Assembly: GCA_017465945.1 (NCBI GenBank)
Contig: JAFTVD010000001.1
Coordinates: 41,604 to 105,603 of the forward strand
Direction: 5' to 3'
Origin: Alphaproteobacteria bacterium
Lineage (GTDB): Bacteria; Pseudomonadota; Alphaproteobacteria; RF32; CAG-239
Length of the DNA stretch: 64,000 bases
The position numbers and the translations under genes are program-made. This document shows, one piece after another, positions 1 to 64,000 of the stretch (position 1 is the first letter of the stretch; every line of letters starts with the position of its first letter). The notes beneath the pieces are model-generated. The model saw only the letters and a program-made list of their open reading frames with translations, did not search any database and was not told where the DNA came from.

Positions 1-1866
1 GGCAATGGAAATATATATGGTATGTATATGCCAGAAGCAGATACTAATGGAATGATTATAAATATTGACATTGAAGGTTTTGAAAATGGTGATATTGGAC
101 AAACAGGTGTTACTTCTACCATCAACTTAGTAAATACAGGAGATGGTGTAACAACAGGTATGCGTGGCGGACAATATAATCGCATACAAAACACAGGTAC
201 AATTAATATTAACAACCTTGGAAATGGAACTGCCGTAGGTATATATGGTGAAAGCAATTCAAGAATTGAAAATGATGGCAAAATCAATATTTTCCGCCAA
301 GAATACACCGACGCAGAAACAAACATAACCTACAGCCCAGATACTGCTATTGGTGGCACAGCTTATGGTATATATGCAGAAACAGGAGCCTCAATTACAA
401 ATAACGGAGAAATAACTATAACTAATGCAAATAATGGTCATGGTATATACCTTGAACATGGTGCATCATTAGAAAATAACGGAACAATAACCTTTAACGG
501 AAATAACGAAGTTCCAACAACAGGCGGAGTTATAGATATATATGGCAACCGTGAACTATCATCAGCTAATCTAAACAATATTGGAAATGGTGAAATAATA
601 TTAGGCTCAAATGGTAGATTCTTCGCCGATACGCTAAGAGGTGATTTATCCGTATCAAACAAAGTAACCCTAACAGGTTTCAAAGACACATACACCCTAA
701 CCTCATCTCTTCAAGCAAATGACATTTCAGAACTGAACTTAAAATCAAAATCTGCAATGTTTGATGCCAAAACTGCTACAAATAAAAATTCTGGCTATGA
801 TGTAATACTAGAAAGAAAATCATTCTCTTCTTTGTTAAATGATAAAAATATAGCCGATTTCTTAGAACTAAATTATCAAAACCAAAATAATGGTAATTTA
901 TACACCACCTTAAAACAAGCTCAAACAACAAAAGAGCTAACATCACACACAAACAATATAACCGGTAAAGATATTCTTCCATCTTTCAAACAAGAAAACA
1001 CTATCGTGTATAATAATTTAAGCCGAGAATTCAATGATAATTTATTTAATAAACCAAATGAAAATTATATTGCAGGATATAAATATGTAGATATTTCAAA
1101 TGATGATGACGATACATTACTCAAAAGCAATGGAACCGCACACGTTGCATATGGTTTATTAAAAAACAAAAATAATAGTGGCCTAACTTATGGTATTGGT
1201 GCAACCATTGCTCAATTAGAAACAGATTACAAAAATAATTCACAAAGAGAAAGTAATCAACTTGGTTTATGGATGCCATTAGGTTATGATTTTAATAATG
1301 GACTAAAATGGTTTTCAAAACTACATATGGGATATGCTGATAGCTCATATGACAGACAAACAATATTCGGTAAAAAAAGCGCAAGTTATGATGAATATCA
1401 ACTTGGATTGTCAAACGAAGTTAGATATTCAATAAACCTAAAAAATAATTTAAGATTTTCACCATTACTTGAATTAAACCTATTAAGCCAAATTCAAGAT
1501 GATATAAACGAAGGTAGTTCTCAAAATGCCCTAAACATAAAAAGAAATACATCAACCACATTAGAACTTGGACTTGGTGCTTACCTAACAAAAGACTTTA
1601 CATTCAACGACAAACATAACTTAAGTATTCAAATAGGTGGTGTATATTATGTAGAATTCTTAGACCACGACCCAACCTTAAAAGTAAAAGTAAATGGAAT
1701 GGATGGCACACTAAATATATTAAATAAACAAAACAATAACAGAGGTGTTATGTCTCTAAGAGCTACATATAACTACAAAGACATCTCAGTATATGGAAAC
1801 ATAGAAAAAGATATTAATGATATTGACGCATTAACAATTGATGCAGGTATGCAATATAAATTTTAA
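1..1866 (+). CDS. Autotransporter-type surface protein, C-terminal part (5' end lies outside the window)
   Basis: The frame is open from nt 1 (GNGNIYGMYMP...), so the M at 22 is not the true start. Passenger-like repeats (N-x-G-x-I-x-I, G-I-Y-A/L-E) are followed by ~270 aa of alternating beta-strand-like sequence ending DAGMQYKF (terminal Phe). The linker and barrel align by eye with the C-terminus of 7324..13071. Confidence 0.8.
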   Translation, partial: GNGNIYGMYMPEADTNGMIINIDIEGFENGDIGQTGVTSTINLVNTGDGVTTGMRGGQYNRIQNTGTININNLGNGTAVGIYGESNSRIENDGKINIFRQEYTDAETNITYSPDTAIGGTAYGIYAETGASITNNGEITITNANNGHGIYLEHGASLENNGTITFNGNNEVPTTGGVIDIYGNRELSSANLNNIGNGEIILGSNGRFFADTLRGDLSVSNKVTLTGFKDTYTLTSSLQANDISELNLKSKSAMFDAKTATNKNSGYDVILERKSFSSLLNDKNIADFLELNYQNQNNGNLYTTLKQAQTTKELTSHTNNITGKDILPSFKQENTIVYNNLSREFNDNLFNKPNENYIAGYKYVDISNDDDDTLLKSNGTAHVAYGLLKNKNNSGLTYGIGATIAQLETDYKNNSQRESNQLGLWMPLGYDFNNGLKWFSKLHMGYADSSYDRQTIFGKKSASYDEYQLGLSNEVRYSINLKNNLRFSPLLELNLLSQIQDDINEGSSQNALNIKRNTSTTLELGLGAYLTKDFTFNDKHNLSIQIGGVYYVEFLDHDPTLKVKVNGMDGTLNILNKQNNNRGVMSLRATYNYKDISVYGNIEKDINDIDALTIDAGMQYKF

Positions 1867-1881
1867 TCAAAAGGAAATAAA

Positions 1882-2613
1882 ATGGAAAATTTAATAAAGT
1901 ACATCAAACAAGGTAAAGGCTATGGTTTAATATTTTTATTAGCATCATCTATAATTGTAACAACAATCATCATGGCAAAAGCTAAACCTGTACTAAAAGA
2001 TATGGAACCAAAATTAACTTTAATTGCAGAAGATTTTTTACCACTAACAATACAAAACAAACAAATTATAGAACCTGTTGATACATATAAAAGAGTAGAT
2101 ATTAATTTAGGAAACTCCAATTCAAATAAAGACATCTTTCCAGTTGTTTTAGATACAAAAACAACATCAAAAGAATTACCAAAAGAAAAAATTGGATTAT
2201 TCATCATGAAAGATGTCGCATACGTAATATCATTTAATGACATAAAAAAAATATATTACGAAGATGGTGTTTTTGATATTGAAAAATTCAAACAAATATT
2301 ACAAAAAAGCTTCATAATTTTTTCAATTATATCATCTATTGCAATAATTTTACTACATTTCATACAAAATATAGTAATCGCACTATTAGCATCTCTAATA
2401 GGATTATCATACCTAAAACGAACCCAAACAACCATCTCACCTAATTTTTCCTATTTGATGAGATTTTGTTCGCTCATAATTGCATTTGCTGGTATATTAA
2501 GCATTTATATGAAAATATTTTTTACTATAAACATTGGTTTTATACATATACTACTATTAACAATAATTGCTGAAATAATTTTCTTAAACAAAGAAAAAAA
2601 TAAAGAAATATAA
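1882..2613 (+). CDS. Polytopic membrane protein of unknown function
   Basis: ATG with AAGGAA upstream, 15 nt after the autotransporter stop. One N-terminal TM helix, a ~100-aa hydrophilic region, then 3-4 C-terminal TM helices. No family recognised with confidence. Confidence 0.65.
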   Translation: MENLIKYIKQGKGYGLIFLLASSIIVTTIIMAKAKPVLKDMEPKLTLIAEDFLPLTIQNKQIIEPVDTYKRVDINLGNSNSNKDIFPVVLDTKTTSKELPKEKIGLFIMKDVAYVISFNDIKKIYYEDGVFDIEKFKQILQKSFIIFSIISSIAIILLHFIQNIVIALLASLIGLSYLKRTQTTISPNFSYLMRFCSLIIAFAGILSIYMKIFFTINIGFIHILLLTIIAEIIFLNKEKNKEI

Positions 2614-2709
2614 AACATTTATAATGTGGTAAAAATACAATTTTGCTTGATTATATAACAAGATATGGTTTAAATTAAAACAAATTGTATCTCGTAAGGA
2701 TGTGAAAAA

Positions 2710-4224
2710 ATGAAATTTTTGCCATTATGTTTGTTATTATCCGTAGCATTTTATCATAGCAATGCTCAAGCAGATCACACATACAGAATAGAGGACACAC
2801 GCATAATAAATAATGTATTATACGATGTTAATGGAGACCCTGTTACAGGTATTTACGAAACATTTTATGAAAACAACGTAAAAAAGAGCAATTTACCTTA
2901 CGTTGATGGCATACTACATGGTGTAGGCACAATTTATAATGAAAAAGGATATAAAGAAACAGACATACCTTTTGTAAATGGTAAAAAAGAAGGCATCGCC
3001 CTAACATATTATGAAAATGGAAATTTAAAAGAAAAGACACCTTATCGTAATGATTTGATTGATGGCATAAAACGTACATACTATGAAAATGGTAATGTAA
3101 AAGAGCGAATTAACTACGTAGCCAACAATCAAACAGGAACAACTAAAACCTATTACGAAGATGGTAATTTAAGAGAAACAATAAATTATATTGATAACAA
3201 AAAAAATGGTGAAGCAATTGTTTATTTTTACGACGGAAGTGTTGCAGAAAAACTAACCTACAATAATGATACAATAACAGGCGAGCGTTATGTTTACTAT
3301 AAAAGTGGTAACCTAAAATCTCGCATTGAATATGCCTTAGGCAAAAAAAATGGTATGATGTATAACTATTTTGAAGATGGCAACTTAAAGTCAGAAATTC
3401 CATACAAAAATGATGTTGTAGATGGCATAGGAACATTCTACAAAGAAAACGGTGAACTTAACCTAAAAGTAAGTTACAAAGATAATATTCGCCAAGGAAA
3501 AGCCACTGCTTTTTACCCTAATGGCAAACAACAACTTGTAGCTAATTATGTTAATGACATCAAAGACGGTATAGAAACCCAATATTTTGAAAATGGCAAA
3601 GTAGCCTCTGAAACTCCATACAAAGAAGGTATTATAAATGGTATAGGAAGAGAATATTATACCACATCAGGCTTAAAAAGTGAAATCACATATGTTGATG
3701 CAATAGCTAATGGTATGGCTAAATTTTATGATGAAAAAGGCTATCTAACATCAGAAGTTAACTATAATAAAGGCAAAAAGAATGGACTTCAAAAAAATTA
3801 TAATTCTCAAGGTATCATAATCTCTGAAAGCAATTACATTGATGATACACTAGACGGAGAATACAAAGAATACTACGATAATGGTAAAATCAAATCAACC
3901 GCTATGTATGAAAATGGTGCACTTAATGGTTTAAGTTTAATATATGACCAAGAAGGCAATTTGTCATTTGAAATTCCATATGTAAAAAATAGAAAAGAAG
4001 GCAAAGTAAAACGTTACTACCCAACAGGTGAAGTTATGGGTGAAGTAAGTTACGAAAAAGGCAAAAAACATGGAATGCTAGACGCCTATAACCAAGATGG
4101 CACCCTAATGGCAAAAGTATTATTTAATAAAGACGAAGCCATTAAAGGCTATAGCCTAGACCACGGCAAAAAACCAGTTCTTATGACAAAAGAAGAACTA
4201 AAAATCATAAACGAAAGTTACTAA
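2710..4224 (+). CDS. Secreted MORN-variant (YwqK-like) repeat protein
   Basis: Signal peptide (LLSVAFYHSNAQA), then about 20 tandem ~23-aa units of the form Y-Y-E-N-G-x-L-K-x-E-x-P-Y-x-N-x-x-x-D-G. Confidence 0.85.
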   Translation: MKFLPLCLLLSVAFYHSNAQADHTYRIEDTRIINNVLYDVNGDPVTGIYETFYENNVKKSNLPYVDGILHGVGTIYNEKGYKETDIPFVNGKKEGIALTYYENGNLKEKTPYRNDLIDGIKRTYYENGNVKERINYVANNQTGTTKTYYEDGNLRETINYIDNKKNGEAIVYFYDGSVAEKLTYNNDTITGERYVYYKSGNLKSRIEYALGKKNGMMYNYFEDGNLKSEIPYKNDVVDGIGTFYKENGELNLKVSYKDNIRQGKATAFYPNGKQQLVANYVNDIKDGIETQYFENGKVASETPYKEGIINGIGREYYTTSGLKSEITYVDAIANGMAKFYDEKGYLTSEVNYNKGKKNGLQKNYNSQGIIISESNYIDDTLDGEYKEYYDNGKIKSTAMYENGALNGLSLIYDQEGNLSFEIPYVKNRKEGKVKRYYPTGEVMGEVSYEKGKKHGMLDAYNQDGTLMAKVLFNKDEAIKGYSLDHGKKPVLMTKEELKIINESY

Positions 4225-4254
4225 AAAAAAGAGGAGTTAAACTCCTCTTTTTTT
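4224..4254. terminator. Bidirectional intrinsic terminator between convergent genes
   Basis: A-run, then GAGGAG-ttaaa-CTCCTC, then T-run (aaaaaaaGAGGAGttaaaCTCCTCttttttt). Confidence 0.7.
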
Positions 4255-4272
4255 ATTTGTGAAACAACTAAT

Positions 4273-5304
4273 CTATCTACTTTTTACATTAGTTTTTGCC
4301 AAATTTTTCGCTACAGAATTATTTATAACTTTAATCATAAAATCTGTATCTTCATTTCCAAATTTTTTTGCAAATTCAACCGCTCTCTTGGTATTTGCAC
4401 CATAAGAAACAAGTAGATCAACTTTTTTTTGCCACTCATCATCAAACGTATTTTGACTACAACCAATCATTAAATCTTCCAAAGGTGTAATACTTCCATC
4501 AACACTAAGTCCATTATCACTTATTTTTGAATTCACATATTTTCCACCATCACTTTTTAACAATAATTCAAGTGTTTCTGGTTTTCCAACATTAACCACA
4601 TTAAATAAAGCACCTTCTCTATCAAAATTCACATTATTCTCTAAACAAAATTTAATCGCAGAATATGAATATGGTGTAATACCTTCCGCTTTATTTCCTT
4701 TTTCCAATAAATATTTTCCTATCCCATCGACATCAATATTATGATCACTTGATTTGTATAAAACAATTTCTAACAAATTCCGTCCATCTTCATTTGTTGC
4801 ATTTAAATCTGCGCCATTTTTTTCTAAAAACTTCACCATCTCTAAAGTTTCTGCATAGTGTATTGGTTTATTATTTTTTCTCGCCCGAACTTCTCGTTCA
4901 TCAAAGCGTTCTAACATTTCTATCTCTTTTTCAATTTTTTCTTCTGTCCAACCCAACCCCCTAAGTTCTTCACGAGTTTTGTTTCTATCAGGCTTATTAT
5001 AAGTATCTGGCATAGGAGCATTAACATCTAAACCATCTTTTATCATCCTCTCAACAACATCAATTCTATTAGCCCCCAGAGCATACTCAAGCGACATACC
5101 CACAGTATCTCTATCTAAATCAAAAACCAGTACTTGATCCTCCCTTGCTCCAACATATTCTACCTTATCTTCTTTTACATCATCCTTATTATTTCCTTCA
5201 TTACTAGCACACGATGTAAGCGAAGCTGCACTAATTAATGTAGCTAAACCAGCCATTTTCATTTTACTTTTAGCTCTTTCTATTTTTTCTTTTATATCAC
5301 TCAT
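4273..5304 (-). CDS. Ankyrin-repeat lipoprotein
   Basis: GGAGA RBS. Lipobox-like AASLTS|C after a hydrophobic stretch. Several ANK-like units (e.g. KFLEKNGADLNATNEDGRNLLEIVL, MIKDGLDVNAP, LLVSYGANTK). Confidence 0.8.
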   Translation of the reverse strand: MSDIKEKIERAKSKMKMAGLATLISAASLTSCASNEGNNKDDVKEDKVEYVGAREDQVLVFDLDRDTVGMSLEYALGANRIDVVERMIKDGLDVNAPMPDTYNKPDRNKTREELRGLGWTEEKIEKEIEMLERFDEREVRARKNNKPIHYAETLEMVKFLEKNGADLNATNEDGRNLLEIVLYKSSDHNIDVDGIGKYLLEKGNKAEGITPYSYSAIKFCLENNVNFDREGALFNVVNVGKPETLELLLKSDGGKYVNSKISDNGLSVDGSITPLEDLMIGCSQNTFDDEWQKKVDLLVSYGANTKRAVEFAKKFGNEDTDFMIKVINNSVAKNLAKTNVKSR

Positions 5305-5322
5305 TGTTTTTCTCCTTTATCT

Positions 5323-5466
5323 TTATACAAAAAAAGACCACAAACCTTTGTTTGTAGCCTCATCATTACTTAATATATTTTTTCTATCAACGTTTATAGG
5401 GGAGCATCCAGAAAACCAGCGATTCTCTACACTTTTCATATTCAACATTTTAAAACTACATGTCAT
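5323..5466 (-). CDS. Candidate 47-codon leader ORF (MTCSFKMLNMKSVENRWFSGCSPINVDRKNILSNDEATNKGLWSFFV)
   Basis: Below the ORF-track length cutoff; translated by hand. AAGGGAG sits 7 nt upstream of the ATG. The last ~12 codons span a terminator-like hairpin plus T7. The TAA stop lies 18 nt before the ankyrin gene ATG. Confidence 0.25.
   Translation of the reverse strand: MTCSFKMLNMKSVENRWFSGCSPINVDRKNILSNDEATNKGLWSFFV
5329..5357 (-). terminator. Terminator/attenuator-like hairpin inside the leader ORF
   Basis: Minus sense: CTACAAAC-aaag-GTTTGTGG (8 bp, 1 mismatch), then TC and TTTTTTT. It lies only ~25 nt upstream of the ankyrin gene start. Confidence 0.5.
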
Positions 5467-5495
5467 ATTAACACTCCCTTATTAATACACTTACT

Positions 5496-5524
5496 ATAAT
5501 ATCATAAATTTAAGGTTAATGCAA
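5496..5524 (-). promoter_or_regulatory. Sigma70-type promoter candidate for the leader ORF and ankyrin gene
   Basis: Minus strand TTGCAT (5524..5519), 17-nt spacer, TATTAT (5501..5496). Confidence 0.5.
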
Positions 5525-5546
5525 CAAAAAAATTATATTGACTATT

Positions 5547-6851
5547 TTAGCCTTTACGACCAAGAGATTTAATTTCAAATCCTAATTCTTCAGCTCTTTT
5601 ATAGTCAAACACATTACGATAATCTGCAATTTGTGGACGTTTCATAAGTTGTTTAATTTTTTCTAATTCTAAAGATTTAAATTCTTCCCAATCAGTTAAA
5701 ACAGCCAACACATCAGCCCCACCAATCGCTTCATAAGAAGAACTGCAATATGTAACCATATCACCTAAAATAGCTTTAGTATTTTCCATTGCCTCTGGAT
5801 CATATAGCTTAATATTAACATCATGAGCAAGCATAATTTCAATAATTTGAAGAGCAGGACTTTCTCTACAATCATCTGTCCCTCCTTTAAAAGCACTCCC
5901 CAATACTGCAACTGTTGGATTTTTAACATCATCAACCATATCTAAAATACGTTTTGCCATATTAATTTTACGCTTTTCATTACCTTTAATTGTAGCTTCA
6001 ATCAAAGATAAATCAATACCATTAAACTTACCCATATATGCCATAGCATTAGTATCTTTAGGAAAACAAAAACCACCATATCCAGGACCTGGAACTAAAA
6101 ATTTAGCTCCGATTCTAGAATCCATTCCCATACCACGAGCAACTTCATAAATATCAGCCCCAGATGTTTCGCAAAAATCTGCCATCTCATTAATATATTG
6201 AATTTTCATCGCCAAAAACGCATTAGACGCATATTTAATCGTTTCAGAGCTTTGACGTTTAACATATAAAATTGGACATCTATCCTTAAAAGGCAAATAT
6301 AAATCTGCAATCAAAGCTTTTGCTCGTTCACTATTTGCTCCAACCACAATTCTGTCAGGATTAAAGAAATCTTGCACTGCAAAACCTTCTCTTAAAAATT
6401 CAGGTAAAGATATTACATCAAAATCAGCATCTGGATTAGTTTTTTTAATAAGATTTTCTACCATATCACCAGTATTAACAGGAACAGTAGATTTTACAGC
6501 AACCACAGTATAGCCCTTCAAATATTTAGCCAACTCTTCTGATGCTTGCTTAATATATCTCATATCAGCTTCTTTTGTAATTGGATGAGGAGGTGTTCCA
6601 ACCGCTAAAATAACTAAATCTGCACAAGGAATGCTGTCTTCAAATGATGTTGAAAACTTTAGACTACCACTATTAATGTGTTTGTTAAACAATGGTTCTA
6701 ACCCATCTTCAAAAATAGTAAGCTTACCTTCTTTTAATGAATTAATTTTCTTTTCATCAACATCTAAACAAATAACATTATTTCCAAGTTCTGCCAATCC
6801 AACACCTGTTGGAAGTCCAACATAACCTGTACCAATAACTGTAACTTTCAT
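5547..6851 (-). CDS. ugd: UDP-glucose 6-dehydrogenase
   Basis: MKVTVIGTGYVGLPTG Rossmann N-terminus, catalytic GGFCFPKD motif, and a C-terminal UDP-binding region (VAVLGSAFKGGTDDCRESPA). Start moved to the ATG at 6851 (AGGAGA upstream); the ORF-track start at 6878 adds 9 residues with no RBS. Confidence 0.92.
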   Translation of the reverse strand: MKVTVIGTGYVGLPTGVGLAELGNNVICLDVDEKKINSLKEGKLTIFEDGLEPLFNKHINSGSLKFSTSFEDSIPCADLVILAVGTPPHPITKEADMRYIKQASEELAKYLKGYTVVAVKSTVPVNTGDMVENLIKKTNPDADFDVISLPEFLREGFAVQDFFNPDRIVVGANSERAKALIADLYLPFKDRCPILYVKRQSSETIKYASNAFLAMKIQYINEMADFCETSGADIYEVARGMGMDSRIGAKFLVPGPGYGGFCFPKDTNAMAYMGKFNGIDLSLIEATIKGNEKRKINMAKRILDMVDDVKNPTVAVLGSAFKGGTDDCRESPALQIIEIMLAHDVNIKLYDPEAMENTKAILGDMVTYCSSSYEAIGGADVLAVLTDWEEFKSLELEKIKQLMKRPQIADYRNVFDYKRAEELGFEIKSLGRKG

Positions 6852-7007
6852 TTTATATCTCCTAAATAATCTTATCAAAAACTACACAAAATCCTCCAAT
6901 TTTTCAAGCAAAATAATAACAATGTTTATAAACTTAACATTAAATTTGCACCTTTTATGAATATAAAATAATCTAACCTATATCAATAAATCAAAAGGAG
7001 AAAATCA

Positions 7008-7289
7008 TTGAAAAAAATTATCTGTTTTATGATTGCAATATTTTTAAGCTTTAACGCAAATGCTCAAAATATTGAAGCAACTACATTAAATCTAACATCA
7101 AAGCAAAATCAAAAATTAACCGAATTAAAATCAAAACTCAAAGCAGAGATAGACCCTATTTGGGAAGAAATACAATCTAGTCGTAATCGCATCTTAGAAA
7201 TAGAAAAAAAATATTTTGAAGAATTTTGGAATATGCTTACAGATGAACAAAAACAAAAGTTCACAGAATTAAATAAAACACAACAATAA
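7008..7289 (+). CDS. Small periplasmic LTXXQ-motif (CpxP/Spy-family-like) protein
   Basis: TTG start 7 nt after AAGGAG. Signal peptide (..SFNANA|QN). Two LTxxQ motifs (LTSKQ, LTDEQ) in a helical, K/E-rich 93-aa protein. Confidence 0.7.
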   Translation: MKKIICFMIAIFLSFNANAQNIEATTLNLTSKQNQKLTELKSKLKAEIDPIWEEIQSSRNRILEIEKKYFEEFWNMLTDEQKQKFTELNKTQQ

Positions 7290-7295
7290 AAAAAT

Positions 7296-7311
7296 GCCGA
7301 GAATTCTCGGC
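7296..7311. terminator. Bidirectional terminator (perfect palindrome GCCGAGAATTCTCGGC)
   Basis: Flanked by an A-run upstream and TTTCTTT downstream, between convergent genes. Confidence 0.7.
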
Positions 7312-7323
7312 TTTCTTTATCTT

Positions 7324-10300
7324 CTAAAAGCTATATCTAACCCCAACACCACCTTCGATATTGCTTTCTTTTTCACTTATATGCGAAATTTCAGCACCTA
7401 CACTTAAATCTCCATCTTTATACATTGCCTCAGCAGTTGTTTTTAAGCGGTTTTTATCCTCATCATAATATCCTGCATCAAAGCTAACAGGACTTCCCTT
7501 CATTGTTACATCTAAACGTTTATATGGATCTAAAAACTCATGATAATATTTACTGCCAATAGCAAACATTAATGAACGATTCTTAGCAAATTCTATTGTT
7601 TTACGAAGTTTCAAACCAATTCCTGCCTCAAGTGATAAACTATTATTAGATTTTAATACAAATCCCTCGTTATTTTCATCTGCATCATCACTTGCTATAC
7701 CTTGCAAATTAAGTTCTGCCTCGGCAACCAACTCTGCAACTTTCATATCTACGCTATATTCGATACTATTATTCATACCATAATAAATATCAAACGTATC
7801 AGCCTCATAATTTCCAGACATTGCATTACGATTATAACTTCCCATTCCAGCACCTGCTGTAATAGTCCCCAAATACTTGAAATTATTATTTTTATATAAT
7901 ATAGGCATAAACGCCATTATTATCTTATTTTCTTTATCCGAATTCACATCATCATACTGGCTGTCAACATATGAAGCACTTAAACCCAATCCCATATTCC
8001 AGTTTTTATTTAATTTCCATCCATTTAATAAGCTAGCAGTATAAATATCTGCCTCATAACCACTCAAATTATCAATACCATCTTTTCCTGTTCTATAAAC
8101 ATTTGCCCCAACACTCACACCGTCTAAACCATCATTTAATATTTTTCTTTGTTCAGTAGATGTAATGTTACGTACAACAGCCATATTTTCACGTGGTAGA
8201 TTTGCATAAAATTTCTTACCACTTTCACTTTCAACAACTGCATTAAATTCTTTTTTATTTGTTGCAGATTTCAAACTATTATACATTTTTTCATTATGAG
8301 CCAAATTATAATTCATTTCAAAAAATTCGCCTAAATCTTTTTCTTCAACTAATTCTTCAAAACTCTTACGATTTAATTCTACATCTGATACATCCTTATT
8401 ATTATTAATCTTTGCATCAAACATATAAGACTGAGATTTTATACTTAGCCCATTATTTTCCCCCACAAATGAATCTTTATTTTTATAGCTATTTTCAAAA
8501 CCACCCATTACAATATCTTTTGAAGCAAGAACTTCCCCCTTAAAACTATTTGCCTTATAACTACCACCTTTACCTATCACATAACTTGTATCTTCAGCTC
8601 TATCACTAAAGTCTATCTCTCTATCATCAAAATTAACAATTCCTTTGTTTACAAAGCTAGCACCATTATTTAACTCCAATAATGTTGCAACACTAGCAAC
8701 TTCAGCTCCTTCTTCAGTTTCCTCTTCTTTTGCACTAGCATCTACACACTCACCAGTTCCACCAAACGAACCATCCCCATCATTGCATTTTCCTGACTTA
8801 GCACTATCAAACGAAATTATATTATTATTTGTAAAAGAAGCTCCTGATTCTACATATACAGCTGTTCCTGCTCCCGTAACTGTAATACTTCCATTATTTT
8901 CCCCCCTCGTACCATCTTCAAGATAAACACCTATACCACTACCAATTGTAATAGTTCCATTATTTGTTACCGAACCACTTTTGACATGTATACCTTTACT
9001 AGCACTGCCTATTACCACATCTCCATTATTTTCAAAACCTCCTCCATCTACATACACAACAGTTCCATTACCAGTAATATTAGCATTATTACTAAAAATA
9101 CCAGTTGCATATACACCTATACCATTTGTATTTATAGCACCTTCATTTGAACCAGACCCTTTAACACCTATACTATTATAATCATAAACATTTATATTAC
9201 CTTCATTCTTAACAATACCTTCAACCCCGATTCCCCCTAATTCAACAACAATACTCCCAGAATTTTCTGCAGAACCTTTTACCCCAACACCTGACGAAAC
9301 AGATATCATTCCTGTATTTTCAACAGCCCCATACACACCAATACTAGTAGAAGAATTAACAAAAATTCCTCCAGGCTCACTTTCACCTCCAGCTGAATTT
9401 ATTGCATTATTCGAATAAATACCTATTGCATGATCACCAACCGAAATTGTTCCTTTAAGATCTCCATTTGTAGAATTTTCAACCTTTTCTGTAGAATATA
9501 TGCCATAAGCATACGTTGAAATATCACCTGCTGTTGCATCTTGAGCAGAAACAGATAAATCTCCATAGTTATATGCATATGCACCACTTTTTGCATTTAC
9601 TCCTATACTCTTAGTTCCTTCAACAATAATAACACCAGAATTAATAGCCTTTGATTGTATTGATGGCACACCATCAATTGCCCCTATTCCAACACTATCT
9701 TTTTTTACATTAATTACCCCATAATTTTCAACAGTTGCAAAATTTTCAGCATAACCACCTTTTCCTTCAAACACATCAATTTCAGCTCCAGGGGTAACTC
9801 CAGCATAACTACCACTTCCTTCTGCTTTGATACCTATACTATCTTTATCTTTAACAGCCATATAAGCATCACGCCCATCATGATAAGCTTTTCCCTCATT
9901 TTGAGCAACCAAAGCTGTAGCTGAATTTACTACATCAACTTTACCCTTATTATATACTTCAGAACCTTTACCAACAGCTACTAATAAATGAGAATTACTA
10001 CCTGTCACATAAGCTGTTGATGATTTTGAAAAATAAGCATATCCTCCACTTTCACTTGTAATAGCCTTTCCCAAAGTAAATCCGTTAATAAAACCTTTAC
10101 CACTACCATCAACACTACCATCATCTTTAACAATAATTTCAAAATTATAATCTTCAAACATCTTCTTTGCTTCATTTGTCATCATATAAAATACAATATT
10201 ATCTAATCCAGCATTATAAACAATTTCACCATTAACCAATACTTTTGAATCCGGACCATCTAACAAAAAAGCCGTCGTTGAATTATTCATAAGATAAATA

Positions 10301-13071
10301 GTTCCATAATTATAAGCTTGTCCATTTTTCAAATAAATACCCTCTGACCCCAATCCCATAACATAAATATTTGGAGTATAAATACTACTTGTACCACTTA
10401 AACCATTAAACAAATTAGCATTTAAACTTGTTGCTGCCATTCCATGTGAATATTTACCTGTTACATAAATATTACCAAAATTTCTAGCTGACGCTCCTTG
10501 TGTTGAATCATTCCTGATACCTATAGAATCATGAGATGCAACAAATATATTGCCATAATTTTCAGCATACGCTTCAGCTGTTGCCGTAGTATCAACATAA
10601 ATACCTGTATTATATTGGTTTATATCTTCTTCATACAAGTTAAGAACAATATCTCCATGATTAAAAGCTGAACCTTGTTTAGAAACACTAACCACAGCCG
10701 TACCATACGTACCACCATAGTCAACATTATCTCTCCAAATATCTCCTAAAGTAATAACACCATTCTCCTCATTCAAAAAGGTCTGTTTTGTAGATGCGCT
10801 ATCTCCTGAAACACTAACAACTGATGCAATCGGAGTATTTTTCACTGTAATACCAACATCATCAGCACCACCTCCTGCAATTGGATAATTCTCGGAATTA
10901 CCAACTTTATAATCAATCGCTCCGCTATTTGTTATCTTTGAAAAATTATCACCAAATACTTTAGAGCCGGTTGCCTTATTTGAGAGATAAATTCTTCCAT
11001 TATTTGTAATATTAACAGATCCTGAAAATTCATTTAAAATCGCAGTAGATTGCATAGAATAAACATTGATAATTCCCTCATTAACCATATTCACTAAATC
11101 TGTTTTATCAGCACCTGCAGCAAACATACCATAATTGTTCGTATAATAAGATTGCCCGTTTTCAACACCCAAATTAATAACACCATAATTTGTAATCTCA
11201 CCACCATCAAAAGATGCCATTGCGTAAGAATTACTAACTTGCATATCAATCAATCCATAATTTAACAATTTTGGATCTTTCCATTCATAAATTCTTGTTT
11301 GCGAACCATCACCTTTAGATGCAAGCATTCCATAAGTAACACCACCTGAATTAGCTTCATTTTTAATTCTTATAACACCTACAGCACTACCAGTTCCATC
11401 ATAAACGTAATCTTCATTACCATTTATTAATTCTGCACCATGAACAGACAGCATACCTGCAGCCACATCAACACCACCAGATAAAGTTGTTGATGTTAAA
11501 TTAATATCAATATTTCCTAGATTTGTAGCCTTCGTTGAAGCATCTGCTCTAATACCAATCAAACCTCCTTTTCCTAATTTTAATGCAGTATCAGAAATTG
11601 TGTATTCACCTTTATATGAAAGCTTAATATCCGCATCCTTACTATTCTCTAGTTCCATTTGTTCTGCAAAATACGGATTATAATTTTCATTTAAAAACAT
11701 CTCATCAATATATGAACCCATACCAACAAGGCTAACTCCAATCCCTGTTGCTGCATTATATCCAGCAGAAAGTTGAATCGTTCCCATATTAGTAGCTCGA
11801 ACAGTATTGCTACTTAAATTAGTACCTGTGTAAAAGTCAAATACCCCCATACCTAACATAGAACCTGAATTAGGAATAATTACTCTGTCTTCATCTTCTT
11901 CACTACCTTCTTCTTGAGAGGCATCATCCTCAATAATACCATCACCCAATACCAAGTCCCCACTAGCTCCTTCATCTGTACCTTCAAACGCTACAGACGT
12001 TGTACCTGTAATTTTTCCATAATTGGTAATTACAGAATTAGTATCGGCATACATACCAATAAGAGAATTACCCTCTGTTCCCCCCTTAAATGACATATTA
12101 ATATTTCCATAACCTAGATTATCTTCCTTTATATTACTTCCAGCCATATCAATATTGCCATCATTATATTCTTTACTATCTTTTCCATTAACAGCTAAAG
12201 CACCATTACTTGCACTCATACCAATAGAGCCATTTCCTGCTTTAATATCAATATTACCTTTACTAAAAGCTTGACTTTTATCACCATGAACAGCAATTCC
12301 AATAACACCATCACCTAATGAAAGAGTGCCTCTATTATCAAGTATTCCGCCATTTTCAACCTTATAATATGTTTTTATCAAATCGGCTTGTTTTATGGTA
12401 TTAGGCAATAATTTAATTGAATTTATATTTCCAAGTTCATTATTTTCAAAACTATAATTAGTTTCATTTTCTTTTTTTTCACCAGAAATGAGTTCTTCAT
12501 AGTTTTCAACATATCCACTTAATCCTATACCTGGTTCAATAGTAGTAATATTAGATCCATTCATATTACCCAAAGGTGCAGAACTACCTCCACCACCACC
12601 ACCACTAAAGGCTAGCAAACCACCACCAATGGCAATACCACCCAATATCCATGGGTTTAATTCAAAATCAGAACCATCATAATATAAAGATTCTTTATTA
12701 CCTAATATCTTTTCTTCTCTAACAGTTTTTGTAGATGCTAGAAACTCTTGATATTCTTTATGTATCCTATATGTACACTGATGTCTTGGATTTGCACCAC
12801 TCATTCTAAAACTATTATAGGCTACATAATCTTTCCTTTTAATAGCTATACAAAGTCCTGTATCTCCATTCAAATTAACAGAATCGATATTAAGTCCTCT
12901 ATTAACCGCATTTCTTAAGATTCCAACCTTACCATTTTTAGCTAAATAATACATTTTATTAAAATCTTGAGGTCTTAAATTTTTTACAGCAGCAAAAACA
13001 TCTCCTTTAGGCACACCAACCCCAAGGATAACCGCTAATAAGACTATCAAAATTTTAATTTTCATATTCAT
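7324..13071 (-). CDS. Giant (1,915 aa) autotransporter-type adhesin with an N-terminal ankyrin-like module
   Basis: Signal peptide, an ANK-like segment (NGDTGLCIAIKRKDYVAYNSFRMSGANP), a Gly-rich hydrophobic segment (WILGGIAIGGGLLAFSGGGGGG), ~1,300 aa of degenerate N-x-G-x-I-x-V / G-I-Y repeats, and a C-terminal beta-domain ending GVGVRYSF. Confidence 0.85.
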   Translation of the reverse strand: MNMKIKILIVLLAVILGVGVPKGDVFAAVKNLRPQDFNKMYYLAKNGKVGILRNAVNRGLNIDSVNLNGDTGLCIAIKRKDYVAYNSFRMSGANPRHQCTYRIHKEYQEFLASTKTVREEKILGNKESLYYDGSDFELNPWILGGIAIGGGLLAFSGGGGGGSSAPLGNMNGSNITTIEPGIGLSGYVENYEELISGEKKENETNYSFENNELGNINSIKLLPNTIKQADLIKTYYKVENGGILDNRGTLSLGDGVIGIAVHGDKSQAFSKGNIDIKAGNGSIGMSASNGALAVNGKDSKEYNDGNIDMAGSNIKEDNLGYGNINMSFKGGTEGNSLIGMYADTNSVITNYGKITGTTSVAFEGTDEGASGDLVLGDGIIEDDASQEEGSEEDEDRVIIPNSGSMLGMGVFDFYTGTNLSSNTVRATNMGTIQLSAGYNAATGIGVSLVGMGSYIDEMFLNENYNPYFAEQMELENSKDADIKLSYKGEYTISDTALKLGKGGLIGIRADASTKATNLGNIDINLTSTTLSGGVDVAAGMLSVHGAELINGNEDYVYDGTGSAVGVIRIKNEANSGGVTYGMLASKGDGSQTRIYEWKDPKLLNYGLIDMQVSNSYAMASFDGGEITNYGVINLGVENGQSYYTNNYGMFAAGADKTDLVNMVNEGIINVYSMQSTAILNEFSGSVNITNNGRIYLSNKATGSKVFGDNFSKITNSGAIDYKVGNSENYPIAGGGADDVGITVKNTPIASVVSVSGDSASTKQTFLNEENGVITLGDIWRDNVDYGGTYGTAVVSVSKQGSAFNHGDIVLNLYEEDINQYNTGIYVDTTATAEAYAENYGNIFVASHDSIGIRNDSTQGASARNFGNIYVTGKYSHGMAATSLNANLFNGLSGTSSIYTPNIYVMGLGSEGIYLKNGQAYNYGTIYLMNNSTTAFLLDGPDSKVLVNGEIVYNAGLDNIVFYMMTNEAKKMFEDYNFEIIVKDDGSVDGSGKGFINGFTLGKAITSESGGYAYFSKSSTAYVTGSNSHLLVAVGKGSEVYNKGKVDVVNSATALVAQNEGKAYHDGRDAYMAVKDKDSIGIKAEGSGSYAGVTPGAEIDVFEGKGGYAENFATVENYGVINVKKDSVGIGAIDGVPSIQSKAINSGVIIVEGTKSIGVNAKSGAYAYNYGDLSVSAQDATAGDISTYAYGIYSTEKVENSTNGDLKGTISVGDHAIGIYSNNAINSAGGESEPGGIFVNSSTSIGVYGAVENTGMISVSSGVGVKGSAENSGSIVVELGGIGVEGIVKNEGNINVYDYNSIGVKGSGSNEGAINTNGIGVYATGIFSNNANITGNGTVVYVDGGGFENNGDVVIGSASKGIHVKSGSVTNNGTITIGSGIGVYLEDGTRGENNGSITVTGAGTAVYVESGASFTNNNIISFDSAKSGKCNDGDGSFGGTGECVDASAKEEETEEGAEVASVATLLELNNGASFVNKGIVNFDDREIDFSDRAEDTSYVIGKGGSYKANSFKGEVLASKDIVMGGFENSYKNKDSFVGENNGLSIKSQSYMFDAKINNNKDVSDVELNRKSFEELVEEKDLGEFFEMNYNLAHNEKMYNSLKSATNKKEFNAVVESESGKKFYANLPRENMAVVRNITSTEQRKILNDGLDGVSVGANVYRTGKDGIDNLSGYEADIYTASLLNGWKLNKNWNMGLGLSASYVDSQYDDVNSDKENKIIMAFMPILYKNNNFKYLGTITAGAGMGSYNRNAMSGNYEADTFDIYYGMNNSIEYSVDMKVAELVAEAELNLQGIASDDADENNEGFVLKSNNSLSLEAGIGLKLRKTIEFAKNRSLMFAIGSKYYHEFLDPYKRLDVTMKGSPVSFDAGYYDEDKNRLKTTAEAMYKDGDLSVGAEISHISEKESNIEGGVGVRYSF

Positions 13072-13182
13072 ACGTACTCAAAAAAACAATTGTTCACGTA
13101 CGATTCTAAAACACTCTTTATTAACAAAAGTATAATATTACAAAAAATATCTACTAAATATCATAAAAATAAATCTATTTTA

Positions 13183-15744
13183 CTAATTATTATTTTCAAC
13201 CATCCTATCTTCTTGTAATTTATTATTTTTAAAATTTTTCGCATAAACATGGCTAACTAACAATAAAACTCCTGCCAATGCAAAAAGTGATATTATTCGC
13301 CAAAATTCATTTAAATTAGAAACATCATATAAGAAAATTTTTGCTATCACAAAATAAATCAATCCAAATGCAGGTTTTATCATAATATCAACATAAAACG
13401 CACTTGCCAACCATAAAACACCCAAAATAAGCCACACTAATGAATATAAGAACAAAGCACCACTAGTTAAATCTTGTCCACCAAAAGATGGATGACCATA
13501 AAAGTTAATATTCAACACCGAGGTTACTAAAACAAACGACAACCCTGCTATAACTTTTATCGCAAAATTATATATCTCTTTATTTCTTTGAGAAATAAGA
13601 TACAACAAAGACATTGGAATAACATAAATAAATACAGTATATGGCACATTAAGTTTTCCTGAAGCATATATTGGAACAAATATCATCGAACACATAACTA
13701 ATAATCTGAAAAATGCAATAATTCCCCCACAAATATACAAAGGACCATTATTTTTGCACACAAACAACAAGAACAATAAAATTAGGTCTGTTATTATAAC
13801 ATAATCGCTTATATCAATATTGTAGTACACAATATTATTTGCTGACATTTTCATCATTATAATTGCCAAAAACAAAACACTTAAACCAAAAACTACAACT
13901 AGTTTTTTCATAAATGCTCGCATTTCATCTTGTTTACACAACATATATGAGGCAACAAAACACATCAACGGAACAATTCCATAAACAATTAATCTGAGCC
14001 CCGTTAAACTATTGCCATCAAAATGTGCATTCCATCCCCATACATTAAATGGAAGTATTAGCAACAACATTTTCCAAATCGCATTTCTTAACAAATATAC
14101 TAACCAAATACATATAGCGAAAAGCCCATACTCTGCAAATCTTATATTTAGACGATCTTTAATTAAGCTAAATACCAAAACTTCAATAGCAGCAAACATT
14201 ACAAGCAAATTATTGCTTAACAACATACACAAACCAAGACTAAGCATCATAGCCCCAGATAATATCATTAAGCCAGATATTTTTTGAGATATATCGTCAT
14301 CATCCCTATTACAAAAATATGGCACTAATAATAACAAACAAGCCCCAAACCCTATATACGAAATAAAGTAAACATCTCTAAAAAGATAATATGCCACCAA
14401 ATAGTATGCAGGGCAAATCACTGCCAAATATACTGCCAAATAAACATTTCTAAATTTCTTTAATAAAATTAAATAATATGGCAATATAGCAACCACTGAC
14501 ATTATAGCATACATACTTCCCCCAATTTTATTATAAAATTGAGAGCAATACATTAAAATAACAATACCAACAGAACAAAAAATAGTTTGTACTAAATACA
14601 TACCAGAACGTATAATCGATAAATATACAAACAAGCTTAAAAGAAGTGCGCACATACCCCATTCAAGTGTTCCAAAATTTGTTTTTGCAAGACACATTAT
14701 GCAAAAAACAAAACACCCCACCATTGCAATACCACTATTTTTAGTATTATCACTCATTGTCTTTGAAAAAGAAGATATTAACAGCGTTGCAATAACTAAC
14801 ATCATAATCCATACTGTATTTAACATCTGAAAATCAAACATAAATAAAAGTAAAAATGCCCATAAATATATTCCGCCAAACATTAACAATACAATTAAAG
14901 ATGAAACAACAAATACACCACTATATACTACAACCCCAAATAACATTAATAAATAAAACGAAGATAAAAATACCGCCCCCTCATTAAATGAATAAACAAG
15001 AGATGGAGTTAAAAATCCACCCAATAAAGTTAAAATAGCAATAGGCTGTTCTTTTATCTTTGTAACAAGATGCATTGCAAGTAATGTAACACCACACATC
15101 AAAACAAATGAAACACCAACTGATGTTATAAAGTATAACTTTGATAACGCATATGATACAAAATAAAGTGCTACAATACCAATACTTATTAAAACCTGAG
15201 ATATTCGCTTACTATCAGCAAAGTCCTCTTTATAAAATAACTTATTACCTCCCCAAATTGCAAAAGATGCTCCTATTGTTAATAATAACAAACGCACTTG
15301 AGGTGATAAAATACCATGAGATACTAAAAATCTAACCAAGAAAAATACCCCAAGAATAGCTGCAAAACCAGCCACCCAAACCAAAAAATTCTTTTCCTGT
15401 TTTTCAGAAACATCTATAATATCTTCTTCAAATTTTTTATAATTATCAACAATCTCTACTTTTTTATTGATATGCTCTTCTTTTAAAACAACCTTTTTTT
15501 CATCTTCAACTTTATCATTTGCCACAACTTCTCTTTTTTGCTTTAATAATTGAACAGATGAATATGTTTTTGCCACCTTTTCCTTTTCATCTATATTTTC
15601 TCTACAAAGCCTTTCTACCTTTTTTTGTAAATCATGTACCCAAACCAATAAAAAACAAACCAATGCATATAAAACAAAGGTCTTTGTTTCTATAATATTT
15701 AACACACCTAAAAAAGTAAAAAGTAATATAAATTCAAAAAACAT
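13183..15744 (-). CDS. DUF2339-like polytopic membrane protein (853 aa)
   Basis: N-terminal TM, a K/E-rich coiled-coil-like region, then more than 20 predicted TM helices. The architecture recalls the DUF2339 family. Confidence 0.7.
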   Translation of the reverse strand: MFFEFILLFTFLGVLNIIETKTFVLYALVCFLLVWVHDLQKKVERLCRENIDEKEKVAKTYSSVQLLKQKREVVANDKVEDEKKVVLKEEHINKKVEIVDNYKKFEEDIIDVSEKQEKNFLVWVAGFAAILGVFFLVRFLVSHGILSPQVRLLLLTIGASFAIWGGNKLFYKEDFADSKRISQVLISIGIVALYFVSYALSKLYFITSVGVSFVLMCGVTLLAMHLVTKIKEQPIAILTLLGGFLTPSLVYSFNEGAVFLSSFYLLMLFGVVVYSGVFVVSSLIVLLMFGGIYLWAFLLLFMFDFQMLNTVWIMMLVIATLLISSFSKTMSDNTKNSGIAMVGCFVFCIMCLAKTNFGTLEWGMCALLLSLFVYLSIIRSGMYLVQTIFCSVGIVILMYCSQFYNKIGGSMYAIMSVVAILPYYLILLKKFRNVYLAVYLAVICPAYYLVAYYLFRDVYFISYIGFGACLLLLVPYFCNRDDDDISQKISGLMILSGAMMLSLGLCMLLSNNLLVMFAAIEVLVFSLIKDRLNIRFAEYGLFAICIWLVYLLRNAIWKMLLLILPFNVWGWNAHFDGNSLTGLRLIVYGIVPLMCFVASYMLCKQDEMRAFMKKLVVVFGLSVLFLAIIMMKMSANNIVYYNIDISDYVIITDLILLFLLFVCKNNGPLYICGGIIAFFRLLVMCSMIFVPIYASGKLNVPYTVFIYVIPMSLLYLISQRNKEIYNFAIKVIAGLSFVLVTSVLNINFYGHPSFGGQDLTSGALFLYSLVWLILGVLWLASAFYVDIMIKPAFGLIYFVIAKIFLYDVSNLNEFWRIISLFALAGVLLLVSHVYAKNFKNNKLQEDRMVENNN

Positions 15745-15803
15745 AGTACACCTACTAAAAAAATATATATGCCAAAGATAATTTAAAAAAGTTAATAATT
15801 AAT

Positions 15804-15830
15804 AAAAAAAGCCCCTTCAATCGAAGGGAC
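15804..15830 (-). terminator. Intrinsic terminator of the small lipoprotein gene
   Basis: Minus sense: GTCCCTTC-gatt-GAAGGGGC followed by TTTTTTT. Confidence 0.6.
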
Positions 15831-15848
15831 TTACTTAACTAAAAAAAA

Positions 15849-16085
15849 TTACATATCAACATTATTTACAGGATGTACCTGGGGTTGCTTTCCTTCTACC
15901 TCTAATCTAGGATTTACATAATTTGTAGACCCTTTTTCATAAAAATAGAAATCACGTCTTAATCTTGTCTGATCTCTAATAGACAAAGAATTCCATTCTG
16001 CTTCTGTTAAACCATAAGGATAAGTAACATCACTAGAACAAGCAGAAACCAACAAAATCAAAAGCAATCCACCAAATATTTTCAT
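15849..16085 (-). CDS. Small lipoprotein (78 aa)
   Basis: MKIFGGLLLILLVSA|C lipobox. Start moved to the ATG at 16085 (GGAG upstream); the TTG at 16097 overlaps the RBS. Confidence 0.6.
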   Translation of the reverse strand: MKIFGGLLLILLVSACSSDVTYPYGLTEAEWNSLSIRDQTRLRRDFYFYEKGSTNYVNPRLEVEGKQPQVHPVNNVDM

Positions 16086-16153
16086 AAATAACTCCAAGAT
16101 ACGATAAATTTAGTACATCTATACCCTATAATATTTTGTTTTACAAGAAAAAT

Positions 16154-16717
16154 TTATATATTTAAAATCTTGGCTATAACTTCTTCTAAATATTTTTTTC
16201 TTAAATTTTGATAGTCAAGATAATAAGCATGCTCCCAAACATCAATATTAAAAATAACCTCCATACCAAGAACAATAGGTGTATCTCCGTTTTTTGTTGT
16301 TAATATTTCTAATTCTTTCTTCTTATTTCTAACAAGCCAAACCCAACCGCTACCAAAAACTTTCATTCCTTCTTCAATAAATTTATTACCAAATTCTTTT
16401 ATAGAGCCAAATTTTTCAATTATTTCTTTACTCAATTCCTCATTTATAATATTTTTGTCACCAACAGATTTCCAATAAATATTATGATTATAAACTTGTC
16501 CTGCATTATTATATAATACCATAAGTTCAGGCTTACCAAAACTTGCCTCAATAATATCTTCCAAACTCATATCTTGAAATTCTGTTCCTTTAATAAGTTC
16601 ATTTGTTTTATCAACATATGCTTTATGATGTTTACCATAGTGAAATTCAATAGTTCTTTTAGAAATTATAGGTTCAAGTGCATTTTCTTTAAAATCTAAA
16701 TTCATAAATTCAATCAT
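16154..16717 (-). CDS. Fe/Mn-family superoxide dismutase
   Basis: LEPIISKRTIEFHYGKHH, WEHAYYLDYQN and GSGWVWL motifs. GGAG lies 6 nt upstream of the ATG at 16717. The alternative ATG at 16729 overlaps the RBS. Confidence 0.9.
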   Translation of the reverse strand: MIEFMNLDFKENALEPIISKRTIEFHYGKHHKAYVDKTNELIKGTEFQDMSLEDIIEASFGKPELMVLYNNAGQVYNHNIYWKSVGDKNIINEELSKEIIEKFGSIKEFGNKFIEEGMKVFGSGWVWLVRNKKKELEILTTKNGDTPIVLGMEVIFNIDVWEHAYYLDYQNLRKKYLEEVIAKILNI

Positions 16718-16887
16718 TTTTTTCTCCATATTTTTTCAACAAACACTTTATTATTACTATTAAGTGATTATTTTTTAAAGTATATTTTTATTTTATTAAT
16801 AATTGTTAACAACCTAATATCAAAGATTCACAAATAAAATTTATGTATTATTATACCAAATAACAATAAACAAAATGGAGAGGAAAG

Positions 16888-17574
16888 ATGAGAGTTCTTT
16901 TAATTGAAGATGATTATGCCGTATCACAGAGCGTTGAAACCATCTTAAAAAAAGAAGGAATGGTTGTAGATACAACAGATGATGGAGAAGATGGATTAGA
17001 TTGTGGTAAACTTTATGACTACGATATTATCATCTTGGATTTAAATTTACCAGGAATGAATGGTTACGAAGTACTAAAAAGTTTAAGAAATGCCAAAGTA
17101 TCAACTCCTGTATTAATTTTATCAGGTCTTTATGAACCAGATAAAAAAGTTAAAGGTTTAGGCTATGGCGCTGATGACTATTTAACAAAACCATTTGACA
17201 AGAGCGAATTATTAGCACGCATTCAAGCTATTGTTCGTCGTTCAAAAGGTCATTCAAATTCTATTATTCAAACAGGTCTTATCGAAGTTAACCTCGATAC
17301 ACAAACTGTTAGTGTTGCAGGAAAAGACTTACACCTAACAGGTAAAGAATATGGAATTATGGAGCTATTATCTTTACGTAAAGGTTCAACCCTAAATAAA
17401 GAACAATTCTTAAATCACTTATATGGTGGAATAGATGAACCAGAATTAAAGATTATTGACGTATTCATTTGTAAACTCCGCAAAAAATTAGAAAAAGCAT
17501 CAGGCGGAAAGAATTATATTGAAACTGTTTGGGGTAGAGGTTATATCCTAAAAGACCCTGATGAAAAGAAATAG
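16888..17574 (+). CDS. ctrA: Cell-cycle response regulator CtrA (OmpR family)
   Basis: Near-colinear by eye with Caulobacter CtrA as I recall it: MRVLLIEDD.., [71 protein letters not shown]. Confidence 0.9.
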
Positions 17575-17589
17575 TTTCAATAACAAGGA

Positions 17590-17637
17590 TTAAGAGGCGG
17601 TTTCTCCCACACATTACAACCGCCTCTTAATTTTTTT
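17590..17637 (+). terminator. Terminator hairpin with conserved-loop element (copy 1)
   Basis: TTAAGAGGCGGTT (17590-17602) pairs with AACCGCCTCTTAA (17618-17630): a 13-bp perfect stem. The 15-nt loop is tctcccacacattac, followed by T7. Confidence 0.75.
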
Positions 17638-17640
17638 AAA

Positions 17641-19035
17641 CTACAAATCCTTAAAAATAGATAAAGCTAACATCAAAATCATAAACATAGGGACAACATA
17701 TCTTAACATTATCAAAAAATATCTCACAAACCACTTAGGTACTATCACACCTTTAGCTATATTTTTCATAACTTGTTTCATACATTTATACCCAACAAAT
17801 AACGCCATCGTAAGACTTACTATCGCTGTTAAATAAGTAGAAGCTACCCAGTCAAAAAAAGTAAATAAATCTTTGCCCAAAAGCTTAATATCAACAGCAC
17901 CAGAAAACGAAAGAGTAACAGGAATAAAACCAACCAACACAAACAATAACGTCAAACCTAAAGCCTCAAATCTAGCACACTTAAATTTTGACATAAATAG
18001 ATTCGTAACCGCTTCAATAATAGATATTGTAGAAGTAAGAGTTGCAAGCAACAATAAACAATAAAACAATATCGCTCCAACATTACCATATGGCATCTTA
18101 GAAAAAACTAGAGGTAAGCTGATAAATGTAAGTTGTGGTCCTGCTGTTGGCTCAATTCCTCCTGCAAAAATAGCAGGAATTACCACAAAAGCACTCAAAA
18201 TCGCAGCAGATGTATCAAAAATTTCAATTTGTTTAACTGTATGAAAAATATTTTCCTTATCTTTAAGATAAGAACCATACACAAGCAATACCCCAAAACC
18301 TAAAGACAAAGAAATAAATGCTTGTCCTAATGCTACCATAAACACTTTTGCAAAATCTCGCCAATAAAAACCATCATCTTTAAACCCTAATATTTCCCAA
18401 TTTGGAGTTAATAAAAATTTTAATCCGTTATGAGATTTATCCCAAAACAAAGATTGAATAACCATTAACAATAGCAAAATAAATAAAATAGGCATCAAAT
18501 ATACTGAACACTTTTCAATACCTTTTTTCACTCCTCCTAATACCACTAAAGCAGTTAAAAGCAAAAACATAAAACCCAAACCAAATTGAAAGGTAAAACT
18601 TTTAGCTAATATATCAAATCCTTTAACAAGCTCTTCTCCCGAATATGACAGCAAATCTCCACTCATTGCTTCTAATAAATAATAAACAACCCAGCCAGCC
18701 ACAACAAAATAAAATGAAACTATCATCCATAAAGAAAGAAAGGCAACCCAACCACCAAAAAACTTCCAAACACCTAAATTTTTTGCTTTTATCTTATTTC
18801 CAATCGTCTCATATGCATCAACAAAACTACTTTTAGATGTACGCCCCAAAGCAATTTCTGCAACCATCAACGGATTACAAATAACTAGCACCGCAAACAA
18901 ATACACCAAAATAAATGACAAACCTCCATATTCACCCACCAAATATGGAAATCTCCAAACATTACCTAAACCTATCGCAGAACCTGCCGCAGCTAAAACA
19001 AATCCCCACCTGCTAGAAAAACCTTCTTTTTGCAT
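17641..19035 (-). CDS. Neurotransmitter:sodium symporter (NSS/SNF) family transporter
   Basis: N-terminal signature WGFVLAAAGSAIGLGNVWRFPYLVGEYGG, about 11-12 TM helices, GAGGTGA RBS. Confidence 0.9.
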   Translation of the reverse strand: MQKEGFSSRWGFVLAAAGSAIGLGNVWRFPYLVGEYGGLSFILVYLFAVLVICNPLMVAEIALGRTSKSSFVDAYETIGNKIKAKNLGVWKFFGGWVAFLSLWMIVSFYFVVAGWVVYYLLEAMSGDLLSYSGEELVKGFDILAKSFTFQFGLGFMFLLLTALVVLGGVKKGIEKCSVYLMPILFILLLLMVIQSLFWDKSHNGLKFLLTPNWEILGFKDDGFYWRDFAKVFMVALGQAFISLSLGFGVLLVYGSYLKDKENIFHTVKQIEIFDTSAAILSAFVVIPAIFAGGIEPTAGPQLTFISLPLVFSKMPYGNVGAILFYCLLLLATLTSTISIIEAVTNLFMSKFKCARFEALGLTLLFVLVGFIPVTLSFSGAVDIKLLGKDLFTFFDWVASTYLTAIVSLTMALFVGYKCMKQVMKNIAKGVIVPKWFVRYFLIMLRYVVPMFMILMLALSIFKDL

Positions 19036-19101
19036 TTATAGTTCACCTCAAAAATAGTCCATCAATCTAAACATAATACGCTCTATTAGTTAAAATTTTG
19101 C

Positions 19102-19144
19102 AAAAAAATAAGAGGTAGTCTCTCCCACACATCAACTACCTCTT
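19102..19144 (-). terminator. Hairpin with conserved-loop element (copy 2); terminator-like on the minus strand
   Basis: AAGAGGTAGT (19110-19119) pairs with ACTACCTCTT (19135-19144): a 10-bp perfect stem. The 15-nt loop is ctctcccacacatca. A7 at 19102-19108 gives a T-run on the minus strand. Confidence 0.5.
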
Positions 19145-19190
19145 TCCCCTCTTGTAACAAAGTTTTTTTAAATTGCAAGCTTTTTAAAAC

Positions 19191-19214
19191 AAAAAAGGCT
19201 CTCTCCCGAGAGCC
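19191..19214 (-). terminator. Intrinsic terminator of the SPFH gene
   Basis: GGCTCTC-tccc-GAGAGCC, with an A6 run on the plus side (a T-run on the minus strand). Confidence 0.7.
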
Positions 19215-19259
19215 TTCCGATTGTTTTTCATTGGTTTTTAAAGTCGTAAAGATTGGTCT

Positions 19260-20051
19260 TTACTTACTTTGAGGTATTGATATGAGTGGGGTTGCACCAT
19301 CTCCAAGCACAATTTGAGGCATCTGGCCATTCCATTTTTGTACCCATTCGTACTCAACAAGACCTTTGTTTTTAGACAATGCCTCAGATTTAATACCCAT
19401 AGCTTCAGCATCAGCTTTTGCAGAAATCAACTTTTGCTTAGCTTCTTCCTCTATTCGTTTGGTATTGTTAACAGCCTCTTGAGCTCGCTGGTCAGCAATA
19501 ACCTTATCTTCAATAGACTGCTCAAACTTATCTGAGTAATCAATATCGTTGAATTCAAACGAAATATTCTGGAAAAATTCACTGTCTATTCGTTCTTGCA
19601 AAAGTGCGACAACTTCACCTCTTGCCTTATCACGATTAGATACCAAATCCTGAGCTTTCCATTTACCCACAACATCTTTTAAAACGCCATTGAGCACCGG
19701 TATAATCTTTTTAGCATGGTAGTTTACACCAACCTCTTCATAGAGTACATGAACATTTTCCGGATTGAGCTCGTAAAGAAAAGTATAATCCATATCAGCA
19801 GATTGAACGTCTTCAGTATAAGAAGATGTTTTCTGTGTCATCTCTTGTGTCTGAACGTTCATCTTTACAACCTCCGATATAAAGGGCCACTTAAACCCAA
19901 TACCATTGGTAAGAGACACGTCTTCCACTTTATTGAGCGTTACTTTTACTCCTCGATAACCAGGATCAATAGAGTAAATTGAAAATGCCAGCAATACCAA
20001 TACCACAACCACGCCTATAACAGGCAACAATGGAATAGAAATCTTTTTCAT
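19260..20051 (-). CDS. SPFH/band-7 (prohibitin-like) membrane protein
   Basis: N-terminal TM, then IDPGYRGVKVTL..., a typical SPFH core, and a C-terminal coiled-coil (AQEAVNNTKRIEEEAKQKLISAKADAEA). No GGAG-type RBS upstream. Confidence 0.85.
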   Translation of the reverse strand: MKKISIPLLPVIGVVVVLVLLAFSIYSIDPGYRGVKVTLNKVEDVSLTNGIGFKWPFISEVVKMNVQTQEMTQKTSSYTEDVQSADMDYTFLYELNPENVHVLYEEVGVNYHAKKIIPVLNGVLKDVVGKWKAQDLVSNRDKARGEVVALLQERIDSEFFQNISFEFNDIDYSDKFEQSIEDKVIADQRAQEAVNNTKRIEEEAKQKLISAKADAEAMGIKSEALSKNKGLVEYEWVQKWNGQMPQIVLGDGATPLISIPQSK

Positions 20052-20091
20052 AATTTTTAGTTTTAATTAATAATAAATATTTTCGACTGAG

Positions 20092-20120
20092 AATATAACA
20101 TATAGACAAAACTTTGTCAA
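20092..20120 (-). promoter_or_regulatory. Sigma70-type promoter candidate for the SPFH gene
   Basis: Minus strand TTGACA (20120..20115), 17-nt spacer, TATATT (20097..20092). Confidence 0.45.
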
Positions 20121-20125
20121 TACTT

Positions 20126-21985
20126 TTATTTAAAATATTTTTTCACCTCATTGATTGTCAAAATTTGAGGTAAAATCACCCCATCTTTGCCCCCTTTTTC
20201 ATAATAAACATACAAAGGAACACTATTTCTACCATATTTTTTAAGTCCATCACTTATTTCTTTATCTTTATTTGTCCAATCTGCTTTAAATAATTTAACA
20301 TTTTTATCTTTTACAATTTCATCAAACTTATTGGTTGAAAAAGTTGTTTTATCATTTAACAAACACACCAAACACCATTTTGCTGTAAAATTAATAAAAA
20401 CTCTATCTTCATTTTCAAGTGCTTTTTCAATAGCTTTTTTAGAATAATCATTCCATTTTAATTCTTCTTTATACGCCTCTACACCAAACTGATTAAAAAT
20501 CACCCATCCAAGCCACAAACATGTAAGTCCAATAGGTACAGCTAAAAATTTCTTTAATTTAATCATCCATTCGCCACTTTTAGGCAAATATTTCAAAAAA
20601 AACTCAGGCCTTAATTCTACTAAACTATAAGGAAGCCCATACCCCAAGCCCAGCGCCATAAATATAGCCCAATACTTTATCCCATCTACCATCATTGCAT
20701 ATCCAAGAGCTCCCCCCATAAAAGGACCTGAGCAAGGAGTTGCAACAATAACTGCAAAAAAACCCGTCAAAAAGCTATTGTTAAATGACACACTCGAAAG
20801 TTTACCACTTAATTTATCAGATATACGAATTTTATCTAGCAAACAAAGAAAAATAACAAAAAACAACAATAGCAAAACAATATTAAATGTTACCGATTGT
20901 AGCTGAAACCCCCAACCTAACTCTTCACCTTTACCTTTAAAGTAATATAAAACACCGCCCAATCCTACAAACGAGGCAATTACACCAATCAAATACATAA
21001 AAGAAGATACTTTTGATGCTTTATCTCTATTTTTTACCAAATAAAGCGCTTTCAAACTTAAAACAGGTAACACACAAGGCATTAAATTTAGTATAAGTCC
21101 AGCTAAAAAGGCAATTAAGATATAATAAATAACTCCATTTCCCTCATTTTCATTATTTATTGTTTTATGCTCAAATCCTTTTATTAAATTATTTTTATTT
21201 TCTCTTATTTCAAACCAATTATCGCCACATATAATAACCCCATTTACATCTTTAGGCATATCATCTTTTTCTTTATAACTAATAACAACACTACTACCAT
21301 CAATTTTTACACTAGGGTTTTCAGAAAGCACCCTTTTCTTCATATATTTGCTTACAAACTCTAAATCAGAACATACATTTAAAACATTATCATCTAGCTT
21401 AAATTCAAAATGTTTATCTTCTTTTTTAACTTCAACAAGAACTACTGGCAAAAATTCTTTTTCTACTCTACTCAATATTTCAACAAATTCATTATTTACA
21501 CTTTTATTATTATCAACTCTTAAATCAAAATTCAAACTTTGAGTTTCATCAAAACATTCTTCATTACATACATTGTATATAACATCCATTTTAACAGGTA
21601 TTACATCACCAACATTGGCATTGTCTATTTCTAACTTAACTCTAAAATAAAACTCTTTTTCATACACATACGAAGTAATAATTTCATCAAAAACTTCTTT
21701 TTTAGGCTTAGAATGTACCTCTTCTAATACTCTATATTTAGGATTATCATAAAAATTAACACTAGTTGGCACCCCCACATCACCAGGATTATCCCAATAT
21801 ACATGCCAATTTTCTTCAATTTCACCTTTTAACAATAGCTCAACATTTTTAACATCTTGACTAATTATACTATATTCAGGAATAACTTTTAATTTAACAA
21901 AACCAGTATTATCATACAAAGCCCAAACCTTTGTACTCCAACACAAAGCAAACAAAAAGATGAAATAAAATATTTTTCTAAACAT
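20126..21985 (-). CDS. dsbD: Thiol:disulfide interchange protein DsbD
   Basis: Signal peptide, an N-terminal periplasmic domain, a central CcdA-like TM core (LMPCVLPVLSLK ... ATPCSGPF), and a C-terminal thioredoxin fold with WCLVC. The ATG at 21985 is preferred over the TTG at 21991. Confidence 0.88.
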   Translation of the reverse strand: MFRKIFYFIFLFALCWSTKVWALYDNTGFVKLKVIPEYSIISQDVKNVELLLKGEIEENWHVYWDNPGDVGVPTSVNFYDNPKYRVLEEVHSKPKKEVFDEIITSYVYEKEFYFRVKLEIDNANVGDVIPVKMDVIYNVCNEECFDETQSLNFDLRVDNNKSVNNEFVEILSRVEKEFLPVVLVEVKKEDKHFEFKLDDNVLNVCSDLEFVSKYMKKRVLSENPSVKIDGSSVVISYKEKDDMPKDVNGVIICGDNWFEIRENKNNLIKGFEHKTINNENEGNGVIYYILIAFLAGLILNLMPCVLPVLSLKALYLVKNRDKASKVSSFMYLIGVIASFVGLGGVLYYFKGKGEELGWGFQLQSVTFNIVLLLLFFVIFLCLLDKIRISDKLSGKLSSVSFNNSFLTGFFAVIVATPCSGPFMGGALGYAMMVDGIKYWAIFMALGLGYGLPYSLVELRPEFFLKYLPKSGEWMIKLKKFLAVPIGLTCLWLGWVIFNQFGVEAYKEELKWNDYSKKAIEKALENEDRVFINFTAKWCLVCLLNDKTTFSTNKFDEIVKDKNVKLFKADWTNKDKEISDGLKKYGRNSVPLYVYYEKGGKDGVILPQILTINEVKKYFK

Positions 21986-22055
21986 TCCCAAACCTTAAAC
22001 TTCTCATCTTTTATATATAATTATCACTAAAATAAAAAACTAGCTATTACTTTAA

Positions 22056-22535
22056 TTACCATCTAGGAACGTTTTGTCCTCTATTACCACTCCACTTGCG
22101 AGCAGGATATCCACCTTTTTCAATTATATCATATTTAGCAGGCAACTGAGGAATATCTGTAATCAACACATACCCTTCATCTCTAAACTTTTCAACACAA
22201 GCCTTAACATCTCCGCCATTTCTTTCCATACACAAAACAACTGTTCTTGTATATGGATGAATAAGCTCAACATCACCTTCACTTAAATTTACATCATTAT
22301 AATATGTTGGCATAGGCTGAACACAAGGCTGATATGGCACCATTTGTTCATCACTGCATACTCGATTATTAGGACAAACTTTTAAGCCACCTTTTGTTAA
22401 CCACTTGCTTTCAGACCATGTGCAAAGAACTTCTTTTTGTTCAAACTCCAAATACACATCATCATTTTGGCTTTTACACCCAAATAACATCAATAAAACA
22501 AAAAAAACAGCCCACAACTTCCCCAAATTAAGCAT
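22056..22535 (-). CDS. Cys-rich lipoprotein (159 aa), unknown function
   Basis: Lipobox LMLFG|C. Six further Cys residues. No family recognised. Confidence 0.65.
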   Translation of the reverse strand: MLNLGKLWAVFFVLLMLFGCKSQNDDVYLEFEQKEVLCTWSESKWLTKGGLKVCPNNRVCSDEQMVPYQPCVQPMPTYYNDVNLSEGDVELIHPYTRTVVLCMERNGGDVKACVEKFRDEGYVLITDIPQLPAKYDIIEKGGYPARKWSGNRGQNVPRW

Positions 22536-22621
22536 AAAAGTACCCTTAATTAAAATTAACCACTATCATTATCTTATAAAAACACTTTCCAAAATGCACC
22601 AAAAATAAACACCTTATAAAC

Positions 22622-22651
22622 AAAAAAGCAGGTTTTTACACCTGCTTTTTT
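22622..22651. terminator. Terminator after the giant prepilin-like gene
   Basis: aaaaaaGCAGGT-ttttac-ACCTGCttttttt: A-run, 6-bp stem, then T-run. Confidence 0.7.
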
Positions 22652-22653
22652 TA

Positions 22654-25600
22654 TTACCATATTTCATTATACTTAAGCGTCGGATCATCTAAGCGTTGAA
22701 GATATTCTGAACCACTACTAACTGTTGCCTTATCAATATTGCTATAACCCGTTGCTTCTGGATTATATTGCAATACATGTTGTGGGTCAAACTCGCTACG
22801 TTTAAAGTAACAATAAACTGTTGCATGTCCTTCAAGAGTATTTGTAACAACAGGGAACAAGTTCCAAACATATCCACTCAATACAGCTCCACCAGTTGGA
22901 TTACCTCCACCATTTTGAGTATTGTTAGAAAGAATATTATCTGTACCATCTATTCCGCTTCCTAGACCATCCCAAAATCTAGTATTATAAATAAATCCCA
23001 TACGAGCTTCCCAATATTTATCATCTTTGGGCTTAAGAGATGTTTTTAAGAATGTTCCTTCTTGGAAATACAATGGCTCTGCCACAGTATAACTAGAACC
23101 ATCCATATCAGTATACTTACCAACATTATCAGTTCCACTCCAAGACAAACTAGCCTTTGCACTACCATACTCATCAGACTCAGCCGTTAATCCCCAGAAC
23201 CAACCTTCTAGCTTAAAGTCATTTGTTGCAACAAATTGAGAGAAAGTATCAGAACTTTGATAAATAGCATTCCAATTTAAGCTTTTTACTTCTTCCATTG
23301 TTGGATACACTAATCCACCATTTGTACTAGCTGCAGCTTTTAATATATTTGCCTGTTTATCACCCTCAATAATTTGCCATTTATGATTAGCGCTATCCAC
23401 TGGCATAGCATGCCCTGCCTTACCTATTTGGAAAGAAATTGGTACAACCGTTGCAAGTCCTACATATTTTGGTGGACACATTGGAAAATAAATATTGCCT
23501 AAATATGGGTCAGCCCATTCCTGATTCTCATTAACTGCAACTCTACGTCCGCCACCTTCTACATAGTCGTTAGACACATTATATACACCTTTTAACACAT
23601 AGTCTGGCAAAATATCGCTCAATCTAGCATTACCACGAGTTGTAAGTTTAATATCATGCATCACAGATGTATACGCAGGATTTACCATATATTGGTCATA
23701 TCGAGCATCCGCTGCTGTTCCCCCAACATCAGGAACTACCATATCAGCATTAGAAACCAATCTATTTGCTTTAATATAGCCATAACCAGCATCAGCTTCC
23801 ACCCTTCCACCTACAGCACTAGAATTACTTTTTTCTAATTCTATTGCACCACGACGAATATAAATAGACGTATCCGCCATCTCATCAACCAAACTAGAAC
23901 CTTGAGTATCATGAGACGCAATAGTTAACAACGCAAAATTATCATCACCATTTGATATAAATTGTCCTGCAGAATCTTTTGCTAAAACTCTAACATAATC
24001 AGGATCAATCTCAAACATAGCTCTAGAACTATCTTCTTTCGCTGTATTATGAGAACCACTTGCAATATGAATTATATCATTACCTGTAACATGTAAACTA
24101 CCATCAATCTCTACATTAGCCGAACTATTAGCCACAGCATCAGGATATACACCAAACACAGTCGAACTATTACTACCTTTTTGAACTTCAAAGTCTACAT
24201 ATCTAGTTCTAACAACATCAGCATCTGCATAAAACTGTGAATCCTCTACCTCATCATAAACAGTACTACTTGTCTTAATTCCAAATTTACTTGCATTTGC
24301 CTCAATTCTATTTTCGACACCTGCAAGATTATGTCCATATAATTTTAAAGCACCATTTTGAATATCTACCTTACTAGAAGCTGATATATCATATGTATAC
24401 ATATTAACACCAACGCCACCCATAATATATGATGAACCACTAACCCCTGTTGAATCACTAGCATCAGCTCTAAAGTTATTATATAAAGAACCAACATGTG
24501 TAACACCATGGTCTAACTGAACCCAAGCTCCTTCTGTATCACTTAACACTGCAACACCTGATGATGCAAGGAACATAACATCTAACCCATCACCATAACT
24601 ATCTTGATTTTCCGTTGTAATTTTGTTTGGATCACGAATTACAACTCTTCCACCGCCAACTCCACTAGATTCTCCATATACATTAAGCCAAGCTGTCTTA
24701 GGATGTGCAGTAAAATCAGCCATATTTTTATATCCAGCATGAAGATTTGCCATACCTGCATCACGAAGCCAAGCTTTTCTAGCCCATAAGGTCTGGTCAA
24801 CCCAAGCAGAACCAGCTACACCCAACGTCCATCCACCACGACTATATACACCATCTCCATGATTTTCACTAACATCTGTCATAGCTTCAGAACCCAAATA
24901 CGTAGAGCCCAATATATCTGTAAATTTAGTTGTAACAGCTGTAAAACCATCCACAGCAGTTAAACCATTTGCACTTGCACCACCGGCAGAAACTCCTGAT
25001 GACATTCCATGATTATCCGCAAACACTTGAAAACGCTTTCCATGTAAAGAAACCGTACTAGAACCTGTACCACTAGAACCACCAAAATCTGCATAAATCA
25101 TTGCTTGTTCAGCATCTGTTTCGCCGACAGTAAATAAACTTCCACCTTCTTTTAAGATATTAACATAAGAACTATCATGATCACTACCACCAGCAGTTAA
25201 CCAACCTCCTTCATCTGGTCCCATATATAACAAACCACCACCAGAGTTAATATGTGTATCAGAATGAATCATCGAACTTGAACTATCATCACTAGCATTG
25301 ATGTACACAGAGCCACCTTTTTCTGCTATATACACATTACTACCTTGCTTACTACCAACTTTAATAGAATGTTGCTCACCTTCTGCCACACCTAAGAACA
25401 TCGGATCTGTTGAAGAACTATCATCTGCACTACCTGCAACCATAAATGTATGCGTTGTACCTTCTTTTTGGGCACTCACAAATTCACCTATCAATTTAAC
25501 TTCTGCATTTGTACCACTTACATCTCCTGTTGCATATACAATATCATATAAACCTTCTACGGCAGTAGAACCATCTCCATATGTTGGTTTAAATATCATC

Positions 25601-26622
25601 TCGGCTGTTGAACTTCCTGAACCCGTTATCTTAAAGCCTTCATTTAAAGCCGTTAAGTTACCATAAATCCACGCTGCACCATTGTTACGATATCGTCTAG
25701 CATTTTCAGAATCCGGTTCTTCATTATAATGAGGTTTACCAATATATAAGTCAGCAATATCAGGAGTGCACATTGAAGAGTTAAAGTTAGTACTAAATTG
25801 TTGCTCTCTATTACATTGACTATGCATCATTAATTTTCTAACGTTATAAATACCATAGAACCCCTCAAAACCTTTATAACCATCATTAGTTTCCTCGTGC
25901 CCCCCCATATAAAGGTCTGTAATCATTGTGTTATGAAACGCATCTCTTGGGTCATCAGGTGGTGTACGATATAAATACTTATCATTATCTTCTGTTGAGT
26001 TTTCAATTGGTTCATTTGCTGTAACAATTAAAGAATTTTCTGTCAATATAGAATTAGATATTCCTAAATCTTCAACCATTGAACTATCTAAGAACCACGC
26101 ACCACCTGTACCTTGAGCTTCTTTTCTATCCGTAATTATACCACCATTTGCTCCCACTAAAGATGCGATTCTTGCTGCCCTTTTCTTACCAGGATCAACT
26201 TTATAAGGATACACAATATAAGAAACTAAAGTATTACCATCTCTATGTACATAAATTTGAGGGGTACCATAATTTCTAATACTGTCAGGTTTATAACCAT
26301 ATGGTAAAAAGCTAGAATATCCCTTATAAAAATATTCCCCACTTGCACCACTACTATCATCATCATACGCAATTTTTATAGTCGACTCACTTTCGCTTGA
26401 CGTTTCCAACATTATCTCTAAAAAGTGTGTTGAAACAAGAGTTTCTATCACATCATTCATTGTACGAGCTTGTGACGCAGAGTTAATATCTTGTATTTCT
26501 TGCAAACGCTCTGCAGATTTTTTATACAAAGTTGGAGTAACAAGGGCTATTAACCCAAGCATAGCAATCGCTTCCACTAAAAGTGTACCGCGTTGCTCTG
26601 TTTTGTTAAAAAATTTCCTCAT
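22654..26622 (-). CDS. Giant (~1,322 aa) protein with a prepilin-type N-terminal cleavage/methylation-like motif
   Basis: The ATG at 26622 lies 6 nt after GGGAGA, whereas the ORF-track TTG at 26628 abuts the RBS. N-terminus MRKFFNKTEQRG|TLLVEAIAMLGLIALVTPTLY: Gly at -1, Glu at +5, and a ~20-residue hydrophobic helix. The rest is G/S/D/T-rich with no family recognised. Confidence 0.8.
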   Translation of the reverse strand: MRKFFNKTEQRGTLLVEAIAMLGLIALVTPTLYKKSAERLQEIQDINSASQARTMNDVIETLVSTHFLEIMLETSSESESTIKIAYDDDSSGASGEYFYKGYSSFLPYGYKPDSIRNYGTPQIYVHRDGNTLVSYIVYPYKVDPGKKRAARIASLVGANGGIITDRKEAQGTGGAWFLDSSMVEDLGISNSILTENSLIVTANEPIENSTEDNDKYLYRTPPDDPRDAFHNTMITDLYMGGHEETNDGYKGFEGFYGIYNVRKLMMHSQCNREQQFSTNFNSSMCTPDIADLYIGKPHYNEEPDSENARRYRNNGAAWIYGNLTALNEGFKITGSGSSTAEMIFKPTYGDGSTAVEGLYDIVYATGDVSGTNAEVKLIGEFVSAQKEGTTHTFMVAGSADDSSSTDPMFLGVAEGEQHSIKVGSKQGSNVYIAEKGGSVYINASDDSSSSMIHSDTHINSGGGLLYMGPDEGGWLTAGGSDHDSSYVNILKEGGSLFTVGETDAEQAMIYADFGGSSGTGSSTVSLHGKRFQVFADNHGMSSGVSAGGASANGLTAVDGFTAVTTKFTDILGSTYLGSEAMTDVSENHGDGVYSRGGWTLGVAGSAWVDQTLWARKAWLRDAGMANLHAGYKNMADFTAHPKTAWLNVYGESSGVGGGRVVIRDPNKITTENQDSYGDGLDVMFLASSGVAVLSDTEGAWVQLDHGVTHVGSLYNNFRADASDSTGVSGSSYIMGGVGVNMYTYDISASSKVDIQNGALKLYGHNLAGVENRIEANASKFGIKTSSTVYDEVEDSQFYADADVVRTRYVDFEVQKGSNSSTVFGVYPDAVANSSANVEIDGSLHVTGNDIIHIASGSHNTAKEDSSRAMFEIDPDYVRVLAKDSAGQFISNGDDNFALLTIASHDTQGSSLVDEMADTSIYIRRGAIELEKSNSSAVGGRVEADAGYGYIKANRLVSNADMVVPDVGGTAADARYDQYMVNPAYTSVMHDIKLTTRGNARLSDILPDYVLKGVYNVSNDYVEGGGRRVAVNENQEWADPYLGNIYFPMCPPKYVGLATVVPISFQIGKAGHAMPVDSANHKWQIIEGDKQANILKAAASTNGGLVYPTMEEVKSLNWNAIYQSSDTFSQFVATNDFKLEGWFWGLTAESDEYGSAKASLSWSGTDNVGKYTDMDGSSYTVAEPLYFQEGTFLKTSLKPKDDKYWEARMGFIYNTRFWDGLGSGIDGTDNILSNNTQNGGGNPTGGAVLSGYVWNLFPVVTNTLEGHATVYCYFKRSEFDPQHVLQYNPEATGYSNIDKATVSSGSEYLQRLDDPTLKYNEIW

Positions 26623-26633
26623 ATCCAATCTCC

Positions 26634-27557
26634 CTATAAAAATTGTTTAATTGTAAATATACACCCCTTGTTGCACATATCATTACCATCTTTATCCCTA
26701 AAAAACTCTCGCTTAAACACTTCATTAGGCAAAGTCCATGCAGTTTTCTCTTTCATTGTTGAGGGAAAATAATCATCTAAAGCGTGCGTTTTGTACCACT
26801 CTGCCTCCGCATGTCGATACGATGGCAAAAAACGCATCCTCCCTCTAAATTGCCATGATCCATTTTTCCAACTGATAACCCCAACGTTATTATAAAATTC
26901 TCTCTCCTTTATCGCATTTGTAAAGTCAATACCTACCTCACCTGTTATTTTACCTAACCATTGAGCATCAACTTTTTTATAAGAAACTATAAACACTTCA
27001 TTAGATGAATTACAACATGTACCTACAATTTGTCCTGGATCAGAAGGATCTGTTGCAACATTGCACGTTTCAACCTTTCCAAATTCTCCATCTGGACCTT
27101 GACAAAATTCGTACCCTTCAGAATTATCATCAGTACAACTCATATCCCTATCTAAACACACTATTTTTGAAATCATTTCATCATCACCATACAAACGTTT
27201 CCCCATTTGCATAATATTAGCTGATTCACTATCACTTGTTTTACGAAGATAAAATGTTTTTTCAACCCCTGTGCGTTCATCTTGATCATACACTAAATTT
27301 ACGTCTTTTCCTTTACCTGATATTGAAGAGTCAGAATATATCATATCACCTGGCAAAATAAATAAAATATCATCTGAATAATCACCTTTATTTATTTTTG
27401 ATACTAATCTTGTTACTTCTGAGTGATGGGCAATAAATCTTGTCAATACGGCCATAGCCTTTTTACGCACAATATCCCTATCATAATCAGGACGTGCGGA
27501 CAAATTATATCCATATATTGCCGACATATAAGTCGCAAGTAACATCAATAAATACAT
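26634..27557 (-). CDS. Cys-rich N-terminally anchored protein (307-313 aa), first gene of the prepilin-like operon
   Basis: The start is ambiguous. The ATG at 27557 has GGAGA 7 nt upstream. The GTG at 27575 has GGGGAGA 9 nt upstream. The N-terminus has an uncharged hydrophobic segment (MYLLMLLATYMSAIYGY) and there are 8 Cys. Its TAG stop overlaps the RBS of the downstream gene. Confidence 0.7.
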   Translation of the reverse strand: MYLLMLLATYMSAIYGYNLSARPDYDRDIVRKKAMAVLTRFIAHHSEVTRLVSKINKGDYSDDILFILPGDMIYSDSSISGKGKDVNLVYDQDERTGVEKTFYLRKTSDSESANIMQMGKRLYGDDEMISKIVCLDRDMSCTDDNSEGYEFCQGPDGEFGKVETCNVATDPSDPGQIVGTCCNSSNEVFIVSYKKVDAQWLGKITGEVGIDFTNAIKEREFYNNVGVISWKNGSWQFRGRMRFLPSYRHAEAEWYKTHALDDYFPSTMKEKTAWTLPNEVFKREFFRDKDGNDMCNKGCIFTIKQFL

Positions 27558-27594
27558 AAAAAAATCTCCGACCACATATGTATATCTCCCCGAT

Positions 27595-27623
27595 ATTATA
27601 CACTAAAATTTATTAAAAATCAA
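27595..27623 (-). promoter_or_regulatory. Sigma70-type promoter candidate of the prepilin-like operon
   Basis: Minus strand TTGATT (27623..27618), 17-nt spacer, TATAAT (27600..27595). Confidence 0.5.
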
Positions 27624-27695
27624 CTAAAAAATAGAAAAAGACTGCCTTATTTACCTCTAAACAAGACAGCCCTTTTATTACATTTACTAAAAAGA

Positions 27696-28145
27696 TTAAC
27701 GCATTTGAGGATTATAGCAACTCATAACCAAATCCTCCTTTTTATAAAACACTTTATACATAGCATAAAGCAAAGATAAAACAATCAAAGCCATATAAAC
27801 ATCATACACTGGCATATAATTATTTAAAAACACCGTTACACTATCATTACCTGTTACCATATAATCAGTAAGCATTGTTAAAATAGCATAAATTACTGTA
27901 AAATATGGTATCCATCCAATAGAAGCTAAAAACACAGAAATTTTAGGGAAATTTTCATTCATTCTATGAACAAATCCCCATGATGCAACAAACGACATAG
28001 AAAGAGCAAGTACCGCAACCCAAAACAAAATATACAAAACACCACCTGTCGCATAAGCAAACTCTGTATTAAACATCGCTAAAATAAAAGCTAAAACCTG
28101 ATACATACCGCCAAGTAGCAATAGTTCACTTTTACACATTTTCAT
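27696..28145 (-). CDS. Small 4-TM membrane protein, unknown function
   Basis: AGGAGG RBS. Three closely spaced ATGs; the second, at 28145, has the best spacing. Four hydrophobic helices. Confidence 0.6.
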   Translation of the reverse strand: MKMCKSELLLLGGMYQVLAFILAMFNTEFAYATGGVLYILFWVAVLALSMSFVASWGFVHRMNENFPKISVFLASIGWIPYFTVIYAILTMLTDYMVTGNDSVTVFLNNYMPVYDVYMALIVLSLLYAMYKVFYKKEDLVMSCYNPQMR

Positions 28146-28288
28146 CATATCCTCCTATTTTTATTATTTCACATACACATTTAAGCTTTTATTCTTCAAA
28201 TCCAACCTCTACTTTGGGATAAAATTAAAATAATTAAAGCATTTTTAACCTCAATATGTTATCATAAAAGAACAATTTGGAGGTAATT

Positions 28289-29074
28289 ATGTTAAAATTT
28301 TTAAGTATCACACTACTATCATTAATCATTTCTGTTAAAACGTCTATCGCAGATATTCCATTAGAATTACAAGAACTAGATTCCCTTGCAGACTTACTTC
28401 CTGAAAACGAATTTGATTTAAGCAATAACACAACAAAAACAAAATTAAGAACTCAAGAAAAGGCTATAATTCCCCAAATAACAGAAGCAATACCGGAAGC
28501 CGCCTCTTTTAACATAAATAATCCAGAGCAAGTTTTTTGCTATCATGTAGAAAAACGCCCCTCTGGTTATAAGGGATATACTTTAGGAAATTATGCCATC
28601 AAAGATTACTGTGGCGAATTAGATTTTGACCAAACCACTACTGTCTATGAAGCTCTATTCACAAGAAGCCCTAATATTATAACCACCCATTCAAACTGCA
28701 GAATAGAACCAAAAGTTATGTTACGCTTTTTAAGAGGGGTTGATTATACAGATGTTTTACTATCATCACCGTGCCACTCATTTACAATATTTTACGCAGG
28801 ACGTTACAAATCTTTTAATGTTAAACAAGGAATAATTGATGATATTATTAGTCAATTTAGCAAAAAAACAGAAACTTTTCACTCTCCTGCATTAATAAAA
28901 CAAACCATGGCAAATGCAGTTGCTAAAGACGAAATGCAATCTTATGAACTAGAAAAAAATCAAAAAAAATCCCCATCATTATGGAACAATGATGAACCTA
29001 AAGAACAATCAGACAATAAACCAACAAACACACCTACAAAAAAAGGTTGGGGTAAAATAAAACTCAATATGTAA
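28289..29074 (+). CDS. Secreted hypothetical protein
   Basis: The ATG at 28289 follows GGAGG by 6 nt; the ORF-track TTG at 28277 overlaps the RBS. Signal peptide MLKFLSITLLSLIISVKTSIA. No family recognised. Confidence 0.65.
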   Translation: MLKFLSITLLSLIISVKTSIADIPLELQELDSLADLLPENEFDLSNNTTKTKLRTQEKAIIPQITEAIPEAASFNINNPEQVFCYHVEKRPSGYKGYTLGNYAIKDYCGELDFDQTTTVYEALFTRSPNIITTHSNCRIEPKVMLRFLRGVDYTDVLLSSPCHSFTIFYAGRYKSFNVKQGIIDDIISQFSKKTETFHSPALIKQTMANAVAKDEMQSYELEKNQKKSPSLWNNDEPKEQSDNKPTNTPTKKGWGKIKLNM

Positions 29075-29159
29075 ATAAAACATTTTACTTGCAAAAAACA
29101 AACATTATGCTATAACTCTTTCAAAGTTTAACTTATTAACTTATAAAGAGAGATGTACT

Positions 29160-30632
29160 ATGGCAGAAGAAATTAGCGAACAAAGACAAAGTCGTATTAA
29201 TAAATTACAACGTTTAGAAGAAATGGGTTATAACCCATATCCTTATACATTTAAACCCAATGCTTTCGCCAAAGACTTACAAGAAAAATATAAAGATTTA
29301 GCAGCAGGAGAGCACACAGAAGACACAGTTACTGTTGCTGGCCGTGCTATGGCTGTAAGAAACGATGGCATGTTTATTGATATGAAAGATAAATCTGGCA
29401 ACATTCAGCTATTCTGTCATAAATGTAATTTAGATGAAGAAAATTTAAAATTATTAAAATGCCTTGATATTGGTGATGTAGTTGGCGTAACAGGTTTTAT
29501 AAGACGCACTCCTCGTGGTGAACTTTCTGTTGCCGCAACAAAATTTGATATTATTGCCAAATCTCTTGAACCATTACCAGAAAAATTCCACGGCTTAACA
29601 GATGTAGAAACACGTTATCGTAAACGTTATGTTGATATGATAATTAATGATGACGCTAAAAACGTATTAATCACTCGTTGCAAAATCGTTTCTGCTGTTC
29701 GTGAATTTTTCAATCAAAACGATTTTTTAGAAGTAGAAACACCTACACTTCACCCAATTTTAGGGGGAGCTAATGCAAAACCATTTGTTACACACTATAA
29801 CGCATTAGATAATGACTTTTATCTTCGTATTGCACCAGAGTTATACTTGAAAAAGTTAATCGTTGGCGGCATTGATAGAGTTTTTGAAATTGGTAAAAAC
29901 TTCCGTAATGAAGGTATTGATAAAAACCATGTTCCAGAGTTTTCCGCACTCGAAGCATACATGGCTTATGGTGATTATAATGATATGGCTGTACTTATTT
30001 CTAATTTATTACGTTTTGTAGTAAATAAAGTATTTGGCTCTGATAAAATTACCATCGGTGAACATGAAATAGATTTCTCAAAACCAATTCCCAAAGTATC
30101 AATTATTGATTTAATTAAACGTGAAACAGGTGTTGATTTCTTAAGTGTAGAAACTGTTGAAGACGCAAGAAAACTAGCATCATCAATAGGTGTAGAAACA
30201 GAACACTGTACTAACTGGGGTAAAGTGGTTCAAGAAGTATTTGATGAAAAAGTTGAACATACATTAATTGAACCAATTTTAGTATCAGATATGCCAAAAG
30301 ACATTTCTCCACTTGCAAAAACTCATCGTGAAAACCCTCGTTTAACAGAACATTTTGATGTTTATTTACTTGCAACAGAACTTGGTTGTGCATATTCAGA
30401 ACTTTCTAATCCACTAGAGCAATTAGAACGTTTCAAAAACCAAATGAAAGAACGCGACCTTGGTGATGATGAAGCTCAAATGTTAGACGAAAGCTTTGTT
30501 GATGCCCTATCTTACGGCTTTGTCCCAACAACTGGTATGGGTATGGGAATGGAACGTTTAGCAAGATTATTAACAAATAGTTCTACAATACGAGATGTAA
30601 TTTTATTCCCAGCATTAAAAAAGCGTAGTTAA
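29160..30632 (+). CDS. lysS: Lysine--tRNA ligase (class II)
   Basis: N-terminal OB anticodon-binding domain (VTVAGRAMAVRNDGMFIDMKD), class II motifs (FLEVETPTLH, FRNEGID, GMGMGMERL). Confidence 0.95.
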   Translation: MAEEISEQRQSRINKLQRLEEMGYNPYPYTFKPNAFAKDLQEKYKDLAAGEHTEDTVTVAGRAMAVRNDGMFIDMKDKSGNIQLFCHKCNLDEENLKLLKCLDIGDVVGVTGFIRRTPRGELSVAATKFDIIAKSLEPLPEKFHGLTDVETRYRKRYVDMIINDDAKNVLITRCKIVSAVREFFNQNDFLEVETPTLHPILGGANAKPFVTHYNALDNDFYLRIAPELYLKKLIVGGIDRVFEIGKNFRNEGIDKNHVPEFSALEAYMAYGDYNDMAVLISNLLRFVVNKVFGSDKITIGEHEIDFSKPIPKVSIIDLIKRETGVDFLSVETVEDARKLASSIGVETEHCTNWGKVVQEVFDEKVEHTLIEPILVSDMPKDISPLAKTHRENPRLTEHFDVYLLATELGCAYSELSNPLEQLERFKNQMKERDLGDDEAQMLDESFVDALSYGFVPTTGMGMGMERLARLLTNSSTIRDVILFPALKKRS

Positions 30633-30650
30633 CAAACAATCAAACAAAAA

Positions 30651-30674
30651 GGAGCTACATCGCTCCTTTTTTTT
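30651..30674 (+). terminator. lysS intrinsic terminator
   Basis: GGAGC-tacatc-GCTCC followed by T8. Confidence 0.75.
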
Positions 30675-30747
30675 ATAAAAGAATATTGACATTATAAGCT
30701 TTTAAATATACTCTCTGCTTGTTTATAAATTATTTAATATATAGCTT

Positions 30748-31518
30748 ATGGAAAAAAAATTAATTGCTCGGCTCAATGAAATCGGGCTAGAAGTTGGTTA
30801 CCCTTATGAGGTATTAAAAAATGGTCAATATCGTAAAACAGATACCCAAGGTATCAATGACGATGTTGCATTAGTTGTTTATGGTCCCGTTCAAACTGAT
30901 TGCATCTTATCTGAAATGGCTCCCATGGAAGATAACAAAAGACAAGTTTGGTCACAATTATTCCCCAAGCGCCCATCTTTAAAAGATGCGGTTTTAACCC
31001 AACAAGAATTATCCAAATTAATTCTTTTTGGACACAGACATACTGTTGTGAACTATCTTGGCAAAAAAAATCTTTCTGAACGCACAGCAAGATTGCTCGT
31101 TGCACGAAATGATGACGAATTGCTATATAAAATTCGTACTCTCAACCTTCGCTTGCCATCCTCAATCGCAGTTGCAGCCATTCTCTACATGTCAGATGCT
31201 CGTTTTGTAAATTTTATTAACGAAGGCGCAAAACGAGGTTTCTACCAATTTTTACCTCAAGTTGAAGAAGTCCTTATCAAACAAGGATCTCTTACTAAAT
31301 TCAAAGCTTATATAAAGCATTTTGGATTAAGAGAAGCTTCTGAACTACTTCTTGTAAAAACTGAAAACACAGCATTCTTAAAAGCTTACGTTGATGTAAG
31401 ATATTCTCTCAACAAAAGTCTTGAAGAAGCAATGTCTGTTCAATCTCAGTACAAAAAAATCTATGAGATTTATCAAGAACTAAAGGCAAACCAAGAAGAA
31501 AAAAACACCAAACGGTAA
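30748..31518 (+). CDS. Hypothetical protein (256 aa), helical-repeat-like
   Basis: Long ORF with its own terminator. No GGAG-type RBS. No family recognised. Confidence 0.55.
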   Translation: MEKKLIARLNEIGLEVGYPYEVLKNGQYRKTDTQGINDDVALVVYGPVQTDCILSEMAPMEDNKRQVWSQLFPKRPSLKDAVLTQQELSKLILFGHRHTVVNYLGKKNLSERTARLLVARNDDELLYKIRTLNLRLPSSIAVAAILYMSDARFVNFINEGAKRGFYQFLPQVEEVLIKQGSLTKFKAYIKHFGLREASELLLVKTENTAFLKAYVDVRYSLNKSLEEAMSVQSQYKKIYEIYQELKANQEEKNTKR

Positions 31519-31530
31519 CAAAACCAAAAG

Positions 31531-31565
31531 CTCACCTTTCATCAATGAAATGGTGAGTTTTTTTA
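31531..31565 (+). terminator. Intrinsic terminator
   Basis: CTCACC...GGTGAG outer stem with an inner TTTCA/TGAAA pairing, followed by a T-run. Confidence 0.7.
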
Positions 31566-31647
31566 TATATTTTTGAACTTTAAACTTGACTTTGTTCTTT
31601 ATTTGTTCTAAAGACTTCACATAAAACCAATAAAAAAAGAGAAAAAA

Positions 31648-33168
31648 ATGATATGTGAACTAAAAACTGTAGCCTTTAATGGCATAGAAGCACAAATTGT
31701 TAATGTACAAGTAAGTATAGCTAGTGGAACACCAGGATTTGTTATTGTGGGTCTGCCTGACAAAGCTGTTAACGAAAGCAAAGAAAGAATAAGGGCTGTA
31801 CTTGCAACACTAGGTATTGATTTTCCAAGAGACAGAATTACCGTAAATCTAACCCCATCAGATATGCTAAAAGAAGGAGCTCACTATGATTTGCCAATAG
31901 CTTTAGGCCTACTAGGAGCCATGAAAATAATTGATAACGAGAGCTTAAAACACCATATATTTATGGGGGCACTATCACTTGATGGCAGTGTTGAACGCAC
32001 TATTGGAGTACTTCCCGCAGCTGTAAAAGGTATTGAATTAAATCTTGGAATTGTATGCTCTAAAATTAATGAAAATGAAGCCTCATGGAGTACAAATCCT
32101 AATATCATACCAATCAATCATATTTTAGATATAATCTCACACCTAAAAGGCAAAACTCAAATCCCCTCTCCTAAACAACCACAAATAAATACAAATGAAT
32201 ATTCAATAGATATGGCAGACGTTAAAGGACAAGAAAGTGCCAAACGTGCAATGTTAATAGCAGCAGCTGGCGGACATAATTTATTAATGATAGGTCCTCC
32301 AGGTAGCGGAAAGACAATGCTTGCAGAAAGATTAATAACAATTCTTCCTCCAATGTCCATCAAAGAAGCCATAAAAACCGCAATGATACATTCTATTGCA
32401 GGTAGTTTTGATAACAATATTACTCTTCAACGTCCATTTCGTGCTCCTCACCATAGTGCATCAACTCCATCGCTTATTGGTGGAGGAAGAACAGGTATAC
32501 CTGGTGAAATATCACTAGCACACAATGGTGTATTATTTTTAGATGAATTACCTGAATTTCAAAGAGCAACACTTGATGCACTGCGTCAACCTTTAGAAAA
32601 CAAAAAAGCAATCATCTCAAGAGTACTTGCACATACAGAATACCCTGCAAACTTTCAATTAATAGGCGCTATGAACCCATGCAGATGTGGTTACCTTGGA
32701 ACAAATAAAAAAATTTGCACAAGAGCTCCTAAATGTGCAGCTGAATATATAGGAAAACTATCAGGTCCTTTCCTTGATAGATTTGATATACAAATAGAAG
32801 TTCCAGCTGTTAACCCCTATGACTTAACCGACATAAAAAAAGGAACATCATCAAAAGAAATGTTAAAACAAGTAATAAATGCCAGAGAAATGGCACAAGA
32901 AAGACTTGATAAACTAGGCATAAAAAATATATATCTTAACTCCGAATTAAAAGGCGAAATATTAGAAAAAATTGTAGATTTAGATGAAGATTTACGTAAA
33001 TTTACCGCATATTCCGCAGAAAAGTGCGGTTTAACCGCAAGAGGATTAATGCGAATTTTGCGGTTAGCAAGAACAATTGCGGACTTGCAAAATGAAAAAA
33101 AGGTGTCTAAAATGCACATAATGGAGGCTTTGTCCTACAGGCATAAGCTTTTTAAAAACCCATATTAG
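31648..33168 (+). CDS. comM: YifB/ComM-family Mg-chelatase-like AAA+ ATPase
   Basis: N-terminal Lon-protease-like domain, Walker A GPPGSGKT, Walker B LFLDELPEF, and a typical ~506-aa length. Confidence 0.9.
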   Translation: MICELKTVAFNGIEAQIVNVQVSIASGTPGFVIVGLPDKAVNESKERIRAVLATLGIDFPRDRITVNLTPSDMLKEGAHYDLPIALGLLGAMKIIDNESLKHHIFMGALSLDGSVERTIGVLPAAVKGIELNLGIVCSKINENEASWSTNPNIIPINHILDIISHLKGKTQIPSPKQPQINTNEYSIDMADVKGQESAKRAMLIAAAGGHNLLMIGPPGSGKTMLAERLITILPPMSIKEAIKTAMIHSIAGSFDNNITLQRPFRAPHHSASTPSLIGGGRTGIPGEISLAHNGVLFLDELPEFQRATLDALRQPLENKKAIISRVLAHTEYPANFQLIGAMNPCRCGYLGTNKKICTRAPKCAAEYIGKLSGPFLDRFDIQIEVPAVNPYDLTDIKKGTSSKEMLKQVINAREMAQERLDKLGIKNIYLNSELKGEILEKIVDLDEDLRKFTAYSAEKCGLTARGLMRILRLARTIADLQNEKKVSKMHIMEALSYRHKLFKNPY

Positions 33169-33181
33169 GAGATATAATAAT

Positions 33182-35611
33182 ATGTCAGCAGCAAACATTT
33201 TAAAAAAATTGTTTTGCGGATTAGTAGTTTTAGGCATCACCTTTGGTGCAACAATCACTATTGCCGCATCAGTTGACTGCCCAGATTGTCCACCTGAAAA
33301 GGATGGAAGCATTTTTCCTGGCGGTAGCTGTAAAAATTGTAACCAAGACAACGAAGTATTAGATAAAGATGGTAGCATTTTCCCTGGTGGTGGATGTGAT
33401 AGATGTAAAGATAATAACATCAAAATCATTGAAGAACCCAAACAAAAAAGTTGCCCTACTTGTCCAACCCCAGAGTTTAAAACAAAAAATTATGTATTTG
33501 CTGCTCCTCGCTATAAAAGCAACGATATAAATCGCAATTGCTGTGATTTAGCACCATTTACATTAAAACATGTTGATTTTAAAATTAATGGTCAAGAAGG
33601 TTATACACCATATACAAATCATGTAGGTAACTACAGATTTCGTATTTTTGGATGCCGTAGAACAGATAAAAAAGCTATGTTAAATCACGGAAGAGTAATC
33701 CAAAAGAATATGGCATTTTATGATGTATTCAAAAAATCAGCAGACAAATGCTACAAAATTTTGGATATCCCAAGTGATGTATGTTTAGCTGATGAAGCTG
33801 TAAAACTTCCTGAATATGTTTTAACTGCTGAAATCACCAATTTCTTTATGAACATTTGCGATGAGCATGACTGGGAAAAAGCTAAAAAATTAAATCGCCG
33901 TAATGGAACAGCTGAAATGACCGTTACATGGCGCCTATTAAATTTAAGCCAAACAGAAGTATTCTGGAAAGGTATTACCACAGGTTATGCTGAAATAGAA
34001 AATGGTGTTCATGAAGCTGAAACAACATTAGCTGAAGAAGCTTTTGCTGATGCAACAGCACGCTTAAGTTCTCTTCCTGGTTTTGAAGCTCAACTTTCAA
34101 TCCGTCCAACTGTTGAACAACTAGCAAGTGAACGCAATGCTTTAGTACAATTTGATGAGAAATTTAATCCTGGAAAATGTTACTTCAAAGAGGAAATAAA
34201 AGAAACTCATTCTTGTGACTATGCTCCTCAACCAAAATGTCCTGCTGTACATAAACCAGCGCTTGCACCTAAAGCACAAACATGCCCATGTGCAAAACCA
34301 GCTCCATGTGTTTGTAATCAACCTGTATGTTCTTGCCCAATGATGACAAGCTGTCCATGTGCTCAAGGCGAACCAAAAGTTGAAGAATTTGTTGACATCC
34401 AAACAAAAACTCAAACTATTGAGAAGAAAATCATTACAACAACACGTATTGAAACTCCTCAACCTGTTTGCCAACAAGTATGCCGTCCAGTATGTCAACC
34501 TCAAGCACAAAGACTTGTTTGCCCAATGCAGTGCGAACAAAAATGCGAAAAACCAAAATGTCGCAAAATTTGCACTAAAACTTGTGATGAAAACAATCAA
34601 AATTGTACAGAAGAGTGCGTTGAAGACTGCGGAGAACCAAAACCTTTACCTCAACCAACAAAAGTTGAACCTAAGGTAGAGGAGGTAGAGTACATTCCTG
34701 TAATTGAAGAAGATGGAGGCATTGAAGTTTCAAACAAAACCATTGAACCACAAATAATAGAAACAAGTGGAATTACCGATTCGCACCGTGTATATGAAAA
34801 TTGCATTGATGAAAACGGTAATGTGATTTCAGATGGTTCTTGCACAATTATTGATGATAGTTGGGTTGATTTGGAAGGATATAACGTTGATGCAAAATTA
34901 TGTATCGCTGATCGCCCTCCATACAAAGAACTTAGCCCTGAAAATATGTTAGAAATAAGAGGTTCTGTTGTTGAAATAGAAAATGCTAATGGTAAAAAGG
35001 GAATGGGATTAATTATCTCAGACTCATTTATCTTAAGCTCTGCATCATTAGTAAATAAGCTCAAAAATACTTATGATGTAAAAACAATCAACAAAGATAC
35101 ATATAAAGCTAAAGCTGTTAGAGTTAACCCTAGCAAAAACATAGCATTATTGCATCTTGAAAAACCAGTAACCTACACTCCATTATCACTCAATTTAGAG
35201 TTACCTGCTATTGATCAAGAAGGATTTATCTCTCTTGGTTTATTAGGAGAAAATCAAACTCCACAAAATTATATGGATGATAATGGTAAAATATATGGTT
35301 ATCGTTACTCTGATAACTTAGGAACAGAAATAATCGTTGATACTTTAGTACAAAAAGTATCTCCAGGAAGCATCTTGATAGATAAACTAGGTACAATCAA
35401 TGGTATATCAAGTTCTGCAAAACAAACTGACGATGGTATGGATTTGTTCATTCCAACAGAAACAGCTATCAGAAGTGTAGGCTTATCAATTTGTGAAAAA
35501 GTTTACGAAAAGAAAAGCCCATGGGAGAAAACAGTTTACAAACCTATAACAGAAAAAGTTAAGGTAGAAACTAAAGCTCCAGAAGTAATGGAAGAAGTTA
35601 CTCGTAAATAA
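33182..35611 (+). CDS. Secreted cysteine-rich 809-aa protein with a C-terminal degenerate trypsin-like (S1C/HtrA-like) domain
   Basis: Signal peptide and 42 Cys by my count. These include a duplicated KDGSIFPGGxCxxC unit and two C-x2-4-C-dense tracts. The C-terminal ~230 aa align by eye to the HtrA protease core, but His is replaced (SSASLV) and Asp is replaced (KNIALL). Confidence 0.8.
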   Translation: MSAANILKKLFCGLVVLGITFGATITIAASVDCPDCPPEKDGSIFPGGSCKNCNQDNEVLDKDGSIFPGGGCDRCKDNNIKIIEEPKQKSCPTCPTPEFKTKNYVFAAPRYKSNDINRNCCDLAPFTLKHVDFKINGQEGYTPYTNHVGNYRFRIFGCRRTDKKAMLNHGRVIQKNMAFYDVFKKSADKCYKILDIPSDVCLADEAVKLPEYVLTAEITNFFMNICDEHDWEKAKKLNRRNGTAEMTVTWRLLNLSQTEVFWKGITTGYAEIENGVHEAETTLAEEAFADATARLSSLPGFEAQLSIRPTVEQLASERNALVQFDEKFNPGKCYFKEEIKETHSCDYAPQPKCPAVHKPALAPKAQTCPCAKPAPCVCNQPVCSCPMMTSCPCAQGEPKVEEFVDIQTKTQTIEKKIITTTRIETPQPVCQQVCRPVCQPQAQRLVCPMQCEQKCEKPKCRKICTKTCDENNQNCTEECVEDCGEPKPLPQPTKVEPKVEEVEYIPVIEEDGGIEVSNKTIEPQIIETSGITDSHRVYENCIDENGNVISDGSCTIIDDSWVDLEGYNVDAKLCIADRPPYKELSPENMLEIRGSVVEIENANGKKGMGLIISDSFILSSASLVNKLKNTYDVKTINKDTYKAKAVRVNPSKNIALLHLEKPVTYTPLSLNLELPAIDQEGFISLGLLGENQTPQNYMDDNGKIYGYRYSDNLGTEIIVDTLVQKVSPGSILIDKLGTINGISSSAKQTDDGMDLFIPTETAIRSVGLSICEKVYEKKSPWEKTVYKPITEKVKVETKAPEVMEEVTRK
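33299..33406 (+). repeat. In-frame 66-nt-period duplication encoding KDGSIFPGG(S/G)C(KN/DR)C
   Basis: Unit 1 at 33299-33340 and unit 2 at 33365-33406. It also creates the repeat seen in the antisense shadow ORF 33064..33441. Confidence 0.8.
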
Positions 35612-35637
35612 AAAAGGGGAGGGCAACCTCCCCTTTT
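35610..35637. terminator. Bidirectional terminator
   Basis: aaaaaaGGGGAGG-gcaa-CCTCCCCtttt between convergent genes. Confidence 0.75.
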
Positions 35638-35657
35638 CTTATAAAAACAATCTTTAA

Positions 35658-36560
35658 TCAACAATTAGTTAATAATTTTAAATTATTTTCAACATAACCA
35701 AATACTATTTCTTTTTCAACCTCAATCAATTCAGACCTATCAAATGATTTCTCAATTTCTTCAATAACAAGCTTTTTCTTTTCAGCATTTTTTTCTTCAC
35801 TTGCAATAAATCTATTTATTTTTGCTATTTTTTTATCAAGCTTAACTCCCCACTTAGCACTGCTATTAAAATCTAAATTACATATCACACCTAATTTAGA
35901 GCTCAACATATACCAAAAATCTATCCCATAAGGTTTTCTATACAATTCCCAAATTTTAAAATATAAATTATTTTCATTATACTCATCAACCATTCCATAA
36001 AGAGTAGAATTTATAACAATTCTTTTTATAAAATAAATTATATTTTTCCACCACCCATCAACTTCAAACCTTAATTTTTCTATATTTTCTTTTTTAAACG
36101 AGCCTGAATTTACATAATCTAAAAGAAGTTCTCTTATATCATCTTCTTTTTTCTTAGGATAATATTTTATCAGTTTTAAAATATGACTTTCAAATTTAGC
36201 CATCAACTCGATAATTTCTTCACTCAAACAAATCACATTTTCATATTTATTTATTTCCTCATAACAATTAACCATAATCTCTATATGAACAGATGTTGCA
36301 TCATCAATAAATTCCTGCCTTAATTTCCTATTTTTGCTATTTAAAAAAGCTCGAATACTACTTTTTTTCTTAACAACATTAACTAGCTCATCATACCAAT
36401 ATATCTCAGAGATTTTATCTTTTTTCAAAACTAATTTTTTATTTTTTCTAGCCCAATCGTCAAAAGCATTTACCATTTTCTTAGCAATTTTACTTTCAAC
36501 AGCATCTTCTTTTTTATTTTTTTTCTTTATAAAGCTAAATTTTCTTTTATTTTTTACCAT
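35658..36560 (-). CDS. Hypothetical K/E-rich protein (300 aa), very AT-rich
   Basis: ATG with GGGGA 6 nt upstream. Lies directly downstream of tRNA-Leu(CAA). No family recognised. Confidence 0.6.
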   Translation of the reverse strand: MVKNKRKFSFIKKKNKKEDAVESKIAKKMVNAFDDWARKNKKLVLKKDKISEIYWYDELVNVVKKKSSIRAFLNSKNRKLRQEFIDDATSVHIEIMVNCYEEINKYENVICLSEEIIELMAKFESHILKLIKYYPKKKEDDIRELLLDYVNSGSFKKENIEKLRFEVDGWWKNIIYFIKRIVINSTLYGMVDEYNENNLYFKIWELYRKPYGIDFWYMLSSKLGVICNLDFNSSAKWGVKLDKKIAKINRFIASEEKNAEKKKLVIEEIEKSFDRSELIEVEKEIVFGYVENNLKLLTNC

Positions 36561-36640
36561 TTACGGTCCCCATAACACCAACTAGAAACCTCTATAACAT
36601 AATATAATTAATAACCTGTAAACATTTACATAAAACAAAA

Positions 36641-36657
36641 GCCTCCAACATGGAGGC
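36641..36657 (-). terminator. Terminator following tRNA-Leu(CAA)
   Basis: GCCTCCA-tgt-TGGAGGC (minus sense) followed by TTTTGTTTT. Confidence 0.6.
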
Positions 36658-36669
36658 TATATCAAATAA

Positions 36670-36755
36670 TGGTAGGGGTGGTCGGACTCGAACCGACACG
36701 ACTTGTGGTCACAAGATTTTGAGTCTAGCGCGTCTACCAGTTCCGCCACACCCCC
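36670..36755 (-). tRNA. tRNA-Leu (anticodon CAA), CCA encoded
   Basis: Hand-folded. Acceptor GGGGGTG/CACCCCT, D-arm GCGGAACTGGTAGACGC, anticodon loop CTCAAAA, long variable arm, T-arm GTCGG-TTCGAGT-CCGAC, 3' ACCA. 86 nt. Confidence 0.93.
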
Positions 36756-36894
36756 GTGTCACATGTTAGAAACGTTTAGAACAAATTTTAATAACAGTCA
36801 ATAGTTTTTTTTATTTTTTTTATTATAAATAAATAGAAGATTTGAAAATTATATGCTATAAATATAAAAACTTCTTATTGTAAGGATAACAATC

Positions 36895-38424
36895 GTGGAC
36901 GAAATAGAATTAAATGCCCTCAATTTCTTAAAAAACAAAGAATACGATAAAGCTGCAAATTTATACTTAAAACTTGCATTAAAATATCCTTCAACAGAAA
37001 AATATTTTATCACCGCAGCTAATTGCTATGACGCAATTGGCGATAAAAAAACAGCTTTAAGTTTATATAAAAAAGCATTAGAAATTAATCCAGATTCTAC
37101 CACCGCATTATTAAATATTTCTACAATATATTATGAAATAAAAAAATATGAAAAAGCATTAAAATTTTCAAACAAAGTTCTAGAAACAAAGCCTGATAAT
37201 TTTTCTGCATTATTAAATATTGCTAACACCTATTATGCAAACAAAGAGTACAATGAAGCACTCAAATTTTATGAAAAATTGTATGAGCTAAACCCAAATT
37301 CATATAATGCTATTGCAAATATTGCTAACACTTGCTATAACCTAAATCAATTTATTAGGGCTATAGAATTTTCTAAAATGGCTATAGAAATGCGTCCCAA
37401 TAGTGTTGAACCATATATTGTTGCCGGAAACTCGTATGCTGAACTATTAAAAAAAGATGACGCAGCCATATTACTAAAAAAAGCAGCCTCAATAGCCCCT
37501 AATTCTGAATGGGTTTGCAATTCTATTGCAAGTTTATTTATGAAAATGGGTAACTATAAACAAGGTCTTGGTTATGCGTGGAGACTATTTTCTCTAAAAA
37601 ATAATATAACCGCAGATGACCATATTAATTTTGGGTACATACTATACGAAGCTCATGATGAAAAGCAAACCCAATTAGTTGACCACTACTTAACTCTATG
37701 GGAAGAAAAATATCCTCAAAATCCTATCGTTCATCATATTTGTTGTGCCCTTCGTAATGTGCAAGAAGTCCAAACCTCGGATCTCGAATATGTAAAAACA
37801 TTATTTGATGGTTTCGCACCTTCTTTTGACAATATATTAACTGAACTTGATTATAGTGTACCACAAAGTATTGCAGAATTTTTAAAAGAAAACTTAAAAA
37901 CTAAGTTATTCAAAAAACAACAAATATTAGATATTGGATGCGGAACAGGACTATGTTCAGAAGAATTAAAAAAAATATTCCCTAATGAAGAATATTACGG
38001 TGTAGATATATCTGAAAAAATGCTAAATGAAGCAGGCAAAAAAAATATATATAAAGAACTATATCAAGACGATATATCAAACTTTTTAACCAAAAACACC
38101 ACTAAATATCAAACAATAATTGCTGGCGATGTTTTAACCTATATGGGCGATTTAAAACCACTCACAAGATTATTAGCCAAATCAATATCTTTTAATGGGT
38201 ATTTATGTTTTTCTATATCTAAAAACACCTATAATAAAAACGAGTATTTTTTAACACCATCGGGACGTTTTGTTCACAATATATCATATGTAATGCGTCA
38301 GCTTAAACATTGTGGTTTTGAGGTTATTAAAACTGAAGAAAAAGTACTACGTCGTGAAGGTGCAAAAGACGTGATTGGCTACATCATCCTCGTAAAAAAG
38401 GAGCTTGAAGTCGTATTCGAGTAA
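36895..38424 (+). CDS. TPR-repeat protein fused to a class I SAM-dependent methyltransferase
   Basis: GTG start 8 nt after AAGGA. The N-terminal half has about 6 TPR units (A..Y.KAL.I.P). The C-terminal half carries SAM motif I, ILDIGCGTGLCSEEL. Confidence 0.8.
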   Translation: MDEIELNALNFLKNKEYDKAANLYLKLALKYPSTEKYFITAANCYDAIGDKKTALSLYKKALEINPDSTTALLNISTIYYEIKKYEKALKFSNKVLETKPDNFSALLNIANTYYANKEYNEALKFYEKLYELNPNSYNAIANIANTCYNLNQFIRAIEFSKMAIEMRPNSVEPYIVAGNSYAELLKKDDAAILLKKAASIAPNSEWVCNSIASLFMKMGNYKQGLGYAWRLFSLKNNITADDHINFGYILYEAHDEKQTQLVDHYLTLWEEKYPQNPIVHHICCALRNVQEVQTSDLEYVKTLFDGFAPSFDNILTELDYSVPQSIAEFLKENLKTKLFKKQQILDIGCGTGLCSEELKKIFPNEEYYGVDISEKMLNEAGKKNIYKELYQDDISNFLTKNTTKYQTIIAGDVLTYMGDLKPLTRLLAKSISFNGYLCFSISKNTYNKNEYFLTPSGRFVHNISYVMRQLKHCGFEVIKTEEKVLRREGAKDVIGYIILVKKELEVVFE

Positions 38425-38431
38425 ATATATC

Positions 38432-39196
38432 TTAACGGCCACTATTCCTGACAGCATCAAGTAAAAGTAAACCACCCGCAATACCTCTGACAATTCTTTC
38501 TGTCTTTTTATTTCTAGGAGGAGTTACATGTCCATGTCTAGGATGAACCCCTCTTCTACTATATGTTGTAGCCTTAGGACATGCACAACGCCCATTATAA
38601 GCATGGTCTAAATGATTATATGGACTATCTCCATCATTATTACCAACTCTTTGCAATTTTACTACATCTTTTAATTCATATTCTCTTATTGCATTAAAAT
38701 CATCTCGCATATTATTAGGCAAAATCACAACTCTATTTGGATCATCTATGTCTTTATAAGCACCGGCATATCCATCAAAACTAACACCATCGCCTACACG
38801 ATTCAAACCTTTTGTCAAATCTAAATCCAATTCTAAATTTGATGCTCTTGCATACTCATTGGCGTTTGCATATTCCCATGGATTTCTAACAACACGACTG
38901 CTCATATTATAGGCTCTAGTATTATTAGTCTCTCTACCATTTAATTGCATTAGTTGTTCAAGTGAAATCTCTCTCACTTGACCAGTTGAGCCATATCTAT
39001 TTTGCCCCGATATTTTAGGAGTAACAAATAGTCCCATCGCCGCAATCGTTGCTATTTTCAAAGCCCTTTTAATATCATATTTTGATACACGAGGAGCCTT
39101 TGCTCTCTTAGAGTTATTTTCCGCTTTAGATTTTTTATAATCTGCCTTTATTTCTTCTAATAATTTCTTTTTAGCATCTTTATCTGTATTACTCAT
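38432..39196 (-). CDS. Hypothetical membrane-anchored protein (254 aa)
   Basis: GAGGAGA RBS. K-rich N-terminus, one TM (ALKIATIAAMGLFV), and a basic His/Arg-rich C-terminus. No family recognised. Confidence 0.6.
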   Translation of the reverse strand: MSNTDKDAKKKLLEEIKADYKKSKAENNSKRAKAPRVSKYDIKRALKIATIAAMGLFVTPKISGQNRYGSTGQVREISLEQLMQLNGRETNNTRAYNMSSRVVRNPWEYANANEYARASNLELDLDLTKGLNRVGDGVSFDGYAGAYKDIDDPNRVVILPNNMRDDFNAIREYELKDVVKLQRVGNNDGDSPYNHLDHAYNGRCACPKATTYSRRGVHPRHGHVTPPRNKKTERIVRGIAGGLLLLDAVRNSGR

Positions 39197-39303
39197 AGCA
39201 CTTCTCCTCTATGCTAATTACCTATATTTATCAATATAATACCATAAAAACACCTCTCTGTCAAATAAAATAAACAGCGCAAAATCAAAACATTAGCCAT
39301 CAC

Positions 39304-40245
39304 CTACATCATTTCTAACGTTTTATCCATATATTCTTTTAACACTTTTGCACTTTTTATAAGCTCATTTTTTTCATATTCCGAAATTGTCGGCATTAAT
39401 ATTTTTTCAACACCATTCTTTCCAATAATTGAAGGCATTGCATAGCATATATCATTAACCCCATCAATATAACTATCATGATGAGAACTTATATTCAATA
39501 TTGCATGACTATCATTTAATATAGCTCTAACAATATGCAAAACAGCTGAAGCTATACCAAAATAAGTAGCCCCTTTCCCTTTTATAATTTCATAAGCAGA
39601 ATTTCTAACATCATTATCAATTTTTTGCTTTATACTACTATCTAAAACAACATTTGTTTCTTTTGCTATACGCTCAACACATGATGTACCCGCAACAGCA
39701 CCACTCCATAGTAAAACCTCACTATCCCCATGTTCACCAATAACATTTGCATGAATAGATTTTGAAGAAATCCCTAATTGCTTACCTAAAATACTCCTAA
39801 ATCTTGCCGAGTCGAGCACCGTCCCTGTTCCAAAGACTCTATTTTTAGGAAAAAAAGAAAGTCTTAAAGCAACCTCTGTCATAATATCAACCGGATTTGT
39901 TGCTATAATTAATATAGAATTTGGAGCATTTTTTGCAATTTTAGGAATAATATCTTTAAATATTTTAACATTCTTATCCAATAAATCTATCCTTGTTTCA
40001 CCTTTTTTTTGATTATCACCTGCCGTAATTATAATAACATCTGAATCCTTCAAATCCTCATATTCTCCAGCAACCACATCTCCACCATCACAAAAAGGCA
40101 AAGCGTGTGATATATCCATAGCCTCAGCCCTTGCTCGTTCTTTATCGACATCAATCAATATTATTTTTTCTGCAACCCCTCCTATTGTTAGTGCATAAGA
40201 AATCACACTTCCAACAAAACCAGCTCCAACAACACCTATTTGCAT
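39304..40245 (-). CDS. ldh: L-lactate dehydrogenase
   Basis: GVVGAGFVG Rossmann motif, ITAGDNQKKGETRIDL (Gln at the substrate-specificity position, as in LDH rather than MDH), catalytic IGEHGDS. Two adjacent ATGs (40248 and 40245). Confidence 0.85.
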   Translation of the reverse strand: MQIGVVGAGFVGSVISYALTIGGVAEKIILIDVDKERARAEAMDISHALPFCDGGDVVAGEYEDLKDSDVIIITAGDNQKKGETRIDLLDKNVKIFKDIIPKIAKNAPNSILIIATNPVDIMTEVALRLSFFPKNRVFGTGTVLDSARFRSILGKQLGISSKSIHANVIGEHGDSEVLLWSGAVAGTSCVERIAKETNVVLDSSIKQKIDNDVRNSAYEIIKGKGATYFGIASAVLHIVRAILNDSHAILNISSHHDSYIDGVNDICYAMPSIIGKNGVEKILMPTISEYEKNELIKSAKVLKEYMDKTLEMM

Positions 40246-40500
40246 CATACCTCCTATGTTATTTTATGAAATTCACACCAAATATAATAGCTAAAATCCA
40301 TAAAATAACCCCTATTCAACATAATTTTTAATATTTTTTACAAAACTTAAGTATTTGAAATATTTAAAAACTCACACTAAAACCATCTTAAAAAGTTGAA
40401 AAGTTAAAAAAAAAGCTTGTCAAATAAATAAATTATGTGTAGCGTTGCCTCAGACATTTAGTCTAAGATTTGTTTTAATATTTTTTAGAGGTTGAATTTA

Positions 40501-40734
40501 ATGACTGATACCGCTGATCGTGTTAAGAAAATTGTTGCTGAACATTTAGGTGTTGAAGAAACAAAAGTAACAGATAATGCAAACTTTATTGATGATTTGG
40601 GTGCTGACAGCTTAGATACTGTTGAGTTGGTTATGGCATTCGAAGAAGAATTCGGTTGCGAAATTCCTGATGAAGCAGCAGAAAAAATTCTTACAGTTAA
40701 AGATGCTATTGACTATCTTTCAAAAGCTGCGTAA
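40501..40734 (+). CDS. acpP: Acyl carrier protein
   Basis: [21 protein letters not shown] with the phosphopantetheine Ser. The ATG at 40501 is preferred over the TTG at 40492. Confidence 0.95.
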
Positions 40735-40757
40735 GTCTTTGGAATTATCTAAGTTAG

Positions 40758-40788
40758 AACTCGCTAAAAAGTTTTAAGCGAGTTTTTT
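40758..40788 (+). terminator. Partial terminator/attenuator between acpP and fabF
   Basis: AACTCGCT-(11 nt)-AGCGAGTT followed by TTTTT. Confidence 0.6.
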
Positions 40789-40843
40789 CATATAAATTTA
40801 TCTGTTAACACAAAAATACAGATATAAAAAAAGAGGTTATTTA

Positions 40844-42121
40844 ATGAGAAGAGTTGTTGTTACAGGACTAGGAGTTGTTTCTCCTCTTGGTAGAGGTGTT
40901 AAGCATAACTGGGAATCTTTAGTAGCTGGAAAATCTGGTATCCGCCCAACACAAGGTATGGATTTAAAAGATATTCCTGTTACCATTTCAGGCCAAGTTC
41001 CTTTTGGTGAAAACGAACCTGATTTTAATCCAGATACTGTTATTGCCCCTAAAGATCAAAAAAAGAATGATAAGTTCATTTTATTTGGAATGGCTGCAGC
41101 AGATGATGCATTAAAAGATGCGGGTTGGGATAAAGAAACAGCAACAGAAGAAGAAAAAGAACGTGCAGGCGTAATGATGGGTGCCGGAATTGGTGGCCTC
41201 CAAGGCATTTACGAAAATGCAATATCTTTTAATGAATTTGGAATGAAGAAAATTTCACCATTTTTCATCCCTTCTGTTCTCATTAACTTAATTTCAGGTA
41301 ATGTTTCAATAAAACATGGCTTAAAAGGTCCAAACCACGCATGCGTAACAGCTTGTTCAACAGGAACTCATGCTATTGGTGATGCTGCCGCAATGATTGC
41401 TCGTGGCGATGCTGATATGATGGTTGCAGGTGGTGCAGAATCTGCAGTAAACGTTTTGGGTATTTCAGGTTTTGCTCGCATGAAAGCTATCACATCAGAC
41501 TTCAATGACACACCAGAAAAAGCTTCTCGTCCATGGGATAAAGGACGTAGCGGTTTTGTAATGGGTGAAGGTGGTGGAGCTGTTGTTCTTGAAGAACTTG
41601 AGCATGCAATTAAACGTGGCGCTAAAATCTATGCCGAAGTTGTTGGATATGGCATGTCAGGTGACGCATATCACATTACTGCACCTTCTGGTGATGGGGC
41701 ATACAGAGCAATGAAAATGGCAACAGACCACGCTAAAGAAAACGGAGTCGAATTATCTGACATTGGCTATATCAATGCTCACGGAACATCTACTCCTGCA
41801 GGTGACGTTGGCGAAGCTCTTGCTGTTAAACGTTTATTTGGTGATGAAGGTATTAAAAATGTATCAATGTCATCAACAAAATCTGCAATTGGGCACCTTT
41901 TAGGAGCTGCTGGCGCTGTTGAGGCTGTATTTACAATTATGGCAATACAAAATCAAACATGCCCACCAACTTTGAACTTAGAAAATCCAGCTGATGAGCT
42001 AGAAGACTTTGACTTGGTTCCATTAAAGGCGAAAAAAAGAGAAATAAAAGCTGCTATGTCTAACTCGTTTGGATTCGGCGGAACAAACTCGTCTGTTATT
42101 TTCAAAAAATATAATGGCTAA
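40844..42121 (+). CDS. fabF: 3-oxoacyl-ACP synthase II
   Basis: Active-site ACSTG, HGTSTPAGD and GHLLGAAG motifs, ending FGFGGTNSSVIF. Confidence 0.95.
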   Translation: MRRVVVTGLGVVSPLGRGVKHNWESLVAGKSGIRPTQGMDLKDIPVTISGQVPFGENEPDFNPDTVIAPKDQKKNDKFILFGMAAADDALKDAGWDKETATEEEKERAGVMMGAGIGGLQGIYENAISFNEFGMKKISPFFIPSVLINLISGNVSIKHGLKGPNHACVTACSTGTHAIGDAAAMIARGDADMMVAGGAESAVNVLGISGFARMKAITSDFNDTPEKASRPWDKGRSGFVMGEGGGAVVLEELEHAIKRGAKIYAEVVGYGMSGDAYHITAPSGDGAYRAMKMATDHAKENGVELSDIGYINAHGTSTPAGDVGEALAVKRLFGDEGIKNVSMSSTKSAIGHLLGAAGAVEAVFTIMAIQNQTCPPTLNLENPADELEDFDLVPLKAKKREIKAAMSNSFGFGGTNSSVIFKKYNG

Positions 42122-42138
42122 CATTTCAAGGTTATAAA

Positions 42139-43110
42139 ATGAAAATATTAGGGCGCCTCCTTTTTGTAATTTTAATAGCATTACTTTTAGGAGGCGCTCT
42201 TTTTTATTGCATAAAACAAAAATTTGAAACCCCAATTACTATAAAAACGCCAATAGAAATAACCATTCCTAAAGGAACAGGTTTAAATAAAACAGCACAA
42301 ATTCTAGCAACCAATAAATTAATAGATGATGCAAGATGGTTTATTTTATACGCAAGGATGAAAAAAATATCATCACAACTAAAAGCAGGTGAATACTATT
42401 TTAACAATACAACATCAATACAAAATATCGCCCACCGCCTTGTAAAAGGTGACACTATTGTAAGAAGTATAACTATCCCTGAAGGAAAAGCCCTTGTAGA
42501 AATAAAAAAAATCATTCAAGAAAATCCTTTCTTAAAAGATGATATAACCATAGACATACAAGAAGGTGAAATATTACCAGAGACCTATCATTTTAACCGT
42601 GGCACCACAAGAAATGACATAATACTAAAAGCTAAAAAGGCTATGGATGAAAAACTAAATGAAGCACACGCTAAACTTTCTCCAAACAGCCCACTAAAAA
42701 GTAAAAAAGATATCCTAACATTAGCTAGTATCGTTGAAAAAGAAACGGGCATACCTAGCGAGCGCAACCTTGTTGCATCAGTATTCATAAATCGCCTAAA
42801 TATAGGTATGCGCCTACAAACAGACCCAACAGTAATTTATGCTGTAACCAATGGTCAAATGAACCTTAATCGTCCAATATATAAAAAAGATTTGGCATAC
42901 GATTCTCCTTATAATACTTATGTATATCAAGGGCTTCCCCCCACCCCTATTTGTAGTCCAGGAAAAGATGCTATAAATGCTGTAATCACCCCTGCTGAAA
43001 CAAACTTTTTATATTTTGTAGCTGATGGTATTACAGGCGGACATCGTTTTGCATCAACATTATCAGAACATAACAAAAATGTTGCATCTTATCGTAAATT
43101 AAAAAAATAA
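42139..43110 (+). CDS. mltG: Endolytic murein transglycosylase MltG (YceG-like)
   Basis: N-terminal TM. LASIVEKETG..ER..VASVFINRL..GMRLQTDPTVIYA and the YNTY..GLPPTPI motif. Confidence 0.9.
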   Translation: MKILGRLLFVILIALLLGGALFYCIKQKFETPITIKTPIEITIPKGTGLNKTAQILATNKLIDDARWFILYARMKKISSQLKAGEYYFNNTTSIQNIAHRLVKGDTIVRSITIPEGKALVEIKKIIQENPFLKDDITIDIQEGEILPETYHFNRGTTRNDIILKAKKAMDEKLNEAHAKLSPNSPLKSKKDILTLASIVEKETGIPSERNLVASVFINRLNIGMRLQTDPTVIYAVTNGQMNLNRPIYKKDLAYDSPYNTYVYQGLPPTPICSPGKDAINAVITPAETNFLYFVADGITGGHRFASTLSEHNKNVASYRKLKK

Positions 43111-43149
43111 ATATTTTTCATTTGACTTCTGTTTTTTTATAAAATAACT

Positions 43150-43337
43150 TGTCTTTGTATCAGTTGATTTCTGATATGAGGTTTAGAACCCTCTTATGGT
43201 TGTCTACAAAGATGTAAAACTACCTTTTTGCCTACGGCAGGAAGGTAGTAAAATAGGTTTTATAACTAATATACTACACTATTCCATAAATAGGTTCTAA
43301 CTTCCTGCTATCTCTAATCAAGATAGCCATTTTTTTA
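43150..43337 (+). ncRNA. Candidate structured RNA (mltG 3'UTR element, sRNA or leader), unclassified
   Basis: Nested helices found by hand: 43152-59/43205-12, ATCAG/CTGAT at 43159-75, GAGGTT/AACC-TC at 43178-93, and CTACCTT..TGCC-tac-GGCA..AAGGTAG at 43220-48. It ends in GCTATCT-(7 nt)-AGATAGC plus T7 (43307-43336). Confidence 0.35.
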
Positions 43338-43465
43338 TACAAACCTATAATGGAGATATAATGTAATGATTAATTATAAACAGCTAAAAAAACAACCGCG
43401 TCCCCCTTTAAATAGACTTTTCGTATATTATATATAACCCAAAGTTTAATTTAGAGGAGATGGTT

Positions 43466-44326
43466 ATGCCCAAAATATCTGTTTTAACTCCCATATACAG
43501 CCCTCAAGAACTTCATTTAAGAATAGCTATAGAGAGTATTTTAAATCAAACATTTAAAGACTTTGAGTTTATAATACTAAATGACTGCCCTGAAGATATT
43601 AAATCTGAAAGCATTGTATATTCTTATAAAGATGAAAGAATAATCTACCTAAAAAACGAACAAAATTTAGGCATATCTGCAAGTAGAAACAAACTAATAT
43701 CATTAGCAAAAGGCAAATACTTAGCAATATTTGATCATGATGATATAAGCCTACCTTTAAGATTAGCCACACAAAATGAATATCTTGACACTCACAAAGA
43801 CTGTGGAGTTGTTGGTAGCTTTTATACAACAATCTCCAAAAACAAAAACCAAATAAAAACATATCCAATAAATCATGATGAAATAAAAAAAGCTATGTTA
43901 AGTGGAATGTCCGTTCTGCATACATCTTTAATGATACGAAAATCGATATTAACAAAACATAACATATCTTACAAACAACAATTTTTTCCAGCAGAAGACT
44001 ATGCTTTTTGTGGAGATTTGATAGATAAAACAACATTCCATAATATACCTGAAGTACTTGTTAAATATCGAAATCACAAACAAAACACTAGTTCAAAAAA
44101 TTCTGAATTAATGCGCACACAAGATTTAGCTATAAAAAAAATATTACGCCAAAAACACAATAAACTCTGGCAAGAAATAGAAGTAAACAAAACCACAATA
44201 ACTCGCTCTAAATTATTTAATATAATACCCACAATAACAACTAAAGAAAAAGCAAATCTAAAAAAATATTATCTTTTAGGTTTCATCCCTTTTTATACAA
44301 CACGCACCAAAACCACTTATATTTAG
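43466..44326 (+). CDS. Family 2 glycosyltransferase
   Basis: ISVLTPIYS...ESILNQTFKDFEFIILNDC...FDHDD (DxD). The ATG at 43466 lies 6 nt after GAGGAG. Confidence 0.85.
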   Translation: MPKISVLTPIYSPQELHLRIAIESILNQTFKDFEFIILNDCPEDIKSESIVYSYKDERIIYLKNEQNLGISASRNKLISLAKGKYLAIFDHDDISLPLRLATQNEYLDTHKDCGVVGSFYTTISKNKNQIKTYPINHDEIKKAMLSGMSVLHTSLMIRKSILTKHNISYKQQFFPAEDYAFCGDLIDKTTFHNIPEVLVKYRNHKQNTSSKNSELMRTQDLAIKKILRQKHNKLWQEIEVNKTTITRSKLFNIIPTITTKEKANLKKYYLLGFIPFYTTRTKTTYI

Positions 44327-44335
44327 GAGAAAAGA

Positions 44336-46207
44336 ATGTTTGAAAACATTAAATTTTCAATTATTACCATTTGCTATAACGCAAAAGAAGAATTAAATAG
44401 AACCTTAAATAGTATAATTACCCAAACTTATAAAAATTATGAATGTATTGTTATAGATGGCGCATCAGAAGATGATTCCATCGAACTAATAAAACAACAC
44501 CCTGCTATAACTAAATACATATCAGAACCAGATAATGGTGTTTATGATGCAATGAACAAAGGAATACAATTATGTAGTGGAGATTTTCTTATTTTTATGA
44601 ACGCTGGAGATACGTTTTTTAATTCATTTGTGCTAAAAGAAGTAACAATAGCACTAATAAATAATCCCCAATGTCAATTTTTATATGGCGATGCCAATAT
44701 AATACATGAAAACAACACTTCAACTTTTAGAGAATATTGTGAACCTTTAAGTAAATCAAATATTTGCCATCAAAGTATTTTTTATAAAAAAGAATTATTT
44801 GATAAATATGGTAAATACAACACTTCTTTCAAAATAGTTGGAGATTATGATTTCAATTTACGCCTAATTTATAAAAATAAAATTACTCCATACCATATAA
44901 ATATACCAATTTGTAATTTTTATGAAGGTGGATTATCTTCAAATCCCAAATACTCACAAAAGCAAGCAAAAGACGCAAAATTATTAAATAAAATATGGAA
45001 AAATTACAATTCTATACCCTTATCACAATTTCCTAAAATTCAACATATAGATAGTTTGACTAAAATTTCCCTATCATCATATCAAGAAATAAATCAAAGC
45101 TTTCAAAAACGCCTAATTTATCGTTTAGGAGACAATGCAGGCCTCTTTTCAGAAATCAACAATATGATTTTTGCTATGATTTGGTCTCTTGATAAAAACA
45201 TAAAATTTGAACTAAATTCTTTAGAATCAAACATAGGCAATCAAGGATGGAACAATCTTTTTCTCCCCTTTACAAATGAGACATCCAACAATTTCTTAAA
45301 TCAACATAATCATCGCTATCAAAACGAAACTACAAATAATGAAATAATCAGCGAATACAAACAAAAAAATAAAATTAATTTTTTAACACAAGATATTTTT
45401 GAACATTTTTTTGAAAATCAAAAATTTATCAATAAAACATTTGATATAAAGCAATTAGAAATTTCAGGAAATTCTTTTGCCATTGCAAAAAAAATAGCCC
45501 AAATGATTTATAAATTAACCCCTAAAACATCTGAAAGTATAAATAAAATAATATCAAATCTAAACATACCTAAAAATTATATTTCCATGCAAATAAGGGC
45601 AGGAGATATAAAAAAAGAATGCTCATGGCGTCGCCAATCTTTATTAACTGTTTCGCACTACATAAAAAAAATTAAAGACTTAAATCTAGAAACTAAAAAC
45701 ATTTTTATCTTTACCGATGATTACCGCCATGTAAAAAAATTAAAAAGAAAATTAAAAAATTATAATATTTACACCCTATGTTCACCAAAAGAAAAAGGAT
45801 TTAATTACGAGCATTTTATTGTACAATCAAATGCTAATCGTCAAAATGATATATTAAAAATTTTAGCCAATATAGAAATATGCAAAAATTCCTCTCATTT
45901 CATTGGCACAAGAGTATCAAACCCAAGTTGGTTTTTACGTTTAATAATGCCAGAAAACAACATATCATTTGTTGATTGCAACCGCTTATTATGGCAAACA
46001 CAATATAATAAATTAGAAGAATACTCATCAACAAATAAAATTGAAAAAATAACTCTGTTTAAGATCATACCTTTACTAAAAATAATCCATAACCCAAATA
46101 AATTACGTATAAAAATTTTTAATATATTGCCTATTTACAAAATAAAGCGTAATAAACATTACTTATTTGGATTTATACCTTTTTTAGAAAAGAAAGGAGA
46201 ATTTTAA
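44336..46207 (+). CDS. Two-domain glycosyltransferase: N-terminal GT2 plus a C-terminal fucosyltransferase-like (HxRxGD-type) domain
   Basis: The N-terminus has FSIITICYN..SIITQTYKNYECIVIDGASEDDS. The C-terminal ~350 aa carry MQIRAGD and IFIFTDD motifs, reminiscent of the GT11/GT23-type HxRRGD motif. Confidence 0.75.
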   Translation: MFENIKFSIITICYNAKEELNRTLNSIITQTYKNYECIVIDGASEDDSIELIKQHPAITKYISEPDNGVYDAMNKGIQLCSGDFLIFMNAGDTFFNSFVLKEVTIALINNPQCQFLYGDANIIHENNTSTFREYCEPLSKSNICHQSIFYKKELFDKYGKYNTSFKIVGDYDFNLRLIYKNKITPYHINIPICNFYEGGLSSNPKYSQKQAKDAKLLNKIWKNYNSIPLSQFPKIQHIDSLTKISLSSYQEINQSFQKRLIYRLGDNAGLFSEINNMIFAMIWSLDKNIKFELNSLESNIGNQGWNNLFLPFTNETSNNFLNQHNHRYQNETTNNEIISEYKQKNKINFLTQDIFEHFFENQKFINKTFDIKQLEISGNSFAIAKKIAQMIYKLTPKTSESINKIISNLNIPKNYISMQIRAGDIKKECSWRRQSLLTVSHYIKKIKDLNLETKNIFIFTDDYRHVKKLKRKLKNYNIYTLCSPKEKGFNYEHFIVQSNANRQNDILKILANIEICKNSSHFIGTRVSNPSWFLRLIMPENNISFVDCNRLLWQTQYNKLEEYSSTNKIEKITLFKIIPLLKIIHNPNKLRIKIFNILPIYKIKRNKHYLFGFIPFLEKKGEF

Positions 46208-46626
46208 TGCCTCCAAAAGTATTTGTATCAGGTTGCTTTGATGTATTACATAGCGGTCATATTCGTTTTTTTGAAGAAGCTTCCCAATACGGAGATTTAT
46301 ACGTTTCTATCGGTTCTGATGAAACCATAAAAAAACTAAAAAATAGAGAAACATTATATAATGAAAATGAGCGTCTATATATGGTTTCATCTATAAAGTA
46401 TGTTCATAAATCCTTTATAGCCAAAGGTTCAGGCATTTTAGATTTTATGGAAGAGCTAAAACAAATTAAACCAGATATATTTTTTGTAAATTCCGATGGC
46501 GACAGTAAAGAGAAAAGGAATTTTATAGAAAACTTAGGTATCAGATACATTGTTTCAAATAGAATACCTAAAGAACTATTACCTATTCGTTCAACAACTT
46601 CAATTAGAAACATCTTAAAAAAATAA
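46207..46626 (+). CDS. Cytidylyltransferase-family nucleotidyltransferase (TagD/RfaE-domain-II-like)
   Basis: VFVSGCFDVLHSGHIRFF (the GxFDxxHxGH motif). The start overlaps the upstream stop (TAATG). Confidence 0.8.
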   Translation: MPPKVFVSGCFDVLHSGHIRFFEEASQYGDLYVSIGSDETIKKLKNRETLYNENERLYMVSSIKYVHKSFIAKGSGILDFMEELKQIKPDIFFVNSDGDSKEKRNFIENLGIRYIVSNRIPKELLPIRSTTSIRNILKK

Positions 46627-46728
46627 CCATTATTTTAAACACCTTATCAACGGATAAAAAAAATATACTTTACATCTTAAAACTTTCCTTTTATCATCAC
46701 AAAATAAAGTGATCCGGAGGGTAAAAAC

Positions 46729-48495
46729 GTGAAAAACACTATAGCTTATTTTATATGCTCGATTTTAGTTGGTGCTATTATTTTTCTAATAGGTTTAACA
46801 ATCCAAAAAACTAACATCAATTTAAGCATGGCTAATATTACTTGTTTTTCATTTCTATGTGCAATCCTTTGCTATAGTTTATTACACCCATCCATACGAC
46901 AAAAATTAAAACATTATTTTGCCGATATTGATTGGGCTGAAGCAACTATTAATTATTATCACTCAATCCCTTCTATATATCGTAAAAGTTTTTGGATATC
47001 TTTTATTTTTATAAATCTTGCCTTTTTATTTCATACTATCAACTTTATGTGGGGTGCATATGATTGGGGCGCTATCAGAACAACAGTAGATACTTCTGCT
47101 AGCATAAAAGAAGGTAATTTTGCTTCATTTTTATTACAAAATATATTATTTGATGGAAAAATATTACCAATAATAAATAACTTATGGTCCTTTGTTGGTT
47201 TAAGCTTAGGCGGTATTCTTTTATGTATATATTGGAAAATGCCACAAAAAACCCATGTTTTCGTAATAACAACACTGTTTTTTTCAATAACCCCATATAC
47301 ATTAGGATGGTTATATTTTGCACAAAACACTTTAGGAAACTTATGGTTGCCAGCAATCATTTTATCTGCCTTAATATTAAGCCAAAAAGAAAACTCATCT
47401 CTTAACAAAAATTATATAAATAATCTCTTTTCAATCGGCTTGTTTATTATTGCTTTAGGAACATATTTTCCATCCATTAGCTTTATCGCAATAGCTATCC
47501 TTGGAAAAATCTTTCTAACAGCTTCATTAGACCAAACATCTCTAAAAGAAACATTTGCAAAAGAATTACAATGTTGTGCTAACCTCATGGCTGCATTATT
47601 AATATATATTTTTGTTATTATCTTATTAAAAAATAATAACAATAACCCTATTATGGGAAATGTTTCTTTTTACGATATAATAATGAATATTCCATTATTA
47701 ATATCTTCAACATTTACCCAATTTACAACACCATTACCTTTCATTGATATAAGTTATAAATTATTTAATTTATTGTTGGTATTAATAGCAATTTTTAGTT
47801 TGATAAACAAAACTACAACGAAATCAGCAATCATAGGTCTTTGCTTAATACCAATAATTCTTATATTTTCTAAAATAGCAGTTTTGTTTTATAATAATCC
47901 AACAACTCCACATATTGCTCGTATAGATTTTTATAGCATACCTTTATTTTATACCCTAATGTTTGCAACACTTGTAAAAATCAATACGGAATACCTAAAG
48001 CGCATAACATACACTCTTGCTTGCTTAATCATCTTTATGAGTTTTGTTAGAATATCATATGCTCTTAAAGTATGGAAATTTGGATGGGACGCAGAAACTA
48101 AATTAGCCGAACGTATTATCACTCGTATGGAAAAAATGCCAGAGTTTGATATTTCTCGCCAGTATAAACTACTTCAAATTGGTGAAACAAGCTTACGTAG
48201 TAAATACTACATATCAAAAAACAATGAAGCACCAAGTAATGAATTACTTAATTTTGCATATTATAAATCAAATAACGCAAAAGACGCATACAACTTTTTC
48301 TATCAAGCAGATTTTGTTTCTGCTAATGCCAACCTTAAAGAGGCTATAAACAACTACAAAATAAGAGAATACATATTAAACAATGCTCGCCCATGGCCAG
48401 CAAAAGAAAGTATCTTCATTACAGATGATTATATTGTATTTGTATTAGATGAAAAAGCTTTATATCAAATGCAACAATTCATCATAAAAAATTAA
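46729..48495 (+). CDS. Polytopic membrane protein (588 aa), possible GT-C-type glycosyltransferase or polymerase
   Basis: GTG start 7 nt after GGAGGG. More than 10 TM helices followed by a soluble C-terminal ~150 aa. Function is inferred only from its position in the glycan cluster. Confidence 0.65.
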   Translation: MKNTIAYFICSILVGAIIFLIGLTIQKTNINLSMANITCFSFLCAILCYSLLHPSIRQKLKHYFADIDWAEATINYYHSIPSIYRKSFWISFIFINLAFLFHTINFMWGAYDWGAIRTTVDTSASIKEGNFASFLLQNILFDGKILPIINNLWSFVGLSLGGILLCIYWKMPQKTHVFVITTLFFSITPYTLGWLYFAQNTLGNLWLPAIILSALILSQKENSSLNKNYINNLFSIGLFIIALGTYFPSISFIAIAILGKIFLTASLDQTSLKETFAKELQCCANLMAALLIYIFVIILLKNNNNNPIMGNVSFYDIIMNIPLLISSTFTQFTTPLPFIDISYKLFNLLLVLIAIFSLINKTTTKSAIIGLCLIPIILIFSKIAVLFYNNPTTPHIARIDFYSIPLFYTLMFATLVKINTEYLKRITYTLACLIIFMSFVRISYALKVWKFGWDAETKLAERIITRMEKMPEFDISRQYKLLQIGETSLRSKYYISKNNEAPSNELLNFAYYKSNNAKDAYNFFYQADFVSANANLKEAINNYKIREYILNNARPWPAKESIFITDDYIVFVLDEKALYQMQQFIIKN

Positions 48496-48544
48496 AAAAA
48501 CTCTTGATTCTTATTTTATTATGCTATATCTCAATATTCAATGT

Positions 48545-48630
48545 GCGGCCATGGCGGAATTGGTAGACGCGTAACGTTGAGGTCGTTATGAGCTAAGCTC
48601 GTGGAAGTTCAAGTCTTCTTGGCCGCACCA
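48545..48630 (+). tRNA. tRNA-Leu (anticodon GAG), CCA encoded
   Basis: Acceptor GCGGCCA/TGGCCGC, D-arm GCGGAATTGGTAGACGC, anticodon stem-loop TAACG-TTGAGGT-CGTTA, long variable arm, T-arm GGAAG-TTCAAGT-CTTCT. 86 nt. Confidence 0.93.
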
Positions 48631-48672
48631 TCTATAAAGAGTCGTTGAATATTATTTATGGAGGTTCAATTT

Positions 48673-49626
48673 ATGCTAAGAATTTACAGAACCGAAGATA
48701 ACGGCAAATTAACTAAATTAAAAAAGAATAAAATCCTACCAATGACTTGGTGCTCTCTTGTAAATCCTAATGAAGAAGAGCTATTACAAGTTTCAACCAA
48801 TTTGCACATTGACTATGATTTATTAAATAACTGCTTAGACGCAGATGAACGCTCACGCATAGAAACAGATTCTAAATCATTAGCAATAATCATAAATTTA
48901 CCTCTATTAGATGATGAAAACAACTTTGACACACTACCATGTGGTTTAGTAATAACTCCTAAAAACTTAATTACAATTTGTGCAAGAGATAATCGTGTAT
49001 TAAATTCTTTTAATCGCTCAACAGCCAATACATTTAATACTCGTAACAGAACCCAATTTTTATTAAATATATTATATCGTTGCACACAATTTTATTTAAG
49101 ATATTTAACTATAATTAATAAAAGAACCGAAGATATAGAATACGCTCTTCGAAAAACAACATCAAATAAAGAGCTTTTTGAATTAATGGAAATACAAAAA
49201 TCATTAGTATATTTCACAACAGCTCTAAAAGACAATCACCTAGTTCTCTTAAAATTATTAAGAATGCTAAAAGGTCCAAACCTTGCAAAACTCGTAAAGT
49301 TTAACACAGATGATGAAGAGTTACTAGATGATGTTATAATTGAAAACAAACAAGCTATCGAAATGGTAGATATGCACCGCTCTATTTTAGAGGGAATGAT
49401 GGATGGTTTTGCAAGTATCATTAATAACAATGTAAATTTAGTAATGAAATTTTTAGCGGCCATAACCATTATTTTATCCATACCAACTATGCTCGCAAGC
49501 TTTTGGGGAATGAACGTCCCTGTGGCATTTAGTGGTAACCCAAATGGTTTTTGGGTTGTTATAGGTATGTCTGCAATAGCCACCATTGCTACCATAATTT
49601 ATTTCAGAAAAAAAGGTATGTTTTAA
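48673..49626 (+). CDS. corA: CorA-family magnesium/cobalt transporter
   Basis: C-terminal two TM helices with the FWGMNVP (GMN) signature. The ATG at 48673 lies 8 nt after GGAGG. Confidence 0.88.
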   Translation: MLRIYRTEDNGKLTKLKKNKILPMTWCSLVNPNEEELLQVSTNLHIDYDLLNNCLDADERSRIETDSKSLAIIINLPLLDDENNFDTLPCGLVITPKNLITICARDNRVLNSFNRSTANTFNTRNRTQFLLNILYRCTQFYLRYLTIINKRTEDIEYALRKTTSNKELFELMEIQKSLVYFTTALKDNHLVLLKLLRMLKGPNLAKLVKFNTDDEELLDDVIIENKQAIEMVDMHRSILEGMMDGFASIINNNVNLVMKFLAAITIILSIPTMLASFWGMNVPVAFSGNPNGFWVVIGMSAIATIATIIYFRKKGMF

Positions 49627-49638
49627 GATAATATATAT

Positions 49639-51639
49639 TTACATCTCGAGTTTTAATAATTCAAGTTTGCGAATTTTATCTCTACATTCCATAGCCTTTT
49701 CAAATTCCAAATCTTCTGCCCATGCACGCATTTCTTTTTGAAGCTTCTTAATTTCAGTTTCAATATTTTTAATTTTAGAAAAATCAATATCAAGAGATGA
49801 TTTTTTCTTTGTCTTCCTATTATCATCATCTACTTCAGTCATCGTCATTAAAGTATTTGAAATAGACTTTTTAACGGTTTGAGGAATAATACCATTAGCC
49901 AAATTATACTCTTCTTGCTTCTTACGACGTCGATTCGTTTCATCTAATGCCATTTTTATTGAATCTGTTATTTTATCTGCATATAAAACAACTCTCCCCT
50001 CCGCATTACGAGCAGCACGACCAATTGTTTGTATCAATGATCGATATGAACGTAAAAAACCTTCCTTATCAGCATCTAAAATAGCCACCAATGAACATTC
50101 TGGAATATCAAGACCTTCCCTTAAAAGGTTAATTCCAACCAACACATCAAACACACCTTGTCTTAAATCTCTAATAATTTCTATACGTTCTATCGTATCA
50201 ATATCAGAATGAAGATATCTAACTTTAATTCCATTATCTCTTAGATAATCTGTCAAATCTTCAGCCATTTTCTTTGTTAATGTAGTAACAAGCGCTCTCT
50301 CTCCTTTTTTTATAACTCTTTGACATTCTGCCATTAAATCATCAACCTGAGTTTCAACCGGTTTAACAACGCATTCAGGGTCTGTTAATCCCGTAGGTCT
50401 AATCACTTGTTCTGCAAAAACACCTTTACTTTGCTCTAATTCCCAATCTCCAGGAGTTGCAGAAACAAAAATAGTCTGTCCCCTAAATTTATCCCACTCT
50501 TCAAATTTCAAAGGTCTATTATCAACACAAGAAGGCAATCTAAAACCATAATCAGAAAGCGTAGTTTTTCTATTTCTATCTCCCCTATACATAGCTCCAA
50601 TTTGTGGCACCGAAATATGACTTTCATCAATAAATATCAAACTATCTTTTGGGAAATACTCAAACAATGTTGGAGGAGGTTCACCAGGATTACGCCCTGT
50701 TAAATACCTAGAATAATTTTCAATTCCTTTGCAATGTCCTGTCGTCTCTAACATTTCTAAATCAAAATTTGTACGTTGCTCTAAACGTTGTGCTTCCAAA
50801 AGTTGATTATTATTCTTAAATTCATCTAAACGAATTTTCAAATCTTCTCTTATGTGTGTCATAGCTTGAGAAAGAGCTGGTCTTGGTGTTACATAATGAT
50901 TTGCAGGATATACTGTAATTGCTTCTAAATCTGCAGTTTTTTTACCTGTTAACACATCAAACTCTACAATTTTCTCAACCTCATCACCAAAAAAAGAAAT
51001 CCTCCACCCTCTATCTTCATAATGCGCTGGAAAAATATCTAAAGTATCACCCTTAACTCTAAAAGTAGAGCGAACAAAATTAACTTGATTACGCTCATAT
51101 TGAAGACTTGCTAAATTTTTATGAATTTCCCCCTGCTCTATCACATCACCTACACTAATAGAAAAAGCCATAGAAGAATACGATTCCATACTACCTAAAC
51201 CATATATACAAGAAACCGAAGCCACAATTATCACATCTTTTTCTTCTAACACATTTCTTGTCGCACCATGTCTCATTCTATCAATTTGTTCATTAATAGA
51301 TGAATCTTTTTCGATATATGTATCCGTTTTAGGAATATAAGCCTCTGGCTGATAATAATCATAATATGAAACAAAATACTCCACATGATTATTAGGAAAA
51401 AACTCTTTCATTTCTGCATAAAGCTGTGCTGCCAAAATTTTATTTGGCGCCATAATCAAAGTTGGCTTTTTCATTTCTTCAATAATTTTAGCCATAGTAA
51501 AAGTTTTACCGCTTCCGGTAACACCTAACAATACCTGATTTTTCACACCATTCCTTAATCCATCACAAAGCTGTTTTATTGCCTCTGGTTGATCCCCCGA
51601 TGGTTTAAAAGGACTTACAACTTTAAATTCATTACTCAT
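49639..51639 (-). CDS. uvrB: Excinuclease ABC subunit B
   Basis: [27 protein letters not shown], helicase motifs, and a C-terminal UVR domain ([16 protein letters not shown]). Confidence 0.96.
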
Positions 51640-51759
51640 AGTTTATAAATATATTCCAACTTCCTAAAAAAAGTCAAGATAACCTAAAACAAAATATATT
51701 GGATAAGATAAAAAATAGTTATGAATTTAATTTTATATAACTAGAATAAAAACAAATAG

Positions 51760-53328
51760 ATGGAAACGATTATGCATAAAAAACAACAGACCTATATTTC
51801 TCAATATATTATATGGATTTTACTTATAACTTCCGCTATATTGCATTTTTATAAACTTGGTAGCATTCCTTCCGATATAAATCAAGATGAAGCACTAACA
51901 GCATACAATGCTTTTAGTTTATTAACTACAGGAAAAAGTGCTTTCAACAATACAAATCCCATATATTTAATTGGTTGGGGAAGTGGAACAAGTATCCTAT
52001 ATGCTTTGCTAACAAAATTATGTTTTTTCCTTTTTGATATTAGCATTTATACCGCTCGTTTACCTAATGCTATTATGGGCACCATTAGTTGCTACGTTTT
52101 TTATCGACTATTAAGATTATTTTATAACAAACAAACAGCTCTTATAGGACTTTTTCTTATAGTAATCTCCCCATGGAATATTATGACATCACGCTGGGGA
52201 TTAGATGCCAACATAGCTCCAAGCATCAACTTAATAAGTTTTTATTTTTATTGTAAATCTACAAAAAAATCTCAATACTTATATTTGTCATCTATTTTTT
52301 ACGCATTAACAATATATTCATACGCCACCTATTGGCCCTATCTTGCAATCATTTATCCTATACAACTAATTTACTTATATAAAACATCTAAAACCAACCA
52401 AACAACACAAAATATTTTATATAGTTTCGCCTTATTTATACTTCTTATATCCCCAATACTATATTTTATCCTAGTAAACTATAACATACTAAATGAAGTA
52501 AAATTATCATGGATAACCATCCCAAAACTTCCAGCATGGCGTATAGATGAGCTCGGAATAACTGACATAAAAACCAAAGCATTAATGTTATTTAATATAT
52601 TAATAAAGCAAAATGATGGCTGGCCATCAAATATGTTACCAAACTATGGATTATTCTACCTATTTTCACCAATTTTCATCATTACAGGGCTATATTTTTT
52701 ATTTAACAACACCAAATCTGATTATAAAAATAAAAAATTCTCTTTTTCTTTTATAGTATTAACACAAATAATTGTTGGAATAATATATTCTCTATTTTTA
52801 TATTCATTTTCAAATCGCATAAATTTCCTTTATATTCCTTTCTTAATATCTTTAACTATCACCATACAAAAACTCGTAACATATAAACGAGTATTTTACA
52901 CAATAATCGCAATTTATATTTTACACTTCATATTTTTTATTCATAACTATTTCACCCATTATAATCAAAAACTAGCCCAAAACTATTTATTTAGTTTTTC
53001 ATATGGTATAAAAGATGCTCTACAAAAAGCAGAAGAATGGCATCACAAAACAAACAAATCTATATACATATTAGGCGAACCATATATATACCCTAAAGTA
53101 CTATTCTTAAATAAAATACCACCATATATATACCAAAAAACAGTAACTTGGTATAATTACCCAAGCGCCTTTATGCAAGCAAAGTCATTTACCTATTATC
53201 ATTTTATAAACACACCAAGCGAAATTCCTGATAATCAAATATATATAACCCACACTAATCAAAAAGATTACTTCAATACATATACAACCTTTATTTATGG
53301 TAATTACATAGTAGCCACAAAAGAATAA
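51760..53328 (+). CDS. GT39/ArnT-like (GT-C) glycosyltransferase
   Basis: First periplasmic loop with the DE motif (DINQDEALTAYNAFSLL), about 11 TM helices, and a C-terminal soluble domain. Confidence 0.72.
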   Translation: METIMHKKQQTYISQYIIWILLITSAILHFYKLGSIPSDINQDEALTAYNAFSLLTTGKSAFNNTNPIYLIGWGSGTSILYALLTKLCFFLFDISIYTARLPNAIMGTISCYVFYRLLRLFYNKQTALIGLFLIVISPWNIMTSRWGLDANIAPSINLISFYFYCKSTKKSQYLYLSSIFYALTIYSYATYWPYLAIIYPIQLIYLYKTSKTNQTTQNILYSFALFILLISPILYFILVNYNILNEVKLSWITIPKLPAWRIDELGITDIKTKALMLFNILIKQNDGWPSNMLPNYGLFYLFSPIFIITGLYFLFNNTKSDYKNKKFSFSFIVLTQIIVGIIYSLFLYSFSNRINFLYIPFLISLTITIQKLVTYKRVFYTIIAIYILHFIFFIHNYFTHYNQKLAQNYLFSFSYGIKDALQKAEEWHHKTNKSIYILGEPYIYPKVLFLNKIPPYIYQKTVTWYNYPSAFMQAKSFTYYHFINTPSEIPDNQIYITHTNQKDYFNTYTTFIYGNYIVATKE

Positions 53329-53410
53329 ATAGGAATATAATAAATTATCACTAGACATTTAAACAAAGATTAGTCATTTTATCCGAGTACGTATTTTTTA
53401 AGGATATAAA

Positions 53411-54658
53411 ATGACTGATAATTTAATTTATGCCCCTTTTGAGGGAATTTTACCATCAACTATTTTTGCAAATCTTGTTGTTGCTCCTCCCTATGATGTA
53501 TTATCATCAAAAGAAGCAAAACAACTTGCACAAAATAACCCATATAGTTTTTTGCATATCTCCAAAGCAGAAATTGATTTTGATGATAACATATCTCCTT
53601 ATGACGAAAAAGTATATCAAAAAGCATATGAAAATTATCAAACATTGCTAACTAATTCTATTCTCCACACAACAGGAAAACCTTGTTTTTATATATATCA
53701 GATAAAAAACGATAATCATATTCAAACAGGGCTTGCAGTCTCTGCTTCTGTAAAAGCATACCTTGATGGTAGAATAAAACGTCACGAATTAACTCGTACC
53801 ATAAAAGAAAATGACCGTATAAAACAAATAAAAACAGTAGGTGCACAAACAGGACCTGCGCTTTTAATAAACAAAGAAATCCCTATAATAAAAGAACTAC
53901 TAAAAGGCATAACTTCCACTTCAAATCCTAACCTATCAGTAAAAGATAATAACAATAATATCCATAGTTTGTGGATAATAGATAATGAAGAAAAGATAAC
54001 CCTAATTCAAAATGAATTCCAAAAACAAAATTTAGCCTATATTGCCGACGGACATCATCGCTCTGCTGCCGCATCAAAACTTGCTATTGAAAATAATACC
54101 ACAGACACAGCACGTTTTCTTGCTATTACTTTTTTTGAAGATGAAATGGAAATTCTTGACTATAATCGTGTTGTTTTTGACTTAAATGGTCTATCAATAG
54201 ATGAATTCTTAAATAAATTAAAAACCAATTTTGAAGTAACTTTAGCCACTTCTCAAAAACCAACTAAAAAAAGAGAATTTACTATGTACCTAAATCAAAC
54301 ATGGTACAAATTAAATTATATCGGACCATCTATAGATTCTGACCCTGTATCTAAACTTGATGTAAGTATTTTATCAAAACTAGTATTAGATGAAATATTA
54401 GATATAAAAGACCTACGTAATTCAGAACGTATAGATTTTATTGGCGGTATTAGAGGACACACAGCCATAGAAGAAATGACAAATACCCACAATGGTGTAG
54501 GATTTATGATTTACCCAACATCTGTTAATGAACTTTTAAATGTTGCTGATAATAATATGCTTATGCCACCAAAATCAACTTGGTTTGAACCTAAACTTGT
54601 TGATGGTATAATATCAAAATCTCAAATAGACGAAATTTATGAGAAAAAATGTGCTTGA
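53411..54658 (+). CDS. DUF1015-family protein
   Basis: Typical N-terminus (F.GILP..........PPYDV.S..EA) and the YIADGHHRSAAA motif. Confidence 0.8.
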   Translation: MTDNLIYAPFEGILPSTIFANLVVAPPYDVLSSKEAKQLAQNNPYSFLHISKAEIDFDDNISPYDEKVYQKAYENYQTLLTNSILHTTGKPCFYIYQIKNDNHIQTGLAVSASVKAYLDGRIKRHELTRTIKENDRIKQIKTVGAQTGPALLINKEIPIIKELLKGITSTSNPNLSVKDNNNNIHSLWIIDNEEKITLIQNEFQKQNLAYIADGHHRSAAASKLAIENNTTDTARFLAITFFEDEMEILDYNRVVFDLNGLSIDEFLNKLKTNFEVTLATSQKPTKKREFTMYLNQTWYKLNYIGPSIDSDPVSKLDVSILSKLVLDEILDIKDLRNSERIDFIGGIRGHTAIEEMTNTHNGVGFMIYPTSVNELLNVADNNMLMPPKSTWFEPKLVDGIISKSQIDEIYEKKCA

Positions 54659-54684
54659 AAGGATTTTATAAAAGGTAAAATAAA

Positions 54685-55125
54685 ATGGATAAACAATATA
54701 TTACTTGGGAAGAAATCAAACAATTAAGCGATACATTAGCTGATAAAATCAAATCACATTGTCAAGATTTAGAAACAGCCACCATTGTAGCTGTATCTCG
54801 TGGAGGATTAATACCTGCTCAATTAATTGCATATAAGTTAAATATAAGAGATGTTAGAATTATGAAATTAATTTCATATAACTCTGATAATTCTCAAGAA
54901 AAAATTAAAGACATCTCAACAGACCGCCTTTTTGATGGCGACAATGTTTATGTAATAGATGACCTTGCAGATAGCGGACAAACAATCACTTACATAAGGC
55001 AAAATTTCCCAAATGCAAATATCTGCACATTGCTAACTAAAGATTGTTGTAATGCTACTCCAGATATTTGTATCAAAAAAGGTATCAAAGGAAACACTTG
55101 GATTGTTTTCCCTTGGGATGAATAG
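54685..55125 (+). CDS. gpt: Xanthine-guanine phosphoribosyltransferase
   Basis: Colinear by eye with E. coli Gpt: YITWEE..., AVSRGGLIPAQLIA, the PRPP loop VYVIDDLADSGQT, and C-terminal TWIVFPWD. Confidence 0.85.
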   Translation: MDKQYITWEEIKQLSDTLADKIKSHCQDLETATIVAVSRGGLIPAQLIAYKLNIRDVRIMKLISYNSDNSQEKIKDISTDRLFDGDNVYVIDDLADSGQTITYIRQNFPNANICTLLTKDCCNATPDICIKKGIKGNTWIVFPWDE

Positions 55126-55217
55126 AGTTTTTTGTTTAATCTTAAATGAAAAGCATTGCAAAAAAGTTTTTAATTAGTAATTTAAATACGTAATCTTTAA
55201 TTAAGGGGATATATATT

Positions 55218-56153
55218 ATGAATACAGCATTAAAAGCATTATCTGTTATTGCTCTTTCAGCTTTAACCGCTGGTGGTGTTGCATATTTAAGCAATAACTG
55301 CCCAAAAAAGAGTGCCAAACTCCAAGAAACAATTAACACTCAAATAGCTCAATATATTGAAAAAAATCCACACATAATATTAGAAAAAATAGCTAAATCA
55401 GAAAATTTTGGAAACACAATCAAAAGTTTTTCAACATCAAGCGAAGAAGAAGTAGCTAATATTGTTACATCTTACATACAAAAAAATCCAGAATTACTTG
55501 GCGAATACATCAGAAACAATGCCTCTCACATTGCTAGTTCTATATTAGAAACAGAAGAATTTAAAAACTATGCTCCTTCAAATACTCAAACATCTAATGA
55601 AGAAGCAACAACCGAATCTCAAAATGATGAAAACAAAATATATCGTGATAACTGGGAAAAATTAAGCCAAAATGATATTACTCCATATATCGGCCCCAAA
55701 GATGCAAAAGTAACAGTTGTAGAATTTTTTGATTTTGCATGCGGACATTGTAAATCTTTAGCCCCAGTCATTGCAGAACTTGCAAAAAACAACCCTGATG
55801 TTAAGTTTGTATTTCAACCACTTTATTTCATGAGTGATCATTCTAATTACGCATCAAGAGTATCTTTTGCAGCATTTCAAAAAGGCAAATTCCTTGAAGT
55901 ATTTGAAGGCGTAATGACATTACCAAACCTAACTGAAGAAGATATTAATCAAATTTTGGTTGACGAAGGTCTAAATGTAGATGAAATCAAAACAATGACA
56001 GAAGAAAAAACAATTCGTCGTGGTGTACAAGATGTAGATGCTCTATCTCAAGTACTAGGAATTAATGGAGTACCAATGCTAATCATTAACGGCGAACCAT
56101 TCTATGGTAGATCATACCAAGATTTACAAAATAAAATTAATTCATTAAAATAA
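55218..56153 (+). CDS. DsbA-family periplasmic thiol:disulfide oxidoreductase with an N-terminal extension
   Basis: N-terminal anchor or signal sequence. Thioredoxin fold with VVEFFDFACGHCKSL (CGHC) and a cis-Pro region (INGVPMLIING). Confidence 0.8.
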   Translation: MNTALKALSVIALSALTAGGVAYLSNNCPKKSAKLQETINTQIAQYIEKNPHIILEKIAKSENFGNTIKSFSTSSEEEVANIVTSYIQKNPELLGEYIRNNASHIASSILETEEFKNYAPSNTQTSNEEATTESQNDENKIYRDNWEKLSQNDITPYIGPKDAKVTVVEFFDFACGHCKSLAPVIAELAKNNPDVKFVFQPLYFMSDHSNYASRVSFAAFQKGKFLEVFEGVMTLPNLTEEDINQILVDEGLNVDEIKTMTEEKTIRRGVQDVDALSQVLGINGVPMLIINGEPFYGRSYQDLQNKINSLK

Positions 56154-56187
56154 AGTACAAATAAAACTTTATTTAACCACAAAAAAA

Positions 56188-56227
56188 GCAGAGAAAGCTT
56201 GAAGGTATACCCCTCATCTTTCTCTGC
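56188..56227. terminator. Bidirectional terminator (10-bp stem, 20-nt loop)
   Basis: GCAGAGAAAG ... CTTTCTCTGC flanked by A7 and TTTAATTTT. Confidence 0.6.
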
Positions 56228-56244
56228 TTTAATTTTAGTTAGCC

Positions 56245-57294
56245 TTAGTATTCCCGCTGTAGTCTCTTGATTACCTTCTTAGGAAAATTTTTTACCATTT
56301 CCCTAAACGCATCTAACGTAACACCCAAACTAGCAACCAATGTATGTCTGGTTACAAGTTCGTCATTCTGTACAACAGAATTTAATGCTCTATATTCTGC
56401 ACGAAGATACCAAGAATAATTTCTACAGAAACCTCGATTCTCGTAATGAATACCAAGAGTGGGATACAGAACATTACCCCAAGACTGTATCCAGCCACCA
56501 TCATGAATAGGACTATCAGTACCATAGTATTCGAACCCAAATCCTGCAAATACCATCAGACGGTGGCAGTCAAACCTGTCAAACTCGAAAGGCTTGTAAG
56601 CAGCCTCGAATTGAGAACTAAATGTCCCATACTCCTTGTCAGGATGCTGAGAAAATTTAGAAAATTTAGATGTTCCATACTCTGCCTGAGCTGCAAGGTA
56701 CCCCCAACGTTGAGAATATTCTGCTCTTAAACCTACAACAGGTGATGCTAGGTTATCAGACAATTTATAGCCACCATACACTCCAAACGAAAATCCATAG
56801 CGATTACGACTACAAAGGTCAACAGGCATGCCATTCACCACCGCCACATAAGCATCACGGTCTTGATCGGAATTCTTCTTTGCTATATTCATAGTCTTCA
56901 AACTATTCACATAGAGATTATCCGATAAACCAAGAGGCTTATGAGTTCGCCAAGAACTATCCTTCAAAACATCGGACAATACCTCAGGTTTATGAGAAGA
57001 TGAAGCTACTCTTAACTCGTTATTTTTATAACGAGTTATTTTACTACCTTCTTTGGCGTAAAGGTCGTACACGTAACAGATTGTATCATTTAACGAGCTT
57101 TCGTTCGTTAAAAGCATGATACTGTCTTCAGTTTCTAACATCCTGACAATTTCTTTATTGCTCAAGCTGTCCGTTATAAAGACATACTCTTTCTGGTTAA
57201 CTACAACAATGTCTCTCTTAACTACCTGTGCATTCATTGCTACTGTCACAAAGCACACAACAGCCATTACGGCTAGTCTTTTAATCTTTTTCAT
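56245..57294 (-). CDS. Outer-membrane beta-barrel protein with an N-terminal soluble domain
   Basis: Signal peptide MKKIKRLAVMAVVCFVTVAMNA|Q. The C-terminal ~200 aa have alternating aromatic/Gly strands (FSFGVYGGYKL, GLRAEYSQRWGYLAAQAEYG, MVFAGFGFEYYG, SWYLRAEYRA). No GGAG-type RBS. Confidence 0.7.
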   Translation of the reverse strand: MKKIKRLAVMAVVCFVTVAMNAQVVKRDIVVVNQKEYVFITDSLSNKEIVRMLETEDSIMLLTNESSLNDTICYVYDLYAKEGSKITRYKNNELRVASSSHKPEVLSDVLKDSSWRTHKPLGLSDNLYVNSLKTMNIAKKNSDQDRDAYVAVVNGMPVDLCSRNRYGFSFGVYGGYKLSDNLASPVVGLRAEYSQRWGYLAAQAEYGTSKFSKFSQHPDKEYGTFSSQFEAAYKPFEFDRFDCHRLMVFAGFGFEYYGTDSPIHDGGWIQSWGNVLYPTLGIHYENRGFCRNYSWYLRAEYRALNSVVQNDELVTRHTLVASLGVTLDAFREMVKNFPKKVIKRLQREY

Positions 57295-57340
57295 AATCTT
57301 TTTCTTGTTTTTTATGTTTTACAATATTAATTTCACACAA

Positions 57341-57430
57341 AAAACATGTTAAATTATTTCAAAGATACTATGTAACAAGGGCTATAAGACCAACTTTCCA
57401 TAATAACTCTAAAATAATTAAACATGTTTT
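57341..57430. repeat. 19-bp inverted repeat (18/19 match) with a 52-bp spacer in a divergent intergenic region
   Basis: The left arm (57341-57359, aaaacatgttaaattattt) pairs with the reverse complement of the right arm (57412-57430, aaaacatgtttaattattt). Each arm contains the palindrome AACATGTT. A partial third site, agcatgtttt, lies at 57452-57461. Confidence 0.8.
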
Positions 57431-57632
57431 ATATTTTAACATTCCAACTATAGCATGTTTTTTTTTATTTTACAAGCTTTTTTTGTCAAAATTTGCCAAA
57501 TAGACTCGAAAAATCAAAATTTTAAACAAAAAGCACTGTATTTTACAAAAAAGCATCTATTTATTAATAAAAAAATATTTACATTATAAGATACTAATGA
57601 TACATTCCTTATAGCAAAAAAAGGATAAATTA

Positions 57633-60600
57633 TTGAGCAAAAAAACTAAAAAATTACGTTTTATTTCATTATTTTGGGATTATGTTAGCGCATTATCCCT
57701 CATTCTACTTTTAATGCTTTTTTGGAAACTGGGAAAAGGCCCAATAGAAGTAAACTTTTTACGCCCATACATAATTCAAGCCCTCACCAACGACACATCA
57801 TCATATGACCTTAATGTTAAATCGGTTAATCTTGAACTAGTACACTCTGTACAACCAATTAAAATTATTGCAAAAGATGTATCATTCAAAGATAAAAATG
57901 ATAATTATGACATTAATGCCCCAAGATTAGCATTATCTTTCTCCACAAGAGCTCTATTAAAAGGATTATTAGCCCCAAGCTCAATAAATATTGAAAATCC
58001 TAAAATAAAAATTACAACTTTTTATAATATAAAAAAAGACACATCAACACCTTCGCAAGATTTAAACGAAATTAATCTAAAAAAATTAGAATTCTATTTT
58101 GAACAATTTGAAGACTTTATGGAGCGCTTTAATTCACCCGAAAAATTATACCTAGAAAGCTTTATCAACCAAATAAATATTTCTAATGCAGAAATATCAA
58201 TGACAGAAGCAGAAATTGGTCGCCAATTTACTTTTATCAATGCTAACTTATCATTCACAAGAGGTCTTACAGATATAAAAATAAAAGCAGACAGCGCTGT
58301 TAAATTTTTAGACCGAGTATCAGGTTTTGATACAAGTTTAAAATATAGATTATTAGACGATGAAATAACATATAAACTAAATTTTTCAGACCTTGTTATA
58401 ACAGATTTATATAATCTAATTGTTCCCATAAAAAAAGATTTACAATTTGTAGATATTCCCATAAACGGACAAATTGGTGCTGTTATTGATTTTGGTAACG
58501 TATTAAAAAATAAAGATTCATTTGCTGATAATATCGGCTCCAACATAAAGGAAATCAATTTTTCTATTGAAGGTGGAAATGGTAAAATTGGCTTTTCAGA
58601 TGATAAAAGTTTTGATTACAATGTATCATCATTTAATCTAAATGGTAGTTTGCATGGCCAGTTTGATAAAGTAGATATTAAAGATGCCTCATTTGATTTT
58701 AATGGCAAAAAAGCAATTCTAAGCCTTTCTGCCACAGGATTTAAAGAATATTTCCTAAAAAATAACTTAAAAGATTTTAAATTAAAATTTGGCGCAAAAC
58801 TTGGCGCTTTTGATATGAATGAATTATCCCACTTATGGCCAAAATACTTAGGTGAAAAAGCTTGGTCTTGGTGCAAAGAAAGTTTATATGGTGGTTCAAT
58901 ATCTAATGGAGATTTTATCTTTGAATTTGGATTTGATGAAAACAAAAACTCTTTCACATTACTAAATCTTACCGGAAAAGCAGAAATAAATGATGCTAAC
59001 ATTCACTATCTAGAGGGAATGCCAATCATCAAAAATGTATACGGAACAGCTATATTTTCCCCAAATAGAATAGAGATTTTAGTAGATAAAGGTGTATCAG
59101 ATAATGTAATTCTAACTGATGGAAACATTATTCTCTATGATTTAGATAAATATGATAACTTTATAAAAATTGACTTAAAAGGCAATTCAACAATCACAGA
59201 TGCACTAAAACTCATAGACAACGAACCATTAGGTTTTACCAAAGAAATGGGCGTAAATCCAGAATTAGTAAGCGGTGATGTTGATATAGACCTAAAATTA
59301 GATTTTGAATTAAAATCAAATTTATCACCAGAGGAGATAAAAGTAGAAGTTAATGGCAACCTAAAACAAGTAGAATATCTAGGTTTAAACGATAACAAAA
59401 CTTTCACAGCTGATGAATTAACATTACACGTAACAGATAAAGGATTTGAGCTAAAAGGCATAGCAAAATATCAAGATATTCCATTAAACCTAGCCTTAAA
59501 TGAAGATTTCAATGAAAAGAAACATAAAAGCAAAATAACTGCCGAAATAAAACTAGATGATAGCATATTAAAAAAATTAGGCATAGATGCAAGCATTTTA
59601 TCAGCCCCTTATTTCACAGGATCATCTGAAATAAAAGCCACAATAACATTTTTAAATAACGGACAAATAGAACTTTTTGTTGATGGCTCTCTAAAAGACA
59701 CAGCTATCGATTACGCATTTTTAGGATTTGCTAAAAGCAAAGGGGAACCATGCCATGCCAAAGCAAAACTAATAATTAACGATAACAAGATAATAAATAT
59801 ACCTGATTTTTCACTAATAAAGTCAGAATTTAAAGCTTCCGGCAATATAAAAATGAACGAAAAAGGATTAATAAAACTTATAGACGTAACACAAATAAAA
59901 TCACCCAAAACATTTGCTAAAGCTAAAGTTGAATTTTTCTACCAACCAAACCTAAAACTAAAAGCAACTGTTAACGGGGATTCATTTGATTTAACAGACT
60001 TCTTTGACAAGAAAAAAACATCAACCAAAGAGACATTAAAAAAGAAAGAAAAAAGCCTAAAAGACCCATTAGAAGACGTTATGGATACAGATATAGTAAT
60101 AGGGGTGAATAAATTATGGACCAATGAAACAACACCTATAACAAATTTTGCCGGAAAAGCAGAATTAAGAAATGGTATTGGCGTACATCGCATAAACATG
60201 ATTGGCAATTACGCACACAGCCGTGACGTAAAAATGAAATTAGACTTCGAGCCAAGAGGACAAGAATATGTTCTAACCATCGATTCGAATAATGCAGGCG
60301 CAACCCTAAAAGTATTGCGATTATACGAAAATATGAAAGGCGGAAACTTAAAAATTGAAGCCAAAAGAGATAAATATAAAAACTTCAAAGGGCACGCAAA
60401 AATGCGAGATTTCTCACTATCAAACACTCCAATTTTTGCAAAACTATTAAGTGTCGCATCACTTACGGGTATTGTTGATATGTTAACTGGAGAAGGTTTA
60501 AGATTTACCCACCTAAATGCACCCTTTAGTTATACTTTTTCAACTAAAAATTTAGAAACAAAAGACGCAAGAATGTTTGGTCCTGTATTAGGTATAAATT

Positions 60601-60851
60601 TAAGCGGAACATATAACCTTGTTGATGAATTGATAGATGCCACAGGAATGGTTATTCCGGCATATGGTCTAAATACATTTATAGGAAACATACCTATCGT
60701 TGGTAAAATACTAGCAGGAAAAGACGGCTCAGTATTTGCCACCAATTATAGTGTAAGCGGAAATACCGAAAAACCTGTCATTACTATTAATCCGCTTTCT
60801 ACATTAGCACCAAATTCAGTAAAAGAACTTTTTTCTACAGGAGAACAATAA
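57633..60851 (+). CDS. YhdP/AsmA-like (DUF3971-type) giant envelope protein
   Basis: TTG start 7 nt after AAGGA. N-terminal TM anchor, ~1,000 aa of beta-rich sequence, and an AsmA-like C-terminus (IPIVGKILAGKDGSVFATNYSVSGNTEKPVITINPLS). Confidence 0.8.
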   Translation: MSKKTKKLRFISLFWDYVSALSLILLLMLFWKLGKGPIEVNFLRPYIIQALTNDTSSYDLNVKSVNLELVHSVQPIKIIAKDVSFKDKNDNYDINAPRLALSFSTRALLKGLLAPSSINIENPKIKITTFYNIKKDTSTPSQDLNEINLKKLEFYFEQFEDFMERFNSPEKLYLESFINQINISNAEISMTEAEIGRQFTFINANLSFTRGLTDIKIKADSAVKFLDRVSGFDTSLKYRLLDDEITYKLNFSDLVITDLYNLIVPIKKDLQFVDIPINGQIGAVIDFGNVLKNKDSFADNIGSNIKEINFSIEGGNGKIGFSDDKSFDYNVSSFNLNGSLHGQFDKVDIKDASFDFNGKKAILSLSATGFKEYFLKNNLKDFKLKFGAKLGAFDMNELSHLWPKYLGEKAWSWCKESLYGGSISNGDFIFEFGFDENKNSFTLLNLTGKAEINDANIHYLEGMPIIKNVYGTAIFSPNRIEILVDKGVSDNVILTDGNIILYDLDKYDNFIKIDLKGNSTITDALKLIDNEPLGFTKEMGVNPELVSGDVDIDLKLDFELKSNLSPEEIKVEVNGNLKQVEYLGLNDNKTFTADELTLHVTDKGFELKGIAKYQDIPLNLALNEDFNEKKHKSKITAEIKLDDSILKKLGIDASILSAPYFTGSSEIKATITFLNNGQIELFVDGSLKDTAIDYAFLGFAKSKGEPCHAKAKLIINDNKIINIPDFSLIKSEFKASGNIKMNEKGLIKLIDVTQIKSPKTFAKAKVEFFYQPNLKLKATVNGDSFDLTDFFDKKKTSTKETLKKKEKSLKDPLEDVMDTDIVIGVNKLWTNETTPITNFAGKAELRNGIGVHRINMIGNYAHSRDVKMKLDFEPRGQEYVLTIDSNNAGATLKVLRLYENMKGGNLKIEAKRDKYKNFKGHAKMRDFSLSNTPIFAKLLSVASLTGIVDMLTGEGLRFTHLNAPFSYTFSTKNLETKDARMFGPVLGINLSGTYNLVDELIDATGMVIPAYGLNTFIGNIPIVGKILAGKDGSVFATNYSVSGNTEKPVITINPLSTLAPNSVKELFSTGEQ

Positions 60852-61324
60852 TGTTAAACAAAATAGGAATCGACTTTCATGGAGTTATTTCAAGCTTTCC
60901 AGAAATATTTAAAGAATTTTGTAAGGAAATAAGAAAATGTGGAATACAAGTTTATATAATAAGCGGAGGTCCAGAAAAAAAGATAATCTCATATCTACAC
61001 CAACATCACATAGAATACGACCATGTATGGGGAATACTAGATTATTATGAACAAAAAGGTCATGTGTCATATTTTGATGATGGAAGTTTTCAAGTTGCAA
61101 CAGAATTATGGAATAGAGCAAAAGCCGAATATTGTGCAAAAGAAAATATAGAGTTTCATATAGACGATTCTAACATATATGGTAAATACTTTGTAACCCC
61201 CTATTGTAAATACGATATAAATAACGGTGTTTGTGAATTAAATTCTGGTCTGCAAATAGACTTCAAAGACCCAATAAAAGCAGCCGATGAAGTTGCAAAA
61301 TTTATTCTAAATAATACCAAGTAA
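60851..61324 (+). CDS. Small HAD-like hydrolase (putative)
   Basis: The start overlaps the upstream stop (TAATG). IGIDFHGVI (motif-I-like, second Asp replaced by His), IISGG, HIDDS (motif-IV-like). Confidence 0.5.
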   Translation: MLNKIGIDFHGVISSFPEIFKEFCKEIRKCGIQVYIISGGPEKKIISYLHQHHIEYDHVWGILDYYEQKGHVSYFDDGSFQVATELWNRAKAEYCAKENIEFHIDDSNIYGKYFVTPYCKYDINNGVCELNSGLQIDFKDPIKAADEVAKFILNNTK

Positions 61325-61331
61325 AAAAAAA

Positions 61332-61352
61332 AGCTCTCTTAAAAAGAGAGCT
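61332..61352. terminator. Bidirectional terminator
   Basis: aaaaaaaaAGCTCTCTT-aaa-AAGAGAGCTttttttt. Confidence 0.75.
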
Positions 61353-61361
61353 TTTTTTACA

Positions 61362-62420
61362 TTAATCTGCAAGAGCTGGTAATGGTTTATAATATTTATA
61401 CCACAACCTTTGCAACATGTAGAACATTTCTGTTTTTGGAACAACTGTACCCAATGGTTTTTTAGATGATGCAAAATGAATAATTGTTGCTCCATCAAAA
61501 ACATCTTCATACGATTCCCAATTTCTACCGTAAAATTCTGCTAAAACTTTTAACTCATTATGGTCAAAAAAGAAATTCATAGTGTTATTCTCAACATCAA
61601 GTAAACTCACATCATTCCCAACCACAACATTAAAAGCATCTTGATCCATATATGTACGGAAATTATTATTTGTATATTCTTCTAACTTAAGAAGTAATCC
61701 ATCATTTCTAATTTTTGCTAAGTTCATAAGCATCACACCAGAGTTAAAATAAAATCCTCTTTCTTCAAGATTTAACTCAACAACATGACCATTTTCAAAA
61801 AACCAAGATGGATCTTTTACTGCTGCCAAATACTTATCATCAATATTTGTTTGATACAAACTATTCAAATCATGCAAAATCAAAATATCACTATCAACAT
61901 ATAATACTTTATCTTTATTTTTCAAAACTTCTGCAATGTAATATTTTAATAAAGATGTTTTAGATACGTGTGTATCCCTGATATAGAATAAATCAATTTC
62001 TTTTTGAGGTAAAACAGATACACTAACATTCTCACCTTCTAATGCTTTTAACGCACTAACATCATTTTCAGAAACATCTAATGTCATAACATGAAAGTTA
62101 TATTTACTCTCTTTACACTTTGTTTCTTTAGCTGAATTAATTGCAACCCTAGTAAAATCCATATAATTAGCATCTGTAATCAATACAACATCAACTTCAC
62201 CATTAACCCCTTCACAATTTTGAGGTGTTAATGGCAAATCAAAATCATACTCTTTCTGTTGAGTTCTTGCTTCATTATGCGTTTTAATATCTTGAGCGTA
62301 CATTTGACTTTGTTTATTTGCTTCTTGTTTTTCAATATATGAAGCCAAAACTAATAAACCAACAACAATAGCAATCATAACATCAGCTACAATCACCCAT
62401 TTCATTCCTTTATCTTTCAT
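61362..62420 (-). CDS. Family 8 glycosyltransferase with an N-terminal TM anchor
   Basis: VVLITDANYMDFTRVAINSA, DxD in LYVDSDILILHDL, FNSGVMLMNL. AGGAG RBS. Confidence 0.85.
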   Translation of the reverse strand: MKDKGMKWVIVADVMIAIVVGLLVLASYIEKQEANKQSQMYAQDIKTHNEARTQQKEYDFDLPLTPQNCEGVNGEVDVVLITDANYMDFTRVAINSAKETKCKESKYNFHVMTLDVSENDVSALKALEGENVSVSVLPQKEIDLFYIRDTHVSKTSLLKYYIAEVLKNKDKVLYVDSDILILHDLNSLYQTNIDDKYLAAVKDPSWFFENGHVVELNLEERGFYFNSGVMLMNLAKIRNDGLLLKLEEYTNNNFRTYMDQDAFNVVVGNDVSLLDVENNTMNFFFDHNELKVLAEFYGRNWESYEDVFDGATIIHFASSKKPLGTVVPKTEMFYMLQRLWYKYYKPLPALAD

Positions 62421-62494
62421 AATAAACTCCTAAATCTAAAATTATGAGTTAATAGTAGTAAAAACATGTAAAAATATAGTTAATTAAAAAAAAT

Positions 62495-62517
62495 ATGGGG
62501 CAGGAAAACTACCCCAT
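62495..62517 (-). terminator. adhE intrinsic terminator
   Basis: Minus sense: ATGGGGTAG-ttttc-CTGCCCCAT followed by ATTTTTTTT. Confidence 0.6.
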
Positions 62518-62539
62518 ACTTAGCTATTTTTACCAATAA

Positions 62540-64000
62540 TTACAAATCAAAATCTGTAACACCTTCAAATGCCAATTCATAAAGTTTTTTAATTTCTTTA
62601 ATCAATGGATATCTTGGGTTACTACCTGTACATTGGTCATCAAAAGCAAGAGCTGGTAATGTTTCCATAGCTTTCTTAAAGTCTGCTTCAGTATATTCAC
62701 CACGAATAGCAAACCATTCTCTAATAGAAGAAGGAATACCAACTTTTTTCTTCAACTCTTCAACACCTTTGATTAAAGCTGTAACTTTATCATCATCTGT
62801 TTTTCCTTTGAAACCCATCGCCAAAGCATATTCAGCATACATAGCTTTTGCATTTGGGAATTTATATTGAGGAAATGCACATTGTTTAGTTGGTTTATCT
62901 GTCGCATTATAACGTATAACTTGAGAGATAAGAAGCGCATTAGCCACACCATGAGGAATATTAAATGCAACACCCAATTTGTGAGCCATAGAATGGCACA
63001 CTCCTAAAAACGCATTTGCAAATGCCATACCAGCTATTGTAGATGCAGCGTGCATTCTTTCTCTAGCATAGGCATCTGCTGTTGCATATGATGTTGGTAA
63101 ATAATCAAATACCAACTTACCTGCTTCAACAGATAAACCTCTTGTATATTCTGTAGCCATTGATGACACATATGACTCTATTGCATGAGTAAATACGTCA
63201 ATACCAGAAGCAGCACACAATCCCTTTGGCATAGATAATACTAATTGACTATCAACAATCGCCATATTTGGTGTTAAAGCATAATCTGCAATCGCATATT
63301 TAACCCCTTCATTATCATCAGTAATAATAGAGAAAGGTGTAACTTCAGAACCTGTACCAGAGGTTGTTGGAATAGCAACCATATATGCTTTCTCTCCTAA
63401 TTGAGGGAATTCAAATATACGTTTACGAATATCCATGAATCTCATAGCCAAATCTTCAAACTTAAGCTCTGGATGTTCATACATTAACCACAAAATTTTA
63501 GCAGCATCAATCGGTGAACCACCACCAAGAGCAATAATAATATCAGGCTCAAATGACGATAAGTTTTCAATCGCCATATTAACTGTTGTTAAATCAGGAT
63601 CAGGATGAACATCTGAGAAAATCTTATAAGTAATACCAATTTCATCTAAAACATCAGTAACTCTCTTAGTATATCCTAAATCAAACAAAGGCTTATCTGT
63701 TACAATAAATGCACGTTTTTTACCCTTTAATTCTTTTAACGCTAAACTTAAACATCCTGGTTTGAAATAAATTTTTGGTGGAACTCTAAACCATAACATA
63801 TTTTCTTCGCGTTTTGCTACACTTTTAATATTCATCAGATGTTTTACTCCTACGTTTTCACTAACTGAGTTACCGCCCCAAGAACCACAACCTAAAGTAA
63901 GTGATGGCTCTAATCTAAAGTTATAAATATCACCAATAGCACCTTGTGATGATGGACAGTTAATCATAACACGACCTGTAATCATCAAGTGACCATAATA
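62540..64000 (-). CDS. adhE: Bifunctional aldehyde-alcohol dehydrogenase AdhE, C-terminal (Fe-ADH) part; the 5' end lies outside the window
   Basis: The frame is open to the window edge (YYGH precedes the ORF-track TTG). INCPSSQGAIGDIYNF..PSLTLGCGSWGGNSVSENVG is the AdhE inter-domain linker, followed by an iron-ADH domain (GGGSPIDAAK, HSMAHKLG). Confidence 0.92.
   Translation of the reverse strand, partial: YYGHLMITGRVMINCPSSQGAIGDIYNFRLEPSLTLGCGSWGGNSVSENVGVKHLMNIKSVAKREENMLWFRVPPKIYFKPGCLSLALKELKGKKRAFIVTDKPLFDLGYTKRVTDVLDEIGITYKIFSDVHPDPDLTTVNMAIENLSSFEPDIIIALGGGSPIDAAKILWLMYEHPELKFEDLAMRFMDIRKRIFEFPQLGEKAYMVAIPTTSGTGSEVTPFSIITDDNEGVKYAIADYALTPNMAIVDSQLVLSMPKGLCAASGIDVFTHAIESYVSSMATEYTRGLSVEAGKLVFDYLPTSYATADAYARERMHAASTIAGMAFANAFLGVCHSMAHKLGVAFNIPHGVANALLISQVIRYNATDKPTKQCAFPQYKFPNAKAMYAEYALAMGFKGKTDDDKVTALIKGVEELKKKVGIPSSIREWFAIRGEYTEADFKKAMETLPALAFDDQCTGSNPRYPLIKEIKKLYELAFEGVTDFDL

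Follow-up and report, generated by a model that had tools for sequence, protein, structure and literature searches.

The stretch of DNA analysed here (64 kb, referred to below as the window) carries on its minus strand a two-gene operon in which the gene for a 307-aa partner protein precedes the gene for a giant protein of 1,322 aa that belongs to an uncharacterised family. Our tentative reading, to which we assign a probability of about 0.45, is that the giant protein may be a minor-pilin-like subunit of giant size, processed by a prepilin peptidase, in a type IVb-like system. The original prediction had proposed either a giant pilin or a novel use of a pilin-type N-terminus, and the conserved signal as well as the A24 prepilin peptidase and type IVb pilins of the clade are in agreement with it, but HMM, PDB and Foldseek searches did not tie the protein to pilins and neither the window nor 1.85 Mb of related loci yielded an ATPase, platform or secretin gene, which counts against the minor-pilin reading.

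Organization and distribution of the gene pair

The giant gene spans positions 22654 to 26622 of the minus strand (1,322 codons followed by TAA, within an open reading frame at 22654-26628). Its ATG at 26622, preceded at 6-7 nt by the Shine-Dalgarno sequence GGAGA, yields a protein whose N-terminus consists of MRKFFNKTEQRG and then TLLVEAIAMLGLIALVTPTLY, and this start agrees with the alignment of homologue N-termini. The product is 100% identical to the protein named 'MAG: hypothetical protein IJZ30_00305 [Alphaproteobacteria bacterium]'. The partner gene lies at 26634-27557 of the same strand (307 codons plus a stop codon, open reading frame 26634-27575), and the ATG at 27557, with GGAGA 8 nt upstream, was taken as its start because an invariant Met-Tyr-Leu opens every homologue; of the 307-313 aa initially given for the partner, the shorter length was kept and the longer start was discarded. 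At the junction of the two genes (TAGGGAGA, 26630-26636, minus strand), the TAG of the partner gene (26634-26636) abuts or overlaps the Shine-Dalgarno sequence of the giant gene, an arrangement that, at the level of the sequence, implies co-transcription and probably also coupled translation, and the intergenic gap is short at other loci as well. Inspection of the open reading frames and of the sequence confirmed the two-gene operon, the start at 26622, its ribosome-binding site and the overlap of the latter with the TAG.

Upstream of the partner gene, a candidate sigma-70 promoter, TTGATT-N17-TATAAT, is located at 27595-27623 (minus strand), with its -10 element ending 38 nt 5' of the partner ATG. 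The match exists as claimed beforehand (10/12 positions), but promoter-like matches in this region of 31.6% GC are not enriched over shuffled sequences (31 versus 26.9 ± 4.7), and the element, whose match alone is no evidence, is a plausible promoter of the operon. A terminator-like hairpin of the upstream gene lies ahead of the candidate promoter at 27635-27676 (minus strand), and the two together would fit an independent transcription unit. Directly 3' of the giant-gene stop codon, the intrinsic terminator originally placed at 22622-22651 was confirmed by folding of positions 22622-22652 (minus strand; GCAGGT...ACCTGC plus a T-run), which gave -22 kcal/mol and z = -5.3 with none of 200 shuffles as stable, a simple pattern scan having returned no match there.

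The gene pair is a clade-wide module. Genomes encoding the giant protein belong to at least 268 GTDB species, all of them uncultured Alphaproteobacteria of the gut or rumen, and, when co-occurrence in relatives was checked as the original prediction had proposed, 80 of 83 loci had the partner gene immediately upstream of the giant one, irrespective of the flanking genes. Housekeeping genes surround the pair, which is present as a single locus in each genome among the 80 GTDB loci listed. Its neighbours in the window encode DsbD and a lipobox protein, as had been stated. No type IV filament, type II secretion (T2SS) or Tad component was detected by Pfam and precomputed Pfam searches among all open reading frames of the 64 kb, which bears out the earlier claim that pilus machinery is absent from it, and the same HMM method detected an autotransporter beta-domain and AsmA-type domains on other genes of the window, which shows that it works on this DNA.

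The N-terminal hydrophobic helix of the partner protein (MYLLMLLATYMSAIYGY), in which Tyr, Thr and Ser are abundant, is followed by the motif NLSxRPDYDR, then by an amphipathic helix and finally by a Cys-rich domain. The protein does contain the eight cysteines counted originally, five of them invariant across the family, and it has no match in Pfam, NCBIfam or the PDB. The universal co-encoding of this protein, the polar residues of its helix and the core-like position of a single gene pair per genome (among those 80 loci) would all be accommodated by an explanation that we consider unlikely, namely that the two proteins form a plain bitopic inner-membrane complex. The N-terminus of the giant protein would then be an uncleaved Sec/YidC signal-anchor with a coincidental Gly-x4-Glu, and its helix Glu would pair with Thr, Tyr and Ser of the partner transmembrane helix in a structure that spans the envelope or lies in the periplasm and has no relation to type IV filaments.

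The N-terminus of the giant protein

Residues 1-12 (26587-26622, minus strand) form a basic leader peptide with an invariant terminal Gly-1, and residues 13-33 (26524-26586, minus strand) form the hydrophobic part of helix alpha-1, with an invariant Glu+5 (E17), Gly+11 and Pro+18. The giant protein thereby shows two marks of type IV pilin-like proteins, a short basic leader ending in Gly-1 and a Glu+5 inside a hydrophobic stretch of about 20 residues. The original prediction had made itself dependent on the conservation of these two residues, and both are retained in 65 of 66 distinct homologue N-termini, the sole exception being a truncated gene call, and also in the third subtype, in which Gly-1 is present in 21/21 loci. 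Among the complete homologue N-termini examined, Gly-1, Glu+5 and the hydrophobic helix are common to all three sequence subtypes. E17 never varies in one alignment (A5) and reaches a conservation of at least 90% in another (A1), the leaders of the homologues are basic and 9-21 aa long, and residue +1 is T, S or G. Such a varying +1 between a fixed Gly-1 and a fixed Glu+5 is what a class III signal would be expected to show. The N-terminus had been called canonical, and this description holds for Gly-1, Glu+5 and the hydrophobic helix, but not for position +1, which is Thr rather than Phe or Met, nor for the N_methyl and TadE models, which remained unmatched.

The combination of G-x4-E with a hydrophobic run occurs only once in the six frames of the window, and in 1.85 Mb of related DNA the same pattern gave about three false positives, which corresponds to an expectation of about 0.1 in 64 kb. 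In agreement with a pilin-type signal, a comparison by hhalign of the N-terminal domain with the type IVb pilins of the clade aligned the signal and helix segment in register (P 0.013), and this segment was the only profile-profile match between them. This in-register similarity argues against a plain bitopic complex, as do the variation of +1 while Gly-1 and Glu+5 stay fixed, and the intact A24 peptidase kept in genomes of the clade, that of a subtype-1 member included. It is, moreover, otherwise unusual for a signal-anchor to have a charged residue at its fifth position. The same explanation gains, on the other hand, from the fact that residues 12-53 are near-invariant as one block, so that the conservation of Gly and Glu is unspecific, and from the lack of a pilin match by HMM, sequence or fold.

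The HMM check proposed originally was negative, since neither the N_methyl nor the TadE Pfam model matched the full protein (E ≤ 1) or any of 27 N-terminal fragments (E ≤ 10), and the giant protein has no match to PF07963/IPR012902 or to any other Pfam or NCBIfam pilin model. As a control, the bona fide type IVb pilins of the clade list only Bundlin and PilS domains and no precomputed N_methyl match either, and because of this the missing match of the giant protein is weak counter-evidence. Profile and single-sequence searches of the PDB with the giant protein returned no pilin. The structural check yielded a modelled helix and alpha/beta domain with no significant Foldseek match to a pilin: the best E-value of the N-terminal model against the PDB was 0.76, searches of the PDB and BFVD with the C-terminal model gave nothing significant, and the hits closest to pilins were an Xcp pseudopilin (E 2.8) and TcpB/CofB. 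Several specific families were looked for in these searches and not found. For homology to TcpB or CofB, PDB profile searches gave no match, and TcpB and CofB chains appeared in the Foldseek top 50 of the C-terminal model only at E ≥ 1 and TM ≤ 0.2; for a Tad pseudopilin (TadE/F/G), PF07811 and PF13400 were unmatched and tad genes were not seen in the window; for a PilY1/PilC adhesin, there was no Pfam or NCBIfam match and no propeller match of the C-terminal model; and for an autotransporter or AsmA-like envelope protein, no autotransporter beta-domain or AsmA/YhdP/DUF490 match was found on the giant protein.

Prepilin peptidase and pilins in related genomes

The original prediction would have been contradicted by a genome devoid of A24 peptidase, and for the relatives this is not the case; the evidence on peptidase and pilins comes from their genomes, the search of the own genome being that of the 64 kb window. 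An A24 prepilin peptidase with both catalytic Asp motifs intact (PF01478, E 2.7e-16) is present in the clade in 714 clusters. In three loci (L082, L083 and L085) its gene shares a contig with the giant gene, at a distance of 3-4 kb, and it occurs in the assembly GCA_023665325.1 together with a subtype-1 giant protein (P0077). Canonical pilins (Gly followed by RSMVEMLGVLAIIGVLS..., with Bundlin and PilS domains) make up at least 7,984 clusters. In seven loci they are encoded less than 10 kb from the giant gene, and in the PDB they hit BfpA, TcpA and CofA (E 2e-4 to 0.05). The clade's peptidase is a solitary gene beside housekeeping genes such as groESL, and its pilin genes are likewise solitary and scattered among housekeeping genes, 3-13 kb from the giant gene at some loci. 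An assembly ATPase, a platform protein or a secretin was not found in the 1.85 Mb of related loci, which cover about 1% of each genome, and the absence of machinery near the giant gene is uninformative because the pilin and peptidase genes of the clade are themselves solitary.

The loci of subtype 1, to which the window belongs, contain no canonical pilin in 629 kb, and this, together with the lack of an adjacent major pilin gene, counts against the minor-pilin reading. Nine of them encode PilS/Bundlin-domain proteins 3-4 kb downstream of the giant gene, and the PilS-like proteins of these loci lack Glu+5. These data would suit a processed protein that works off the filament, an alternative to which we give rather low odds: the leader would be removed with no polymerisation by a type IV motor, the helix would anchor a giant periplasmic or surface fibre formed with the partner, and the giant protein would be the main substrate of the peptidase in lineages devoid of polymerisable pilins. 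In agreement with it, subtype-1 genomes keep an intact peptidase along with a giant protein bearing Gly-1 and Glu+5, the peptidase gene stands alone, and no ATPase, platform protein or secretin turned up anywhere sampled, but sampling about 1% of each genome is too little to establish the absence of a motor. Furthermore, genomes of subtypes 2 and 3 clearly have polymerisable type IVb pilins, and docking into a filament is the best explanation of a retained Glu+5 (PMC5207764).

Domain architecture and proposed role

In the AlphaFold2 model, the N-terminal module (residues 13-215; 25978-26586, minus strand) is made up of a long helix of about 70 residues (modelled over residues 2-73) followed by an alpha/beta domain that extends to about residue 210 (pLDDT 74-95, mostly above 85). 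The middle region (residues 336-900; 23923-25617, minus strand), presumed to be a beta-rich stalk, is variable and indel-rich, and its G/S/D/T-rich character noted earlier amounts to 40% of the residues. The earlier statement that no internal repeat can be named also held, the profile self-comparison giving only weak off-diagonal similarity (P 0.004-0.06). The best-conserved stretch of the protein is a near-invariant motif at residues 973-1007 (YDQYMVNPAYTSVMHDIKLTTRGGARLSDILPD...; 23602-23706, minus strand), which is modelled at pLDDT below 50 despite its conservation. A C-terminal beta-rich domain with invariant Cys1049 and Cys1271 (residues 1008-1273; 22804-23601, minus strand; C-terminal blocks at pLDDT 59-94, mostly above 80) precedes a conserved tail whose last residue, Trp1322, is invariant. 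According to the conservation profile, the giant protein is most conserved in its C-terminal domain, in contrast with the variable one in minor pilins of the TcpB/CofB/PilV type. The conservation of the C-terminal motif points to a cellular ligand that is conserved as well, which favours the bitopic complex, and such a conserved domain appears unlike that of a host-receptor adhesin under diversifying selection, which counts against the minor-pilin reading.

In T2SS and Tad systems, the large subunits are GspK and TadG, respectively. GspK, the largest of its set, adds an extra domain to the pilin fold and in this respect resembles the giant protein, and an Xcp pseudopilin model was retrieved with the N-terminal model by Foldseek, although only at rank 37 (E 2.8, TM 0.48 on the target). 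A GspK-like or TadG-like pseudopilin of a T2SS or Tad system is nevertheless highly improbable. No TadE, Tad or T2SS pseudopilin HMM matched, gsp or tad genes were not seen in the window, and the clade's own pilins belong to type IVb (Bundlin, PilS, TcpA). GspK, moreover, has a hydrophobic residue in place of Glu5 and its gene is part of a gspHIJK cluster (PMC5207764), whereas the giant protein keeps Glu+5 and has no cluster of that type.

Among the closest known counterparts of the giant protein are TcpB of the V. cholerae TCP, CofB of the ETEC CFA/III and PilV of the R64 thin pilus, which also combine a class III signal and Glu+5 with a pilin-type N-terminal helix followed by extra beta-rich domains. 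They too are present as one large subunit per system, in organisms whose major pilins have Bundlin, PilS or TcpA-type domains. In type IVb systems one large multi-domain minor pilin with Glu5 starts assembly at the tip (PMC5207764), and TcpB, CofB and PilV-type minor pilins have been proposed as tip-located assembly initiators (PMC5207764, PMC8179133). The giant protein differs from them in being three times larger (1,322 versus 423-518 aa), in showing no detectable sequence and no significant fold similarity, and in its gene location, since tcpB and cofB adjoin the major pilin gene in the pilus operon and the giant gene follows that of the partner among housekeeping genes. Modular type IV pilins, which are widespread (PMC8179133), likewise join a small N-terminal carrier to large C-terminal modules, as in S. 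sanguinis PilB and PilC, in ComZ and in the IPR012902-plus-module set (PMC8179133), but the modules of the giant protein fit no known domain, and its size is well above that of the largest modular pilin catalogued, 860 aa (PMC8179133), which also speaks against the minor-pilin reading. As large pilus-associated tip proteins, the PilY1/PilC adhesins and MshQ resemble the proposed giant subunit (PMC8179133), but PilY1/PilC are non-pilins with a Sec signal peptide and a C-terminal beta-propeller (IPR008707) that was undetected in the giant protein. In the minor-pilin reading, the operon products would be two inner-membrane-inserted proteins working together. PilY1/PilC and MshQ are proteins of about 1,000 aa or more presented at filament tips.

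According to the minor-pilin reading, the giant protein would bear a class III (prepilin-type) signal, would insert N-in by means of its basic 12-residue leader and hydrophobic helix and may be cleaved after Gly12 by the stand-alone A24 peptidase of the clade. After this, the mature Glu+5 helix and the alpha/beta module (residues 13 to about 215) would serve as the pilin-like carrier through which the protein joins a type IVb-like filament, either at its tip or in the role of a priming subunit, by analogy with the single large minor pilins TcpB, CofB and PilV. The co-translated partner, a putative bitopic membrane protein with a periplasmic Cys-rich domain, may bind the giant protein, through contacts between the two helices in the membrane or within a priming or tip complex. 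The variable beta-rich stalk of about 560 residues and the conserved C-terminal beta domain would be displayed distally, where the giant protein might have an adhesive function.

Organization of the operon and its surroundings

The giant gene (22654-26622, minus strand) and the gene of its partner (26634-27557, minus strand) form two tightly linked ORFs in the order partner-giant, and the two-gene operon proposed from the sequence was confirmed in its ORFs, ribosome-binding site, abutting stop codon and terminator. Translation of the giant gene from the ATG at 26622, the start originally assigned, is consistent with a GGAGA sequence 6-7 nt upstream, and it yields a 1,322-aa protein with the N-terminus MRKFFNKTEQRG|TLLVEAIAMLGLIALVTPTLYKK, where the bar marks the presumed prepilin cleavage point. 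The TAG stop codon of the partner ORF (26634-26636) abuts the ribosome-binding site of the giant gene. Of the 307-313 aa formerly allowed for the partner, the shorter length holds, because all homologues open with an invariant Met-Tyr-Leu that fixes the start at the ATG at 27557 (307 aa) rather than at the GTG at 27575. The terminator downstream of the giant gene was also borne out, and it is a strong intrinsic one (22622-22652, -22 kcal/mol, z = -5.3). The promoter formerly placed upstream of the partner gene does exist as a 10/12 sequence match, but it can be regarded only as plausible because, in this 31.6% GC DNA, shuffled sequences give such matches as often. An A/T-rich terminator-like hairpin of 19 pairs was observed at 27635-27676 (minus strand), between the putative promoter and the gene of a 150-aa multi-pass membrane protein (27696-28148).

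Pfam scans of essentially all ORFs of the window revealed no ATPase, platform protein, secretin, peptidase or further pilin, in agreement with the original prediction that pilus machinery is absent from the 64 kb. A single match to the Gly-x4-Glu plus hydrophobic-run pattern was obtained across the window. The same scans did detect DsbD, DsbA, YhdP and housekeeping genes, as well as several large or repeat-containing proteins. A second giant gene (7324-13071, minus strand; 1,915 aa), assigned to BigA_4th by precomputed Pfam and only faintly to BigA_3rd, adjoins the gene of an 853-aa DUF2339 membrane protein (13183-15744, minus strand), and both constitute another large surface-protein locus. 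Proteins with an autotransporter beta-domain (22-1866, plus strand), MORN repeats (2710-4224, plus strand) and ankyrin repeats (4273-5304, minus strand) are clustered at the start of the window, where the eukaryote-like MORN and ankyrin repeats hint at host interaction. The Cys-rich lipoprotein encoded downstream of the giant gene (22056-22535, minus strand) has homologues in 7 other loci, and among these 8 loci its distance and orientation relative to the giant gene vary. This lipoprotein and DsbD were rejected as parts of the system, since the synteny of the former is loose and the latter is not syntenic.

Distribution and anatomy of the giant and partner families

The giant protein matches, with full identity, a 'hypothetical protein' in a metagenome-assembled genome of Alphaproteobacteria. 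Full-length relatives of the giant (1,294-1,472 aa) share 37-89% identity with it, and shorter relatives of about 910-1,270 aa were also found. When one genome per GTDB species was scanned, relatives were present in at least 268 genomes, and these belong, essentially without exception, to uncultured Alphaproteobacteria of the gut or rumen, with humans, mice and ruminants as the hosts; a search of the literature on RF32 gut Alphaproteobacteria gave nothing relevant. A profile of the 100 N-terminal residues compared with 1.84 billion representatives retrieved 471 matches at E <= 1e-3, 288 of them at E <= 1e-10, and the top 150 were all members of the giant family, with no shorter pilin sharing this N-terminus among them. 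Three N-terminal subtypes were distinguished, i.e. G|TLLVEA (subtype 1, that of the window), G|S(L/M)M(I/V)EA (subtype 2) and G|G(L/M)M(I/V)EA (subtype 3).

The co-occurrence of the gene pair across related genomes, which had been proposed as a check, was observed, since the partner gene is immediately upstream of the giant gene in 80 out of 83 loci. No other gene is consistently linked to the giant gene in these loci, and the surrounding genes are housekeeping genes that differ wholly between lineages. In 24 loci of subtypes 1 and 2 a divergent gene encoding an HxlR-family regulator, absent from this position in the window, lies just upstream of the partner gene (L002, 8408-8800; L004, 8357-8806; L091, 8268-8660, all minus strand; and about 20 other loci), and its product might serve these lineages as a regulator of the operon. 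Five loci (L054, L078, L082, L083 and L070) come from bins titled Lachnospiraceae, Bacteroidaceae, [Ruminococcus] gnavus or Eubacterium that carry the gene pair among alphaproteobacterial neighbours, and the probable explanation is faulty binning or labelling.

Neither the giant nor the partner protein matched any Pfam or NCBIfam model (three neighbours were scanned as well), and Pfam searches with 27 N-terminal fragments at E <= 10 gave chance matches only. Sequence searches of the PDB with the full-length profile, the N-terminal profile and the N-terminal single sequence of the giant, and with the partner profile, found no solved relative. The structural-similarity search suggested by the original prediction was likewise negative, with no Foldseek neighbour at E <= 0.001 for either giant model against PDB or for the C-terminal model against BFVD; matches to a beta-pore-forming toxin, a capsid jelly-roll and the adenovirus knob were discarded as noise (probability <= 0.2, TM <= 0.2). 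Lacking family models and structural relatives, and annotated as 'hypothetical protein', the giant and its partner are two uncharacterised families.

The giant is best conserved over residues 1-50 (column identity to the window sequence, 79%) and 951-1050, and least so over residues 336-900, a G/S/D/T-rich region with many indels; self-comparison of the middle region showed weak internal similarity and no significant repeats. AlphaFold2 modelled residues 1-360 as an unbroken helix (2-73) followed by an alpha/beta domain up to about residue 210, with pLDDT values of 74-95 in 10-residue blocks, mostly above 85, and low confidence beyond. The model of residues 880-1322 contains a confident beta-rich domain at 1008-1273, and the nearly invariant motif at 973-1007 was modelled at pLDDT below 50. 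The C-terminal domain is highly conserved, which speaks against that end being a host-receptor adhesin under rapid evolution. The C-terminal Trp was considered as an outer-membrane beta-barrel signal and rejected, as there is no predicted barrel and no autotransporter match. The partner has five invariant Cys and, in some loci, a short basic extension, and it is probably a bitopic membrane protein. A YLPxGY/LPYGY-like motif follows the N-terminal helices of both proteins (partner residues ~112-130, ~27168-27224; giant residues 104-114, ~26281-26313). Comparison of the partner with pilins and with the giant N-terminal domain by hhalign gave no relationship beyond this 11-column match (P 0.036), which is too weak to call the two proteins homologous.

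The N-terminal signal, the A24 peptidase and the pilins of related genomes

Several sequence and model features favour a prepilin signal in the giant protein. Gly-1 (Gly12) and Glu+5 (E17) are invariant across all three subtypes and the +1 residue between them (Thr13 in the window) varies, the leader is short and basic, and the hydrophobic stretch runs on into the predicted long helix. Nevertheless, the whole segment 12-53 is nearly invariant, so that Gly and Glu do not stand out by their conservation. The N_methyl and TadE HMM searches that had been proposed gave no match, which counts against a prepilin signal; genuine pilins of the clade, i.e. the gut and rumen Alphaproteobacteria carrying the gene pair, likewise have no N_methyl match. 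When the giant N-terminal module was aligned with these pilins by hhalign, the sole match was the signal plus helix segment, in register (P 0.013). The giant shows the sequence pattern of a class III signal, but neither the HMM matches nor the operon context of known pilin families. A plain signal-anchor that would hold the giant in a complex with its partner is an alternative of some weight, albeit an unlikely one.

Decisive new context for this question came from peptidases and pilins in relatives. A 237-aa Peptidase_A24 protein (E 2.7e-16) with both catalytic Asp motifs is encoded 3-4 kb from the giant gene in three loci (L082, L083 and L085). Such stand-alone genes for A24 prepilin peptidases of 233-238 aa (L083, 16576-17289, and L085, 15721-16434, both minus strand; L088-L090, 10001-10717) have housekeeping neighbours such as groES-groEL, rplY, enolase or PPDK. 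The family, annotated 'prepilin peptidase [Alphaproteobacteria bacterium]', comprises 714 clusters and is clade-wide; one member (P0237) shares an assembly, GCA_023665325.1, with a subtype-1 giant (P0077). The A24 peptidase matched no NCBIfam model and no DiS_P_DiS (methyltransferase-type) Pfam domain.

Seven loci encode, within 10 kb of the giant gene, canonical pilins of 180-240 aa that contain G|RSMVEMLGVLAIIGVLSVGG... Their domains are Bundlin and PilS; these pilins form at least 7,984 clusters and match the solved type IVb pilins BfpA, TcpA and CofA. Genes of this type IVb-like class were located at L036 (579-1280), L047 (14964-15533), L058 (16694-17422), L068 (7358-8062), L081 (1-569), L082 (465-1136) and L086 (1239-1913 and 14855-15577), and also in L092-L098; all of them are solitary genes that occur in multiple copies, dispersed between housekeeping genes. 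Of the 120 best pilin clusters, whose overall identity to the query pilin is 54-100%, 116 have the same 24 residues from Gly-1 on (GRSMVEMLGVLAIIGVLSVGGIAG), which points to a single constant helix combined with a large set of variable pilin heads.

Because the pilin and A24 genes of the clade also stand alone between housekeeping genes (for example groESL, ribosomal proteins and tRNA synthetases), the isolation of the giant operon is uninformative on pilus membership. A Walker-A motif scan of 1.85 Mb of loci found no GspE/PilB/TadA-type ATPase and returned ClpX, UvrB and one ABC protein only; these loci cover about 1% of each genome, too little to conclude that a motor is absent. That the giant is a T2SS or Tad pseudopilin appears highly improbable.

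Possible roles of the giant protein

Taken together, these results partly support the giant-pilin interpretation. The reading that we prefer, at slightly less than even odds (about 0.45), is that the giant carries a class III signal and undergoes processing by the A24 peptidase of the clade, that its helix and alpha/beta module act as a pilin-type carrier within a type IVb-like filament, and that the partner presumably binds it. The proposed functional analogues of the giant are TcpB and CofB, single large minor pilins with a retained Glu5 that prime filament assembly at the tip (PMC5207764). The giant would carry to an extreme the modular-pilin design, of which the largest catalogued example has 860 aa (PMC8179133); at 1,322 aa (relatives ~910-1,470 aa) it is longer than any catalogued modular pilin.

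The pilin content of the window's own subtype bears on a different outcome. Canonical pilins were absent from 629 kb of subtype-1 loci and numbered six in 561 kb of subtype-2 loci, with more in subtype-3 loci. In nine subtype-1 loci a PilS/Bundlin-domain protein of 203-206 aa is encoded 3-4 kb downstream of the giant gene (L012, 17673-18293; L028, 17337-17957; L091, 17996-18607; and 6 further loci), with PilS scores of 29.7-32.5 bits (gathering cut-off, 22). Glu+5 and a portion of the hydrophobic helix have been lost from its N-terminus, …QIG|GWLAFIMLGYLGIR, and these proteins may be decayed or repurposed pilins. If subtype-1 genomes truly lack polymerisable pilins, A24 processing without incorporation into a filament would be favoured; as matters stand we consider it improbable, somewhat more so than the signal-anchor complex. 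Since only PilS-like proteins without Glu+5 were seen in subtype 1, where the intact solitary A24 peptidase and the gene pair persist, a further reading, likewise improbable, is that polymerisable pilins have decayed there and that the giant and partner make a minimal use of the prepilin pathway that dispenses with a motor. The processed giant, held by its pilin-like helix and the partner, would then form a periplasm-spanning or surface fibre, and the invariant motif at 973-1007 would bind a conserved envelope component.

Should the giant be filament-borne, as in the preferred A24-processed carrier, it would be far larger than any pilin-type subunit that we found described and would stretch the modular-pilin idea to a cargo of ~140 kDa needing a dedicated partner; how a subunit of this size leaves the membrane and crosses the outer membrane would then call for an explanation. 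A giant outside any filament would mean that the prepilin peptidase pathway serves a non-pilus protein, which is rare in bacteria. In ecological terms, the giant would define a conserved surface structure of widespread uncultured Alphaproteobacteria of the human, mouse and ruminant gut, represented by at least 268 species-level genomes.
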